Assembly: GCA_012966015.1 (NCBI GenBank)
Contig: DTRI01000023.1
Coordinates: forward strand, 1 to 44,602
Reading direction: 5' to 3'
Source of the DNA: Flavobacteriales bacterium
GTDB taxonomy: Bacteria > Bacteroidota > Bacteroidia > NORP154
DNA length: 44,602 nucleotides
Positions 1-44,602 of the stretch are shown piece after piece; within the stretch, counting starts at the first letter, position 1; each line of letters opens with the position of its first letter. Under the pieces are notes generated by a model. That model searched no databases and was not told the origin of the DNA. It saw nothing but the letters and a program-made list of their open reading frames with translations. Both the position numbers and the translations under genes were made by a program.

Positions 1-267
1 GGCGAAGACGCGGTAAACTCATTGTTTGATCTGTATCCAAATCCAAACGGAGGCTCATTTACAATTGACATGCGAATACCTGGAGTGGAAAGCTGGAAGC
101 TGAAGATCTTCAATATCCTGGGAAGCGAAATATGGAGTGAAAACCTCGGTGTAGTGAATGGAAATATGTTGAAGTCAATTGACCTGCGACAAGAAGATTC
201 TGGTGTTTACTACATACAGCTGTATAACGATCATGTGACACTGCGCAGAAAAGTGGTGATTTACTAG
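1..267 (+). CDS. 3' fragment of a secreted protein ending in a T9SS type-A (Por) C-terminal sorting domain; the 5' end lies outside the window
   Basis: Frame 1 is open from base 1. The translated tail ...LYPNPNGGSFTIDM...GVYYIQLYNDHVTLRRKVVIY* has the PNP-x-x-G start and alternating hydrophobic beta pattern of Bacteroidota T9SS CTDs. The same tail type ends the products of 2871..5144 and 40213..44367. Confidence 0.8.
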   Translation, partial: GEDAVNSLFDLYPNPNGGSFTIDMRIPGVESWKLKIFNILGSEIWSENLGVVNGNMLKSIDLRQEDSGVYYIQLYNDHVTLRRKVVIY

Positions 268-279
268 CAGTACCTTACA

Positions 280-294
280 GGCCCCTAGCGGGCC
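280..294 (+). terminator. Weak stem-loop downstream of the partial CDS
   Basis: GGCCC-CTAGC-GGGCC (5-bp stem) starts 13 nt after the stop and is followed by GGGCTTTGTTGTT. The stem is short and the U-tract is interrupted. Confidence 0.3.
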
Positions 295-299
295 GGGCT

Positions 300-325
300 T
301 TGTTGTTGGCGGTCCGGACGAGACT
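300..325. repeat. 26-nt exact copy of the tRNA-Asp 3' end plus its downstream flank (pseudo-tRNA fragment / att-like repeat); partner copy at 476..501
   Basis: TTGTTGTTGGCGGTCCGGACGAGACT occurs identically at 300-325 and 476-501. In the second copy, 483-501 is the 3' acceptor/T-arm end of the intact tRNA-Asp. Confidence 0.85.
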
Positions 326-454
326 ATTCGCTCCACCGGTGGTGTAGCTCATGGAAATTGGGGGGAGATCAACAACAATAAAGCCTTTGGATTTTTTTAT
401 TTGGTTCTAGCTCTTTCTAGAACAAGTTCTGGCCTTACTCTCACCAAATAAAAA

Positions 455-471
455 GCCCCGCGATGCGGGGC
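455..471 (-). terminator. Intrinsic terminator of tRNA-Asp, usable in both directions
   Basis: GCCCCGC-GAT-GCGGGGC is a 7-bp GC stem. An A-run lies on the + strand (446-454), which is a T-run downstream on the minus strand. TTTATTGTTGTT lies on the other side. The hairpin is 12 nt past the tRNA 3' end. Confidence 0.7.
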
Positions 472-482
472 TTTATTGTTGT

Positions 483-559
483 TGGCGGTCCGGACGAGAC
501 TCGAACTCGCGACCTCCTGCGTGACAGGCAGGCATTCTAACCAACTGAACTACCGGACC
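483..559 (-). tRNA. tRNA-Asp (anticodon GTC), CCA encoded
   Basis: The reverse complement reads GGTCCGGTAGTTCAGTTGGTTAGAATGCCTGCCTGTCACGCAGGAGGTCGCGAGTTCGAGTCTCGTCCGGACCGCCA. It folds as a cloverleaf with a 7-bp acceptor stem, anticodon loop CTGTCAC, T-loop GTTCGAGTC, and a close resemblance to bacterial tRNA-Asp. Confidence 0.95.
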
Positions 560-597
560 AAAACATAAAAGATCGTCACATAAAATTATGCGAGGTG

Positions 598-605
598 CAA
601 AGATA
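598..605 (-). promoter_or_regulatory. Candidate Bacteroidota -7 box (TAtcTTTG) for tRNA-Asp
   Basis: The + strand CAAAGATA is TATCTTTG on the minus strand, matching the TAnnTTTG -7 consensus of Bacteroidota sigma-A promoters. It lies about 39 nt upstream of the mature tRNA 5' end. Confidence 0.4.
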
Positions 606-704
606 AATTTAAAATCTTCATATTTTCAAATATCTGAGCATTATCCACGCAATGGTGGCCGTTCACAAATGTGGGACATACAAAGCCAAACTCATCGCGA
701 TCAC

Positions 705-946
705 ATTCTTTCCAGCCTTGCTCTTTCTTTGAAGTGATCTGGGATTAGCTGCGCCTTCACTCTGCTCAGGCTTGCTGATCCCCAGGGGGGAACCTACAAG
801 GCCAATGCCCTAATCGCCTGAAGCGATTCTTTCCAGCCTTCCTCTTTCTTTGAAATGATCTGGGATTAGCTGCGCCTTCACTCTGCTCATGCTTGCTGAT
901 CCCCAGGGGGGAACCTACAAGGCCAATGCCCTAATCGCCTGAAGCG
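705..946. repeat. Tandem direct repeat, 2 x 121 bp (705-825 and 826-946), 3 mismatches
   Basis: I aligned the copies by eye. They differ only at G/C, G/A and G/T positions. Each unit holds an imperfect inverted repeat (CTGGGATTAGC ... GCTGATCCCCAG). There is no ORF, and the repeat lies between the two tRNA genes. Confidence 0.9.
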
Positions 947-1034
947 ATTCTTTTATTTGTCGTTAGCCAATTGCGAGTAAACTCGCATTGTCTTACTCCA
1001 AATAAAATCTCTGCGAGGTTCGGCATTGGCCTTG

Positions 1035-1123
1035 CGGAGAGAGAGGGATTCGAACCCTCGGTACAGTCTAAACCGTACGCCAGTTTAGCAAACTGGTCCT
1101 TTCGGCCACTCAGGCACCTCTCC
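1035..1123 (-). tRNA. tRNA-Ser (anticodon GCT), long variable arm, CCA not encoded
   Basis: The reverse complement reads GGAGAGGTGCCTGAGTGGCCGAAAGGACCAGTTTGCTAAACTGGCGTACGGTTTAGACTGTACCGAGGGTTCGAATCCCTCTCTCTCCG. The anticodon loop is TTGCTAA, there is a class-II long extra arm, and the T-loop is GGTTCGAATCC. Confidence 0.93.
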
Positions 1124-1136
1124 GGTAAACGGGAAG

Positions 1137-1144
1137 CAAAAGTA
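1137..1144 (-). promoter_or_regulatory. Candidate -7 box (TActTTTG) for tRNA-Ser
   Basis: The + strand CAAAAGTA is TACTTTTG on the minus strand, matching TAnnTTTG. It lies 14 nt upstream of the tRNA 5' end. Confidence 0.45.
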
Positions 1145-1314
1145 GTAAATTAAAGAACGCCTCCACTCGATAATGGAACCGCTTTCGCCAAAGCCCTCAT
1201 ACTCATCCAAGAAGGTGCCAATTGGCGCAGTTTCTATATTCTTCGTTCACTCACACTTTAAGATTGAAATAAAGAAAAGAATTCCCGGGAAAGAAGTATT
1301 AGGAAAGTCTATCG

Positions 1315-2409
1315 TTATACCAGCGCTCCTACGCTGTACCAGGTCTCGCCATCTGAACGTTCTACATACTCGTGTACCAACGGCTCCTTGGTAACCCTGG
1401 ATACATCAATTAAACCTACGCTGGCATTGTTAGACTCACTGTGAAGATTGCTCTTCAAATCAGCGCGAAATCTATCATTGAGCTCTTCAGTGCTCAAATC
1501 TTTTAATGATGCCAGTTGTGCATTTAAGGTTTTCTTTGCCTCCTCAGTCACTGGGTTTGATGCATACACAAACTGTCCATCATCACACAGAGAAATCGCA
1601 AAAAGGCCTTGATTGGATCCATCCTTCGTCAAACCGTAGTCGCAAATGTTTTGCATCAACTCCAGGCTTACATGAAATACTCTTTTCGATTCCACAATCT
1701 TATCCGTCTGATTACCCTCAATAAAATTCAACATAGGTTTGATTGTACTGCGGCTGAAATCTCCTTTAAACAAGAAAACAACATTGTTATCTGAAAGCTT
1801 CTGATGCATCATGATGGTTTCATCAATCTTCAAGCTTTCAACTTCTTCCGTAGTGGCGTCCTTGGCTCCTATGCTCAATTGAAGTTTAAAATGGTATCGA
1901 TTATCTTCAGCATCTTCAAATTTATATTGCAGCTTGTTACCTGATTTCCGCGCCATCTCAATGAGGCCCAGTCCAGCGCCTCCCTTTTCAGATAACTCAC
2001 CATGAAGCAAAATCTTGTTGTATTGCTCCTTCAGCTCATCCTTGTTCAGCCTATTTACTTTATCGAGGTTTTTAACCAGCAGTTCTTTGGTTTCCTTTTC
2101 AACGATATTGGATGAATATATGGTGATTACTTTCCCCCTATGCTGTACACCGAACATACTCCCCTTCTTATCCGTCTCCTTGCGTTCCAGCCTGTGCCTA
2201 ACGATGTTTTGAAAACTCTCAGCCAATAAATAGGAAATTCTCTTTCTGGACTTCTTCATATCATCCTTGTTCTCCAGATTAAATTCACTTAACTCGATAA
2301 TTACCGCTGTGAATTCATCGTCGAACTTTCCCTGATACCAAATGTTAAAATCATCCGGTGCCATGGAATGAGTAAGGGGGATAAAATTTTGAAGGCCTAC
2401 TGAACTCAT
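1315..2409 (-). CDS. Tandem SiaB-like (GHKL/RsbW-type) Ser/Thr kinase-fold protein: an intact N-terminal domain plus a degenerate C-terminal domain
   Basis: The N-half aligns by eye along its full length with the 185-aa product of 28765..29322: RKRISYLLAESFQNIVRH vs KKRVYNVLVECLQNLYHH, and NKDELKEQYNKILLHGELSEKGGAGLGLIEMARKSGNKLQYKF vs DKDELKALYKEILNNDSFSEKGGGGLGLVDIARRTGQKLGYNF. The C-half repeats the same layout (VFLFKGDFS, KRVFHVSLELMQNICDYG, STEELNDRF), but the Gly-rich lid is replaced by NNASVGLIDV. Confidence 0.8.
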   Translation of the reverse strand: MSSVGLQNFIPLTHSMAPDDFNIWYQGKFDDEFTAVIIELSEFNLENKDDMKKSRKRISYLLAESFQNIVRHRLERKETDKKGSMFGVQHRGKVITIYSSNIVEKETKELLVKNLDKVNRLNKDELKEQYNKILLHGELSEKGGAGLGLIEMARKSGNKLQYKFEDAEDNRYHFKLQLSIGAKDATTEEVESLKIDETIMMHQKLSDNNVVFLFKGDFSRSTIKPMLNFIEGNQTDKIVESKRVFHVSLELMQNICDYGLTKDGSNQGLFAISLCDDGQFVYASNPVTEEAKKTLNAQLASLKDLSTEELNDRFRADLKSNLHSESNNASVGLIDVSRVTKEPLVHEYVERSDGETWYSVGALV

Positions 2410-2870
2410 TTTCTAATACGTCTGAACTAATTTAAACAATTTCAGGTTATCATGCAATCCCAATCCAATTGAAATCAATTCGAATTTCAGGCTTTGTTCA
2501 AAAACTGCGCTGATTTTAGTGAACAGCCTAGCAAATTTAAAAAAGTACACCGAAAATACAAGGCGATTTAAGATTTTATGTAATGGGGTTATACCCTTAA
2601 CAATCCTCGAAGTGATAGTCAATTACCAGCAAATTATCTTTCCATGCCGCAGATATATCAGGTTATCCCATAAAAATACAGAAAAGCTGAGACTGAATAC
2701 CCGTTACAGATTCAAACCTGGAAAGGGGGGTTATCATGGGCTAAGCAGTATGGAAATCAAAAAGGCTTGTTAGCAATCATGGCAATTATTGACTTGTCCT
2801 CAACCATGCAACTATGATCTGAATAGTGTGAAGATCACACAAGCCATCTATATATTATCTGAATATTAAA

Positions 2871-5144
2871 TCAATTGCTTTTGATAAAAACCGGGCTTTT
2901 CAGAAATTCACCGGAGGTTAATTCAATTTCAAGCAGGTAGAATCCAGCTTTCAGATCAGTGAGATTAATCGAATTGTTCGTTAACTGGCTTGTACTTTTT
3001 ATCACTTCACCTAAAAGATTGTACACTGCGGCCCTTCCCGCTCGTTGTTCAGGAGCAAGCTCAAAATGCAGTTGGCCATTGGTAGGATTGGGAAAAAGCC
3101 TCAGGATTTTAATTGGTTCAAGCTCAGGCCCATTTGAAATAATTAAAGCCACTGTGGCACTGTCTGTATATGTACATCCCAATACATCCGTAACCGTAAC
3201 AGAGTAGTTGCCACTGACAAGGTTGCTAGCCATTGCTGTCGTTTGAGCTGCGGGATCACTCCATAAATATGTATTGGGCGGCGTACTGGCCACTGAAACA
3301 AGGGCAGTTCCATTGCCACTACCTGAATCAGCCGTTGTTGTAATCAATCCGGTAATGGTGGACAAGGAATAGCCAATGACTCCAGTCGTATCACTGACCG
3401 TTGCCCCCAAGGCGTCGGTAATAGTAACAGTGTAATAAAGTCCAACACACAACCCGGTAGCCGTATCATCATTCATTCCTAAGCTCACACCAAGGCTATC
3501 CTTCCAGTCATAGGTATAGGGAACCGCTCCGCCATATGCAGTTAGGACTGCCATCCCGTTGCAAGAATCACCACATGCTGCGTCCAGCGTTTCACTGATA
3601 AACCCCGCCAAGGTAGGCACGGCTGGCAAGATACCCCTCTGTTCAAACCAATAGTATATTGTATAGTAATTGGCTCCGCCGTTTAGCAGGCTGTCTGCAT
3701 CCAGGAACATATACGCAGCATCTGTGTATGTTATATTTTGAGCGTAGCTATAAATGGACTGAAGCATAAGCTGGTCTGTGGTCTCCCTACCCAGGGATTC
3801 CCATATCTGCATAATAGTCGACGACCATATTTCACCGTCAGCATGGGATCCATTACCCATATTGTTGGGATAGGTTTTTGTCGTCGCGGCAGTTCTTCCA
3901 TTCCAGCAGTCCAGGCTGTGACCATCCCAGGAAAACATATCTGCCCAATTGAAGTCGTTAATTGCCCTGCCATATGAAACGGCAAAATAATCGCCAATGG
4001 CCTCGTCCAAAGCTTTCCTCTCTGATCCTACCCATGTGTTGGGTGCTGCGCTAGCCGTGATGGCATGTCCATATTCATGAAGAATAACATCGGCATCCTC
4101 TGCATCATCTACACAACCTTCTCCGAAGTACAATTTATTGGATTGGTACATAGAATTATCTGCACCATTGAGCGCATGCGCATCAACCCCAATGGAGTAG
4201 TTACAGATGTTCATAAAACCCAGCGATTGTATATACAGTTGAAATTCATGCAGATGGTAATAACAATTTACATCTTCAAACTCTTCGTCAGCTCGCATAT
4301 AGTTGAATTGTGGCAAAAGGCTAAATGCTGGAGTGGTAACAGGATTTGAAAATTCACGAATCTCTACCCAAGGCCCCTTTAGCGAGAAGGTATCATTCGT
4401 AAAATCCACGGTGATGCTCACATCAATTAATTCTGCGTTGAGCTCAGGAATATCAACGTCTCCGCTATCGACGTAAGGTGAACCATAAACTACTTCGGCA
4501 GAAGTTAGGGGATCCGGTAGAAATACTTTCGCCTGAACGGTGGAGTCCTGCCCCTGGAAGTATCGGTTCAGGTCCTGATAATAGAGGACTTCACCCCAAT
4601 AATCCAGCACCACCTCATAGTAGCTGTGGTCAGATTCAAAGATTCTGAGTTGCATCGCGGGCACCAATCGACCTTCATTGTTAAAAAACATCCGGACCTT
4701 TTTAACCGAATCCAACAGTGGAACGCGGTCCAAATATGCATCGGCAATCGCCTTTTCAGGAAATCGGAAATCCAGCCGCTCTGTCACCCTGTATGAATTA
4801 TCTATAAGTGACCTGACCTTGCCCTTTTTATCGAGATTCACCTTGACCTGTGAACCATATAATGGAACCCCATAATGCGATTGCACATAGGTAAAATGAA
4901 AACCAGCGGGGCTCTCGATCATTTCGACAAATTCCAGTGCATTAATCCCGTACTGGTTTTTAAAATCAAGCTGTTTAATCAGATAATTTACAACGTGATC
5001 GTTATCTGCAACCTCTACCCTGCCCTTAAAGAAATAGGTTTTACTCCTGTCATTGTCAACATCCGGGTACCTGGGTGTTACGCCAGATTTCTGTGCGAAA
5101 ATGTGAATTGGCAGGAATAGCAATATGACGGCGAGCTGTTTCAA
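2871..5144 (-). CDS. Secreted thermolysin-like (M4/M36-type gluzincin) metalloprotease with FTP/PepSY-like propeptide, two SprB-type repeats and a T9SS type-A CTD
   Basis: A signal peptide is present (MKQLAVILLFLPIHIFAQ; the start codon is apparently TTG). The HEYGH zinc motif is followed by LDEAIGDYFA, comparable to thermolysin INEAISDIFG. Other matches are GGAVPYTYDW-type repeats and the C-terminal LFPNPTNGQLHFEL...FIKSN. Confidence 0.85.
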   Translation of the reverse strand: MKQLAVILLFLPIHIFAQKSGVTPRYPDVDNDRSKTYFFKGRVEVADNDHVVNYLIKQLDFKNQYGINALEFVEMIESPAGFHFTYVQSHYGVPLYGSQVKVNLDKKGKVRSLIDNSYRVTERLDFRFPEKAIADAYLDRVPLLDSVKKVRMFFNNEGRLVPAMQLRIFESDHSYYEVVLDYWGEVLYYQDLNRYFQGQDSTVQAKVFLPDPLTSAEVVYGSPYVDSGDVDIPELNAELIDVSITVDFTNDTFSLKGPWVEIREFSNPVTTPAFSLLPQFNYMRADEEFEDVNCYYHLHEFQLYIQSLGFMNICNYSIGVDAHALNGADNSMYQSNKLYFGEGCVDDAEDADVILHEYGHAITASAAPNTWVGSERKALDEAIGDYFAVSYGRAINDFNWADMFSWDGHSLDCWNGRTAATTKTYPNNMGNGSHADGEIWSSTIMQIWESLGRETTDQLMLQSIYSYAQNITYTDAAYMFLDADSLLNGGANYYTIYYWFEQRGILPAVPTLAGFISETLDAACGDSCNGMAVLTAYGGAVPYTYDWKDSLGVSLGMNDDTATGLCVGLYYTVTITDALGATVSDTTGVIGYSLSTITGLITTTADSGSGNGTALVSVASTPPNTYLWSDPAAQTTAMASNLVSGNYSVTVTDVLGCTYTDSATVALIISNGPELEPIKILRLFPNPTNGQLHFELAPEQRAGRAAVYNLLGEVIKSTSQLTNNSINLTDLKAGFYLLEIELTSGEFLKSPVFIKSN

Positions 5145-5232
5145 ATAAATTCCTTTTTTATCTATATACTAAATTACTCAATATTATATATAACGGTCTT
5201 CAGGCAATTTTGTTACCAGAGAGAAATTAAGT

Positions 5233-6099
5233 CTATGCTACAGAAATGATTGCAATAGAAAGCAGAGCCAATAGAATTCCCAACATATTTAATTTTGAAA
5301 CCTTTTCCTTAAAAAAGACGATGGCTGCGAGGGCCGAAAAAACGACAATACTGATATTATTTACAGGGAATAACACAGAGCTCTTCATTCCACTGTTCTC
5401 GAAAGCTTGCAGGAGAAAATAGATAGATCCATAATTCGGTAAACCGAGCAATACGCCTGCATACACACTCTTTATGCTAAACTTCGTTTTGCAAATCACA
5501 ATATTGAGCCCGGCGACCACAAATCCAATTGTTCCCGCCACCGCAAAGAGTACAGTGCTGAACCTATTGAAGTCTTCTGCAGAAATCACCCTTTCCTGTG
5601 TGTACTTCAATATTGTATCCAGCAATCCGGTTCCAAGGAACAATATGATTGGCAATACAATTATTTTCCTGGATTTTGAAAGTTTATATCCTGGTTTATA
5701 AAAGGTAAGCGCTACAGATAGTAACGCTATGGTTATTCCGGCAACCTTGAGAATGTTCAAGGTATCACCATATAGATAAATCGCAAATATAACGGGAATG
5801 ATGAGCGAAACTTTTGTAGCAACAGAGGCCACAGAAACACCAACTTTCTGGGTGGTAATTGCAATTATATTGAACATAGAAATGAACAGTACTCCTGTAA
5901 AGATGGCTATGTAGATCCACTCATTGCAGTCGCTTTGTATAGAACCTGAATATCCACCATTAGCGAATAGCGCACAGAGTGCAGCCGTTATATAGTTGAC
6001 TACTATCGCCTGAAAATTATTGATGCCAAATTTTTGAAATTGCTTGAATATCAAAAAGATGCAAGTGGAAGATATAATACTCAGCAGGAGATAATGCAT
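5233..6099 (-). CDS. DMT/EamA-family membrane transporter (about 10 TM)
   Basis: This is a 288-aa protein, hydrophobic throughout, with a two-fold 5-TM layout. Its start overlaps the ribD stop (TAATG), which suggests co-transcription. Confidence 0.7.
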   Translation of the reverse strand: MHYLLLSIISSTCIFLIFKQFQKFGINNFQAIVVNYITAALCALFANGGYSGSIQSDCNEWIYIAIFTGVLFISMFNIIAITTQKVGVSVASVATKVSLIIPVIFAIYLYGDTLNILKVAGITIALLSVALTFYKPGYKLSKSRKIIVLPIILFLGTGLLDTILKYTQERVISAEDFNRFSTVLFAVAGTIGFVVAGLNIVICKTKFSIKSVYAGVLLGLPNYGSIYFLLQAFENSGMKSSVLFPVNNISIVVFSALAAIVFFKEKVSKLNMLGILLALLSIAIISVA

Positions 6100-7136
6100 T
6101 AGTCTCTGGAATTGGTAAGGTAAGATATGAAGTTATTACCCAGTGATTCCGTTTTCAGCTGTTCCCCTGATATCTCAGGAGCCTCTATTCCACCTCCGAA
6201 AGTAACTGGTGAAGTAATTATTCTTGCCTCATCCCACAGGTTCGCTGCTATAAATGAGCTGTGTAGCTGTGCACCACCTTCCACTAAAATGGACTGTATA
6301 TCTCTGGAGGCCAGTTCATTTAGCACATTGGTGAGCAAATCCTGATCGAAGTCTAATTTGAGATGCTCTAAATTGTGCTCTCTATCAGATTTATGTTCAT
6401 TTACCACGATTGTGGATGTTTTACCGTCGAGTAAATGGCTGTTCTGCGGTATTTGCAATTCCCGGTCCAATACTACCCTCAATGGATTTACCCCGTCTAT
6501 TTCCCTTACTGTAAGCTGCGGATTATCAATTAAGGCAGTATTCGTACCCACCATAATAGCCTGTTCTTCACCTCGCCATTGGTGAACGAGCTGCTTTGAT
6601 TGCTCGTTACTTATTGCTGTTTTTACATCGCCAGCCTTGGCCATAAAACCATCTGATGTTTGCGCCCATTTGAGAATAATAAATGGCCGCTTTTTTTTGT
6701 GGAGTGTTAAAAACCTACGGTTCAGTTCATAATTGCTTTCACTCAATATTCCTTCAATAACTTCTATCCCAGCTTCTCTCAGCTTTTCAATACCCCTTCC
6801 TTCAATTTGGATGTTGGGATCCCGATGGCCGATAACCACTTTGGGAACTCCCGCTTCAATAATCCTTCTGGTGCAAGGAGGTGTTTTGCCGAAGTGATTG
6901 CAAGGTTCGAGGTTAACGTAGAGCGTACTGCTACCCAACAGCGATTTATCTTCAACCGATTCAAGTGCTTTAATTTCAGCGTGCAGCTCTCCAAATATCG
7001 AATGGTAACCCTCACCAATAATCTCGTCTCCGAACACTACTACACAACCCACCAATGGATTAGGAGCAACTCTGCCCATGCCTTTTTGGGCAAGATCGAT
7101 GCATCGCTGCATATATTTTTCGGAATCTTCAGTCAA
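6099..7136 (-). CDS. ribD: Bifunctional riboflavin biosynthesis protein RibD (pyrimidine deaminase / uracil reductase)
   Basis: The CMP/dCMP deaminase zinc motifs HAEIKAL and LEPCNHFGKTPPC are present, followed by a RibD C-terminal reductase domain (RPFIILKWAQTSDG ... LVEGGAQL). Confidence 0.93.
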   Translation of the reverse strand: MTEDSEKYMQRCIDLAQKGMGRVAPNPLVGCVVVFGDEIIGEGYHSIFGELHAEIKALESVEDKSLLGSSTLYVNLEPCNHFGKTPPCTRRIIEAGVPKVVIGHRDPNIQIEGRGIEKLREAGIEVIEGILSESNYELNRRFLTLHKKKRPFIILKWAQTSDGFMAKAGDVKTAISNEQSKQLVHQWRGEEQAIMVGTNTALIDNPQLTVREIDGVNPLRVVLDRELQIPQNSHLLDGKTSTIVVNEHKSDREHNLEHLKLDFDQDLLTNVLNELASRDIQSILVEGGAQLHSSFIAANLWDEARIITSPVTFGGGIEAPEISGEQLKTESLGNNFISYLTNSRD

Positions 7137-7282
7137 CTTTTCTGGTTTGATAAAATAATCTGTCTGATGGTAATTATTGCATTTCTAATCTGGAATAATA
7201 GCCTTCCGACACAGACAATTTTCGGAAAATTATGCAGAAATTCCTAATTTAGCAATGTGTTCACATTAGAACAAAGGGTATA

Positions 7283-10200
7283 ATGACTTACGCCGGTAAA
7301 TTTATAAGCAATGTTATCATTGCTTTTTTCTTTGTATCACCGCTCTCCTCTTTGCGCGCCCAGCCCTATTTTCAAAAAACCTTTGGTGCCACCAATTGGG
7401 AATATGGATTTGCCGTTCATCAAACTGCAGATGGAGGTTATATCATGGCTGGAGAGACTAACAGCTCTGGTGCAGGAAGCACAGATGTTTATCTGCTTAG
7501 AACCAACAACAATGGTGACACTTTATGGGTTAAAACCTATGGTGGTAGTGGAGCTGAATTCGGTTACGAGGTCCAAGAAACCAACGATAACGGATTTATC
7601 ATAACGGGTCGAACAACAAGTTTTGGGGCGGGAGCTGCGGATGTCTTTCTGATTAAAACAAATTCTTCTGGAGACATTGTATGGTCTAAAACATATGGCG
7701 GAGTGTTGGATGATTTTGGCTATTCGGTACAGCAAACCACTGATAACGGATACATTGTCACCGGATGGACTCAGAATTTTGGCATTGGAGGCACAGATCT
7801 ATATCTGATAAAAACCGATTCCAACGGAGATACTTTGTGGACCAGAACATTCCGTGGAACATCCGGAGATTATGGTAGGTCAGTAAAGCAAACCAATGAT
7901 GGCGGATATATTGTTGCCGGATACACCAACAGCTTTGGCGCGGGAAGTAATGATATGTATCTACTGAAGACAAACAGCAATGGCGACTCATTATGGACAA
8001 GAGCATTTGGAGGAACCGGAGCTGAATACGCCTATTCAGTGGTGCAAACTGCAGACCTAGGCTACGCTGTGGTTGGATCGACCAATTCCTTCGGAAGATC
8101 GGGTACAAGTGACAACATTTATATGGTAAAAACAGATACTTCTGGGAGCATGGTCTTTGCGAAAGTGTATGGAGGAGGTGCGGGAGATGGTGGAAATGAT
8201 TATGGCTACGCCATTACCGAAAACAGTGGAGGAGACCTTGCTGTTTCAGGGAGCTCCGATGGCTTTGGGGGTTCCTTCCATATTTGTTGTTTGCTGCTTA
8301 CAAATAGCACTGGAGTCATGACAGGACTGCCAGGGAGCTATGGCAATTCAACGGGGCATGATTATTTTAGATCAGTACAGGCAACCTCAGACGGAGGGTA
8401 TATGATGGTAGGCTATACGGAGAGTTATGGAGCCGGAGGTGCTGATATATATGTTGTTAAAACTGATGGCGCTGGCCTGAACAGCAACACTTGCGGATCT
8501 GGCTCGTTGGGAATGTTTGAAGATGCAACAGCGACTGTTGAAAGCAACACCACTACTTTGGCGGGAAGTGGTGCTACAGTGGCCAATGCCGCATTTATTA
8601 CCAATGGTACAGCTACAATAGGGACTAAATTGCCTTTAGGCGTATTGCTCACAGTAACGGATATTTCTTGTTTCGGTGAGAATGATGGAGAAGTGACCGC
8701 TACTGTGGCAGCTGGCTCCCCCCCTTACTCCTACAGTTGGTCTGTTGGGCTGGATACAGGTGCTACCAATGATAGCTTGCCCGCTGGAACATTTGGCTTA
8801 ACTGTTATTGACAATTTTGGCTGCACACAAACAGATAGCTTTACAATTGTTGAACCGGGCTTATTGGAAATATCTTTTAGCATAGACACCCCTGCAAATT
8901 GCAATGGAGATTCTAATGGAGTGGCCTCAGCCCTGGTGAGTGGAGGTACAGGCCCTTTTGACTATGTATGGTCAACAGGATCAAATACTTTCAATTCGCC
9001 AGATACATTTAATACTGTATCGGGCTTATCACTGGGTACTTACTATGTTACGGTAACAGATGAGAATGGCTGTACAGATATAGATACACTCGCTATGGGC
9101 CTTGGACTGGCCACGGGAGCTATAGATGCAGCTTGTCTTACCAATAATGGCAAAGCCTGGGTTATCGTATCAGGTGGAATTTTACCGTACACATACCTCT
9201 GGGATGATGGAGGGGCACAAACCACAGATACAGCTTTTTCACTCGCAGCAGGTGTATATCAAGTGGTTGTATCTGATCAGAATGGTTGTCAGGACTCTGT
9301 GTCGGTAACTATAAGCAACGGACAGGGTCCCGTTATCACCTTGGATTCTATCGTGAACATAACCTGTTTTGGAGGCAGCGACGGAGGGGTTTATGTTACT
9401 GTTACAGCCGGTTGTTGTGCGATTCCGCCATTCACCTACACCTGGTCTAACAGTGAGACAACTGAAGACATTGTAAATGTTGCGGGAGGCTCTTATACTT
9501 TAACGGCAGAGGACAGTGTTGGATGTTCAACGAGTGAAACCTACACTGTTGTCGATCCGCCTCAATTAGTGGCCACCATAACAGACAGCGTTGACATAAC
9601 CTGTACGGGTGCCAATGATGGCTCAATTACCGTAGCTCCCGTAGGTGGAACAGCGCCATATACGTATTCATGGTCTCCTTCAGGAGGGTCAGGTACAACT
9701 GCGATTAATCTTGGCCCGAATACCTATACGGTTACCTTATTAGATGCGAATGGATGCGGTGCTGTGAGCAATCCTGTAACCATATCAGATCCGGCAGCAT
9801 TGGCCCTGAGCACGGATACCGCCAGTGAAACATGTGTAGGTAATGATGGCAAGGCCTGGGTAATTGTCAGTGGAGGGACGGGGCCTTTCACTTACCAGTG
9901 GGATGACATCGGCACACAGACCACAGATACGGCCTCTAGTCTAAGTGCCAATACCTACAACGTAACGGTTACTGATGGAAATGGCTGCACAAATACGTCT
10001 TCCGCCACTATTGTACAGACTGGAAACCCGCCGGTTATTGTTACAGACGCCGTTGTGAATGTGACTTGTAACGGAGGCAGTGATGGAAGTATATCAATTT
10101 CTATCACCGGAGGCACCTCTGCTTTTACCTATAGCTGGTCTCCTGGCGCGCAAATTACTGACGATATTTCTGGAGTGGCAGCGGGAAACCACACCGTTAC

Positions 10201-11908
10201 CGTAACAGATGCTGTTGGATGTGTATCCACCCTACTGTTCACGCTCACGGAACCGGCGCTGCTCAGTGGTTCTATTACAGCCAGCACGGGCCTGAGCTGT
10301 GCCGGAGCAAATGACGGCACGGCAACCTTCACCGCTACAGATGGCCAAACGCCATACACCTACTCATGGTCCGGAGGAGGAATTACCTCTTCTGTTAGCG
10401 GCTTATCACCTGGCTTGGCATCGGTGACCGTAACCGATGCATGTAACGATACAGTAACCGATGCTGTTACGATCACAGAACCCGGTGCCCACTCCTTTAC
10501 CTTTACTGGAGTGGTAAATGTTAGTTGTAACGGTTTGAGCGATGGAACAGCCACTGCATCACCGATAGGTGGATCCTCTCCATATACTTACATTTGGTAC
10601 ACTACTCCCGGACAAACTTCGGCTACAGCCACCGGATTGCCTCAGGGAACTTATACCGTTGATGTACTCGATGCTTGTGGAAATAGCGTTACGGATTCCG
10701 TTGCCATAACTGAGGCAACAGCTCTCAGTATCTTTTTTAACGCAACTAACGATGTGGATTGTAAAGGTGGGAGTGATGGGGATGCTTCTATTGTGGCAAC
10801 TGGTGGCACTACCCCATATACCTATTTATGGTCAAATGCCGGAACATCTACGGGTATTAACAACCTTACCGTAGGATTATATACAATCTTAGTCACTGAT
10901 GCGAATGGATGTACATTGCTCGATTCCATTTACATCACTGAACCTGACACAGCTCTAACACTGAATTCTTCAAGCAGCAATGCGAGTTGCGGCAACGCAG
11001 ATGGTACTGCTACAGTCAACCCGGTAGGCGGAACTCCAGGTTATATCTATTCATGGAACACCACTCCTTCTCAATCAGGGCAAACTGCCACGGGATTAAC
11101 TATGGGAACTTATACAGTAATAGTCACGGATGCCAATCTCTGTACTGAAACTGACTCAGTGATGATAAGCCAACCACCATCCCCCGTTCCATCAACTACA
11201 CTTAATTCCTTGCCCAGCTGTCCCGGTGACTGCGATGCGACGGCAACAGTCGCAGCTACCGGTGGGATTACACCTTACACTTATTTATGGGATGATCCCA
11301 TGTCTCAATCCACCACGCTGGCAACAGGTTTATGTGCAGGGGATTACGTTGTTACTGTCATCGGAAATGATGGATGCTCAGCTACGGATTCAATTAATAT
11401 TCCAGATCCTGCCGCCTTAGTTGCCAATGTGACCGGTAGCAATCCATCGCCTGGGGGATGTGACGGATCAGCAACAGCTAATATGACCGGTGGGACGCCT
11501 CCCTATACCTACCTCTGGGATGACACCAACATGCAAGTGGTACAAACAGCAATTGGACTCTGTTCTGGAGAATATTCAGTAGTTGTTACAGATAGCAAGG
11601 GATGTTTTACAACCGGAGAAATCTCACTTATTGAGACGAAAGAAATATTTCTACCCACTGCGTTTTCTCCCAACAAAAGTGGAGCGAATGATGTGTGGTA
11701 TCTGAGAGGGGATATTCAAGCAATGCATATAATTGTGTACAATCGATGGGGCGAAAAGGTATTCGAATCAAAAGATCAGGCCAAGGGTTGGGATGGTACG
11801 CACAGAGGAAAGCCTCTCAGCTCAGACACTTACTCCTATTATTTGAAGATCACAGAAATTGACGGTGCAAAACTAATTATGGAAGGCAATGTATTGCTGA
11901 TAAGATGA
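7283..11908 (+). CDS. Giant (1541 aa) cell-surface protein: signal peptide, about 7 SBBP-like beta-propeller blades, 13 SprB-type repeats, T9SS type-B (gliding-motility-associated) C-terminal domain
   Basis: The N-terminal repeats follow the pattern GGxxxDxGYSVxQTxDGGYIxxGxTxSFGAGxxDxYLxKTxxxGDxLWxKTxGG. There are 13 units of CxGxxDGxxxxxxxGGxxPYTYxW. The C-terminus IFLPTAFSPNKSGANDVWYLRG...GWDGTHRGKPLSSDTYSYYL is the CHU_C/type-B sorting domain pattern. Confidence 0.9.
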   Translation: MTYAGKFISNVIIAFFFVSPLSSLRAQPYFQKTFGATNWEYGFAVHQTADGGYIMAGETNSSGAGSTDVYLLRTNNNGDTLWVKTYGGSGAEFGYEVQETNDNGFIITGRTTSFGAGAADVFLIKTNSSGDIVWSKTYGGVLDDFGYSVQQTTDNGYIVTGWTQNFGIGGTDLYLIKTDSNGDTLWTRTFRGTSGDYGRSVKQTNDGGYIVAGYTNSFGAGSNDMYLLKTNSNGDSLWTRAFGGTGAEYAYSVVQTADLGYAVVGSTNSFGRSGTSDNIYMVKTDTSGSMVFAKVYGGGAGDGGNDYGYAITENSGGDLAVSGSSDGFGGSFHICCLLLTNSTGVMTGLPGSYGNSTGHDYFRSVQATSDGGYMMVGYTESYGAGGADIYVVKTDGAGLNSNTCGSGSLGMFEDATATVESNTTTLAGSGATVANAAFITNGTATIGTKLPLGVLLTVTDISCFGENDGEVTATVAAGSPPYSYSWSVGLDTGATNDSLPAGTFGLTVIDNFGCTQTDSFTIVEPGLLEISFSIDTPANCNGDSNGVASALVSGGTGPFDYVWSTGSNTFNSPDTFNTVSGLSLGTYYVTVTDENGCTDIDTLAMGLGLATGAIDAACLTNNGKAWVIVSGGILPYTYLWDDGGAQTTDTAFSLAAGVYQVVVSDQNGCQDSVSVTISNGQGPVITLDSIVNITCFGGSDGGVYVTVTAGCCAIPPFTYTWSNSETTEDIVNVAGGSYTLTAEDSVGCSTSETYTVVDPPQLVATITDSVDITCTGANDGSITVAPVGGTAPYTYSWSPSGGSGTTAINLGPNTYTVTLLDANGCGAVSNPVTISDPAALALSTDTASETCVGNDGKAWVIVSGGTGPFTYQWDDIGTQTTDTASSLSANTYNVTVTDGNGCTNTSSATIVQTGNPPVIVTDAVVNVTCNGGSDGSISISITGGTSAFTYSWSPGAQITDDISGVAAGNHTVTVTDAVGCVSTLLFTLTEPALLSGSITASTGLSCAGANDGTATFTATDGQTPYTYSWSGGGITSSVSGLSPGLASVTVTDACNDTVTDAVTITEPGAHSFTFTGVVNVSCNGLSDGTATASPIGGSSPYTYIWYTTPGQTSATATGLPQGTYTVDVLDACGNSVTDSVAITEATALSIFFNATNDVDCKGGSDGDASIVATGGTTPYTYLWSNAGTSTGINNLTVGLYTILVTDANGCTLLDSIYITEPDTALTLNSSSSNASCGNADGTATVNPVGGTPGYIYSWNTTPSQSGQTATGLTMGTYTVIVTDANLCTETDSVMISQPPSPVPSTTLNSLPSCPGDCDATATVAATGGITPYTYLWDDPMSQSTTLATGLCAGDYVVTVIGNDGCSATDSINIPDPAALVANVTGSNPSPGGCDGSATANMTGGTPPYTYLWDDTNMQVVQTAIGLCSGEYSVVVTDSKGCFTTGEISLIETKEIFLPTAFSPNKSGANDVWYLRGDIQAMHIIVYNRWGEKVFESKDQAKGWDGTHRGKPLSSDTYSYYLKITEIDGAKLIMEGNVLLIR
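8645..11640 (+). repeat. Array of 13 tandem SprB-type repeats (protein-level, about 75-80 aa each) inside the 7283..11908 CDS
   Basis: I counted units from the translation. Each starts with a Cys-x-G-x-x-DG motif and contains GG-x-x-P(Y/F)-x-Y-x-W. DNA-level identity between units is only moderate. Confidence 0.85.
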
Positions 11909-12894
11909 TGAGATTGAAGAAACACGTAATTGTTGTTTTTTCGGTAGTGCTCATTGCGAATGCACAGGGGCAGGATGTGCATTTTTCTCAGTATTATGCT
12001 TCTCCAATTTTTATGAATCCGGGTACTACGGGTTCATTTGAAGGTAAAATGAGGGCTGCGATCAATTATCGCAATCAGTGGTTAACCGTTGGTAAGCCCT
12101 ACTCCACTTACTCTGCATCTTACGAAATTGCATTGCTTAAGAAAAAGCAAAGCACTAACTACTTAGGTATTGGACTTAATTTTCTGCAAGACAAGGCCGG
12201 CCTGGCGGCATTTAAAAGAACGGAGATTAATCTCGCACTCGCCTATAATGTTCAATTGAATGAAGCCAATAACGTAGCCTTAGGAGTGCAGGGGGGATAT
12301 CATTTGCGCAGTGTTGATCAGAGTGAGTTGACGTGGGACAGTCAATATAACGGAAGCCAATACATAGAAGGATCGGAATCTTACGAAGACATAAAGCCCA
12401 CCTTTGGCAATGTTGATGTGGCAGCTGGGTTGCTCTGGCGCTATGTACTGGGAAAGCAAGGGGATATAAATGTTGGTTTTGGAGCTGCACATCTAACGCG
12501 GCCGAAACAGCAATTTGCGGGAACGAGTTTAGATAAATTGCCTATGAAATTCACCATTCATGGAGAGGGCCGGTTTACCAAAAGGATGAGCGATTTGGCC
12601 TACTATCCCAACTTCCTGGTAGCACTGCAGGGACCGAATCGTGAAATCAATGCTGGAATCATGTTTAGATATATGATGAAAGAGAGCTCCAAGTACACCT
12701 CTTTTGTAAGGGGTAATTCCGTTCACTTTGGCGCCAACTATCGACTGGGGGATGCCGTGATCATAATTTTAGCACTTGAACTCGCTGACTGGAAAATCGG
12801 ATTGAGCTACGATATAACTGTCTCTAAGTTCACTACCGCAACCAGCAGCGTTGGGGGTTTCGAGATTACCCTGGTTTACATGAAAGTCGACTAG
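11905..12894 (+). CDS. PorP/SprF-family type IX secretion system membrane protein
   Basis: A signal peptide is followed by the family-typical QDVHFSQYYASPIFMNPGTTG start and a beta-barrel-like alternating pattern. Its ATG overlaps the stop of the type-B-CTD gene (ATGA), the canonical cargo/SprF pairing. Confidence 0.85.
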   Translation: MMRLKKHVIVVFSVVLIANAQGQDVHFSQYYASPIFMNPGTTGSFEGKMRAAINYRNQWLTVGKPYSTYSASYEIALLKKKQSTNYLGIGLNFLQDKAGLAAFKRTEINLALAYNVQLNEANNVALGVQGGYHLRSVDQSELTWDSQYNGSQYIEGSESYEDIKPTFGNVDVAAGLLWRYVLGKQGDINVGFGAAHLTRPKQQFAGTSLDKLPMKFTIHGEGRFTKRMSDLAYYPNFLVALQGPNREINAGIMFRYMMKESSKYTSFVRGNSVHFGANYRLGDAVIIILALELADWKIGLSYDITVSKFTTATSSVGGFEITLVYMKVD

Positions 12895-12895
12895 C

Positions 12896-13687
12896 TTAGG
12901 TGAGATATTTCGAAATTGCCGCTAGAAAGTTTGCAAAAACATTTTTATTTCCCGCCACAATCTCACCTCCAAAAATAAAGTCCTCGCCCCCTTTAAAATC
13001 AGTAACCTCACCACCCGCTTCTTTTACAATTATTACTCCCGCCGCCACATCCCAGGCGCTTAGTCCATATTCGTAAAAGCCCTCGCCCCTACCACATGCC
13101 ACATACGCCAGGTCAACCGCAGCAGATCCAAACCTGCGAAGGCCATGTGTTTCTTCCATAAAGTATTTGAACAGAGCGAGGTACGCATCCAGACGGGAAT
13201 AGTCCCTGTTGGGAAAGCCCGTAATGATTAAAGAATCTTCCAGTTTACTTGCTTTTGACACCTGAATTTTCTCTCTATTCATGTGTGCTCCACCTCCTTT
13301 CCAGGCATAGAAACACTCATCCAAATTTATCTCATAGATCACTCCCAACACAACATCGTCTCCATCCATTAAAGCAATGCTAATGGAATAGCATGGAACG
13401 GAATGAATGAAGTTTGTCGTACCATCCAATGGATCGACTACCCATGTGTAGCGCTCCCCTTTTTTGGAAGAGGTATCTTCTTCCGTAATAAATCCAGCTT
13501 CAGGAAGCAATTTCCCCAATCCCTCAACCAGCAGCTGTTCTGCATTTTTATCGACGTAGGTAACGAAGTCGTGGAGCCCTTTGGACTCTACATCTTCAAC
13601 CTTAACTTTTCCTGCTTCCCCTCTTAAAAACTTACCAACCTCTCTGCTGAGATCGCATGTTTTTTCCGTTAATATCTCAAGATTCAT
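12896..13687 (-). CDS. suhB: Inositol monophosphatase family protein (SuhB-like)
   Basis: The IMPase motifs WVVDPLDGTTNF and WDVAAG are present, and the 263-aa length is typical. Confidence 0.85.
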   Translation of the reverse strand: MNLEILTEKTCDLSREVGKFLRGEAGKVKVEDVESKGLHDFVTYVDKNAEQLLVEGLGKLLPEAGFITEEDTSSKKGERYTWVVDPLDGTTNFIHSVPCYSISIALMDGDDVVLGVIYEINLDECFYAWKGGGAHMNREKIQVSKASKLEDSLIITGFPNRDYSRLDAYLALFKYFMEETHGLRRFGSAAVDLAYVACGRGEGFYEYGLSAWDVAAGVIIVKEAGGEVTDFKGGEDFIFGGEIVAGNKNVFANFLAAISKYLT

Positions 13688-13741
13688 GTTCGCTATTTTT
13701 GGCTAAATTTAAAGACTTTTTACTTGTATATATTTTATACC

Positions 13742-16700
13742 ATGGCGCTCGATCTATTTTCACAAGTTGAAGAAAAGGCCATTACAAAAGAGGAGTACGA
13801 CAGCTCCTTTCTGGAAGAGCTGGCCAAGCTCAACCCCGCTCAAAAGAAAGCCGTAGAGCATATTGAAGGGCCTGTGCTGGTTATTGCGGGACCGGGAACA
13901 GGAAAAACACATCTGCTAGCTGCAAGGATCGGAAACATTCTAAAAAATACGGATGCACTGCCTTATAACATCCTTTGCCTGACCTACACCGAAGCCGGGA
14001 CAATAGCCATGCGCAAGCAATTACAGAAATTCATCGGGCCCGCTGCTTATAGAGTTAGCATCTATACCTTTCATGCTTTTTGCAATGATATAATCCAGCG
14101 AAATCCGGCATATTTCGGCAATCGTGAGCTAGAGCCAATTTCAGAGCTGGAAACCGTTGATCTACTGATGAAATTACTGGATGGGCTCGATGCGTCCAAT
14201 CCGCTTAAAAGATTGTCGGGCCAGATTTATTATGACGTCCCATTGATGAAGGATCTCTTCAGAAAAATGAAGGAAGAGTCGTGGACACCAGAATATATTG
14301 GAAAGTGTATTGACAGCTACCTGGAAGATCTTCCGCTCCGCGATGCGTTTATTTACAAGAAAGCCAACTCGAAAAAAGACATCCAAGCTGGTGACGTTAA
14401 ACAGCACCTGATAGACAAGGAAGCTGATAAAATGACCAAGCTCAGGGAGGCATCGCAGCTGTTTTCGAAGTACAGAGAGCTGATGAAAAGGAACAATCGC
14501 TATGATTATAACGACATGATTTTGTGGGTGTTGGAAGCATTTAAAAAAGACGAAGACTTTTTGAGAATACAGCAGGAGAAATACCTCTACTTTCTGGTAG
14601 ATGAGTACCAGGATACGAACGGAGCCCAAAATGAATTGCTGAATTTTCTTATCAATTATTGGGATAAGCCCAATGTGTTTACCGTTGGTGATGACGATCA
14701 ATCCATATTTGAGTTTCAGGGGGCGCGGATGCGCAACATCATGGACTTTTATGAAGCCTATCGCGATGACATGAAGGTTATTTTGATGGAAGACAATTAT
14801 CGCTCTTCCCAACATATCTTGGATGCTTCGAGGATGCTGATCGAAAACAACAATGAGCGCCTGGTGAATCGAATAGAGGGTTTACAAAAAGTGCTCACCG
14901 CCAAAAATGATGAGGTTGCATCCTCAGACATACATCCAGAAATCATTAGCTACTACAACATAAAGCATCAGGAGGCGAGTATTGTCGACGAAATAGAAGA
15001 GCTACACAAAAATGGAGCAGTGCTCAATGAGATTGCCGTAATATTCTTCAGGCACAGACAAGCAGAGGAGATTATCAACACAATGGAGAAAAAGGGTATT
15101 CCTTATAACGTTACCCGAAAGATCAACATCCTTGAGCTACCGCTCATTCAAAATCTCATTAAAATTCTCGATTACATCAACCTCGAAACGCAGCGGCCGC
15201 ACAGCGCTGAGCACCACTTGTTTGAGATTATGCACTTCAATTTCTTAGGATTGTCATCCAGGGATGCAGCCAAGATCATGTATTATTCAGGAAGTGACTG
15301 GAAATTAAAGCTTAGAGAAGTGCTTACAGATAAAGATGCGCTGGAAGGGCTGAATCTTGAGAGTTTGAAGGCTGTATCAGAATTTGAACGTGAAATTAAC
15401 CACTGGATCCAGGAAAGTGCGAATACAACCCTACAGGCACTCTTCGAAAAGATTATCAACAGAGGTGGCGTACTGAAGGAAATAATGAATTCTCCTGATA
15501 AAACCTGGCTGATGCAAGTACTCATCAGCTTCTTTGATTTTATCAAGGAGGAGAGCATGAAAAATGCAAAACTATCGCTTAAAGTGTTCCTTCAGACACT
15601 GGAAAAAATGGAGCTGAATAAGATTCCCATCAATGTAAACCGAACTGTTTTTCAAGAAGACGGCGTGAATTTTGTGACAGCTCATAGCTCAAAAGGATTG
15701 GAGTTTCAGCGTGTTTTCCTGATAGGATGCAATGCTGATGTGTGGGATAAGAAAGGAAGAAGTTACGCCTATTCTTTGCCCGACACACTTACCCAGACAA
15801 ATCTCGAAAACATGGAGGAGTCGGCGAGAAGGGTATTTTTTGTGGCCATGACCAGGGCAAAGGAACACCTGCATATTTCGTACGCAGCCCGAAACAACAA
15901 AGGTAAAGATTTGGAGAAGTCGCTATATGTGGCAGAGCTGCTGGAAGGATCGGACCTCAAAATAGAAGAGAAACACCTTTCCACGGAAAGAATTACAGAA
16001 CTCTCCATGGAGGGTTTAACAGAGCTGATTTTACCCAAGGCAGACTTGCTGGATACAGACTTTATCTCGGCGAAGCTCGAGAATTACAGTCTCAGCGTTA
16101 CCCATTTAAATAAATATCTCGAATGTCCGGTAGCCTACTACTACAGTGTTATCCTGAGAGTGCCGGCTGCTAAAAATGATTCCATGGCTTTTGGATCTGC
16201 GGTGCATTGGGCGCTGAAAAGCTTATTCGATAAGATGCAGGAATCCGGAAAAGACAAATTTCCACCCAAGGAGGAGCTGGTATCCGATTTCATGTTTGAT
16301 ATGCGAAGAAATGAAGCGTCATTTAATGAGCAGCAGTTTAAGAGGAGAAAAGAATTGGGCCAGGAAATATTGCCGGCCTACTATGACAAGTATGTAAATA
16401 CCTGGAACAGGGTGGTGGTTTCAGAGTACAACATTACCAACGTTGAAATGGATGGAATTCCGCTCAATGGAAAGCTCGATAAGATGGAGTTCAACAATAG
16501 AGAAGTGAATGTGGTAGACTATAAAACAGGAAAGGTAGAAAATGGGTTAAAGAAGCTAAGGCCACCAAGTGATAAGGACCCATTGGGCGGCGATTATTGG
16601 AGACAGGTTGTTTTTTACAAAATATTAATGGATGAGCTGCGGCCTAAAAAGTGGACCATGGTAAGTGGCGAGATAGATTTTATTGAAAGGGCAACTTCCA

Positions 16701-16921
16701 AGGAAAAGGATTTTGTGAAGAGGGAAATTGTTGTTGAGAGAGGTGATATTATAATCGTAAAGGAGCAGATCAGGCAGACCTGGGACAACATTATTGGCCA
16801 AAAATTTGAGGTGGGCTGTAACAAGGAAGAATGCGCCTGGTGTAACTTTGTTAAGAATCAATACGTTTCAAAGGAGAGTTTGGCAGTTGAAACAGAGGAA
16901 GAGGATATAATAACAACTTAA
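13742..16921 (+). CDS. UvrD/Rep-type SF1 helicase fused to a C-terminal PD-(D/E)XK (AddB/Cas4-like) nuclease with a Cys cluster
   Basis: Helicase motifs: Walker A AGPGTGKTH, DEYQDT, and VMTRAKEHL-type late motifs (FVAMTRAKEHLHIS). The C-terminal part has VVDYKTGK (a D-x-K nuclease motif) and Cys at ECPVAYY plus GCNKEECAWCNF. I prefer the ATG at 13742 (MALDLF) over the TTG at 13724 in the ORF track. Confidence 0.85.
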   Translation: MALDLFSQVEEKAITKEEYDSSFLEELAKLNPAQKKAVEHIEGPVLVIAGPGTGKTHLLAARIGNILKNTDALPYNILCLTYTEAGTIAMRKQLQKFIGPAAYRVSIYTFHAFCNDIIQRNPAYFGNRELEPISELETVDLLMKLLDGLDASNPLKRLSGQIYYDVPLMKDLFRKMKEESWTPEYIGKCIDSYLEDLPLRDAFIYKKANSKKDIQAGDVKQHLIDKEADKMTKLREASQLFSKYRELMKRNNRYDYNDMILWVLEAFKKDEDFLRIQQEKYLYFLVDEYQDTNGAQNELLNFLINYWDKPNVFTVGDDDQSIFEFQGARMRNIMDFYEAYRDDMKVILMEDNYRSSQHILDASRMLIENNNERLVNRIEGLQKVLTAKNDEVASSDIHPEIISYYNIKHQEASIVDEIEELHKNGAVLNEIAVIFFRHRQAEEIINTMEKKGIPYNVTRKINILELPLIQNLIKILDYINLETQRPHSAEHHLFEIMHFNFLGLSSRDAAKIMYYSGSDWKLKLREVLTDKDALEGLNLESLKAVSEFEREINHWIQESANTTLQALFEKIINRGGVLKEIMNSPDKTWLMQVLISFFDFIKEESMKNAKLSLKVFLQTLEKMELNKIPINVNRTVFQEDGVNFVTAHSSKGLEFQRVFLIGCNADVWDKKGRSYAYSLPDTLTQTNLENMEESARRVFFVAMTRAKEHLHISYAARNNKGKDLEKSLYVAELLEGSDLKIEEKHLSTERITELSMEGLTELILPKADLLDTDFISAKLENYSLSVTHLNKYLECPVAYYYSVILRVPAAKNDSMAFGSAVHWALKSLFDKMQESGKDKFPPKEELVSDFMFDMRRNEASFNEQQFKRRKELGQEILPAYYDKYVNTWNRVVVSEYNITNVEMDGIPLNGKLDKMEFNNREVNVVDYKTGKVENGLKKLRPPSDKDPLGGDYWRQVVFYKILMDELRPKKWTMVSGEIDFIERATSKEKDFVKREIVVERGDIIIVKEQIRQTWDNIIGQKFEVGCNKEECAWCNFVKNQYVSKESLAVETEEEDIITT

Positions 16922-16925
16922 AAAA

Positions 16926-17639
16926 ATGAGTTCAATGACCAGGAATATCTCAGATATAAAGCTACCTATAGTACTCCTTGCCGCAATGCTAGTCTTTCAT
17001 ACAGGGTACACCCAGGAGCTGACACCAACCTATACAGAAGCAGTACTCAACGTAACAGTCGTAAGTGAGGCAGGTAGCCCACCTGTAGGGGATACAATAA
17101 GGTTCGTTCCCGAAGGTGCTGAGGATGGCTATTATGGAGTTACAGATGAGTCAGGGAAATTCTCACTTCTCATACCCAACAACAAAACCTACGAGGCTCG
17201 ATTCAAGAACAGCCAGAACCAAATTCAAAAAGCCTCAATTCCGTTACCCGGAAATGAAAAAATTGTATTTGACTTCAAGCTCAACTATGAATTGCCCAGG
17301 GTTTATACGCTGGATCAGGTGTTTTTTGCTACAGGTAAGGCAATTCTAACTGCGGTATCATTTAAAGAATTGAACGAATTGGTTGAAGTGATGAAGTTCA
17401 AGACAGAAATGAAAATTGAAATTGGGGGCCACACAGACGATGTAGGTGAAGACTCGGCTAACCAGCGATTATCGGAAAGCCGGGCTAATGCGGTGCGAAA
17501 CTACCTGATCAAAAACGGAATTGAAGGCGATAGGGTATCGGCAAGGGGGTATGGCGAAACAAAGCCCGTTGCTTATAACACAACACCAGAAGGACGTCAG
17601 AAAAACCGAAGAACGGAAGTGAGGATTCTCAGTCAGTAA
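16926..17639 (+). CDS. OmpA-family protein (N-terminal carboxypeptidase-regulatory-like beta-sandwich plus C-terminal OmpA peptidoglycan-binding domain)
   Basis: A signal peptide is present. The OmpA_C motifs are FFATGKAIL, GHTDDVGEDSANQRLSESRANAVRNYL and NRRTEVRI. Confidence 0.85.
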   Translation: MSSMTRNISDIKLPIVLLAAMLVFHTGYTQELTPTYTEAVLNVTVVSEAGSPPVGDTIRFVPEGAEDGYYGVTDESGKFSLLIPNNKTYEARFKNSQNQIQKASIPLPGNEKIVFDFKLNYELPRVYTLDQVFFATGKAILTAVSFKELNELVEVMKFKTEMKIEIGGHTDDVGEDSANQRLSESRANAVRNYLIKNGIEGDRVSARGYGETKPVAYNTTPEGRQKNRRTEVRILSQ

Positions 17640-18047
17640 TCAATCGTTTGGTTTTCTTCTCTGCACCTTTTTCTCACCCTGCATTTTCTTGGCTTTCAAT
17701 CTACGTTCTTTTGACGCCTTTGTGGGTTTACTCGCTTTTCGGGGTTTAATTGTTTTCAGGCTTTGCTCTAACAAAACAAAGAACTTCTCGATTACGCGCA
17801 GCTTATTTTGAGCTTGAGACCTGGTAGCACCCGACGTGAGCTTTAGAACGCCTTCATTGTTTACTCTCGACGCGAGCTTTTCTCGAATAATCTTTTTTTG
17901 GTGATCCGTCAACAAATTCGTCTTCTCCAGATCAAAATTCAGCTCCACTTTGGTCTCAACTTTGTTCACATGCTGGCCACCAGCTCCTCCACTACGGGAA
18001 GTTTTGAAAACAAATTCCATTTCAAACTTATCGTGAGCTAGTTTCAT
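17640..18047 (-). CDS. arfB: Alternative ribosome-rescue factor ArfB (YaeJ-type peptidyl-tRNA hydrolase)
   Basis: The protein is 135 aa, with the GGQ motif in SGGAGGQHVNKVETKV and a basic C-terminal tail (KKMQGEKKVQRRKPND). Its ATG overlaps the priA stop (ATGA). Confidence 0.88.
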   Translation of the reverse strand: MKLAHDKFEMEFVFKTSRSGGAGGQHVNKVETKVELNFDLEKTNLLTDHQKKIIREKLASRVNNEGVLKLTSGATRSQAQNKLRVIEKFFVLLEQSLKTIKPRKASKPTKASKERRLKAKKMQGEKKVQRRKPND

Positions 18048-20539
18048 AATGGGTCAACATCCACAATTACCCTGGTTGATTTACCAATTTTCGTCAGCTT
18101 AAACGCTTCTATCTCCGTGGCTAGCTGTGCCTTGGCTTTGATAATTGATGCGGGCGACTCAATTTTAAGCAACATGACTTTGTTGTACATATTTCTAACC
18201 CTGGCAATGTGGGGGTATTCCGGCCCCAGCAATCTATCACCAAAATGTTCTCTCAGCTGAGTTGCCAGGATTTTTGCTCCTTCATCCAGCTTCGACGCCT
18301 CTCTGTGCCGCAATGTAATATCGATAATTCGAAAAAACGGGGGGTACCTGAACTTAATCCTTTGCGTTAGCTCATCTTCATACATCCCTTTGTAATCGTT
18401 GCTGAGAACCTGATGGATCGTGGGATGCGACTTGCTAAAGGTTTGCAGTATTACGGTACCTCGCTTCTTCTTTCTACCCGCCCTACCCGCTACCTGTGCC
18501 ATCAGCTGATAAGCTCTTTCATGGGCCCGAAAATCCGGAAAGTTCAGCATGCTATCGGCGTTCAATATTCCCACCACACTTACATTGTCAAAATCTAAAC
18601 CCTTTGCTACCATTTGTGTACCTACCAGAATATCGATAGCACCTTCCTCAAAATCGCCTATTATTTTGCTATAGGCGTGCTTGCTTCTGGTAGAGTCCAG
18701 ATCCATTCTGCGTACTTTCGCATTTGGGAAAGTCTCAGCCAAATCCTCCTCTATCATCTCCGTTCCAAATCCTCTGGTTTGCATGTCGCCATTTCCGCAG
18801 GCCCCACACTTTGTTATAATGTCTTCAGAGTACCCACAATAATGACACTGCATCCTGTGATTGTACTTATGATATGTTAGTGTAACATCACAATTAACAC
18901 ATTGTGGAATCCAGTTGCAGGTATTGCATTCTAAAAAAGAAGAAAAGCCGCGACGATTTTGAAAAAGTATTATTTGCTCTGATAGGCCCAGTGCACATTC
19001 CATCTCTTCAATCAGCTTTGCAGAGAAATGAGAGACTATTCTTTTCTTACGGTGCTCCTCTGACAGATCCACTGGAATAATTTCGGGCAGCACCATACCT
19101 GCATATCTGATTTTGAGCTCAACCAAACCATATTTCCCGGATATTGCGTTGTGATAGCTCTCAACAGCAGGAGTAGCCGTGCCCAGCACGGTCTTAGCAC
19201 CATGTAATCCAGCCAAATAAATGGCCGCATCCCGAGCATGATAGCGAGGCGCAGGGTTGTATTGCTTAAACGAATTTTCGTGCTCCTCATCTATAATCAC
19301 CAAACCAAGATGTTGAAAAGGTAGAAACAAAGCCGAACGCGCACCAATGATTACATCAAAGTTCTCATCTGACCCGGATGGAGACTCCCCAAGAATGGAA
19401 TTCCACACTTCCACTCTTTCGTTCTCATTGAATTTGGAATGATATACCCCTACTCTATTTCCAAAGTGCTTTCTCAATCGGGTAATGATCTGAGCTGTTA
19501 ATGCAATTTCCGGTAATAGATAAAGCACTTGCTGTCCTTTTCCCAGCACTTTCTGAATCAGCTTTATATAGATTTCGGTTTTACCACTGGATGTTATACC
19601 ATGCAGCAGTACCACCTCTTTCGTCTGATGCAGCTTATTGATCTGGGAAAATGACTTTTTTTGCGGGTCTGTGAGTTGAACCAATGCACCATTTTCGGCG
19701 TTGGCCGAGCTCATGGTTAGCCTCCCAATTTCTTTGTTGTACAGCTCCAGCACTTCTTTCTTGACCAATTGGTTCAGTATTCCTGAAGAAGAGCTGGTCG
19801 ATTTCAGCAATTCCAGCTTTAATACCTCACTCGGGCCAGTGTGATATCTGTTGGACATGGTGATATAGCCCATGAGCAGCTCCAATTGCTTGGGAGCCTT
19901 GCTGAGCTGATCAAAGATCACTTTTAAATCCTCTTCATTATCCACACCCTTTGCAAGCCGCACACAGGACACCGTTTTGGGTTTGAATTTCTTCTTCAGT
20001 TTTTCTGTTACCGTAATTACGCCCTTCTCCAACATAGATTTAATCAGCGGGATCGTAATTTTCTGGTCAATTATTTTGCTCACCTCACCCAGATTCAAAC
20101 TTCCATGAATCTCCAGTGCATCGACAATCAGAAATTCTTTGTCGTTTATTGGAACCTGTTCCGAATTATATTCAGGGTTAAGCTCAATCAGGGATTCACT
20201 GGCTAGCTTCAGCCCGGAAGGAAGCGCTGAAGCCATTACCTCGCCTATTGTACACATGTAGTATGCTGAAATCCATTGCCAATGTTTGAGCTGGGTTCCG
20301 TTAACGATAGGCTTGGAATCCAGCACCGACAAAATATATTTTGCCTGGTAATTTGAAGGTGCCGTTTCATGAATGGAGAATACGATAGCGCTGTACACCT
20401 TCGATTTTCCAAACTGGACCACTACTCTTTTACCAACTTGTACTTCGTCACCCATTTCGAATGGAACGCGGTACGTATAGAATTGCCTTAAGGCCAGCGG
20501 AAGAATGACATCTGCAAAATATGTTTTCCTCTCAGTCAA
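18044..20539 (-). CDS. priA: Primosomal replication-restart helicase PriA
   Basis: The N-terminus FADVILPLAL..FTYRVP matches the PriA 3'-DNA-binding domain. Also present are Walker A GITSSGKTE, DEEH, and a Cys-rich zinc region CNTCNW..CVNCDV..CHYCGY..CGACG. The start codon is apparently TTG. Confidence 0.92.
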   Translation of the reverse strand: MTERKTYFADVILPLALRQFYTYRVPFEMGDEVQVGKRVVVQFGKSKVYSAIVFSIHETAPSNYQAKYILSVLDSKPIVNGTQLKHWQWISAYYMCTIGEVMASALPSGLKLASESLIELNPEYNSEQVPINDKEFLIVDALEIHGSLNLGEVSKIIDQKITIPLIKSMLEKGVITVTEKLKKKFKPKTVSCVRLAKGVDNEEDLKVIFDQLSKAPKQLELLMGYITMSNRYHTGPSEVLKLELLKSTSSSSGILNQLVKKEVLELYNKEIGRLTMSSANAENGALVQLTDPQKKSFSQINKLHQTKEVVLLHGITSSGKTEIYIKLIQKVLGKGQQVLYLLPEIALTAQIITRLRKHFGNRVGVYHSKFNENERVEVWNSILGESPSGSDENFDVIIGARSALFLPFQHLGLVIIDEEHENSFKQYNPAPRYHARDAAIYLAGLHGAKTVLGTATPAVESYHNAISGKYGLVELKIRYAGMVLPEIIPVDLSEEHRKKRIVSHFSAKLIEEMECALGLSEQIILFQNRRGFSSFLECNTCNWIPQCVNCDVTLTYHKYNHRMQCHYCGYSEDIITKCGACGNGDMQTRGFGTEMIEEDLAETFPNAKVRRMDLDSTRSKHAYSKIIGDFEEGAIDILVGTQMVAKGLDFDNVSVVGILNADSMLNFPDFRAHERAYQLMAQVAGRAGRKKKRGTVILQTFSKSHPTIHQVLSNDYKGMYEDELTQRIKFRYPPFFRIIDITLRHREASKLDEGAKILATQLREHFGDRLLGPEYPHIARVRNMYNKVMLLKIESPASIIKAKAQLATEIEAFKLTKIGKSTRVIVDVDPL

Positions 20540-20581
20540 AATAAAATAAACAAATTAAATATAGATCTTGCGCGAATAGCG

Positions 20582-21565
20582 TTATCCCGATAATGTTTCA
20601 ACAATATTCAAGAGGTGCTTATTGATGTTTTTGTGGTGCTTACATGCCTTTTCGAAGGGTGTAAAGCTTATGTCCCTATGAATAATTCCTATCATCTCAT
20701 TGGTTTTCCCTTCCAATAATGCAGTAACGGCGCCAACTCCGAGCCGGCTCGCCAGCACCCGGTCCATACATGTTGGTGCCCCACCCCTCTGCATGTGCCC
20801 CAAGATAGATACTCGCGTGTCATAGTCAACATAATGCTCCTTCACTTTGGCAGCGATTTCCAATGCACCACCGGCATCATCGCCTTCAGCAACGATTATA
20901 ATACTACTTGAATTTTTATTTTCTCCACGCCTCTGTAAATAAGCAATCAGCTCATCAACGTGGGTCTTGGTCTCTGGTATTAGTACGGCTTCTGCTCCTA
21001 CAGCTATTCCACTTCTCAAGGCAATAAATCCCGCGTCCTTTCCCATTACCTCAATTATAAATAGTCTGTTGTGTGCTTCCGCCGTATCTCTGATTTTGTC
21101 TACAGCCTCCACCACTGTGTTGATGGCTGTATCGTAACCGATTGTAAAATCAGTTCCGTACATGTCATTGTCAATAGTACCTGGAATTCCAATTACCGGA
21201 AAATTGAATTTTGATATGAACTCATTCGCGCCGCGAAAAGTTCCATCGCCTCCTATTGCTATCAAAGCATCGATGCCTTTCTGCCGGAGGTTATCATAAG
21301 CCTTTTGCATACCCGCTGAAGTTTTGAATTCTTCACACCTCGAAGCTTTCAAGATAGTCCCCCCGCGCTGAATAATATTACTCACATCGCTTGTTCCCAG
21401 GCTCACAAAATCTCCTTCCAGCATTCCCTGATAACCACTTCCTATACCGCTTATCATTAGGTCCGCATTCAGTGCTGACCTCACAACAGCTCTGATACAT
21501 GCGTTCATCCCCGGCGCATCTCCGCCCGAGGTAAATACGCCAATATGCTGAATCTTCCTATCCAT
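20582..21565 (-). CDS. pfkA: ATP-dependent 6-phosphofructokinase
   Basis: Matching motifs are GVFTSGGDAPGMNA, IGGDGT, GIPGTIDND and MGHMQRGG-type (ILGHMQRGG). I prefer the start at MDRKIQHIGV (ATG at 21565) over the upstream start at 21625. Confidence 0.92.
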   Translation of the reverse strand: MDRKIQHIGVFTSGGDAPGMNACIRAVVRSALNADLMISGIGSGYQGMLEGDFVSLGTSDVSNIIQRGGTILKASRCEEFKTSAGMQKAYDNLRQKGIDALIAIGGDGTFRGANEFISKFNFPVIGIPGTIDNDMYGTDFTIGYDTAINTVVEAVDKIRDTAEAHNRLFIIEVMGKDAGFIALRSGIAVGAEAVLIPETKTHVDELIAYLQRRGENKNSSSIIIVAEGDDAGGALEIAAKVKEHYVDYDTRVSILGHMQRGGAPTCMDRVLASRLGVGAVTALLEGKTNEMIGIIHRDISFTPFEKACKHHKNINKHLLNIVETLSG

Positions 21566-21639
21566 GATTAAAGCTACTGTTTTACTGCGTAAAGATATTT
21601 GTTTAATGTGAGTAAATAGGACCAACAGTTGATAAATAT

Positions 21640-21672
21640 TTGGTAATCCGGCATTTCATTTTGATACATTTG
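21640..21672 (+). promoter_or_regulatory. Candidate Bacteroidota promoter for the SSF symporter (-33 TTG, 22-nt spacer, -7 TAcaTTTG)
   Basis: TTG lies at 21640-21642 and TACATTTG at 21665-21672, 18 nt before the ATG at 21690. This matches the TTG / TAnnTTTG architecture. Confidence 0.45.
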
Positions 21673-21689
21673 TTTGCAACACAAGCACC

Positions 21690-23495
21690 ATGCATTTAGC
21701 AGCAATCGATTGGGCGATTATAGCAGTTTTCCTGCTGATATCACTATATATTGGATTAAAATATCGAGATCAAGCGGGGAAAAATCTGACGGCATTTTTT
21801 CTGGGAGGAAGGAACTTGCCCTGGTACATTGCCGGAATCTCCATGGTGGCAACAACCTTCGCCGCAGATACGCCACTGTGGGTTACCGAGAAAATTGCAC
21901 AGCATGGAATCTCCGGAAATTGGATGTGGTGGAACATGCTTATAGGTGGAATGTTAACAACATTCTTCTTCTCAAGGCTTTGGCGACGGGCCAATATTCT
22001 TACGGAGCTAGAATTTATCGAATTGCGATACAGCGGTAAACCTGCGAGGTTCTTGCGGGGGTTCAAATCTATATATCTGGGCGTATTCCTGAACGCAGTT
22101 GTAATTGGATGGGTAAACTCAGCCATGGTGAAAATTCTGGAAGTCTTTTTTGAAATTGATTTTAACGAAGCGCTGATGTGTGTTGGTGTTTTGATGATCC
22201 TGGTGGCCTTTTACAGTAGTTTATCTGGCTTAATGGGTGTTGTTATTACTGATGCCATTCAATTTGTTATGGCAATGTTAGGATGCATTGTCCTGGCTGT
22301 TATTGTTCTTAATTCTGATGACATTGGGGGCATGGACGGCTTGAAATCAAAATTGGCAGGTCAGGAATGGAGGCTGGACTTCTTTCCTAAAATTACCAGC
22401 GACACCGGTATTGGAGAAGCCGCTTCAATTTTCAGTTTGTCCATAGGAGCTTTCCTGTCTTACGTTGTCATACAGTGGTGGGCGAGTTGGTACCCTGGTG
22501 CGGAACCGGGTGGAGGAGGTTATGTTGCACAGAGAATGATGAGTGCCAAAAATGAAAAACACGCCATCTACGCGACATTGTTTTTTCAAATCGCCCACTA
22601 TTGTCTTCGGCCCTGGCCCTGGATCATTGTTGGGCTGTGCGCCTTTGTATTGTACCCAGATTTGCCAATGAACGAATCTGGAAAAGGTTTTGTGCTGGTA
22701 ATGCGTGATTATCTTCCCGCCGGATTAAAAGGAATGCTATTGGTGGCGTTTCTCGGTGCTTATATGAGCACTATATCTACGCAATTGAACTGGGGAGCCA
22801 GCTACCTTACCAATGATTTGTACAGGAGATTTATCAAACCGGAATCTGCGTTTTCTGATGAAGGATTAGCACAAAAGCACTATATCAGAGCAGCGAAATT
22901 ATTCACCGTAGGCATTATGTTGTTCGCGTTCTATGCAACCACTCAAATAACGTCTATTGATGCGGCTGCCAGATTTCTCATAGACTGCGGGGCTGGGCTG
23001 GGAATGGTGTTGATACTCAGGTGGTACTGGTGGCGCATAAATGCCTGGAGCGAAATAGCGGCAACAATAGCGCCGTTCTTCGCCTACTCCTTCTGCAAAT
23101 TCTGGTTAGAGGAGCATCTGGGCAGTGACTTTGTATTGAACAACGGGACATTATTCGTAACAGTAGGATTTACCACGTTGGTATGGGTCATTGTTACCTT
23201 TCTAACCCCGCCAACCGCTGAATCCACGTTATCCAAGTTCTATAATCTGGTTAAACCACTGGGGGCTTGGTCACAATTCCGAAATGCAGATGAAAGCTCT
23301 CCAGATGAAGGCAAAATCATGTGGCTCGTGTTTAGCTGGATCTCGGCAATAATTATGACCTATTCAACCCTGTTTTTAACTGGAAAGTTAATCCTTCAAG
23401 AATGGGATGATTCAATAGCTTGGGGCGTTGTCGCCACAGCATCATTTTTGTGCTTCAAAATGATCGTTAAAAAATCGAAGATTTTAGACGATTAA
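21690..23495 (+). CDS. Sodium:solute symporter (SSF) family transporter
   Basis: This is a 601-aa polytopic protein. The N-terminal FFLGGRNLPWYIAGISMVATTFAADTPL is the characteristic SSF TM1-2 signature. Confidence 0.85.
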   Translation: MHLAAIDWAIIAVFLLISLYIGLKYRDQAGKNLTAFFLGGRNLPWYIAGISMVATTFAADTPLWVTEKIAQHGISGNWMWWNMLIGGMLTTFFFSRLWRRANILTELEFIELRYSGKPARFLRGFKSIYLGVFLNAVVIGWVNSAMVKILEVFFEIDFNEALMCVGVLMILVAFYSSLSGLMGVVITDAIQFVMAMLGCIVLAVIVLNSDDIGGMDGLKSKLAGQEWRLDFFPKITSDTGIGEAASIFSLSIGAFLSYVVIQWWASWYPGAEPGGGGYVAQRMMSAKNEKHAIYATLFFQIAHYCLRPWPWIIVGLCAFVLYPDLPMNESGKGFVLVMRDYLPAGLKGMLLVAFLGAYMSTISTQLNWGASYLTNDLYRRFIKPESAFSDEGLAQKHYIRAAKLFTVGIMLFAFYATTQITSIDAAARFLIDCGAGLGMVLILRWYWWRINAWSEIAATIAPFFAYSFCKFWLEEHLGSDFVLNNGTLFVTVGFTTLVWVIVTFLTPPTAESTLSKFYNLVKPLGAWSQFRNADESSPDEGKIMWLVFSWISAIIMTYSTLFLTGKLILQEWDDSIAWGVVATASFLCFKMIVKKSKILDD

Positions 23496-23578
23496 CAGAG
23501 AAAATTGAATGTACATTTTTTTTGTGGTTTCATTAAAATTGCTTTACTTGCGGACTTAATTCTTAATAATTTTTAGTC

Positions 23579-24481
23579 ATGAGATTAACTATGGATTCAA
23601 AGAATTTAAAACCATTTTTCATCGCATTATTGGCATCCTTATTTATGTTGGGTTGCGAAGGTGGAGAAGAACTGAAAGACACCGTCGATGAAATAGAAAT
23701 TGAAGATAGTGGCACCAATATAGTGGAGCTAGGTGGGGTTGTCTTTTGTATACCCTCTCCAGTCCAAACAGCAATTTTGGTGAAGGATGTAGGTGCCGCC
23801 TACGATGGCTCGCTGCTCAACTCTCCTGATAATCGCAATAGTTATTCGACTAATTTTCTTAAGGCCCTAAACCTTGGGATATATGGGGCAGATTTGGGGT
23901 ACTCTACAATCTATGAGCAACCACAGGATGGTATCAGATATCTGAAGACCATTCGAAACCTGGCAGACGATATTGGAGTGGCATCCGCATTTGGACCTGA
24001 GATCATGAAGAGGATTAACCAAAACATTGGCGATCAGGATTCTCTTCTCTCCATGGTTGGAGCTTGTTACAGATCACTAAACTCATTTCTACAGGAGAAT
24101 GACCGAAGCGATGTATGTGCCCTGGTGCTTACCGGGACCTGGGTTGAAAGCACCTATTTTGTTACAAAGATATCTGGCGTTTTTGAAAGTCAGGAGTTAA
24201 CGAATAGGATTGCAGAACAAAAAGGCACATTGGAAAACCTCATTAAACTTATTGAACCGTACTATAACGATCCGCAATTCACTGAGTTACTAGACGATCT
24301 GTACGATATTTCAGATGTTTTTGACCATGTACAGGTATCTTATGAATACGTTAAACCATCAGTAGATGAGGCGAAAAAGCTGACCACAATAAATTCCTTT
24401 TCTAAGGTGACTATATCAGAAGATCAAATTCAGTTAATTTCAGACAAAATCGCGAATCTCCGTGATTTAATAACGGGATAA
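23579..24481 (+). CDS. Hypothetical lipoprotein, predicted all-helical, no family recognised
   Basis: A lipobox-like signal is present (LLASLFMLGC-EGG). An acidic linker is followed by about 250 aa with helical periodicity. The start could be 23579 or the ATG at 23591. Confidence 0.65.
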   Translation: MRLTMDSKNLKPFFIALLASLFMLGCEGGEELKDTVDEIEIEDSGTNIVELGGVVFCIPSPVQTAILVKDVGAAYDGSLLNSPDNRNSYSTNFLKALNLGIYGADLGYSTIYEQPQDGIRYLKTIRNLADDIGVASAFGPEIMKRINQNIGDQDSLLSMVGACYRSLNSFLQENDRSDVCALVLTGTWVESTYFVTKISGVFESQELTNRIAEQKGTLENLIKLIEPYYNDPQFTELLDDLYDISDVFDHVQVSYEYVKPSVDEAKKLTTINSFSKVTISEDQIQLISDKIANLRDLITG

Positions 24482-24519
24482 AACAAGATTCAACTCTCTA
24501 ATTTGTAAAAAACCAGACA

Positions 24520-24939
24520 ATGAGTAACTACGTTAAAATATTTTTGATCACATGCGCATCATTGTTGGCCTTTGACGGATACGGTCAGTGTGACTCAACC
24601 GTAAAGCGCTGTGCGGACCATTTAACTACAAAATTTATTTCTGATGGACAACAGTATCGTTCGTTGCTGATTGGCGATGAAGTAGCAGAGTTTCACGCAA
24701 CATTTTATGGAAACAGCACTTATAGAATTTGTGGATGCACGGGTAATTCTGATGGAGATTTGATATTTTCACTTTACGATGAGCAAGGGAATTTACTCTT
24801 TACGAATAACGATTACAGAAATGCACCGTTTTGGGATTTTGAATTTAAAGGGACTGTTGACTTAACTATCGAGGCTCGGTTGGAATCTATGAACCAGTCA
24901 TCAGGTTGTGCTGTAATGCTAATAGGGTTTAAGCGCTAA
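24520..24939 (+). CDS. Small secreted beta-sandwich protein (PPC/pre-peptidase-like motif), hypothetical
   Basis: A signal peptide is present (IFLITCASLLAFDGYGQ). GDLIFSLYDEQGNLLFTNND resembles the DLDLYLYD-x-x-G core of PPC-type sandwiches. The gene starts 38 nt after the lipoprotein gene. Confidence 0.6.
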   Translation: MSNYVKIFLITCASLLAFDGYGQCDSTVKRCADHLTTKFISDGQQYRSLLIGDEVAEFHATFYGNSTYRICGCTGNSDGDLIFSLYDEQGNLLFTNNDYRNAPFWDFEFKGTVDLTIEARLESMNQSSGCAVMLIGFKR

Positions 24940-25050
24940 TAATTTCTACCTTTTAGTAAGTAGGGCACAAACCGAGAGGCATTATAACTATTTTGTTTTA
25001 ATGTCTTTTGTATTTTTTGTAACAAGTTAATCTACGTTAATACCTGATCA

Positions 25051-28000
25051 GTGAGTGAAAGAATACTAAAAGCCTTAATGCAGCTTTTTGCCATTATCTC
25101 CGAAGTAGATATTGATGGATTATCTACTGACAGACGGTATATAGTAGAGCTATTCTTAAAACAACAACTGAATCAGGAGTTGGTCGATGAATACCTAAAG
25201 GTATTTGACGAGTTTGTAGAGAGTCAAACGAAAAAGGGGGCCAGCGCAAAGAAAAAGAAACGGACTTCTGTAAACTCTGTTAAGATTCTGAGGATTTGTA
25301 CTCAGATAAACGAAGAGTTGGCACAACCGCAAAAAGTTGTTGTTCTGCTCAGGCAAATCGAATTTATTTTCTCTTCCGGAAATCCATCGGAACAGGAAAT
25401 AGAATTTGTTACTACCATAGCTGAAACATTCAATATAAGCCAGGAGGAGTATAACCGCATTTATTCTTTTGTGAAAAACAATCAGGAAGAAGTTCCTGAA
25501 TCCTCCAAAATTCTCATTATAAACGACAAGGAGACCAACAGCATTCCTGAGATAAAGCACATTGCCATAGAGAATCTTACAGGTCAGCTACGTTTTTTAC
25601 TGATTTCCAGTATAAATATGTACTTACTGAGATATTATGGATCTGGGGAATACTACTTGAACGGACAAATTATCAATCGTGATACTGTATATGTTGTCAA
25701 CCCAGGTTCTTCGTTGAGAAGCTCTAAAATTCAGCCTATATACTATAGTGACATTGTAAGCAGCTTTATGAGCAGCAAGACAGCTGATAAGATTGTTTAT
25801 GAAGTAAAGGAGTTAGAATTCAAGTTTCCAGCGGGAAACATAGGAATTCAATCGATGAATCTCAAGGAGGAATCCGGAAGAATGATCGCTATTATGGGAG
25901 GATCAGGCGCTGGCAAATCAACTTTATTAAACGTGTTGAATGGTGTCGAAGTTCCTTCAAGTGGTCAGGTTCTCATCAATGGCATTGATATCCATAAAGA
26001 CAAAGAACAGGCCGAGGGCATTATCGGTTTTGTTCCTCAAGACGACCTGCTTATGGATGACCTTACGGTATTCCAGAATCTATACTATGCGGCTAAACTG
26101 TGCTTTGGAAATTTTTCTGACGATAAGATTTCAGAAATGTGTGTGAATTTGCTGGGAGATATTGGATTGCAAGAGGCAAAGGATTTAAAAGTGGGCAGTC
26201 CGCTTGAAAAAGTGATTAGCGGTGGTCAAAGAAAAAGATTGAACATAGCCCTTGAGCTTATCAGAGAACCTTCTGTACTATTTCTCGATGAACCAACATC
26301 AGGATTATCTTCTAGAGATTCTGAAAACATCATGGACCTTTTAAAGGAACTTGCTCTAAAAGGCAAATTGATATATGTAGTAATACACCAGCCTTCATCT
26401 GACATTTTCAAGATGTTTGACAAGCTGATAATCCTGGATGTTGGTGGTTATATCATTTACAATGGCAACCCGATAGATGCGGTTGTTTACTTTAAAAAGC
26501 TTGTGCAGCACATCAATCCCGATGAAAGCGAATGTATACAGTGTGGTAACGTAAATCCCGAACAGATTTTCAATATTATCGAATCTAAGATCGTAGACGA
26601 ATATGGAAATCTAACGAGAACCAGAAAAACAACTCCTAATCAATGGAATGACGCTTACATGGAGAAAATTGAGCCAGTGGTTCAAAATCAACAAATAGAC
26701 ACATCCAGTAAAATACCGAAGAGCACCTTTAAAATCCCTAATATCTTCAAGCAGGTTAGAGTATTTATTACAAGAGATGTTCTTTCCAAGTTGATGAACA
26801 AACAATACATGGGCATCAGTATGTTGGAAGCACCCGCGTTGGGCTTGCTGCTGGCTTATTTCATGAAATATTACAACACCGATATATCGAACAAAGTGGG
26901 ATACATTTTTAGAGAAAATGGGAACATTCCTTTGTTTATGTTCATGTTGGTATTGATTATGTTGTTCATTGGATTAACGGTAGCCGCGGAAGAAATCATC
27001 AAAGACCGCAAAATATTAAAGCGTGAGGCATTTTTAAACCTGAGCAGGGGAGGTTATCTTTTTTCTAAGATCGTGATTATGTTTGGAATTTCAGCAATCC
27101 AGTCAATTACGTTGATATTATTAGGAAATGCCATACTGGAGATTAAAGGAATGACACTGGACTACTGGTTAATCCTGTTCTCCTTGTCCTGTTTTGCAAA
27201 TATGCTGGGCCTGAATATCTCTTCGGCGTTTAACTCAGCCGTTACCATTTATATTCTCATCCCTTTCATTGTTGTTCCTATGTTATTATTCAGCGGTGTA
27301 ATGGTGAAATTTGACAAACTAAACCCATCTATTATTGTTCACAATAGCGTGCCAATGATTGGTGAAGTTATGGTTACCAGATGGGCATATGAGGCTATGG
27401 TGGTAAATCAGTTTAAGACCAATAATTTTGAAAAACACTTCTATGGATACGACAAGAAAAAGAGCATTTCAGATTTCAAGAAAAACTACTGGATTCCGGA
27501 TCTAAAGAGCAAGGTGGATTACTGTATTATCAACATCAGTAAGAAGGAAAGTGAGGATCAAGTGAGATACGCCCTGGATTTGGTAAAAAATGAGCTTAAT
27601 CTGGGTGTCTTGCCATTTAAGGAAATCAGCGCTATCTTCCCAATCACGCTCATCGACAGTATCAATTATGATTCGTTTGATGTAGATTATGGAAAGCGAC
27701 TGAAAACTTACTTAGAAAAGCTGCATAGGTATTACATTAAAAGGTATAATAACATCACTAAAAGTAAGGATAAGCTAGTGGCACAAATGAACAGTACTGA
27801 AGCAAAGCGAACGAAATTCATACGAATCAAGAATATGTATGACAATGAGGCACTGCGGGATTTAGCCGTTAATAAAAATGAAATTAACAGGATTAAGGAG
27901 ATTGATGGTGAGCTTGTACAGCAAGCTGATCCGATTTACATGAATCCTGTGAATACGGGTAACATAAGAACTCATTTCTTTGCTCCCGAAAAGAGATTAT

Positions 28001-28167
28001 TCGGTAAACTATACAGTACTTTCTGGATTAATATCCTGGTTATCTGGATTATGTCTTTTGGCCTAATGGTCAGTCTTTACTTCAACTTGTTCAGGAAGTT
28101 TCTGGAATATCCTGGAGAGCTGATAGGAAAGATTCAAAAGTTGTTCGTAAGGAAGGAAACAGCATAG
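25051..28167 (+). CDS. Atypical ABCG(White)-type ABC transporter, NBD-TMD fusion (1038 aa), with a TerB-like helical N-terminus, a beta-rich linker domain and an insert of about 200 aa between TM5 and TM6
   Basis: NBD motifs: Walker A GGSGAGKST (aa 283-291), Q-loop, signature ISGGQRKR, Walker B VLFLDEPTSGLS, and the IHQPS H-loop that is a hallmark of ABCG. There are five TM helices at aa about 590-755, then RWAYEAMVVNQF (an ABCG re-entrant-like segment), a charged region at aa about 790-988, and a final TM FWINILVIWIMSFGLMVSLYF. The two helical repeats in aa 1-140 (ALMQLFAIISEVD..., VVLLRQIEFIFSSGNPSEQEIEFVTTIAETFNIS) look TerB-like. The start codon is GTG. Confidence 0.85.
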   Translation: MSERILKALMQLFAIISEVDIDGLSTDRRYIVELFLKQQLNQELVDEYLKVFDEFVESQTKKGASAKKKKRTSVNSVKILRICTQINEELAQPQKVVVLLRQIEFIFSSGNPSEQEIEFVTTIAETFNISQEEYNRIYSFVKNNQEEVPESSKILIINDKETNSIPEIKHIAIENLTGQLRFLLISSINMYLLRYYGSGEYYLNGQIINRDTVYVVNPGSSLRSSKIQPIYYSDIVSSFMSSKTADKIVYEVKELEFKFPAGNIGIQSMNLKEESGRMIAIMGGSGAGKSTLLNVLNGVEVPSSGQVLINGIDIHKDKEQAEGIIGFVPQDDLLMDDLTVFQNLYYAAKLCFGNFSDDKISEMCVNLLGDIGLQEAKDLKVGSPLEKVISGGQRKRLNIALELIREPSVLFLDEPTSGLSSRDSENIMDLLKELALKGKLIYVVIHQPSSDIFKMFDKLIILDVGGYIIYNGNPIDAVVYFKKLVQHINPDESECIQCGNVNPEQIFNIIESKIVDEYGNLTRTRKTTPNQWNDAYMEKIEPVVQNQQIDTSSKIPKSTFKIPNIFKQVRVFITRDVLSKLMNKQYMGISMLEAPALGLLLAYFMKYYNTDISNKVGYIFRENGNIPLFMFMLVLIMLFIGLTVAAEEIIKDRKILKREAFLNLSRGGYLFSKIVIMFGISAIQSITLILLGNAILEIKGMTLDYWLILFSLSCFANMLGLNISSAFNSAVTIYILIPFIVVPMLLFSGVMVKFDKLNPSIIVHNSVPMIGEVMVTRWAYEAMVVNQFKTNNFEKHFYGYDKKKSISDFKKNYWIPDLKSKVDYCIINISKKESEDQVRYALDLVKNELNLGVLPFKEISAIFPITLIDSINYDSFDVDYGKRLKTYLEKLHRYYIKRYNNITKSKDKLVAQMNSTEAKRTKFIRIKNMYDNEALRDLAVNKNEINRIKEIDGELVQQADPIYMNPVNTGNIRTHFFAPEKRLFGKLYSTFWINILVIWIMSFGLMVSLYFNLFRKFLEYPGELIGKIQKLFVRKETA

Positions 28168-28259
28168 CATAATTAAGCCTTCTTATCTTAATTAGATTAT
28201 ATTACTCATCCGTTATTGTATTGAACAGAGGTAATGTGTCCGCAACGGGAATAAACAAC

Positions 28260-28297
28260 AAACCGCCCCTCACATATTCTTATGTGAGGGGCGGTTT
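28260..28297. terminator. Bidirectional intrinsic terminator shared by the ABC gene (+) and the siaC-like gene (-)
   Basis: A perfect 15-bp stem AAACCGCCCCTCACA / TGTGAGGGGCGGTTT has an 8-nt loop. T-rich tracts follow it on both strands (GTTTAAT on +; TGTTGTTTAT on -). Confidence 0.85.
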
Positions 28298-28333
28298 GTT
28301 TAATGCTAGTCTGAACTGAAGAAGGAAGGAAGT

Positions 28334-28720
28334 TTATTCCTCTTCTATCGCTATTTTCTCAAAAGGTACAGTTACGATCGCCTCATAGTCGCCTCCAGCT
28401 TCGAGCATGTCCTCGTCATCCTCTTCATAATACCAATGTATTACCATCTGCGTTCCACCCTTCTTATGGATACCTTCAAGTGCCTTAAATACATCCAGGA
28501 TACACTTTGAAGAACTTGTATTAAAATACTCCAACTGCACCTCGACGTTAGTCTTCGGCTGAGGACTATTGCCGTACTCATCCAACCACTCTAAAAGCTC
28601 CTTGTAAAATTCCAGTGAGTTTTCTGGAATAGATCTTCCACGAATTTCGATATGCCCTTTGTCAGGATCAAAATTAATCAAGGGGGTTTTAGGTGTTGGT
28701 TCAATACTTATTGTATCCAT
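28334..28720 (-). CDS. siaC: SiaC-family (DUF1987) regulatory phosphoprotein
   Basis: The protein is 128 aa. The DUF1987 layout is present: TPLINFDPDKGHIEIRGRSIPEN, FYKELLEWL, and the motif LEYFNTSSSK, whose Thr is residue 68 (codon 28517-28519). This matches the phospho-acceptor position of P. aeruginosa SiaC. The tail is acidic. Confidence 0.85.
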   Translation of the reverse strand: MDTISIEPTPKTPLINFDPDKGHIEIRGRSIPENSLEFYKELLEWLDEYGNSPQPKTNVEVQLEYFNTSSSKCILDVFKALEGIHKKGGTQMVIHWYYEEDDEDMLEAGGDYEAIVTVPFEKIAIEEE

Positions 28721-28764
28721 ATCTATGATTTTAATTTATTCGGTAAATATATTATTAAATAGTA

Positions 28765-29322
28765 CTAATTAATATGTGAAATTTTAATGTCCAAGCTAAA
28801 AAATGAATACTCATCATCTATCAGTTTAAAATTATATCCTAATTTTTGGCCAGTCCTTCGCGCAATATCTACCAAGCCAAGTCCGCCGCCACCTTTTTCA
28901 GAGAAAGAATCATTATTGAGAATTTCCTTATAGAGTGCTTTTAACTCGTCCTTATCCATCTTATTAATTCTATCCATTTTCTCGGTTAGAGGCGGAATAT
29001 TTTCAGTGATAATATAATTACCAGTCATTATGTTATACATCTCTTCATCCTTGCCAATCATAAATATAGCTGTCCTGGCGCGTTTTGAGCGATCATCAAC
29101 TGGTGCCACTTCATCAACGTGATGATACAAGTTCTGAAGACATTCAACCAGCACATTGTATACCCTCTTTTTTGTTTTAGATTTTTCCTCGAAATTATCG
29201 AGTTTAGCTTCCATTATCTGAAGTATAGAAGTGAGTAAATCAGATGTGATCTCACCCTTAAAGGAGAGCATGATATTGCTGCGTTCCATTTTATCGTAGA
29301 ACTCGAATATGTCTAAGTCCAT
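28765..29322 (-). CDS. siaB: SiaB-family protein kinase (GHKL/anti-sigma-kinase fold)
   Basis: The protein is 185 aa. It has an N-box-like VECLQNLYHH and a G-box EKGGGGLGLVDIARRTG. The gene lies 44 nt upstream of the DUF1987 gene on the same strand, in the same B-then-C order as siaABCD. Confidence 0.8.
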   Translation of the reverse strand: MDLDIFEFYDKMERSNIMLSFKGEITSDLLTSILQIMEAKLDNFEEKSKTKKRVYNVLVECLQNLYHHVDEVAPVDDRSKRARTAIFMIGKDEEMYNIMTGNYIITENIPPLTEKMDRINKMDKDELKALYKEILNNDSFSEKGGGGLGLVDIARRTGQKLGYNFKLIDDEYSFFSLDIKISHIN

Positions 29323-29572
29323 CCTAGTGAGCTATTAACAAAAATTTCTTAACTAACGGCAGCTGTCTATCTGGTATTTCTGCTTAATCAATGCCTCTAA
29401 TTAAGAAAAAAAATCTAATAAAAGCAAATATATAAAAAAGATATTTATTCCCTAAGTAAAAGCAGATTATCCAGAGCAAAAGCACTTGCAATAATTGCCG
29501 TAAATCCGTATATTCGAAGCTATTAAAATTGAATAGCTTAGGAGATAATTGTAGCTGACCAGACTTAGCAGA

Positions 29573-30337
29573 GTGAAGCAATACAATCCTATAATGGATA
29601 CACAAAATGAAAGGGAATGGTTTGAGGATTGGTTCGACTCACCGTATTATCACATATTATATCAAAATCGAAATGAGAAAGAAGCGGAATTGTTTATAGA
29701 CTCGCTCATCAGAACAGTTCCTATCACTCCCAACTCTAAGATTCTGGACCTGGCCTGCGGAAGGGGCCGGCACTCGTACTATTTGAACCAGTTGGGGCAT
29801 GATGTTACGGGCGTAGACTTAAGTCAAAGCAACATCAAATGCGCACAACGATTTAACAATGACAGGCTATCTTTTGAAGTCCTGGATATGAGAGATCCAC
29901 TACCGAAAACTCAACCTGACTATGTCATAAACCTCTTTACATCCTTTGGTTATTTTATTCATGAACAAGATGATATAAAAGTATTGAAGAATGTACACCG
30001 TGTGTTAAACAATACGGGTAAGTTTATCATTGATTATCTGAACGTAAATAAGACCATACAATCGCTTGGCGGTAAAGAGAAATTTACACTGGATAACTTT
30101 GATTTTGACGTTGAAAGAATCGTTAAAAAGAACTTTATTGTTAAGCATATTCAAGTGAATCACAATGGGAGGAGATCTAATTTTAAGGAAATGGTAAAGA
30201 TTCTCAGACTAACCGATTTTGAAGCGTATTTTAGGCTGGCTGGGTTTGTCATAGACCAACTATACGGTGACTATAAGATGAATCCTTATGAACAAGCTTC
30301 ATCTGACAGATTACTGATGGTTGTTAACAAGGTATAG
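29573..30337 (+). CDS. Class I SAM-dependent methyltransferase
   Basis: Motif I is ILDLACGRGRHSYYL, followed by the acidic GVDLS and post-I/II motifs. The start could instead be the ATG at 29594 (MDTQNE). Confidence 0.8.
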   Translation: MKQYNPIMDTQNEREWFEDWFDSPYYHILYQNRNEKEAELFIDSLIRTVPITPNSKILDLACGRGRHSYYLNQLGHDVTGVDLSQSNIKCAQRFNNDRLSFEVLDMRDPLPKTQPDYVINLFTSFGYFIHEQDDIKVLKNVHRVLNNTGKFIIDYLNVNKTIQSLGGKEKFTLDNFDFDVERIVKKNFIVKHIQVNHNGRRSNFKEMVKILRLTDFEAYFRLAGFVIDQLYGDYKMNPYEQASSDRLLMVVNKV

Positions 30338-30343
30338 TTAATT

Positions 30344-30431
30344 GTTGTTTTTTGTTTTTTTGTTTTTTTGTCTTTTTATACTCTTTTTATACTCTTTTTA
30401 TGCAATTTATTGCTATTTTATGTCTTTTTAT
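30344..30431. repeat. T-rich micro-repeat block: (G T6-7) x3, then CTTTTTAT boxes at 30372, 30383, 30394 (11-bp phase) and 30424
   Basis: I read this directly from the sequence. TACTCTTTTTA is tandemly repeated. The block fills the gap between the methyltransferase stop (30337) and the ZIP start (30452). Confidence 0.8.
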
Positions 30432-30451
30432 CTTGATTAAACTATCATAAC

Positions 30452-31207
30452 ATGGTGATTCCAGTAATCTTGTTCTTAGCTCCTATTCTAAGTGGGTCAC
30501 TTGTTTTTCTTTTAAAGAGCAGCACTGAAAATAGCATTAAGCTACTGCTGGCATTTAGCGGATCATATCTGTTTTCTATTTCCGTACTACACCTTATCCC
30601 CGAAATATACAGTTCGTCAACAGGCATGACAATTGGTGTATATGTACTTGTTGGGTTTTTTATTCAGATCCTGCTCGAATTTTTCTCTGGCGGAATAGAA
30701 CACGGTCACATTCACACACATAGTACGCACAATGACAGTGACCATAACCATGGTGTGACTGATACTCATGTTTCAAATGTTGGACAAATTAATCTTGCGT
30801 TGCCCATATTAATCAGCTTGTGCATACACGCCTTCGTTGAAGGCATGCCCCTTGCAAATCAGGCGCTGGAGTCGGGTAACACAAAAACATTGTTGCTTGG
30901 AATCGTGCTTCACAAAATGCCGATCGCCTTTGTTCTAATGAGTCTGCTTCTATATCGTGGAATCAAAACACCATCCGCAATTGCAGTACTCATTTTCTTC
31001 GCGCTGGCTGCACCCATGGGATATGCTGTTAGCATGGAAACGACAGTCATTCATTCACATCCGCATGAGGTGATGGCAGTTGTGGTAGGTATAATGCTAC
31101 ATGTGTCGACCACCATATTATTCGAGTCCAGCGCTAATCATCGCTTCAATTTTTATAAAATCATTATTATTATTTTTGGAGCAGCAATGGCATTTTTAAA
31201 TCTGTAG
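30452..31207 (+). CDS. ZIP-family divalent metal transporter
   Basis: There are about 8 TM segments with a His-rich cytoplasmic loop GGIEHGHIHTHSTHNDSDHNHG. The HAFVEGMP and HKMPIAF motifs are typical of ZupT/ZIP TM4-5. Confidence 0.85.
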   Translation: MVIPVILFLAPILSGSLVFLLKSSTENSIKLLLAFSGSYLFSISVLHLIPEIYSSSTGMTIGVYVLVGFFIQILLEFFSGGIEHGHIHTHSTHNDSDHNHGVTDTHVSNVGQINLALPILISLCIHAFVEGMPLANQALESGNTKTLLLGIVLHKMPIAFVLMSLLLYRGIKTPSAIAVLIFFALAAPMGYAVSMETTVIHSHPHEVMAVVVGIMLHVSTTILFESSANHRFNFYKIIIIIFGAAMAFLNL

Positions 31208-31213
31208 CATGGT

Positions 31214-31840
31214 ATGGCGAATGTAAATCCCGCTACTCTCTCTCTTAAAACGAACTGGTTCCTATTTCTTGTGCTTCTAATCGAAGGAGGAGCGCTAATG
31301 GCCGTTGAGCTTATTGGCGCCAAATTAATAGCCCCTTTTTATGGCAATTCACTTTACGTTTGGGCCGCTGTACTGTCTACAACATTAGGTGGCCTAACAA
31401 TTGGATACTATACCGGGGGAAATCTTTCCAGCAAACATCCGAATCAAAAGACACTCATCAAAATCATCGCCGTTTCGGCACTGTTGGTATTGGCAATGCC
31501 CACTGTTTCAGGCGTAGTAATGGAGGCCACACTCGGACTGGAGCTGAGAACCGGTATTGTTCTGTCTTGCATATTGTTCCTGACACCTCCACTGGTAGCT
31601 TTCGGAATGGTAGGCCCGATGGTTGTCCGTTTATTAACCGACAAAGTTGAAAATGTAGGGCGTGTTGCAGGTACGGTATACTTTACATCGACCGTAGGTG
31701 GTATTATAACTACATTCTTATTCGGGTTTTATTTAATCCCATTTTGGGGACTAAAAATGAGCTCTTACCTCACTGGTGGCGCTTTGGCTATCCTACCGCT
31801 TTTGTTCTTCGCCATTGCCAGGAATAAATCAAGCGAATAA
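31214..31840 (+). CDS. Membrane-only paralogue of the spermidine-synthase-like protein N-terminal module
   Basis: The protein is 208 aa. It aligns by eye with aa 1-200 of the next product: LIEGGALMAVELIGAKLIAPFYG vs LEGAAVMTVELLAARMLTPYFG, and GTVYFTSTVGGIITTFLFGFYLIP vs GQVYTISTIGGIVGTYLMGFVIIP. Confidence 0.75.
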   Translation: MANVNPATLSLKTNWFLFLVLLIEGGALMAVELIGAKLIAPFYGNSLYVWAAVLSTTLGGLTIGYYTGGNLSSKHPNQKTLIKIIAVSALLVLAMPTVSGVVMEATLGLELRTGIVLSCILFLTPPLVAFGMVGPMVVRLLTDKVENVGRVAGTVYFTSTVGGIITTFLFGFYLIPFWGLKMSSYLTGGALAILPLLFFAIARNKSSE

Positions 31841-31845
31841 TATAT

Positions 31846-33390
31846 ATGCGCATCTCAATAAATTCGCTGCTGCTCCTGGCATTCTTAGAAGGAGCCGCAG
31901 TGATGACCGTGGAATTGCTGGCAGCCCGAATGTTGACTCCATACTTTGGCGCCGGACTACAGACCTGGGGTGCAGTAATCGGAATTACCTTGACAAGTCT
32001 CGGGTTGGGCTACTATCTGGGTGGTCGACTTTCAGAAAAATTCCAAACTAAAGAGTTTATTTATTGGACGATTCTGTTGGCTTCCATTTTTATAATAATG
32101 ATGCCATCCAATGCCAAAAAGTTAATAGCATCATTGATCGACGTTGAACGAATGATGGCATTACTCATAGCGGTTCCGTTGTTACTTGTTCCGGTTCTCG
32201 CATTGTTAGGAATGATTCCTGTGTTAATTATTCAAAGATTAACTGAAGAAACCGACGATTCTGGCAATACGACCGGGCAGGTCTATACCATATCCACAAT
32301 TGGTGGAATTGTGGGCACATATCTGATGGGATTTGTCATTATCCCCAATTATGGCTTAACCGTACCCGCGATAATCACGGGATTGGTGTGTGGAGCTATT
32401 AGCATGATATTATTACTCTCTAAAGGCAAAATGATTGCTGCAAGCTATCTGGTGGTGATATTGTTTTCTCTTTTATCAATGCGACAGGAAAAAACCCGAT
32501 CCGCGATCAAAGTTTTGTATCAATCAGAAGGATTAATGGGTCAATTAATGGTAGTTGACATGAAATATAATCAAGGGTACGAAAGGGCTTTATTTGTGAA
32601 TCGCATGGGGCAAACTATTGTTGACATGCGCACGGGCAAATCAAAATGGAGCTATGTTGATTACCTCACCTCTGTTGCGAGTAAGCTACCAGAAGGCGCG
32701 GAAGTACTATTGCTCGGCTTAGGAGGTGGAACAACGGCCAACCAGCTGTCATCTATTTTAAATTTAAATGTTACAACGGTAGACCTGGATGCCAGAATGC
32801 CTCACCTTGCAGCCAAATACTTTGCAATGGACAACAAAGTTAATGTTGTCATTGATGATGCCCGTCACTACATAGAAAGCTGTGATGCAAAATATGATCT
32901 CGTAATATTTGATCTTTACAAAGGAGAAGTAATACCGGCCCAAGCGCTAACCATTGAGTGTTTTACCAAAGTAAAAGATTTGCTGAACGAAAGTGGGTTT
33001 CTGGTCATTAGCTTCAATGGATTTCTGGATGGCGACATTGGCCGTGCAGGAAGATCCGTGTATAAGACACTGGTCTCGGCTGGCCTGAAAACTGAGCTGA
33101 TGCCAACTTATGAAGAACCCAAATACAGAAACTGTATTTTTATTGCTTCAGAAGAGAAGATGGAATATACTGACCTCAGGTTCAATTTGCAAGGTGCTGA
33201 AGGTGATCTGGACATAACTTCCCTCTTTATGGACCCTGCCAGCTTAGACTTTGATGATGCGGTGGTATTTACAGATGACCAACCGCTGCTGGAACATTAT
33301 AACGCCAGTGCGGCAGCTGCCTGGAGAAATGAGTACAACAGCTCATTTACCCCCTTTTTTATATCGCAGGGCATAGAGCTGTTTGAATGA
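31846..33390 (+). CDS. Fused polytopic-membrane / spermidine-synthase-like (class I Rossmann transferase) protein
   Basis: An N-terminal module of about 7 TM is followed by VLLLGLGGGTTANQL, VTTVDLDARM, VIDDARHYI and YDLVIFDLY, which is the aminopropyl/methyltransferase fold order. The canonical SpeE GGGDG motif is GLGGGT here. Confidence 0.8.
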   Translation: MRISINSLLLLAFLEGAAVMTVELLAARMLTPYFGAGLQTWGAVIGITLTSLGLGYYLGGRLSEKFQTKEFIYWTILLASIFIIMMPSNAKKLIASLIDVERMMALLIAVPLLLVPVLALLGMIPVLIIQRLTEETDDSGNTTGQVYTISTIGGIVGTYLMGFVIIPNYGLTVPAIITGLVCGAISMILLLSKGKMIAASYLVVILFSLLSMRQEKTRSAIKVLYQSEGLMGQLMVVDMKYNQGYERALFVNRMGQTIVDMRTGKSKWSYVDYLTSVASKLPEGAEVLLLGLGGGTTANQLSSILNLNVTTVDLDARMPHLAAKYFAMDNKVNVVIDDARHYIESCDAKYDLVIFDLYKGEVIPAQALTIECFTKVKDLLNESGFLVISFNGFLDGDIGRAGRSVYKTLVSAGLKTELMPTYEEPKYRNCIFIASEEKMEYTDLRFNLQGAEGDLDITSLFMDPASLDFDDAVVFTDDQPLLEHYNASAAAAWRNEYNSSFTPFFISQGIELFE

Positions 33391-33796
33391 AAATTGACTC
33401 AAATTTTAACTAAAGGATAAGGTTTTGAAAAATTTACGTTTTGGGTTTTTCAATATTCATTCAGCTATGGACAATGTGAAGCATCTTAATCTTACTGAAA
33501 ATTATCGTGGAGAAAAATTAAATGAACTAAAGGCAAAAAAAGATTTTCTGATCAAGCAAAAGGACGACTTTCCCAGTACTTGCAAGCCTGCACGTCCATC
33601 TACCCATTATATTCCCAATAAACGAAGTAATACTTATAAAATATTAATTGGCAATAACTCTATTCTTTGAACATTTTTTTGGATATTCTAATTTTTTAAA
33701 AAACACCCTTCTATTTTTATTGTTGTATAAAAATAATATGTACCTTGTCGTTCTTAACGTTAATTAAGATTGAACGATAAAACAATACACGTCACC

Positions 33797-34012
33797 ATGA
33801 AAATTACGAAAAAATTTATTCTAATGGTCTCGGCTATAATGGCAATTACATTGATGATTGTCGGCACAGTCCAATTAAATGCAAGATCCAAGGTTGACCT
33901 ACATCATGGATCTAAAGGTATTCTGATAAAAGTTCCTATCATCACACTTCGAGCACATGCACGGCACGGTGATTATGTGCATGCACCTTCATTTTGTAAT
34001 TGCGATTTTTAA
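33797..34012 (+). CDS. Small (71 aa) exported or membrane-anchored His/Cys-rich protein, hypothetical
   Basis: The N-terminus MKITKKFILMVSAIMAITLMIVGTVQLNA is a signal peptide or anchor. The mature part DLHHGSKG...RAHARHGDYVHAPSFCNCDF has 6 His and a C-terminal CxC. A strong intrinsic terminator follows. Confidence 0.5.
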   Translation: MKITKKFILMVSAIMAITLMIVGTVQLNARSKVDLHHGSKGILIKVPIITLRAHARHGDYVHAPSFCNCDF

Positions 34013-34049
34013 CCTTGTACAGGTTAAATCAATAAATAATTATAAAGCA

Positions 34050-34080
34050 GCCGGTGTAGAAATCTACACTGGCTTTTTTA
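34050..34080 (+). terminator. Rho-independent terminator after the small ORF
   Basis: A 10-bp stem GCCGGTGTAG / CTACACTGGC (one G-U pair) has loop AAAT and is followed by TTTTTTA. Confidence 0.85.
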
Positions 34081-34661
34081 TTGACTAAAGTTTGTGTTGC
34101 AAATAAAGCATGTATCTAAAACACGCTACCTACGGCTAGCTTAATTATATCCTTTCCCCACTACCTGTTTATTGAATGTATCGTTTGATACTAAATCTAA
34201 TTTAATTTATTTGCAGTATTAGGTATTGTGAATACTGGTTAATACAAAGAACAAAAGAGGTGGGAGAGATAATGTGCCGCCGATGAGGTAAGAACTCATT
34301 TTGCCCTGAGCCCAGCTCTAACTTCGTCTATGATTATTGTGGTTTTATCTAAAAATATAGATTCCTGATCCATATTTACGGATCTTTATGTAAGATCAAG
34401 GCTATCCCGGGAAATTAATGATTTACGACTTTGCACAGCTGGATTATGTAAGTATTCCAATCTGGGCAAGACGAAATAAGTTCGAAATTTTTCTGAAGTG
34501 ACTCCATTATATAGTAAATTAGGGGTAATGAGAATTTTGGAATCAACTTAGCTAGTGTAACATTTCAGGCAAATGAGCGTAAATAAAATGAGGCAACCAC
34601 CAAGCGTCCAGGGATGGTATTCACATCTGTCTACTGATCTGGTGACAACAAAAAATGATTA

Positions 34662-35072
34662 ATGAAAAATAAAATAACTGCAAGTTTCGGCTTTCTGCTA
34701 TTTACCGGTGTATTTATGTGTGCTTACGGCCAAAGCCCAAAAGAAGTAAACCGGGATAAAGTTAAAGCCACTGGTAAGGCGCAGTCTACCCAGATCACCA
34801 GGGAGAAGCCCCTGACACAAATTAACCTGCAATCTGCTCAGGAAAAGGTAATAACGGGCACAAAGCCTGAATTAGATGAGGTTGGGGCTAATGAAGTTCA
34901 AGGAACTTTTAAAAAACGAAGTGTCGAAAATCACACATTCATTGACAATAATTTAGACAGTCAAAATGACATTAAAGGAGAAGAACGGTCGGTTAAAGTA
35001 GCAAATTCGGCTACCACTGTTACATATCAAAGCAGGGTCATTACGAAAGAAAAATCTCTTAAAGATAAGTAG
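34662..35072 (+). CDS. Secreted hydrophilic low-complexity protein, hypothetical
   Basis: A signal peptide is present (FGFLLFTGVFMCAYGQ). The remainder is K/E/Q/T-rich. This is the first gene of a tightly packed same-strand cluster. Confidence 0.55.
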   Translation: MKNKITASFGFLLFTGVFMCAYGQSPKEVNRDKVKATGKAQSTQITREKPLTQINLQSAQEKVITGTKPELDEVGANEVQGTFKKRSVENHTFIDNNLDSQNDIKGEERSVKVANSATTVTYQSRVITKEKSLKDK

Positions 35073-35084
35073 ACCTTACTATCC

Positions 35085-35663
35085 ATGAATTTTATAAAAA
35101 TACATATCAAATCTATTTTACTGTGCACCTTTTTATTGGTGTCGGGAAATCTTGTACATGCCCAGCTATACCCAGTGCCCCTGGCACAGAGAGTGTCAAA
35201 TGCACAAGTGATTATTGAAGGTATTGTAATAAGTCATGTTTCTTTTTGGGATGATCAACATCACAATATATATACCTCAAATATTATCGAAGTTTACAAA
35301 GTATTCAAAGGTAGTCTCAGTGCTGCTAAAGTGGAGATAATTACCGAGGGCGGCAAAGTAGGGAACGAGATGCAAACAGTAACTCATTCATTAAAGTTAA
35401 AAATTGGTGATGTGGGAATCTTTACCTGCAACGCAAACAACATCAATAAAGCGGACGATACCATTAATCAGGGTTACGCAAGCTTTCGCACTTATGCGGA
35501 CTTACAGGGATTCCTGGTCTATGACATAACTAAAATGTCTGCAACGGATCCCTTTAATAGTTATTCTGACGTAAAGACTAATTTGTATCCGGCCATCACC
35601 GGCCTGACCAATGAACAGGTTCGAACAATAAAGGAAGTCAACCTCTATCAAAAAGCAAAATAG
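35085..35663 (+). CDS. Secreted hypothetical protein (192 aa)
   Basis: A signal peptide is present (LLCTFLLVSGNLVHAQ). The gene lies 12 nt after the previous gene and 6 nt before the metzincin gene. I recognised no motif. Confidence 0.6.
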   Translation: MNFIKIHIKSILLCTFLLVSGNLVHAQLYPVPLAQRVSNAQVIIEGIVISHVSFWDDQHHNIYTSNIIEVYKVFKGSLSAAKVEIITEGGKVGNEMQTVTHSLKLKIGDVGIFTCNANNINKADDTINQGYASFRTYADLQGFLVYDITKMSATDPFNSYSDVKTNLYPAITGLTNEQVRTIKEVNLYQKAK

Positions 35664-35669
35664 CATGGG

Positions 35670-38600
35670 ATGATAAGTTCGGCTAAAAATAATGGGTTTC
35701 TCTCATTGGCTATGCTGCTGGTCTGTGCCACTATTGGATTAGCTCAACCCACCATCACAGGAATTTCTACTACTACTATTTCCGCTGGAACTAAATCCGT
35801 ATTAAATATTACAGGAACTAACTTCGGTACTGGAGGCCCAGGTGCTTCGAAGTATGTAGAGTTTAAAAATGCAGATGACGGAGGTACCACCTGGATACAG
35901 CCAATTCCTTCTGAATATGTTTCATGGAACAATACCAGTATTCAGGTACAGGTTCCCTCTGGCGCAGGAACCGGAAGCGGAGCTGGAAGCGTCAGGGTAA
36001 CAAATGGAACAAGCAATACCTGGACCACCTCCATATTGACAGTAACATACAATTACTTAAATGTAACTTCTGGTAATGTAACCTATGAACCAGATCATAT
36101 TGATGACGACGGCAGTGGTGGTTATACCTGGCAGATGTTTACCGACTTTGATGCTGCTGCTCTTGCCAAGGCATCTTTCCAGAGAGCCTTAGAAACATGG
36201 AGATGCAACACTTATGTCAATTGGGATATAGGCAGCGTAACTACAGTTGATGTCATAGCGAGCGACGGAATTAATGTAGTTAGGATGGATAACGGAAGTG
36301 AGCTTCCTGCTGGCGTATTAGGACGCTGCACGAGCCGTTGGACGGCTTGTAACAGCGGAGGCTGGGAATGGTGGGTGTATGAACTGGATATTGCTTTTGA
36401 TGACGGCACTAATTGGCAATATGGCCCTGCAGGACCAGGTGGTGCCCAATACGATTTTGAATCTGTAGCAGTGCATGAATTGGGGCATGGACACCAGCTA
36501 GGACATGTTATTGCATCTGGAGGTGATGTAATGCATTACGCGATAGCTAATGGCGTAAGTCAGCGCGCTCTTACGGCCAATAACATTACAGGTGGTAACG
36601 ATGTAATGACTAACAGCACTGCAGCGAACAGTTGTCCAGAGGACCCTATGACTTTACTGACTGCGGGAAATTGCGCCTTGGCTTGTGTAGGCAATGAGCC
36701 GGGAAACGATGCTATCTGCAGTGTGACCGCATTGGTACTCGCAGTTTGCGCGACTGGACAAACCAATACTTGTGCTACAGATCAGGGATATGCATTTGGC
36801 TGTGGTACTGGAATAAAATCGGTCTGGTATACTGCTTCTGTTACTGGTGGCAATGACCAGCTTGATATCACATTTGCCAACACAACTTTTGGAACGGACA
36901 TAGAAGTCTACTTATACAATGGCGCTTGTGGCGGACCTGTAGCAATTAGTTCTGTATGTGGCCCTGCATCTAACACATTCTCCTTTACCGGTGTATCAGC
37001 AGGTGGATCGCCTTATTTAATAGGCGTGGGGACAGGATCTACTGGCGTTGGCGATTTCGATATTTGCGTTAATCAAGCGACTACCCCGTGTGGTGGTGGC
37101 CCACCAACCAACGATGCTATATGTAGCGCAACTGTATTACCTAACGGTGGGTGCTTCCCAATCCTTGCGGAGAACAATACTTGCGCATTAGCTGATAACA
37201 CTTTTGGATGTGCAACTTCAGATAAAACACTCTGGTACAGCGTAACCATGGCAGGTGCCAATGACGACTTAGTCATTACTTTTGCCAATTCAACATTGGG
37301 TGGAGATGTTCATGTGGCCATATATAGTGGTGTTTGTGGATCTCCTACCGGAGTATACTCTTCTTGCGGTCCAGCGGCCGGCAATTTTTGGTTTTATCCG
37401 CTTACACCGTTAAGCACATACTTAGTTAGCGTATCTACGGATGCGGCTGACGTTGGCCTTTACGATATCTGCGGTACGCAATCTGTTAGCCCGTGCACCG
37501 GAAAAGAACCTGGCAATGACGAGTGTTCTGCCCCAACAACTCTTCCTGTGGATAATACTTGTGTAACTAACCAGACCAATCAATGTTCAACTGAGGATTA
37601 TACCTTTGGATGCTCAACGGACAGATATACAGTATGGTATCAGTTTACATTGGGCGCTTCGGCCAGTGTGCTCGATGTAACATTTCCGGTGAACACATTT
37701 GGTGATACTGTTGAAGTAGCGGTATGGACGAATGTTTGTCCAACTCCGGTTGGAGTTACGGCTTACTGTGCAGCACCAAATGGCACATTTAAATTTACGG
37801 GTTTAACGCCCAGCAGTACATATCTGCTAAGTGTGGCTACGGCAATAGCAGATACGGGCAGTTTCAGTATTTGCGCTCAGGAGGCTGTCGATTGTGGCGT
37901 AAGTCAGCCAGCGATCGACTCGATCTGCGGAGCACTCACGGTGCCAACAAACGTTTGGTGCTTAACTGGCCAGTCCAATCTCTGCGCCACGTCTGAAGGT
38001 TTTGGATCCTATTGCGTCGATTCTTTGGGAGGAGCTACCGTATGGTTTGATTTCTCAATCACCGTACCAAGCAACAGAGTTCAGTTTACGCTACAGAATA
38101 CCACCTGGTCTTCCTCGACGCAAGTGCAAATGCTGATTGCCCAGCTTACTGCTGGATGCCCCGGAGCGATATCTGTAAGCATTCTGTATGGGGTATGTGG
38201 TGCTCCTACCGATACGTTTGATTTTCCCACCAACCTCACGCCGGGCAATACCTATTACCTAATGGTTCAGACCGACACATTGGAAACAGGAGATTTTGAT
38301 ATTTGCGGCCAGGAATACGAGGTACCCCCTGCGACCCTTACAGGACCTGAACAAGATTGTGACGGTGCCATCCCAATTTGTGGGCCCACCTACGTTGAGA
38401 TCAATGCATATTCGGGATTCGGGAATGTGCAGGAGATTACGAATATTTGCTTCGGTTGCCCAAGCTTCAATGGTGGCGAAACAAACTCTGTATGGTACAC
38501 TTGGACGGTGCAAACACCGGGTACAATGTTCTTTGAAATAGTTACTACAGATCTTTATGACTGGGCATTGTATGATATAACTACAATTGGATGCGCTGGA

Positions 38601-40178
38601 ATCCCAACAGTTTCCAGTGGAGATGCGGAAATCCCCAGGTGCGCATTTTCTAATACTGTGGGCAATACGGGAGCCAGCGGACCAGCCGTTTCAAATCCTA
38701 CCCCGACAATAGGTGCATGTCAATTTGACCCTCCTAATGTAGATGGAATTAATGTAGTTGCCGGGCAAGTATTTGCCCTGGAAGTAGACAACTGGTTTGG
38801 AAACAATAACGGTTATATAATAAATATTTGGGGTACTGCGCAGGTTTGGGACAATGTAGCACCAGATATGACCTCTGTTACCTCTTGCGCCACAACTGTC
38901 ATTACTTTAATTTTTGATGAACAGATAAAATGTGATAGCATTACAGCTGGAGAATTTATATTGACCAATATCACAACAGGTACCGACTATTCTTCAGCCA
39001 TTACCGGCATAGCAGGTGTAGGCTGTCCTGGTGGCGGGGGTGGCTACACAAATCAGGTTGATGTAACGCATAGCGGTATATTTCCAGCGGGTACGTATAC
39101 ATTGGGAATTAACTTGGGTGTTATAGAAGACCAGTGTGGAAACAAAGCGATTGTGGGCGATACAATAATGTTTACTTATTTACTACCTCCTATCTTCACC
39201 GCAAGTGCCGATACTATATGTACAGCTGGAGATTCCGTAAGGCTTACTGCTGATATTGGACAAGACATCTATCAAGGTTCTCCTCCTGCGGGATTAACCT
39301 ATACACTAAATCCAGGCGCTGTTGTAAATACTACGGGCATATTTGATGTAAATCCATTAGTTACTACAGTTTATACTATAGAGGTTTCCTTTGGAGGATG
39401 CACTAAATCGGCAAGCGTAACAGTGGAAATTGTGAATAACGTTGTAGCCAGTATTTCCCCCGTAGACCCAACGGTTTGCAGCACACCCACTGCATTGACT
39501 GCATCGGCAACTGTAAACGGAGGCCCTTGTGCTTCATGCATATTTCAATGGGACGATGGTAGTTCACAAACTACATCTGTGGCAACTGGATTGGGAGTTG
39601 GCACTTATTCAGTTACGGTCACTACACCTCAGGGGTGTGAAGCTAACAATGTACCTTCTTCTACCGTATCAATTGCGGGAGGTGGACCAGGGGCGAGTTG
39701 TGACGTTATATATGTATCAGTACTCGGTGGAGGTGATGGTCTGACAAAAAACACTCCTACTGACATTAAAACCGCATTGATTGATGCGGCTTGTACGAAT
39801 ACTGTGATCAAATGTCAGGTGGGTACTTACCCTTTTAATGAATACCTCGATGTAAAAAGTTTTGTAACGATTGAAGGAGGATATAGTTCAGGTGGAAGCC
39901 CGTTTACTACCAAAACCAGTGATCTAACGGGAGGGGGAAATAGCACAACCTTCGTACGTCAAGCGACTACTCCGGATGGAGGAGCCGGGTTAATTTTTTC
40001 CATGTTCAAAGTTAATGGAGGCGAGGTAGATTTTAGATTCCAGGATATTCGAATTGAGATGCCTACAACACATACAGCAGGAACAGAATACTCTAATTAT
40101 GGAATTAATTTAGGTGCTGGTTGTTCGGGATATAGTATTATAAGATGTTATATAGATGCGGGCACGGGAGCTAACTAG
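35670..40178 (+). CDS. Giant (1502 aa) secreted protein: IPT/TIG domain, matrixin-like metzincin protease, 4 Cys-rich modules of about 125 aa, further Ig-like/SprB-like domains and the beginning of a beta-helix; no T9SS C-terminal domain
   Basis: A signal peptide is present, followed by PTITGISTTTISAGTKSVLNITGTNFG (IPT). HELGHGHQLGH (aa 269-279) is HExxHxxxxxH, with a Met-turn GGDVMHY. The repeated modules each end in GDFDIC, LYDIC or SFSIC. The ORF ends ...IIRCYIDAGTGAN* without a PNP-type or CHU_C tail. Confidence 0.85.
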   Translation: MISSAKNNGFLSLAMLLVCATIGLAQPTITGISTTTISAGTKSVLNITGTNFGTGGPGASKYVEFKNADDGGTTWIQPIPSEYVSWNNTSIQVQVPSGAGTGSGAGSVRVTNGTSNTWTTSILTVTYNYLNVTSGNVTYEPDHIDDDGSGGYTWQMFTDFDAAALAKASFQRALETWRCNTYVNWDIGSVTTVDVIASDGINVVRMDNGSELPAGVLGRCTSRWTACNSGGWEWWVYELDIAFDDGTNWQYGPAGPGGAQYDFESVAVHELGHGHQLGHVIASGGDVMHYAIANGVSQRALTANNITGGNDVMTNSTAANSCPEDPMTLLTAGNCALACVGNEPGNDAICSVTALVLAVCATGQTNTCATDQGYAFGCGTGIKSVWYTASVTGGNDQLDITFANTTFGTDIEVYLYNGACGGPVAISSVCGPASNTFSFTGVSAGGSPYLIGVGTGSTGVGDFDICVNQATTPCGGGPPTNDAICSATVLPNGGCFPILAENNTCALADNTFGCATSDKTLWYSVTMAGANDDLVITFANSTLGGDVHVAIYSGVCGSPTGVYSSCGPAAGNFWFYPLTPLSTYLVSVSTDAADVGLYDICGTQSVSPCTGKEPGNDECSAPTTLPVDNTCVTNQTNQCSTEDYTFGCSTDRYTVWYQFTLGASASVLDVTFPVNTFGDTVEVAVWTNVCPTPVGVTAYCAAPNGTFKFTGLTPSSTYLLSVATAIADTGSFSICAQEAVDCGVSQPAIDSICGALTVPTNVWCLTGQSNLCATSEGFGSYCVDSLGGATVWFDFSITVPSNRVQFTLQNTTWSSSTQVQMLIAQLTAGCPGAISVSILYGVCGAPTDTFDFPTNLTPGNTYYLMVQTDTLETGDFDICGQEYEVPPATLTGPEQDCDGAIPICGPTYVEINAYSGFGNVQEITNICFGCPSFNGGETNSVWYTWTVQTPGTMFFEIVTTDLYDWALYDITTIGCAGIPTVSSGDAEIPRCAFSNTVGNTGASGPAVSNPTPTIGACQFDPPNVDGINVVAGQVFALEVDNWFGNNNGYIINIWGTAQVWDNVAPDMTSVTSCATTVITLIFDEQIKCDSITAGEFILTNITTGTDYSSAITGIAGVGCPGGGGGYTNQVDVTHSGIFPAGTYTLGINLGVIEDQCGNKAIVGDTIMFTYLLPPIFTASADTICTAGDSVRLTADIGQDIYQGSPPAGLTYTLNPGAVVNTTGIFDVNPLVTTVYTIEVSFGGCTKSASVTVEIVNNVVASISPVDPTVCSTPTALTASATVNGGPCASCIFQWDDGSSQTTSVATGLGVGTYSVTVTTPQGCEANNVPSSTVSIAGGGPGASCDVIYVSVLGGGDGLTKNTPTDIKTALIDAACTNTVIKCQVGTYPFNEYLDVKSFVTIEGGYSSGGSPFTTKTSDLTGGGNSTTFVRQATTPDGGAGLIFSMFKVNGGEVDFRFQDIRIEMPTTHTAGTEYSNYGINLGAGCSGYSIIRCYIDAGTGAN
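36684..38309 (+). repeat. Four tandem Cys-rich modules of about 125 aa (PPC-like) inside the metzincin gene; two related modules occur at the N-terminus of the next gene
   Basis: Each unit follows the pattern (E)PGND-x-C-x-x-(A/T)-x-x-L ... C-x-T ... FGC ... WY-x-(F/V/A) ... C(G/P)xP ... C(G/A)P ... Y(L)(L/I/M)-x-V ... DIC. Approximate unit boundaries in the translation are aa 339-468, 474-601, 609-736 and 741-880. Confidence 0.75.
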
Positions 40179-40212
40179 ATTTGATATGATTAATAAGAAT
40201 ATACATATACGA

Positions 40213-43200
40213 ATGAAAAGAATAATCTCATACATTATTCTCATTGTGTGTATGCATGGAGGGGTCTCGACGCTATACGGAGCCTCGAGCAATACATGTG
40301 GAACTGCTCCTTTGTTGGTCATGTGCGAAACGAATACAATGAATAAGCCAAATTCTTATAACAATACACTAAATCCTGCCGGATGTAACACGTCAAACCA
40401 GGATGATGCATGGGCAAGATTTGTTGCGACTGGAACAACCACCGGAGTTGCATATTATACAACAAATGACGCAGTTTTGCACATCATGTCGGGGACTTGT
40501 GGGTCACAAGCCTCTGTTGCTTGTGCTGATAATTGGTTAGGCGGTGGTGAAATTCTAACTTTTGCCTCTACAATTGGAGTTACCTATTACGTTTACGTTG
40601 AAAGATGGAATTCCAATGTGCAAATGAGTGGACAAATCAGTGTTTGGCCTATTGCAACTAATGATATTTGTGCTAGTGCAACACCTATCACGGTTAATGG
40701 CGCTTGTATTTCAGATGCCTGTCAGGGGGAAAATGGTGAGGGAGCAGTTTCATGTGGCGGTGCCAATAATTCCAATGCAGCCTCAACGTGGTATAGCTTC
40801 GTCGCTCCAGCAAATGGAAGTGTTGACATTACGGCAACATTAAACCTGTATGGGTATTATGCGCCAATCGTTGTGTATGCCTCGTGTGGCGGGGCTGAAA
40901 TTCAATGTGACTATACTGGAGGGGATCCTTTGGTGGCAAGTGTATCTGGCTTGACTTGTGGAGACACGTACTACGTCGATTTAGCCGTGCCGGTAACTGT
41001 GGCGTATCCGGCAACACCCTGGGAGATTGTCTCTAATTATCAGTTATGCATCACGACAACTGGAGGATTGGGTTGCATCCCTGGCGGGGACGCTTATGGA
41101 GTATATTCAACTAGCGATCCTGTTGTCGGTACGATTACAGATTGTGAAATATATGCGGTTGGGGGTACAGGTGGAAATGGATTTGAAGTAGCAAAAGGCG
41201 CTGGGCCGACGGATGATGGCTATTCCAGTGTCGCAGTAAGCAATTATGCAGTTATCACCGCCGAGAATATTTCCTGTTTGAACTCTGATATGGATTTTAC
41301 AACCGCTGATGGCTCTCCTGTTTGGCCGGCCGGAGCACTTGGCACAAATGCAACAATTGCTGATCCTCCTGATGTGGGTACCGTGAATAATAATCAATAT
41401 TCGGCTACACTGGGTAGAAGAGATATTACGTTTGTAGGTGATGAAGCTTCTGTTTCGATGCCTTCTCAGACGTATTCATCGACCGTTGGTACGGTACTTC
41501 CGAATGGATTTTGTGGAGTTGATGACATTATTGTAGTGGCGGGTTATACGGGGACAGTTGCGACGGCTAACATAACCGTTACGGTAAATACCACCCATAC
41601 CCAAGCAAATGATCTTCTAGTTTTTCTTCAAGCTTCAAATGGAGATATTTTAAACCTGATGTGGCAGACTGGATGGACTGGAGCTGGTTTAACAAATACA
41701 ATCTTTTCAGATGCCGGAGCAACAAAATTACTTGGTCAAAATAATTCACCCTGGACGGCAACTTACCAGGTTGAAGATTTGGGTGATCAACCGGGTTGTG
41801 GTTACACCAGAAACAGAGCAACATTTGGCGCAATTGGTGGAGGAGCTCTTAATCCAAATGGAAATTGGACATTACATGTTTTGGATGCCGTCTTTGGAGG
41901 AAACACCGGTACTTTTGATGATTGGTCTATAACTTTCCCTGCATATACGGTATCTGGCCCAACCAATCAAAGTCATGTTTATACTGGTTTTGTTAACATA
42001 CAAATGGCCAAGCCTTCGCCTGGAGATGTATTAGGTGTTGACAATGTTTGCCCTGGCACCTACAATTTTGCCAGTAGCGAGGCGGGAACTGCAGGTTATA
42101 GTTATCAATGGTCTGTCCTACCTGTAGCAGGTGTCACAATTGCAACGCCAACGGATTCTGCAACAGATATAACCTTTACAAACAGTGTTGATCATACGGT
42201 CAGTCTGGCTATCACGTCAGAATGTTGTGGGCCTTTGGTGCAAATTGACTCGGTGGTCACCATTTTGCCGCTTCCTGCTGTTGATCCGGGGACCGATATA
42301 TCTCTATGCGCCGGCGCGACGGATACTCTGGTGGTTACAACACCGACAGGGGGTTACAGTTATGGGTGGTATGATGCGGCTACGGGCGGAACCTACCTTG
42401 GAGGCGGAACCAGCTATATTGTTAACCCCGTATTGCTTGGGGTTACAACGTATTACCTTGAAACTATTAGCAATACCGGATGTGTAAGTGCCACTCGGGA
42501 CGCAGTTACAATTACGGGAACTGATACACCACCCAGTATAACCGGAAATAACTTCCAGGCATGTAACCCGGGTAATATTACCGTTTGCGTTAATGCCCCG
42601 ATATCCGGGGCCACCTATAGCTGGTGGACTTTAGCTGCAGGTGGGGTGTTGTTGCAATCCAGTACTGCATTTTGTTATGATGTGAATGTGGCCACATCTC
42701 CAGCAACACAGTCGGTGTGGGTTGAAGTTACAGAATCAGGTTGCAATGTAAGTACAACACGAACTGAAGGTATCGCTGAAACTACAGGTGGAGGGTCTAC
42801 TAATACCACATGGAGTGGTGCTGTTGACACTGATTGGTTCGTGGATGGCAACTGGTCGGATTGTGTGCCAACTCCCTTAATTGATGCCATATTCCCTTCA
42901 GGTGCTCTAACGAATGAATGTACGATAGATATAATCAATGACGCGCCAGCTGAATGCAGGAGTATTTCTATTGATGCCGCCCGAACCTTGTCATTTAACG
43001 GCGCACTTACAACCTTGAACGTCTATGGTAATTGGACCAATAATGGAAGCGTTAGTGCCACAACAGGTATTATAGGATTTCTAGGAACTACAGCCCAAAC
43101 TATTGGGGGAACTTCTTCCACCTCATTCTATAACCTGAAGATTGATAACTCTACAGCATTAAGTGCGGTTACTTTGTTATTAAATACTACGGTTACCAAT

Positions 43201-44367
43201 CAACTTACGTTAACGAACGGTGAATTAGTTTCGTCTCTGGCGAATAGGATCACGCTAACTGCAGCAGCGCTAACCTCACCACCACGCGGAAGTGCCACCA
43301 GCTTTGTGAGTACCGTGATGGACAGGGTAGTTACAGCGTCCAGTGGAGAAGTTTATGAGTTCCCGGTTGGTAGTACCATAGATAGTAGATGGAGGCCGGT
43401 CACAATTACAACGACTGATGCGACAGCGCAAACCTGGACTATTGAATATGTTGATACAGATCCTAACGGGTTCGGTATTGTTTATGATTTGACAGATTCT
43501 ATCAGAATGATGAATACCTTTTACTATTACAACATAACACGAGCTACAGCTGTCGGAGCATTAGACGTGAAAATGTGGTACGATGACGCTGAAATGGCAG
43601 CGCTGACTGGCCCAGAAACCAACATGCTTATAGGCCATTGGAATTCGGGTATCACTATGTGGGACGACTGGAACAAAGACGCATTGGTGGATTGGGCCTG
43701 GAGCGGGACCAACAATTGGGTTGAGGTAAAGAATATAAGCGGCTTCAGTCCGGTTGGCCCTGGTAAAGGCGTTACACCTGCTCCCCTACCCATCAAGCTG
43801 CTTTATTTTGATGCAGCATATAATTATCAGACGGAAGATGTAGATCTTACATGGGCTACAGCCTCAGAAGAGCATAATGATTTCTTTACTATTGAAAAAA
43901 GCAGGGATGCTCTTGATTTTGAACTTGTTGTAACAGTTCCTGGGGCACCTGCTGGTAGCAGTAATCAAACATTACAATATACCGCTGTGGATGAAGAGCC
44001 CTATGAAGGGCTTTCCTATTACAGATTGAAGCAAACAGATTATGACGGCCAATATGAATATTCAAAATTAGTAGCGGTAAATGTTTATAAAAATGTCGGG
44101 TTGACTATCAGGCCCAATCCTGCCACCAATTACCTGGAGATCCATATCTCCCAAACGGGAACCAACTCTTTAAGTACAGCAACGTTAGAAAACAGTGCTC
44201 AGATCGAGATATTCAGCTCAGACGGCCAGAACGTTTACAACCAATTGGTTACAGGGGGGCAGAATTCAGAATTTAAAATCGATATCTCTATGCTAAGTCA
44301 GGGTATGTATAACCTGACTTTGTTAAACAATGGCGAATTCTATTCTATAAAATTTATTAAGGAATAA
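40213..44367 (+). CDS. Giant (1384 aa) T9SS cargo: two Cys-rich PPC-like modules, a proprotein-convertase P-domain, Ig-like repeats, and a T9SS type-A CTD
   Basis: I prefer the start at MKRIISYIILIVCMHGGVSTLYG (ATG 40213, signal peptide). The P-domain signature is ANITVTVNTTHTQANDLLVFLQASNGD ... NPNGNWTLHVLDAVFGGNTGTFDDWSITF. The C-terminus is LTIRPNPATNYLEIHIS...YSIKFIKE. Confidence 0.85.
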   Translation: MKRIISYIILIVCMHGGVSTLYGASSNTCGTAPLLVMCETNTMNKPNSYNNTLNPAGCNTSNQDDAWARFVATGTTTGVAYYTTNDAVLHIMSGTCGSQASVACADNWLGGGEILTFASTIGVTYYVYVERWNSNVQMSGQISVWPIATNDICASATPITVNGACISDACQGENGEGAVSCGGANNSNAASTWYSFVAPANGSVDITATLNLYGYYAPIVVYASCGGAEIQCDYTGGDPLVASVSGLTCGDTYYVDLAVPVTVAYPATPWEIVSNYQLCITTTGGLGCIPGGDAYGVYSTSDPVVGTITDCEIYAVGGTGGNGFEVAKGAGPTDDGYSSVAVSNYAVITAENISCLNSDMDFTTADGSPVWPAGALGTNATIADPPDVGTVNNNQYSATLGRRDITFVGDEASVSMPSQTYSSTVGTVLPNGFCGVDDIIVVAGYTGTVATANITVTVNTTHTQANDLLVFLQASNGDILNLMWQTGWTGAGLTNTIFSDAGATKLLGQNNSPWTATYQVEDLGDQPGCGYTRNRATFGAIGGGALNPNGNWTLHVLDAVFGGNTGTFDDWSITFPAYTVSGPTNQSHVYTGFVNIQMAKPSPGDVLGVDNVCPGTYNFASSEAGTAGYSYQWSVLPVAGVTIATPTDSATDITFTNSVDHTVSLAITSECCGPLVQIDSVVTILPLPAVDPGTDISLCAGATDTLVVTTPTGGYSYGWYDAATGGTYLGGGTSYIVNPVLLGVTTYYLETISNTGCVSATRDAVTITGTDTPPSITGNNFQACNPGNITVCVNAPISGATYSWWTLAAGGVLLQSSTAFCYDVNVATSPATQSVWVEVTESGCNVSTTRTEGIAETTGGGSTNTTWSGAVDTDWFVDGNWSDCVPTPLIDAIFPSGALTNECTIDIINDAPAECRSISIDAARTLSFNGALTTLNVYGNWTNNGSVSATTGIIGFLGTTAQTIGGTSSTSFYNLKIDNSTALSAVTLLLNTTVTNQLTLTNGELVSSLANRITLTAAALTSPPRGSATSFVSTVMDRVVTASSGEVYEFPVGSTIDSRWRPVTITTTDATAQTWTIEYVDTDPNGFGIVYDLTDSIRMMNTFYYYNITRATAVGALDVKMWYDDAEMAALTGPETNMLIGHWNSGITMWDDWNKDALVDWAWSGTNNWVEVKNISGFSPVGPGKGVTPAPLPIKLLYFDAAYNYQTEDVDLTWATASEEHNDFFTIEKSRDALDFELVVTVPGAPAGSSNQTLQYTAVDEEPYEGLSYYRLKQTDYDGQYEYSKLVAVNVYKNVGLTIRPNPATNYLEIHISQTGTNSLSTATLENSAQIEIFSSDGQNVYNQLVTGGQNSEFKIDISMLSQGMYNLTLLNNGEFYSIKFIKE

Positions 44368-44390
44368 GAGGAAAACCTTCTCGGCTACAG

Positions 44391-44602
44391 CTAGTTTTTT
44401 CTCTCAACAAAAACAAAAACGTCCTCATTCTTCTTTTTCATGAGGTATTTTTCGCGCGCAAACTTCTCCAGCGTTTCTGGATTGCTCATCATTTCCTTCA
44501 ACATCGTCATGTCCTTTTGAATCTCTTCTGTGAAGTATAGCTGATCTTGCTTCATTTGGTTGAGCTTATTTTTCTGCTTCACCTGCGTGATAAGGTCATT
44601 GC
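44391..44602 (-). CDS. FtsB/DivIC-type septum formation initiator, C-terminal part (5' end runs off the window)
   Basis: The reading frame is open to the window edge. A coiled-coil-like QVKQKNKLNQMKQDQLYFTEEIQKD is followed by the family-typical tail ETLEKFAREKYLMKKKNEDVFVFV. Confidence 0.6.
   Translation of the reverse strand, partial: NDLITQVKQKNKLNQMKQDQLYFTEEIQKDMTMLKEMMSNPETLEKFAREKYLMKKKNEDVFVFVERKN

Follow-up and report, generated by a model that had tools for sequence, protein, structure and literature searches.

A SiaB/SiaC-type partner switch convergent with an ABC exporter operon in a Flavobacteriales bacterium: neighbours perhaps through inherited gene order

In the window analysed here, a stretch of 44,602 nucleotides from a Flavobacteriales bacterium [GenBank assembly GCA_012966015.1, contig DTRI01000023.1], a siaB-siaC gene pair converges with a three-gene operon for a lipoprotein, a 139-aa beta-sandwich protein and a 1038-aa ABCG-type exporter. 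On balance, we lean towards reading these as separate and individually conserved transcription units, which are neighbours through old gene order rather than as a dedicated regulatory pair. The first would be a Bacteroidia-wide operon encoding the lipoprotein, the secreted beta-sandwich protein and the exporter, possibly with a symporter in front; the second would be the core, kinase plus substrate, of a threonine-phosphorylation partner switch of the SiaA/B/C type. A sequence-only reading of the same DNA had proposed that the switch gates the exporter. The grounds for that model still stand, namely that SiaA and SiaD are not encoded locally, that the exporter has an N-terminus of a regulatory kind and that the adjacency is recurrent; however, most exporter loci and most of the sampled siaBC loci are unpaired, and a housekeeping control gene behaves alike.

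All features named in the sequence-only reading are found where it had placed them, both in the list of open reading frames (ORFs) and in domain scans (Table 1). The two operons do run tail to tail, and the gap between them is indeed 166 bp from stop to stop (28168-28333 by ORF coordinates). A hairpin shared by both operons had also been described in this gap. It is single and symmetric as expected, but the 15-bp stem at 28260-28297 was an underestimate, since 20 bases are paired. The folding energy is -37.2 and -36.8 kcal/mol on the two strands (z = -9.0 and -8.2), and 0 of 200 shuffled sequences fold as well. Comparable single symmetric hairpins occur in the short spacers between exporter gene and siaC in most of the related loci where the two adjoin. 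Thus, here and in the relatives, siaBC and the exporter genes are convergent with a terminator-like hairpin between them, and co-transcription was not found. Rfam and tRNA scans of the whole window return two tRNAs only, neither of them in the siaBC-exporter region.

Table 1. Coordinates of the features discussed, numbered from the first nucleotide of the window
Feature	Position	Strand	Remarks
Stand-alone tandem SiaB-like protein, 364 aa	1315..2409	-	PF19788 at 9e-53 in two stretches (2 x DUF6272)
Sodium:solute symporter	21690..23495	+	PF00474 at 4.6e-31; gap of 83 bp to the lipoprotein gene downstream
Lipoprotein-like protein, 300 aa	23579..24481	+	Signal peptide ending in ...LGC lipobox-like motif; first gene of the lipoprotein-p139-ABC operon
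Secreted beta-sandwich protein (p139), 139 aa	24520..24939	+	GOLD / PliG / PPC-like jelly-roll fold (predicted)
ABCG-type half-transporter, 1038 aa	25051..28167	+	N-terminal module, NBD, ABC-2 membrane domain, ~250-aa C-terminal extension
TerB-like helical domain, exporter aa 1-145	25051..25485	+	Pfam and fold match
FHA-like beta-sandwich, exporter aa ~150-240	25498..25770	+	Predicted (AF2 and Foldseek)
Perfect 20-bp-stem hairpin, 4-nt loop	28257..28300	.	Between the convergent stop codons; candidate bidirectional terminator
SiaC-family (DUF1987) phospho-acceptor protein, 128 aa	28334..28720	-	PF09345
SiaB-family kinase (DUF6272), 185 aa	28765..29322	-	44 bp upstream of siaC, same strand

The SiaABCD system of Pseudomonas aeruginosa consists of the PP2C phosphatase SiaA, the kinase SiaB, the DUF1987 phospho-protein SiaC and the diguanylate cyclase SiaD. 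As in that system, genes of the SiaB kinase and SiaC families are adjacent on the same strand of the window. The SiaC-family protein matches PF09345 at 5e-42 over 118 of the 120 model positions and aligns with the P. aeruginosa SiaC structures 6KKO and 7E6G at 1.4e-16. The SiaB-family protein matches DUF6272 at 1e-42 and the SiaB-family kinase model NF038262 with 175 bits (cutoff 85), and carries a putative N-box (QN) and a putative Gly-rich lid (SEKGGGGLGL). Unlike members of SiaABCD, both proteins score under the NCBIfam equivalog cutoffs, with 95.5 bits versus 150 for SiaC (NF038265) and 92 bits versus 225 for SiaB (NF038264). The NTSS motif around Thr68 (codon 28517-28519) is retained, FNT68SSSK in the window being aligned with LNTSSIK in P. 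aeruginosa, and Thr68 is conserved in all the aligned type-1 SiaC orthologues shown; in P. aeruginosa it is the mapped phospho-site of SiaC (PMC7647112). By homology to the Pseudomonas proteins, SiaB would phosphorylate SiaC on Thr68, a PP2C phosphatase would remove the phosphate, and the free, unphosphorylated SiaC would bind and modulate a target protein.

The switch had been said to lack its canonical output enzyme locally. This is so among the larger window ORFs scanned against Pfam, where we find no GGDEF protein (SiaD) and also no PP2C/SpoIIE phosphatase (SiaA); the phosphatase must therefore be encoded elsewhere. The stand-alone SiaB-like protein is indeed a tandem one, with two DUF6272 domains in a domain scan. 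Its gene is 26 kb from siaBC with no siaC adjoining, and its second half looks degenerate, with SESNNASVGL in place of the Gly-rich ATP-lid motif. Neighbouring features are genes for tRNA-Ser, tRNA-Asp and a T9SS protease.

In the exporter, Pfam places ABC_tran at aa 267-417 (3.5e-30) and ABC2_membrane at aa 568-788 (9e-19), so that the NBD precedes the ABC-2 membrane domain as in exporters of the Rv1747 type; the White-type permease model TIGR00955 matches at 1e-77, under its cutoff. The C-terminal extension ends in an apparently hydrophobic segment, as read by eye from the sequence, and Pfam gives nothing meaningful for aa 765-1038 or aa 152-259 searched in isolation. The family is large: at least 8000 relatives were scored, the 120 listed are all full-length with 57-100% identity, and at least 588 matches are confirmed in a genome collection holding one genome per species.

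The extra cytoplasmic N-terminus of ~260 aa, of the regulatory kind, is present according to both domain scan and predicted structure. What is new is its predicted make-up, a TerB-like helical domain followed by an FHA-like beta-sandwich, the latter visible by structure prediction. The TerB model PF05099 matches aa 8-137 of the window exporter with 24.7-29.9 bits (cutoff 24.4) and is matched by 18 of 18 family members (best 2.5e-8), and the fold matches PG1108 (PDB 2h5n) in Foldseek. Within this domain, a Lys-rich loop at aa 63-70 is disordered in the AF2 model (pLDDT <50); directly after it, at a helix N-terminus, the residues K70-R71-T72-S73 are invariant in family alignments. The FHA-like block at aa 151-240 is modelled with pLDDT mostly 85-94, and its top PDB matches in Foldseek are nearly all FHA domains, including Rad53 FHA1, MEK1, CEP170, EssC and DgcB (probability ~1.0, E 0.007-0.05). 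The signal at the sequence level is marginal: Pfam FHA appears in one of 18 family members at E = 0.055, and a profile of the N-terminal module finds no match among PDB sequences even at E <= 10. Aligning the region with Rad53 FHA1 in hhalign gives a probability of 7%, which shows motif retention only; the structural motifs KH170, LNGQ and G-S-S align, and the pThr contacts of Rad53 (R70, S85, T106 and N107; the Arg of GR, the Ser of SxxH and the Thr/Asn of TxNG) have no clear conserved counterparts in this low-probability alignment. The module is kept in every exporter orthologue examined, whether siaBC is nearby or not.

A useful comparison is Rv1747 of Mycobacterium tuberculosis, an ABCG-like exporter with FHA domains that is under the control of the Ser/Thr kinase PknF (PMC3138270). 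By analogy with it, we infer that the N-terminal module may regulate the ATPase. The window exporter likewise has the NBD before the ABC-2 membrane domain and a predicted FHA-type fold at its cytoplasmic N-terminus, and a protein-phosphorylation system is encoded adjoining it. Rv1747 has two canonical FHA domains, whereas the window exporter has one divergent FHA-like domain in which the pThr-binding residues are not clearly recognisable, and adds the TerB-like domain and the ~250-aa C-terminal extension. Further differences are that the neighbouring kinase is the GHKL/RsbW-like SiaB rather than a Hanks-type enzyme, that it is encoded convergently rather than in the same operon, and that the operon in the window also encodes the lipoprotein and the secreted beta-sandwich protein.

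The comparison sample comprises about 90 related loci, of which 81 are exporter loci (the window and L001-L080). Across these 81, an orthologue of the 300-aa lipoprotein, whose sole Pfam match is a sub-threshold DUF6827, lies directly upstream of the p139 and exporter genes in 55, and the 139-aa protein itself is found in 56. The latter has no match in Pfam or NCBIfam, but its AF2 model (pLDDT 89.2, pTM 0.76) resembles the TMED1 GOLD domain (6e-5), PliG (1.7e-4) and the collagen-binding domain of ColH (1e-3) in Foldseek. Collagenase collagen-binding domains have, we take it, the PPC fold, and the earlier label 'PPC-like' is acceptable at the level of the fold. The sodium:solute symporter keeps its position in 13 loci, one of them in the Bacteroidales clade (L075), and may be an extra member of the operon.

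To score siaBC in the exporter loci, six-frame translations with 10-kb flanks were searched with HMMs. A siaC-siaB pair is directly adjacent and convergent in 14 of the 68 loci with usable downstream sequence and lies within 10 kb, non-adjacent, in 5 more; about 49 (~72%) have no SiaB or SiaC within 10 kb. The same six-frame search for divergent copies in the loci that seemed to lack them found none, bar a weak SiaB-like match in L053. Co-localisation is not confined to this genome. Adjacency is seen on both sides of the midpoint root of the exporter tree, with a patchy distribution in the larger clade; thus it is probably ancestral and has been repeatedly lost, and an adjacency by chance can be dismissed. 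The gene most often found directly downstream of the exporter is siaC (16-17 loci), followed by a patatin-like gene (8). Spacers between the exporter gene and siaC are about 40-190 bp, with one of 422 bp, even where the exporters are ~52% identical to that of the window, and one locus (L021) retains a divergent solo SiaC in exactly the position of siaC beside the exporter.

Despite this recurrence, siaBC does not co-localise with the exporter more than functionally unrelated neighbours do. The control is a housekeeping RlmL-like methyltransferase with almost the same distribution: siaB is found in 10-11 of 15 exporter loci in one clade and 10 of 66 in the other, the RlmL-like gene in 8 of 15 and 8 of 66. 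The two also co-vary, in that 6 of the 8 RlmL-like loci in clade B retain siaBC and the siaBC-retaining loci mostly have the RlmL-like gene. The same block still includes pfk, priA and MT-Zip in several lineages, and in one locus (L008) the exporter is still near MT-Zip with siaBC absent. Because the RlmL-like gene matches and co-varies with siaBC in this way, along with pfk, priA and MT-Zip, the co-localisation signal is indistinguishable from a slow decay of ancestral gene order. This suggests that the pairing is mostly inherited order in a slowly decaying syntenic block.

The same picture is obtained from the side of the switch. Reverse look-ups (L081-L092) were started from SiaC orthologues 65-70% identical to that of the window, again with 10-kb flanks. 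Six of nine informative look-ups have no exporter nearby (L081, L084, L085, L086, L088, L089); it is nearby, with 1-3 genes between, in two lineages (L082/083/087 and L090/091), and L092 is uninformative on this point. A 266-aa gene between exporter and siaC in the first of these lineages was considered as a link between the modules and rejected; it shows no relationship to the f29 lipoproteins described below. The gene tables of L081-L092 contain no GGDEF protein, and no obvious other output gene is seen around siaBC in any sampled context.

Steadier partners than the exporter are found on the siaBC strand itself, where relatives encode SpoIIE/PP2C sensor phosphatases and an f29 lipoprotein of ~270 aa. 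As in SiaABCD, a PP2C-type (SpoIIE) gene lies immediately upstream of siaB in relatives (L004, L005, L018, L041, L055, L085, L086, L090, L091, L092), and these proteins are likely the cognate phosphatases. They are either Reg_prop/Y_Y_Y-SpoIIE proteins with a periplasmic sensor or shorter SpoIIE proteins, the latter probably with an N-terminal membrane segment. In contrast to SiaABCD, the window lacks SiaA and SiaD and the sampled related loci lack any GGDEF protein, the phosphatases of relatives carry Reg_prop/Y_Y_Y sensor domains rather than the SiaA architecture, and the ~270-aa lipoprotein is a frequent extra member of the operon.

The logic of kinase, phospho-acceptor and PP2C phosphatase is shared with the STAS switches (SpoIIAA/SpoIIAB/SpoIIE, RsbV/RsbW/RsbU and HsbA-HsbD), and published work finds SiaC to be related in structure to STAS (PMC8457831). 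In Bacteroidales relatives, a STAS protein is encoded nearby, along with a second siaC-siaB pair. Unlike in the STAS switches, the acceptor in the window is a DUF1987 protein, and neither a sigma factor nor a diguanylate cyclase output is found around siaBC.

On the reading of two units that are neighbours by old gene order, direct siaBC-exporter coupling would be absent. Against this reading stand the rank of siaC as the commonest downstream neighbour, the persistence of adjacency at ~52% exporter identity and the solo SiaC in L021, as well as the points on output, FHA-like fold and DUF1987 proteins given below. The rank of siaC and the solo SiaC, together with the recurrence of adjacency to either side of the tree root, favour the proposal that SiaC, depending on the state of Thr68, binds the TerB/FHA-like module and switches ATPase activity or transport, the exporter replacing SiaD as output. 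Its full form, in which a periplasm-sensing SpoIIE phosphatase and SiaB set the Thr68 state in Bacteroidia and thereby control an ABCG-type envelope exporter through this module, seems to us rather unlikely, as does the binding step at its centre. The sampled siaBC loci offer no other output, an FHA-like fold adjoins a threonine-phosphorylation system with a conserved Thr68, and there are precedents both for a phospho-regulated FHA-ABC exporter (Rv1747 with PknF; PMC3138270) and for SiaC directly binding the product of an adjacent gene (PMC8457831); the authors of the latter work propose that modulating adjacent proteins is a general role of the DUF1987 family. However, the module is kept in the ~72% of exporter loci without siaBC within 10 kb, the exporter is missing from most sampled siaBC loci, the RlmL-like control is distributed alike, and the genes are not co-transcribed. 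In addition, Pfam FHA barely detects the domain, its canonical pThr-contact residues are not clearly recognisable, and in P. aeruginosa it is unphosphorylated SiaC that binds the target (PMC8457831). The phospho-site of SiaC, unlike a typical FHA ligand, probably lies within a folded domain at the N-terminal end of a helix.

Alternatively, the module could be phospho-regulated independently of SiaC, with another Ser/Thr kinase, or SiaB, phosphorylating the KRTS motif at aa 70-73 and the FHA-like domain reading the mark in cis or trans. The four invariant residues, which close a low-confidence Lys-rich loop at the N-terminus of a helix, are in keeping with this, as are the FHA-like fold, the retention of the module irrespective of siaBC, and the binding of the Rv1747 FHA domains to phospho-threonines in their own linker (PMC8339232, PMC3138270). 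We nevertheless regard it as improbable: no Hanks-type kinase (Pkinase) is matched among the window ORFs scanned, pThr-contact residues are not evident, and KRTS may be invariant for structural reasons.

We give very little credence to indirect coupling, in which switch and exporter operon would answer one shared envelope or nutrient signal with no physical contact between the two; SiaC might, for instance, act on a transcription or sigma-factor pathway that controls the exporter operon. The siaBC-linked phosphatases of relatives do carry periplasmic sensor domains, the products of the exporter operon are envelope proteins, the linkage recurs, if loosely, and sigma factors are the classical targets of partner switches (background in PMC7647112). 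Yet in the sampled loci neither unit has a consistent partner among sigma, anti-sigma or DNA-binding genes, and the RlmL-like control bears on this synteny as well.

A literature search on SiaB/SiaC-type (DUF1987/DUF6272) switches gave no paper dealing with Bacteroidota. To our knowledge, Pseudomonas is the only genus in which such switches have been characterised, and their output there is a diguanylate cyclase; we know of no functional study of the exporter family. As the evidence stands, several results are of use: the exporter domains can be re-annotated, in a large family with a regulatory N-terminus whose FHA-like part is barely detected by sequence-based annotation; likely cognate phosphatases of the switch are identified; and the locus is a worked example of a functional-looking conserved neighbourhood that is matched by a housekeeping control. 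If it were true that the switch gates the pump, partner switches would gain a new class of output, and there would be a handle on the role of the exporter.

The region of interest comprises five genes in two convergent units: an operon for a lipoprotein, a 139-aa protein (p139) and a 1038-aa ABCG-type exporter, and a siaB-siaC pair on the opposite strand. The best-supported reading, towards which we lean, takes the units for two independent modules lying side by side through inherited gene order. The first would be an uncharacterised Bacteroidia exporter operon with a TerB/FHA-like regulatory N-terminus on the exporter; the second would be the kinase/substrate core of a SiaABC-type partner switch, with its phosphatase and target encoded elsewhere. 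The sequence-only reading had proposed that the phosphorylation state of SiaC gates the exporter directly through its N-terminal module. This is the most interesting alternative, and we consider it unlikely, although all of the factual elements from which it was built were borne out by ORF calls, Pfam/NCBIfam searches and folding.

Features of the window, with the basis of each assignment
Feature	Position	Strand	Basis or remark
tRNA-Asp	483-559
tRNA-Ser	1034-1123
Tandem DUF6272 protein, 364 aa	1315-2409	-	Pfam scan
T9SS-related genes	2871-5144, 7283-12894, 35670-44367
Sodium:solute symporter	21690-23495	+	83 bp upstream of lipoprotein gene
Lipoprotein-like, 300 aa	23579-24481	+	ORF; signal peptide ends in ...LGC lipobox-like motif
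p139, secreted protein, 139 aa	24520-24939	+	ORF
Exporter, ABC protein, 1038 aa	25051-28167	+	ORF; Pfam/NCBIfam: TerB aa 8-137, ABC_tran 267-417, ABC2_membrane 568-788
Invariant K70-R71-T72-S73 of exporter	25258-25269	+
FHA-like sandwich of exporter (predicted)	25498-25770	+	detected solely by AF2 and Foldseek, not by Pfam/NCBIfam
Hairpin in exporter-siaC spacer	28257-28300		folding
SiaC, 128 aa	28334-28720	-	ORF, 44 bp after SiaB gene
SiaB, 185 aa	28765-29322	-	ORF
Intergenic segment	33391-34661		no ORF of at least 90 aa, no Rfam match

As described earlier, the operons converge tail to tail, with 166 bp between the stop codons of the exporter gene and siaC, and share a hairpin in this gap; the stem is a perfect 20 bp. 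Both strands fold at about -37 kcal/mol (z -9 and -8), and 0 of 200 shuffles folded as well. Among 17 loci where the two genes are adjacent, the spacer is about 40-120 bp in 13; the window and L041 have 166-189 bp, and L001 has 422 bp. Most of these spacers contain one symmetric hairpin, with flanking A and T runs in several. Short spacers with a symmetric hairpin fit the expectation for two independently terminated units, and the convergent arrangement itself counts against direct gating. At the other end of the operon, the symporter gene occupies a position common to 13 loci, including L075 of the Bacteroidales clade, and may be a fourth gene of the exporter operon.

Structure prediction and fold search assign p139 a GOLD/PliG/PPC-like jelly roll, so the label ‘PPC-like’ given to it previously is fair at the fold level. 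The protein was likened to PliG (lysozyme inhibitor) and to collagen-binding-domain jelly rolls; its N-terminus resembles a signal peptide, and of its conserved cysteines Cys31 is invariant and Cys73 occurs in at least 90% of sequences. Elsewhere the window has genes for T9SS cargo, SprB-repeat and PorP/SprF proteins, which fits the Bacteroidota labels that all related loci bear. Among these genes, which are unrelated to the switch or the exporter, are one for an M36-like protease with Por_Secre_tail, one for a 1541-aa SprB-repeat protein with CHU_C, after which comes PorP/SprF, and two for proteins of >1400 aa, of which one has a T9SS sorting domain. The intergenic segment (~1.27 kb) has on one side the gene of a spermidine-synthase-like membrane protein and on the other a cluster encoding large secreted/T9SS-type proteins.

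The 128-aa protein belongs to the SiaC family (PF09345, 5e-42) and the 185-aa protein to the DUF6272/SiaB-family kinases (NF038262, 175 bits versus a cutoff of 85), with a putative N-box and Gly-rich lid; both fall below the equivalog cutoffs for the Pseudomonas aeruginosa proteins. The window SiaC aligns to P. aeruginosa SiaC structures (1.4e-16), and its Thr68, in F-N-T-S-S-S-K, pairs with the L-N-T-S-S-I-K of the P. aeruginosa protein, in which Thr68 was mapped as the SiaB/SiaA target (PMC7647112). There, it is the unphosphorylated form of SiaC that binds the cyclase SiaD and activates it, and the authors suggest that DUF1987 proteins (the SiaC family) in general modulate neighbouring proteins (PMC8457831); that the Pseudomonas protein binds its target when unphosphorylated is a further point against gating. 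No PP2C/SpoIIE phosphatase, GGDEF protein or Hanks kinase was found among the scanned window ORFs, in agreement with the description of the switch as lacking its canonical output enzyme. A separate protein described as tandem SiaB-like does contain two DUF6272 domains. The first half keeps the Gly-rich ATP lid (SEKGGAGLGL); the second has SESNNASVGL instead and, with the lid lost, looks like a pseudokinase domain from its sequence. This gene has no adjoining SiaC and is flanked by the two tRNA genes.

To survey gene neighbourhoods from the exporter side, 80 related loci (L001-L080) with flanks of up to 10 kb were sampled and searched by tblastn with the window proteins, all-against-all ORF clustering, and SiaB/SiaC HMMs on six-frame translations. 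The lipoprotein-p139-exporter operon is kept in 55-56 of 81 loci, counting the window. Co-localisation with the switch, for which the sequence-only reading had called for comparative support, stands in part: among the 68 loci that extend at least 1.2 kb past the exporter, siaC-siaB is convergent and adjacent in 14 and lies within 10 kb, with genes inserted, in 5 more, but tblastn and the HMMs found neither gene within the 10-kb flanks in about 49. Two further adjacent cases sit on short contigs. That most loci are unlinked weighs against gating. In its favour, no gene is found directly 3' of the exporter more often than siaC, and L021 retains there a solo divergent SiaC (6796-7173, minus strand), convergent with the exporter and 87 bp downstream, with no siaB. 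The close relative L064 lacks the corresponding ~500-bp segment.

In a neighbour-joining tree of the exporters, one clade consists of mostly Bacteroidales-labelled records; 13 of its members could be read downstream of the exporter, and 12 of these show adjacency. In the larger clade it is scattered (the window with L001 and L041; L030; L060), and siaBC is nearby, not adjacent, in L042 and L004/005/018/055. Because it dominates one clade and is patchy in the other, adjacency is probably ancestral and repeatedly lost. Between clades, type-1 SiaC is 61-67% identical, versus 51-54% for the exporter and 43-54% for SiaB. Bacteroidales-clade loci also carry a second, paralogous siaC(-siaB) copy about 3-5 kb past the first pair, flanked by an S41 peptidase gene and one resembling GMP synthase by eye (family f15), with a STAS-domain protein gene slightly beyond; it is a full pair in L048, L049 and L057, and siaC alone was detected in L056, L067 and L080. 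The Vicingus-like lineages (L006, L007, L010, L016, L023, L027, L031, L063) lack siaBC; there the exporter gene is followed, on its own strand, by a gene for a 741-aa membrane-anchored patatin-like phospholipase.

As a control, a housekeeping RlmL-like rRNA methyltransferase (THUMP/UPF0020) was followed in the same ORF clustering. It occurs near the exporter in 8/15 loci on one side of the root and 8/66 on the other, where siaB occurs in 10 and 10, and siaBC is also kept in 6 of 8 clade-B RlmL loci. Several lineages keep a whole block (Zip-MT, (SpoIIE) SiaB SiaC, ... exporter p139 lipo, RlmL PFK PriA), and the Bacteroidales clade has a long synteny of unrelated genes including MATE, RlmL, S41 peptidase and, as read by eye, a small ATPase-like family (f21), a membrane protein (f26) and the GMP-synthase-like gene. 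In L008 the exporter still adjoins MT-Zip and siaBC is gone. The earlier reading had also asked whether the pair adjoins the exporter more often than expected; the control is distributed almost alike, another point against gating. With the retained blocks, this means that the siaBC-exporter linkage is indistinguishable from gradual erosion of an ancestral gene order in conservative lineages.

From the switch side, 11 look-ups, each for a SiaC orthologue sharing 65-70% identity with the window SiaC, gave further loci (L081-L092). The exporter was not found within 10 kb of SiaC in L081, L084, L085, L086, L088 and L089; it lies near SiaC, with one or three genes between, in L082/083/087 and L090/091, and L092 is uninformative for this linkage because the contig ends. 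Several more SiaC matches come from contigs equal in length to those of exporter matches, so SiaC and the exporter may in truth share a contig in closer to half of the cases. More regularly found just upstream of siaB, on the same strand, are a ~270-aa lipoprotein (f29) and one or two SpoIIE/PP2C phosphatases. The phosphatases are of two kinds, Reg_prop/Y_Y_Y-SpoIIE proteins of ~1100 aa and shorter proteins of 330-480 aa with a probable N-terminal membrane segment; they are the SiaA equivalent, and the window lineage has lost such a gene from this position. The f29 lipoprotein, which has no Pfam match, accompanies siaB-siaC on the same strand more regularly than any other gene product (L004, L005, L018, L030, L081, L085, L086, and L092 by position), and is usually preceded by the phosphatases; the window lacks it. 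Neither a GGDEF gene nor any other recurrent candidate output appeared in the sampled SiaC neighbourhoods; that no other output is visible speaks for gating. In L084 (10001-11659), a type-1 SiaC without SiaB is followed by a Response_reg-HATPase_c_2 fusion, with a second such fusion nearby, which suggests a different kinase partner for SiaC in that lineage.

The best subfamily model for the exporter is a White/ABCG-type permease, scoring below cutoff. A protein search gave at least 8000 scored relatives, and the matches listed, 120 in number, are all full-length (57-100% identity); a scan of one genome per species gave at least 588 confirmed matches. A profile of aa 1-265 matches 1077 50%-identity clusters, 296 of them at E <= 1e-30. 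Each match is N-terminal, either in a protein of ~1000-1050 aa or in a shorter apparent fragment, and no other architecture occurs among the 1077. A confident AF2 model built from an 18-sequence alignment (pLDDT 83, pTM 0.78) shows helices over aa 1-145, forming one domain, and then a beta-sandwich at aa ~150-240. In Foldseek searches of the PDB, the helical part matched TerB-like PG1108 (2h5n), and the matches to the sandwich were nearly all FHA domains (Rad53 FHA1, MEK1, CEP170, EssC, DgcB, KIF1A; probability ~1, E 0.007-0.05). The additional cytoplasmic domains of a regulatory kind that had been suspected here are accordingly recognisable as TerB-like and FHA-like folds, the latter kept in every exporter orthologue examined and always N-terminal to the NBD.

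The FHA signal in sequence is marginal, with a Pfam match in 1 of 18 family members (E 0.055). Profile alignment to Rad53 FHA1 (the sequence used is identical to 1G6G) lines up the structural motifs K-H170, L-N-G-Q and G-S-S and nothing else; counterparts of the phosphate contacts Arg70, Ser85, Thr106 and Asn107 were not aligned. The modelled sandwich is therefore FHA-like in fold, and phospho-threonine binding is not implied. Direct gating gains from the precedent of Rv1747/PknF (PMC3138270), in which an FHA-bearing ABC exporter lies beside a threonine-phosphorylation system; the window exporter is FHA-like by fold, and its unrecognisable pThr pocket counts against the idea. A more doubtful possibility is that some kinase regulates the N-terminal module via the invariant KRTS loop, which ends a disordered Lys-rich stretch and begins a helix of the TerB-like domain; we infer it to be a candidate phosphorylation site. 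That the switch and the exporter operon are instead co-regulated indirectly strikes us as very improbable.

On the preferred reading of two independent modules, each falls within known kinds, the one a SiaB/SiaC switch and the other an FHA-bearing ABC-2 exporter. Coupling of the switch to the exporter, if true, would be new.
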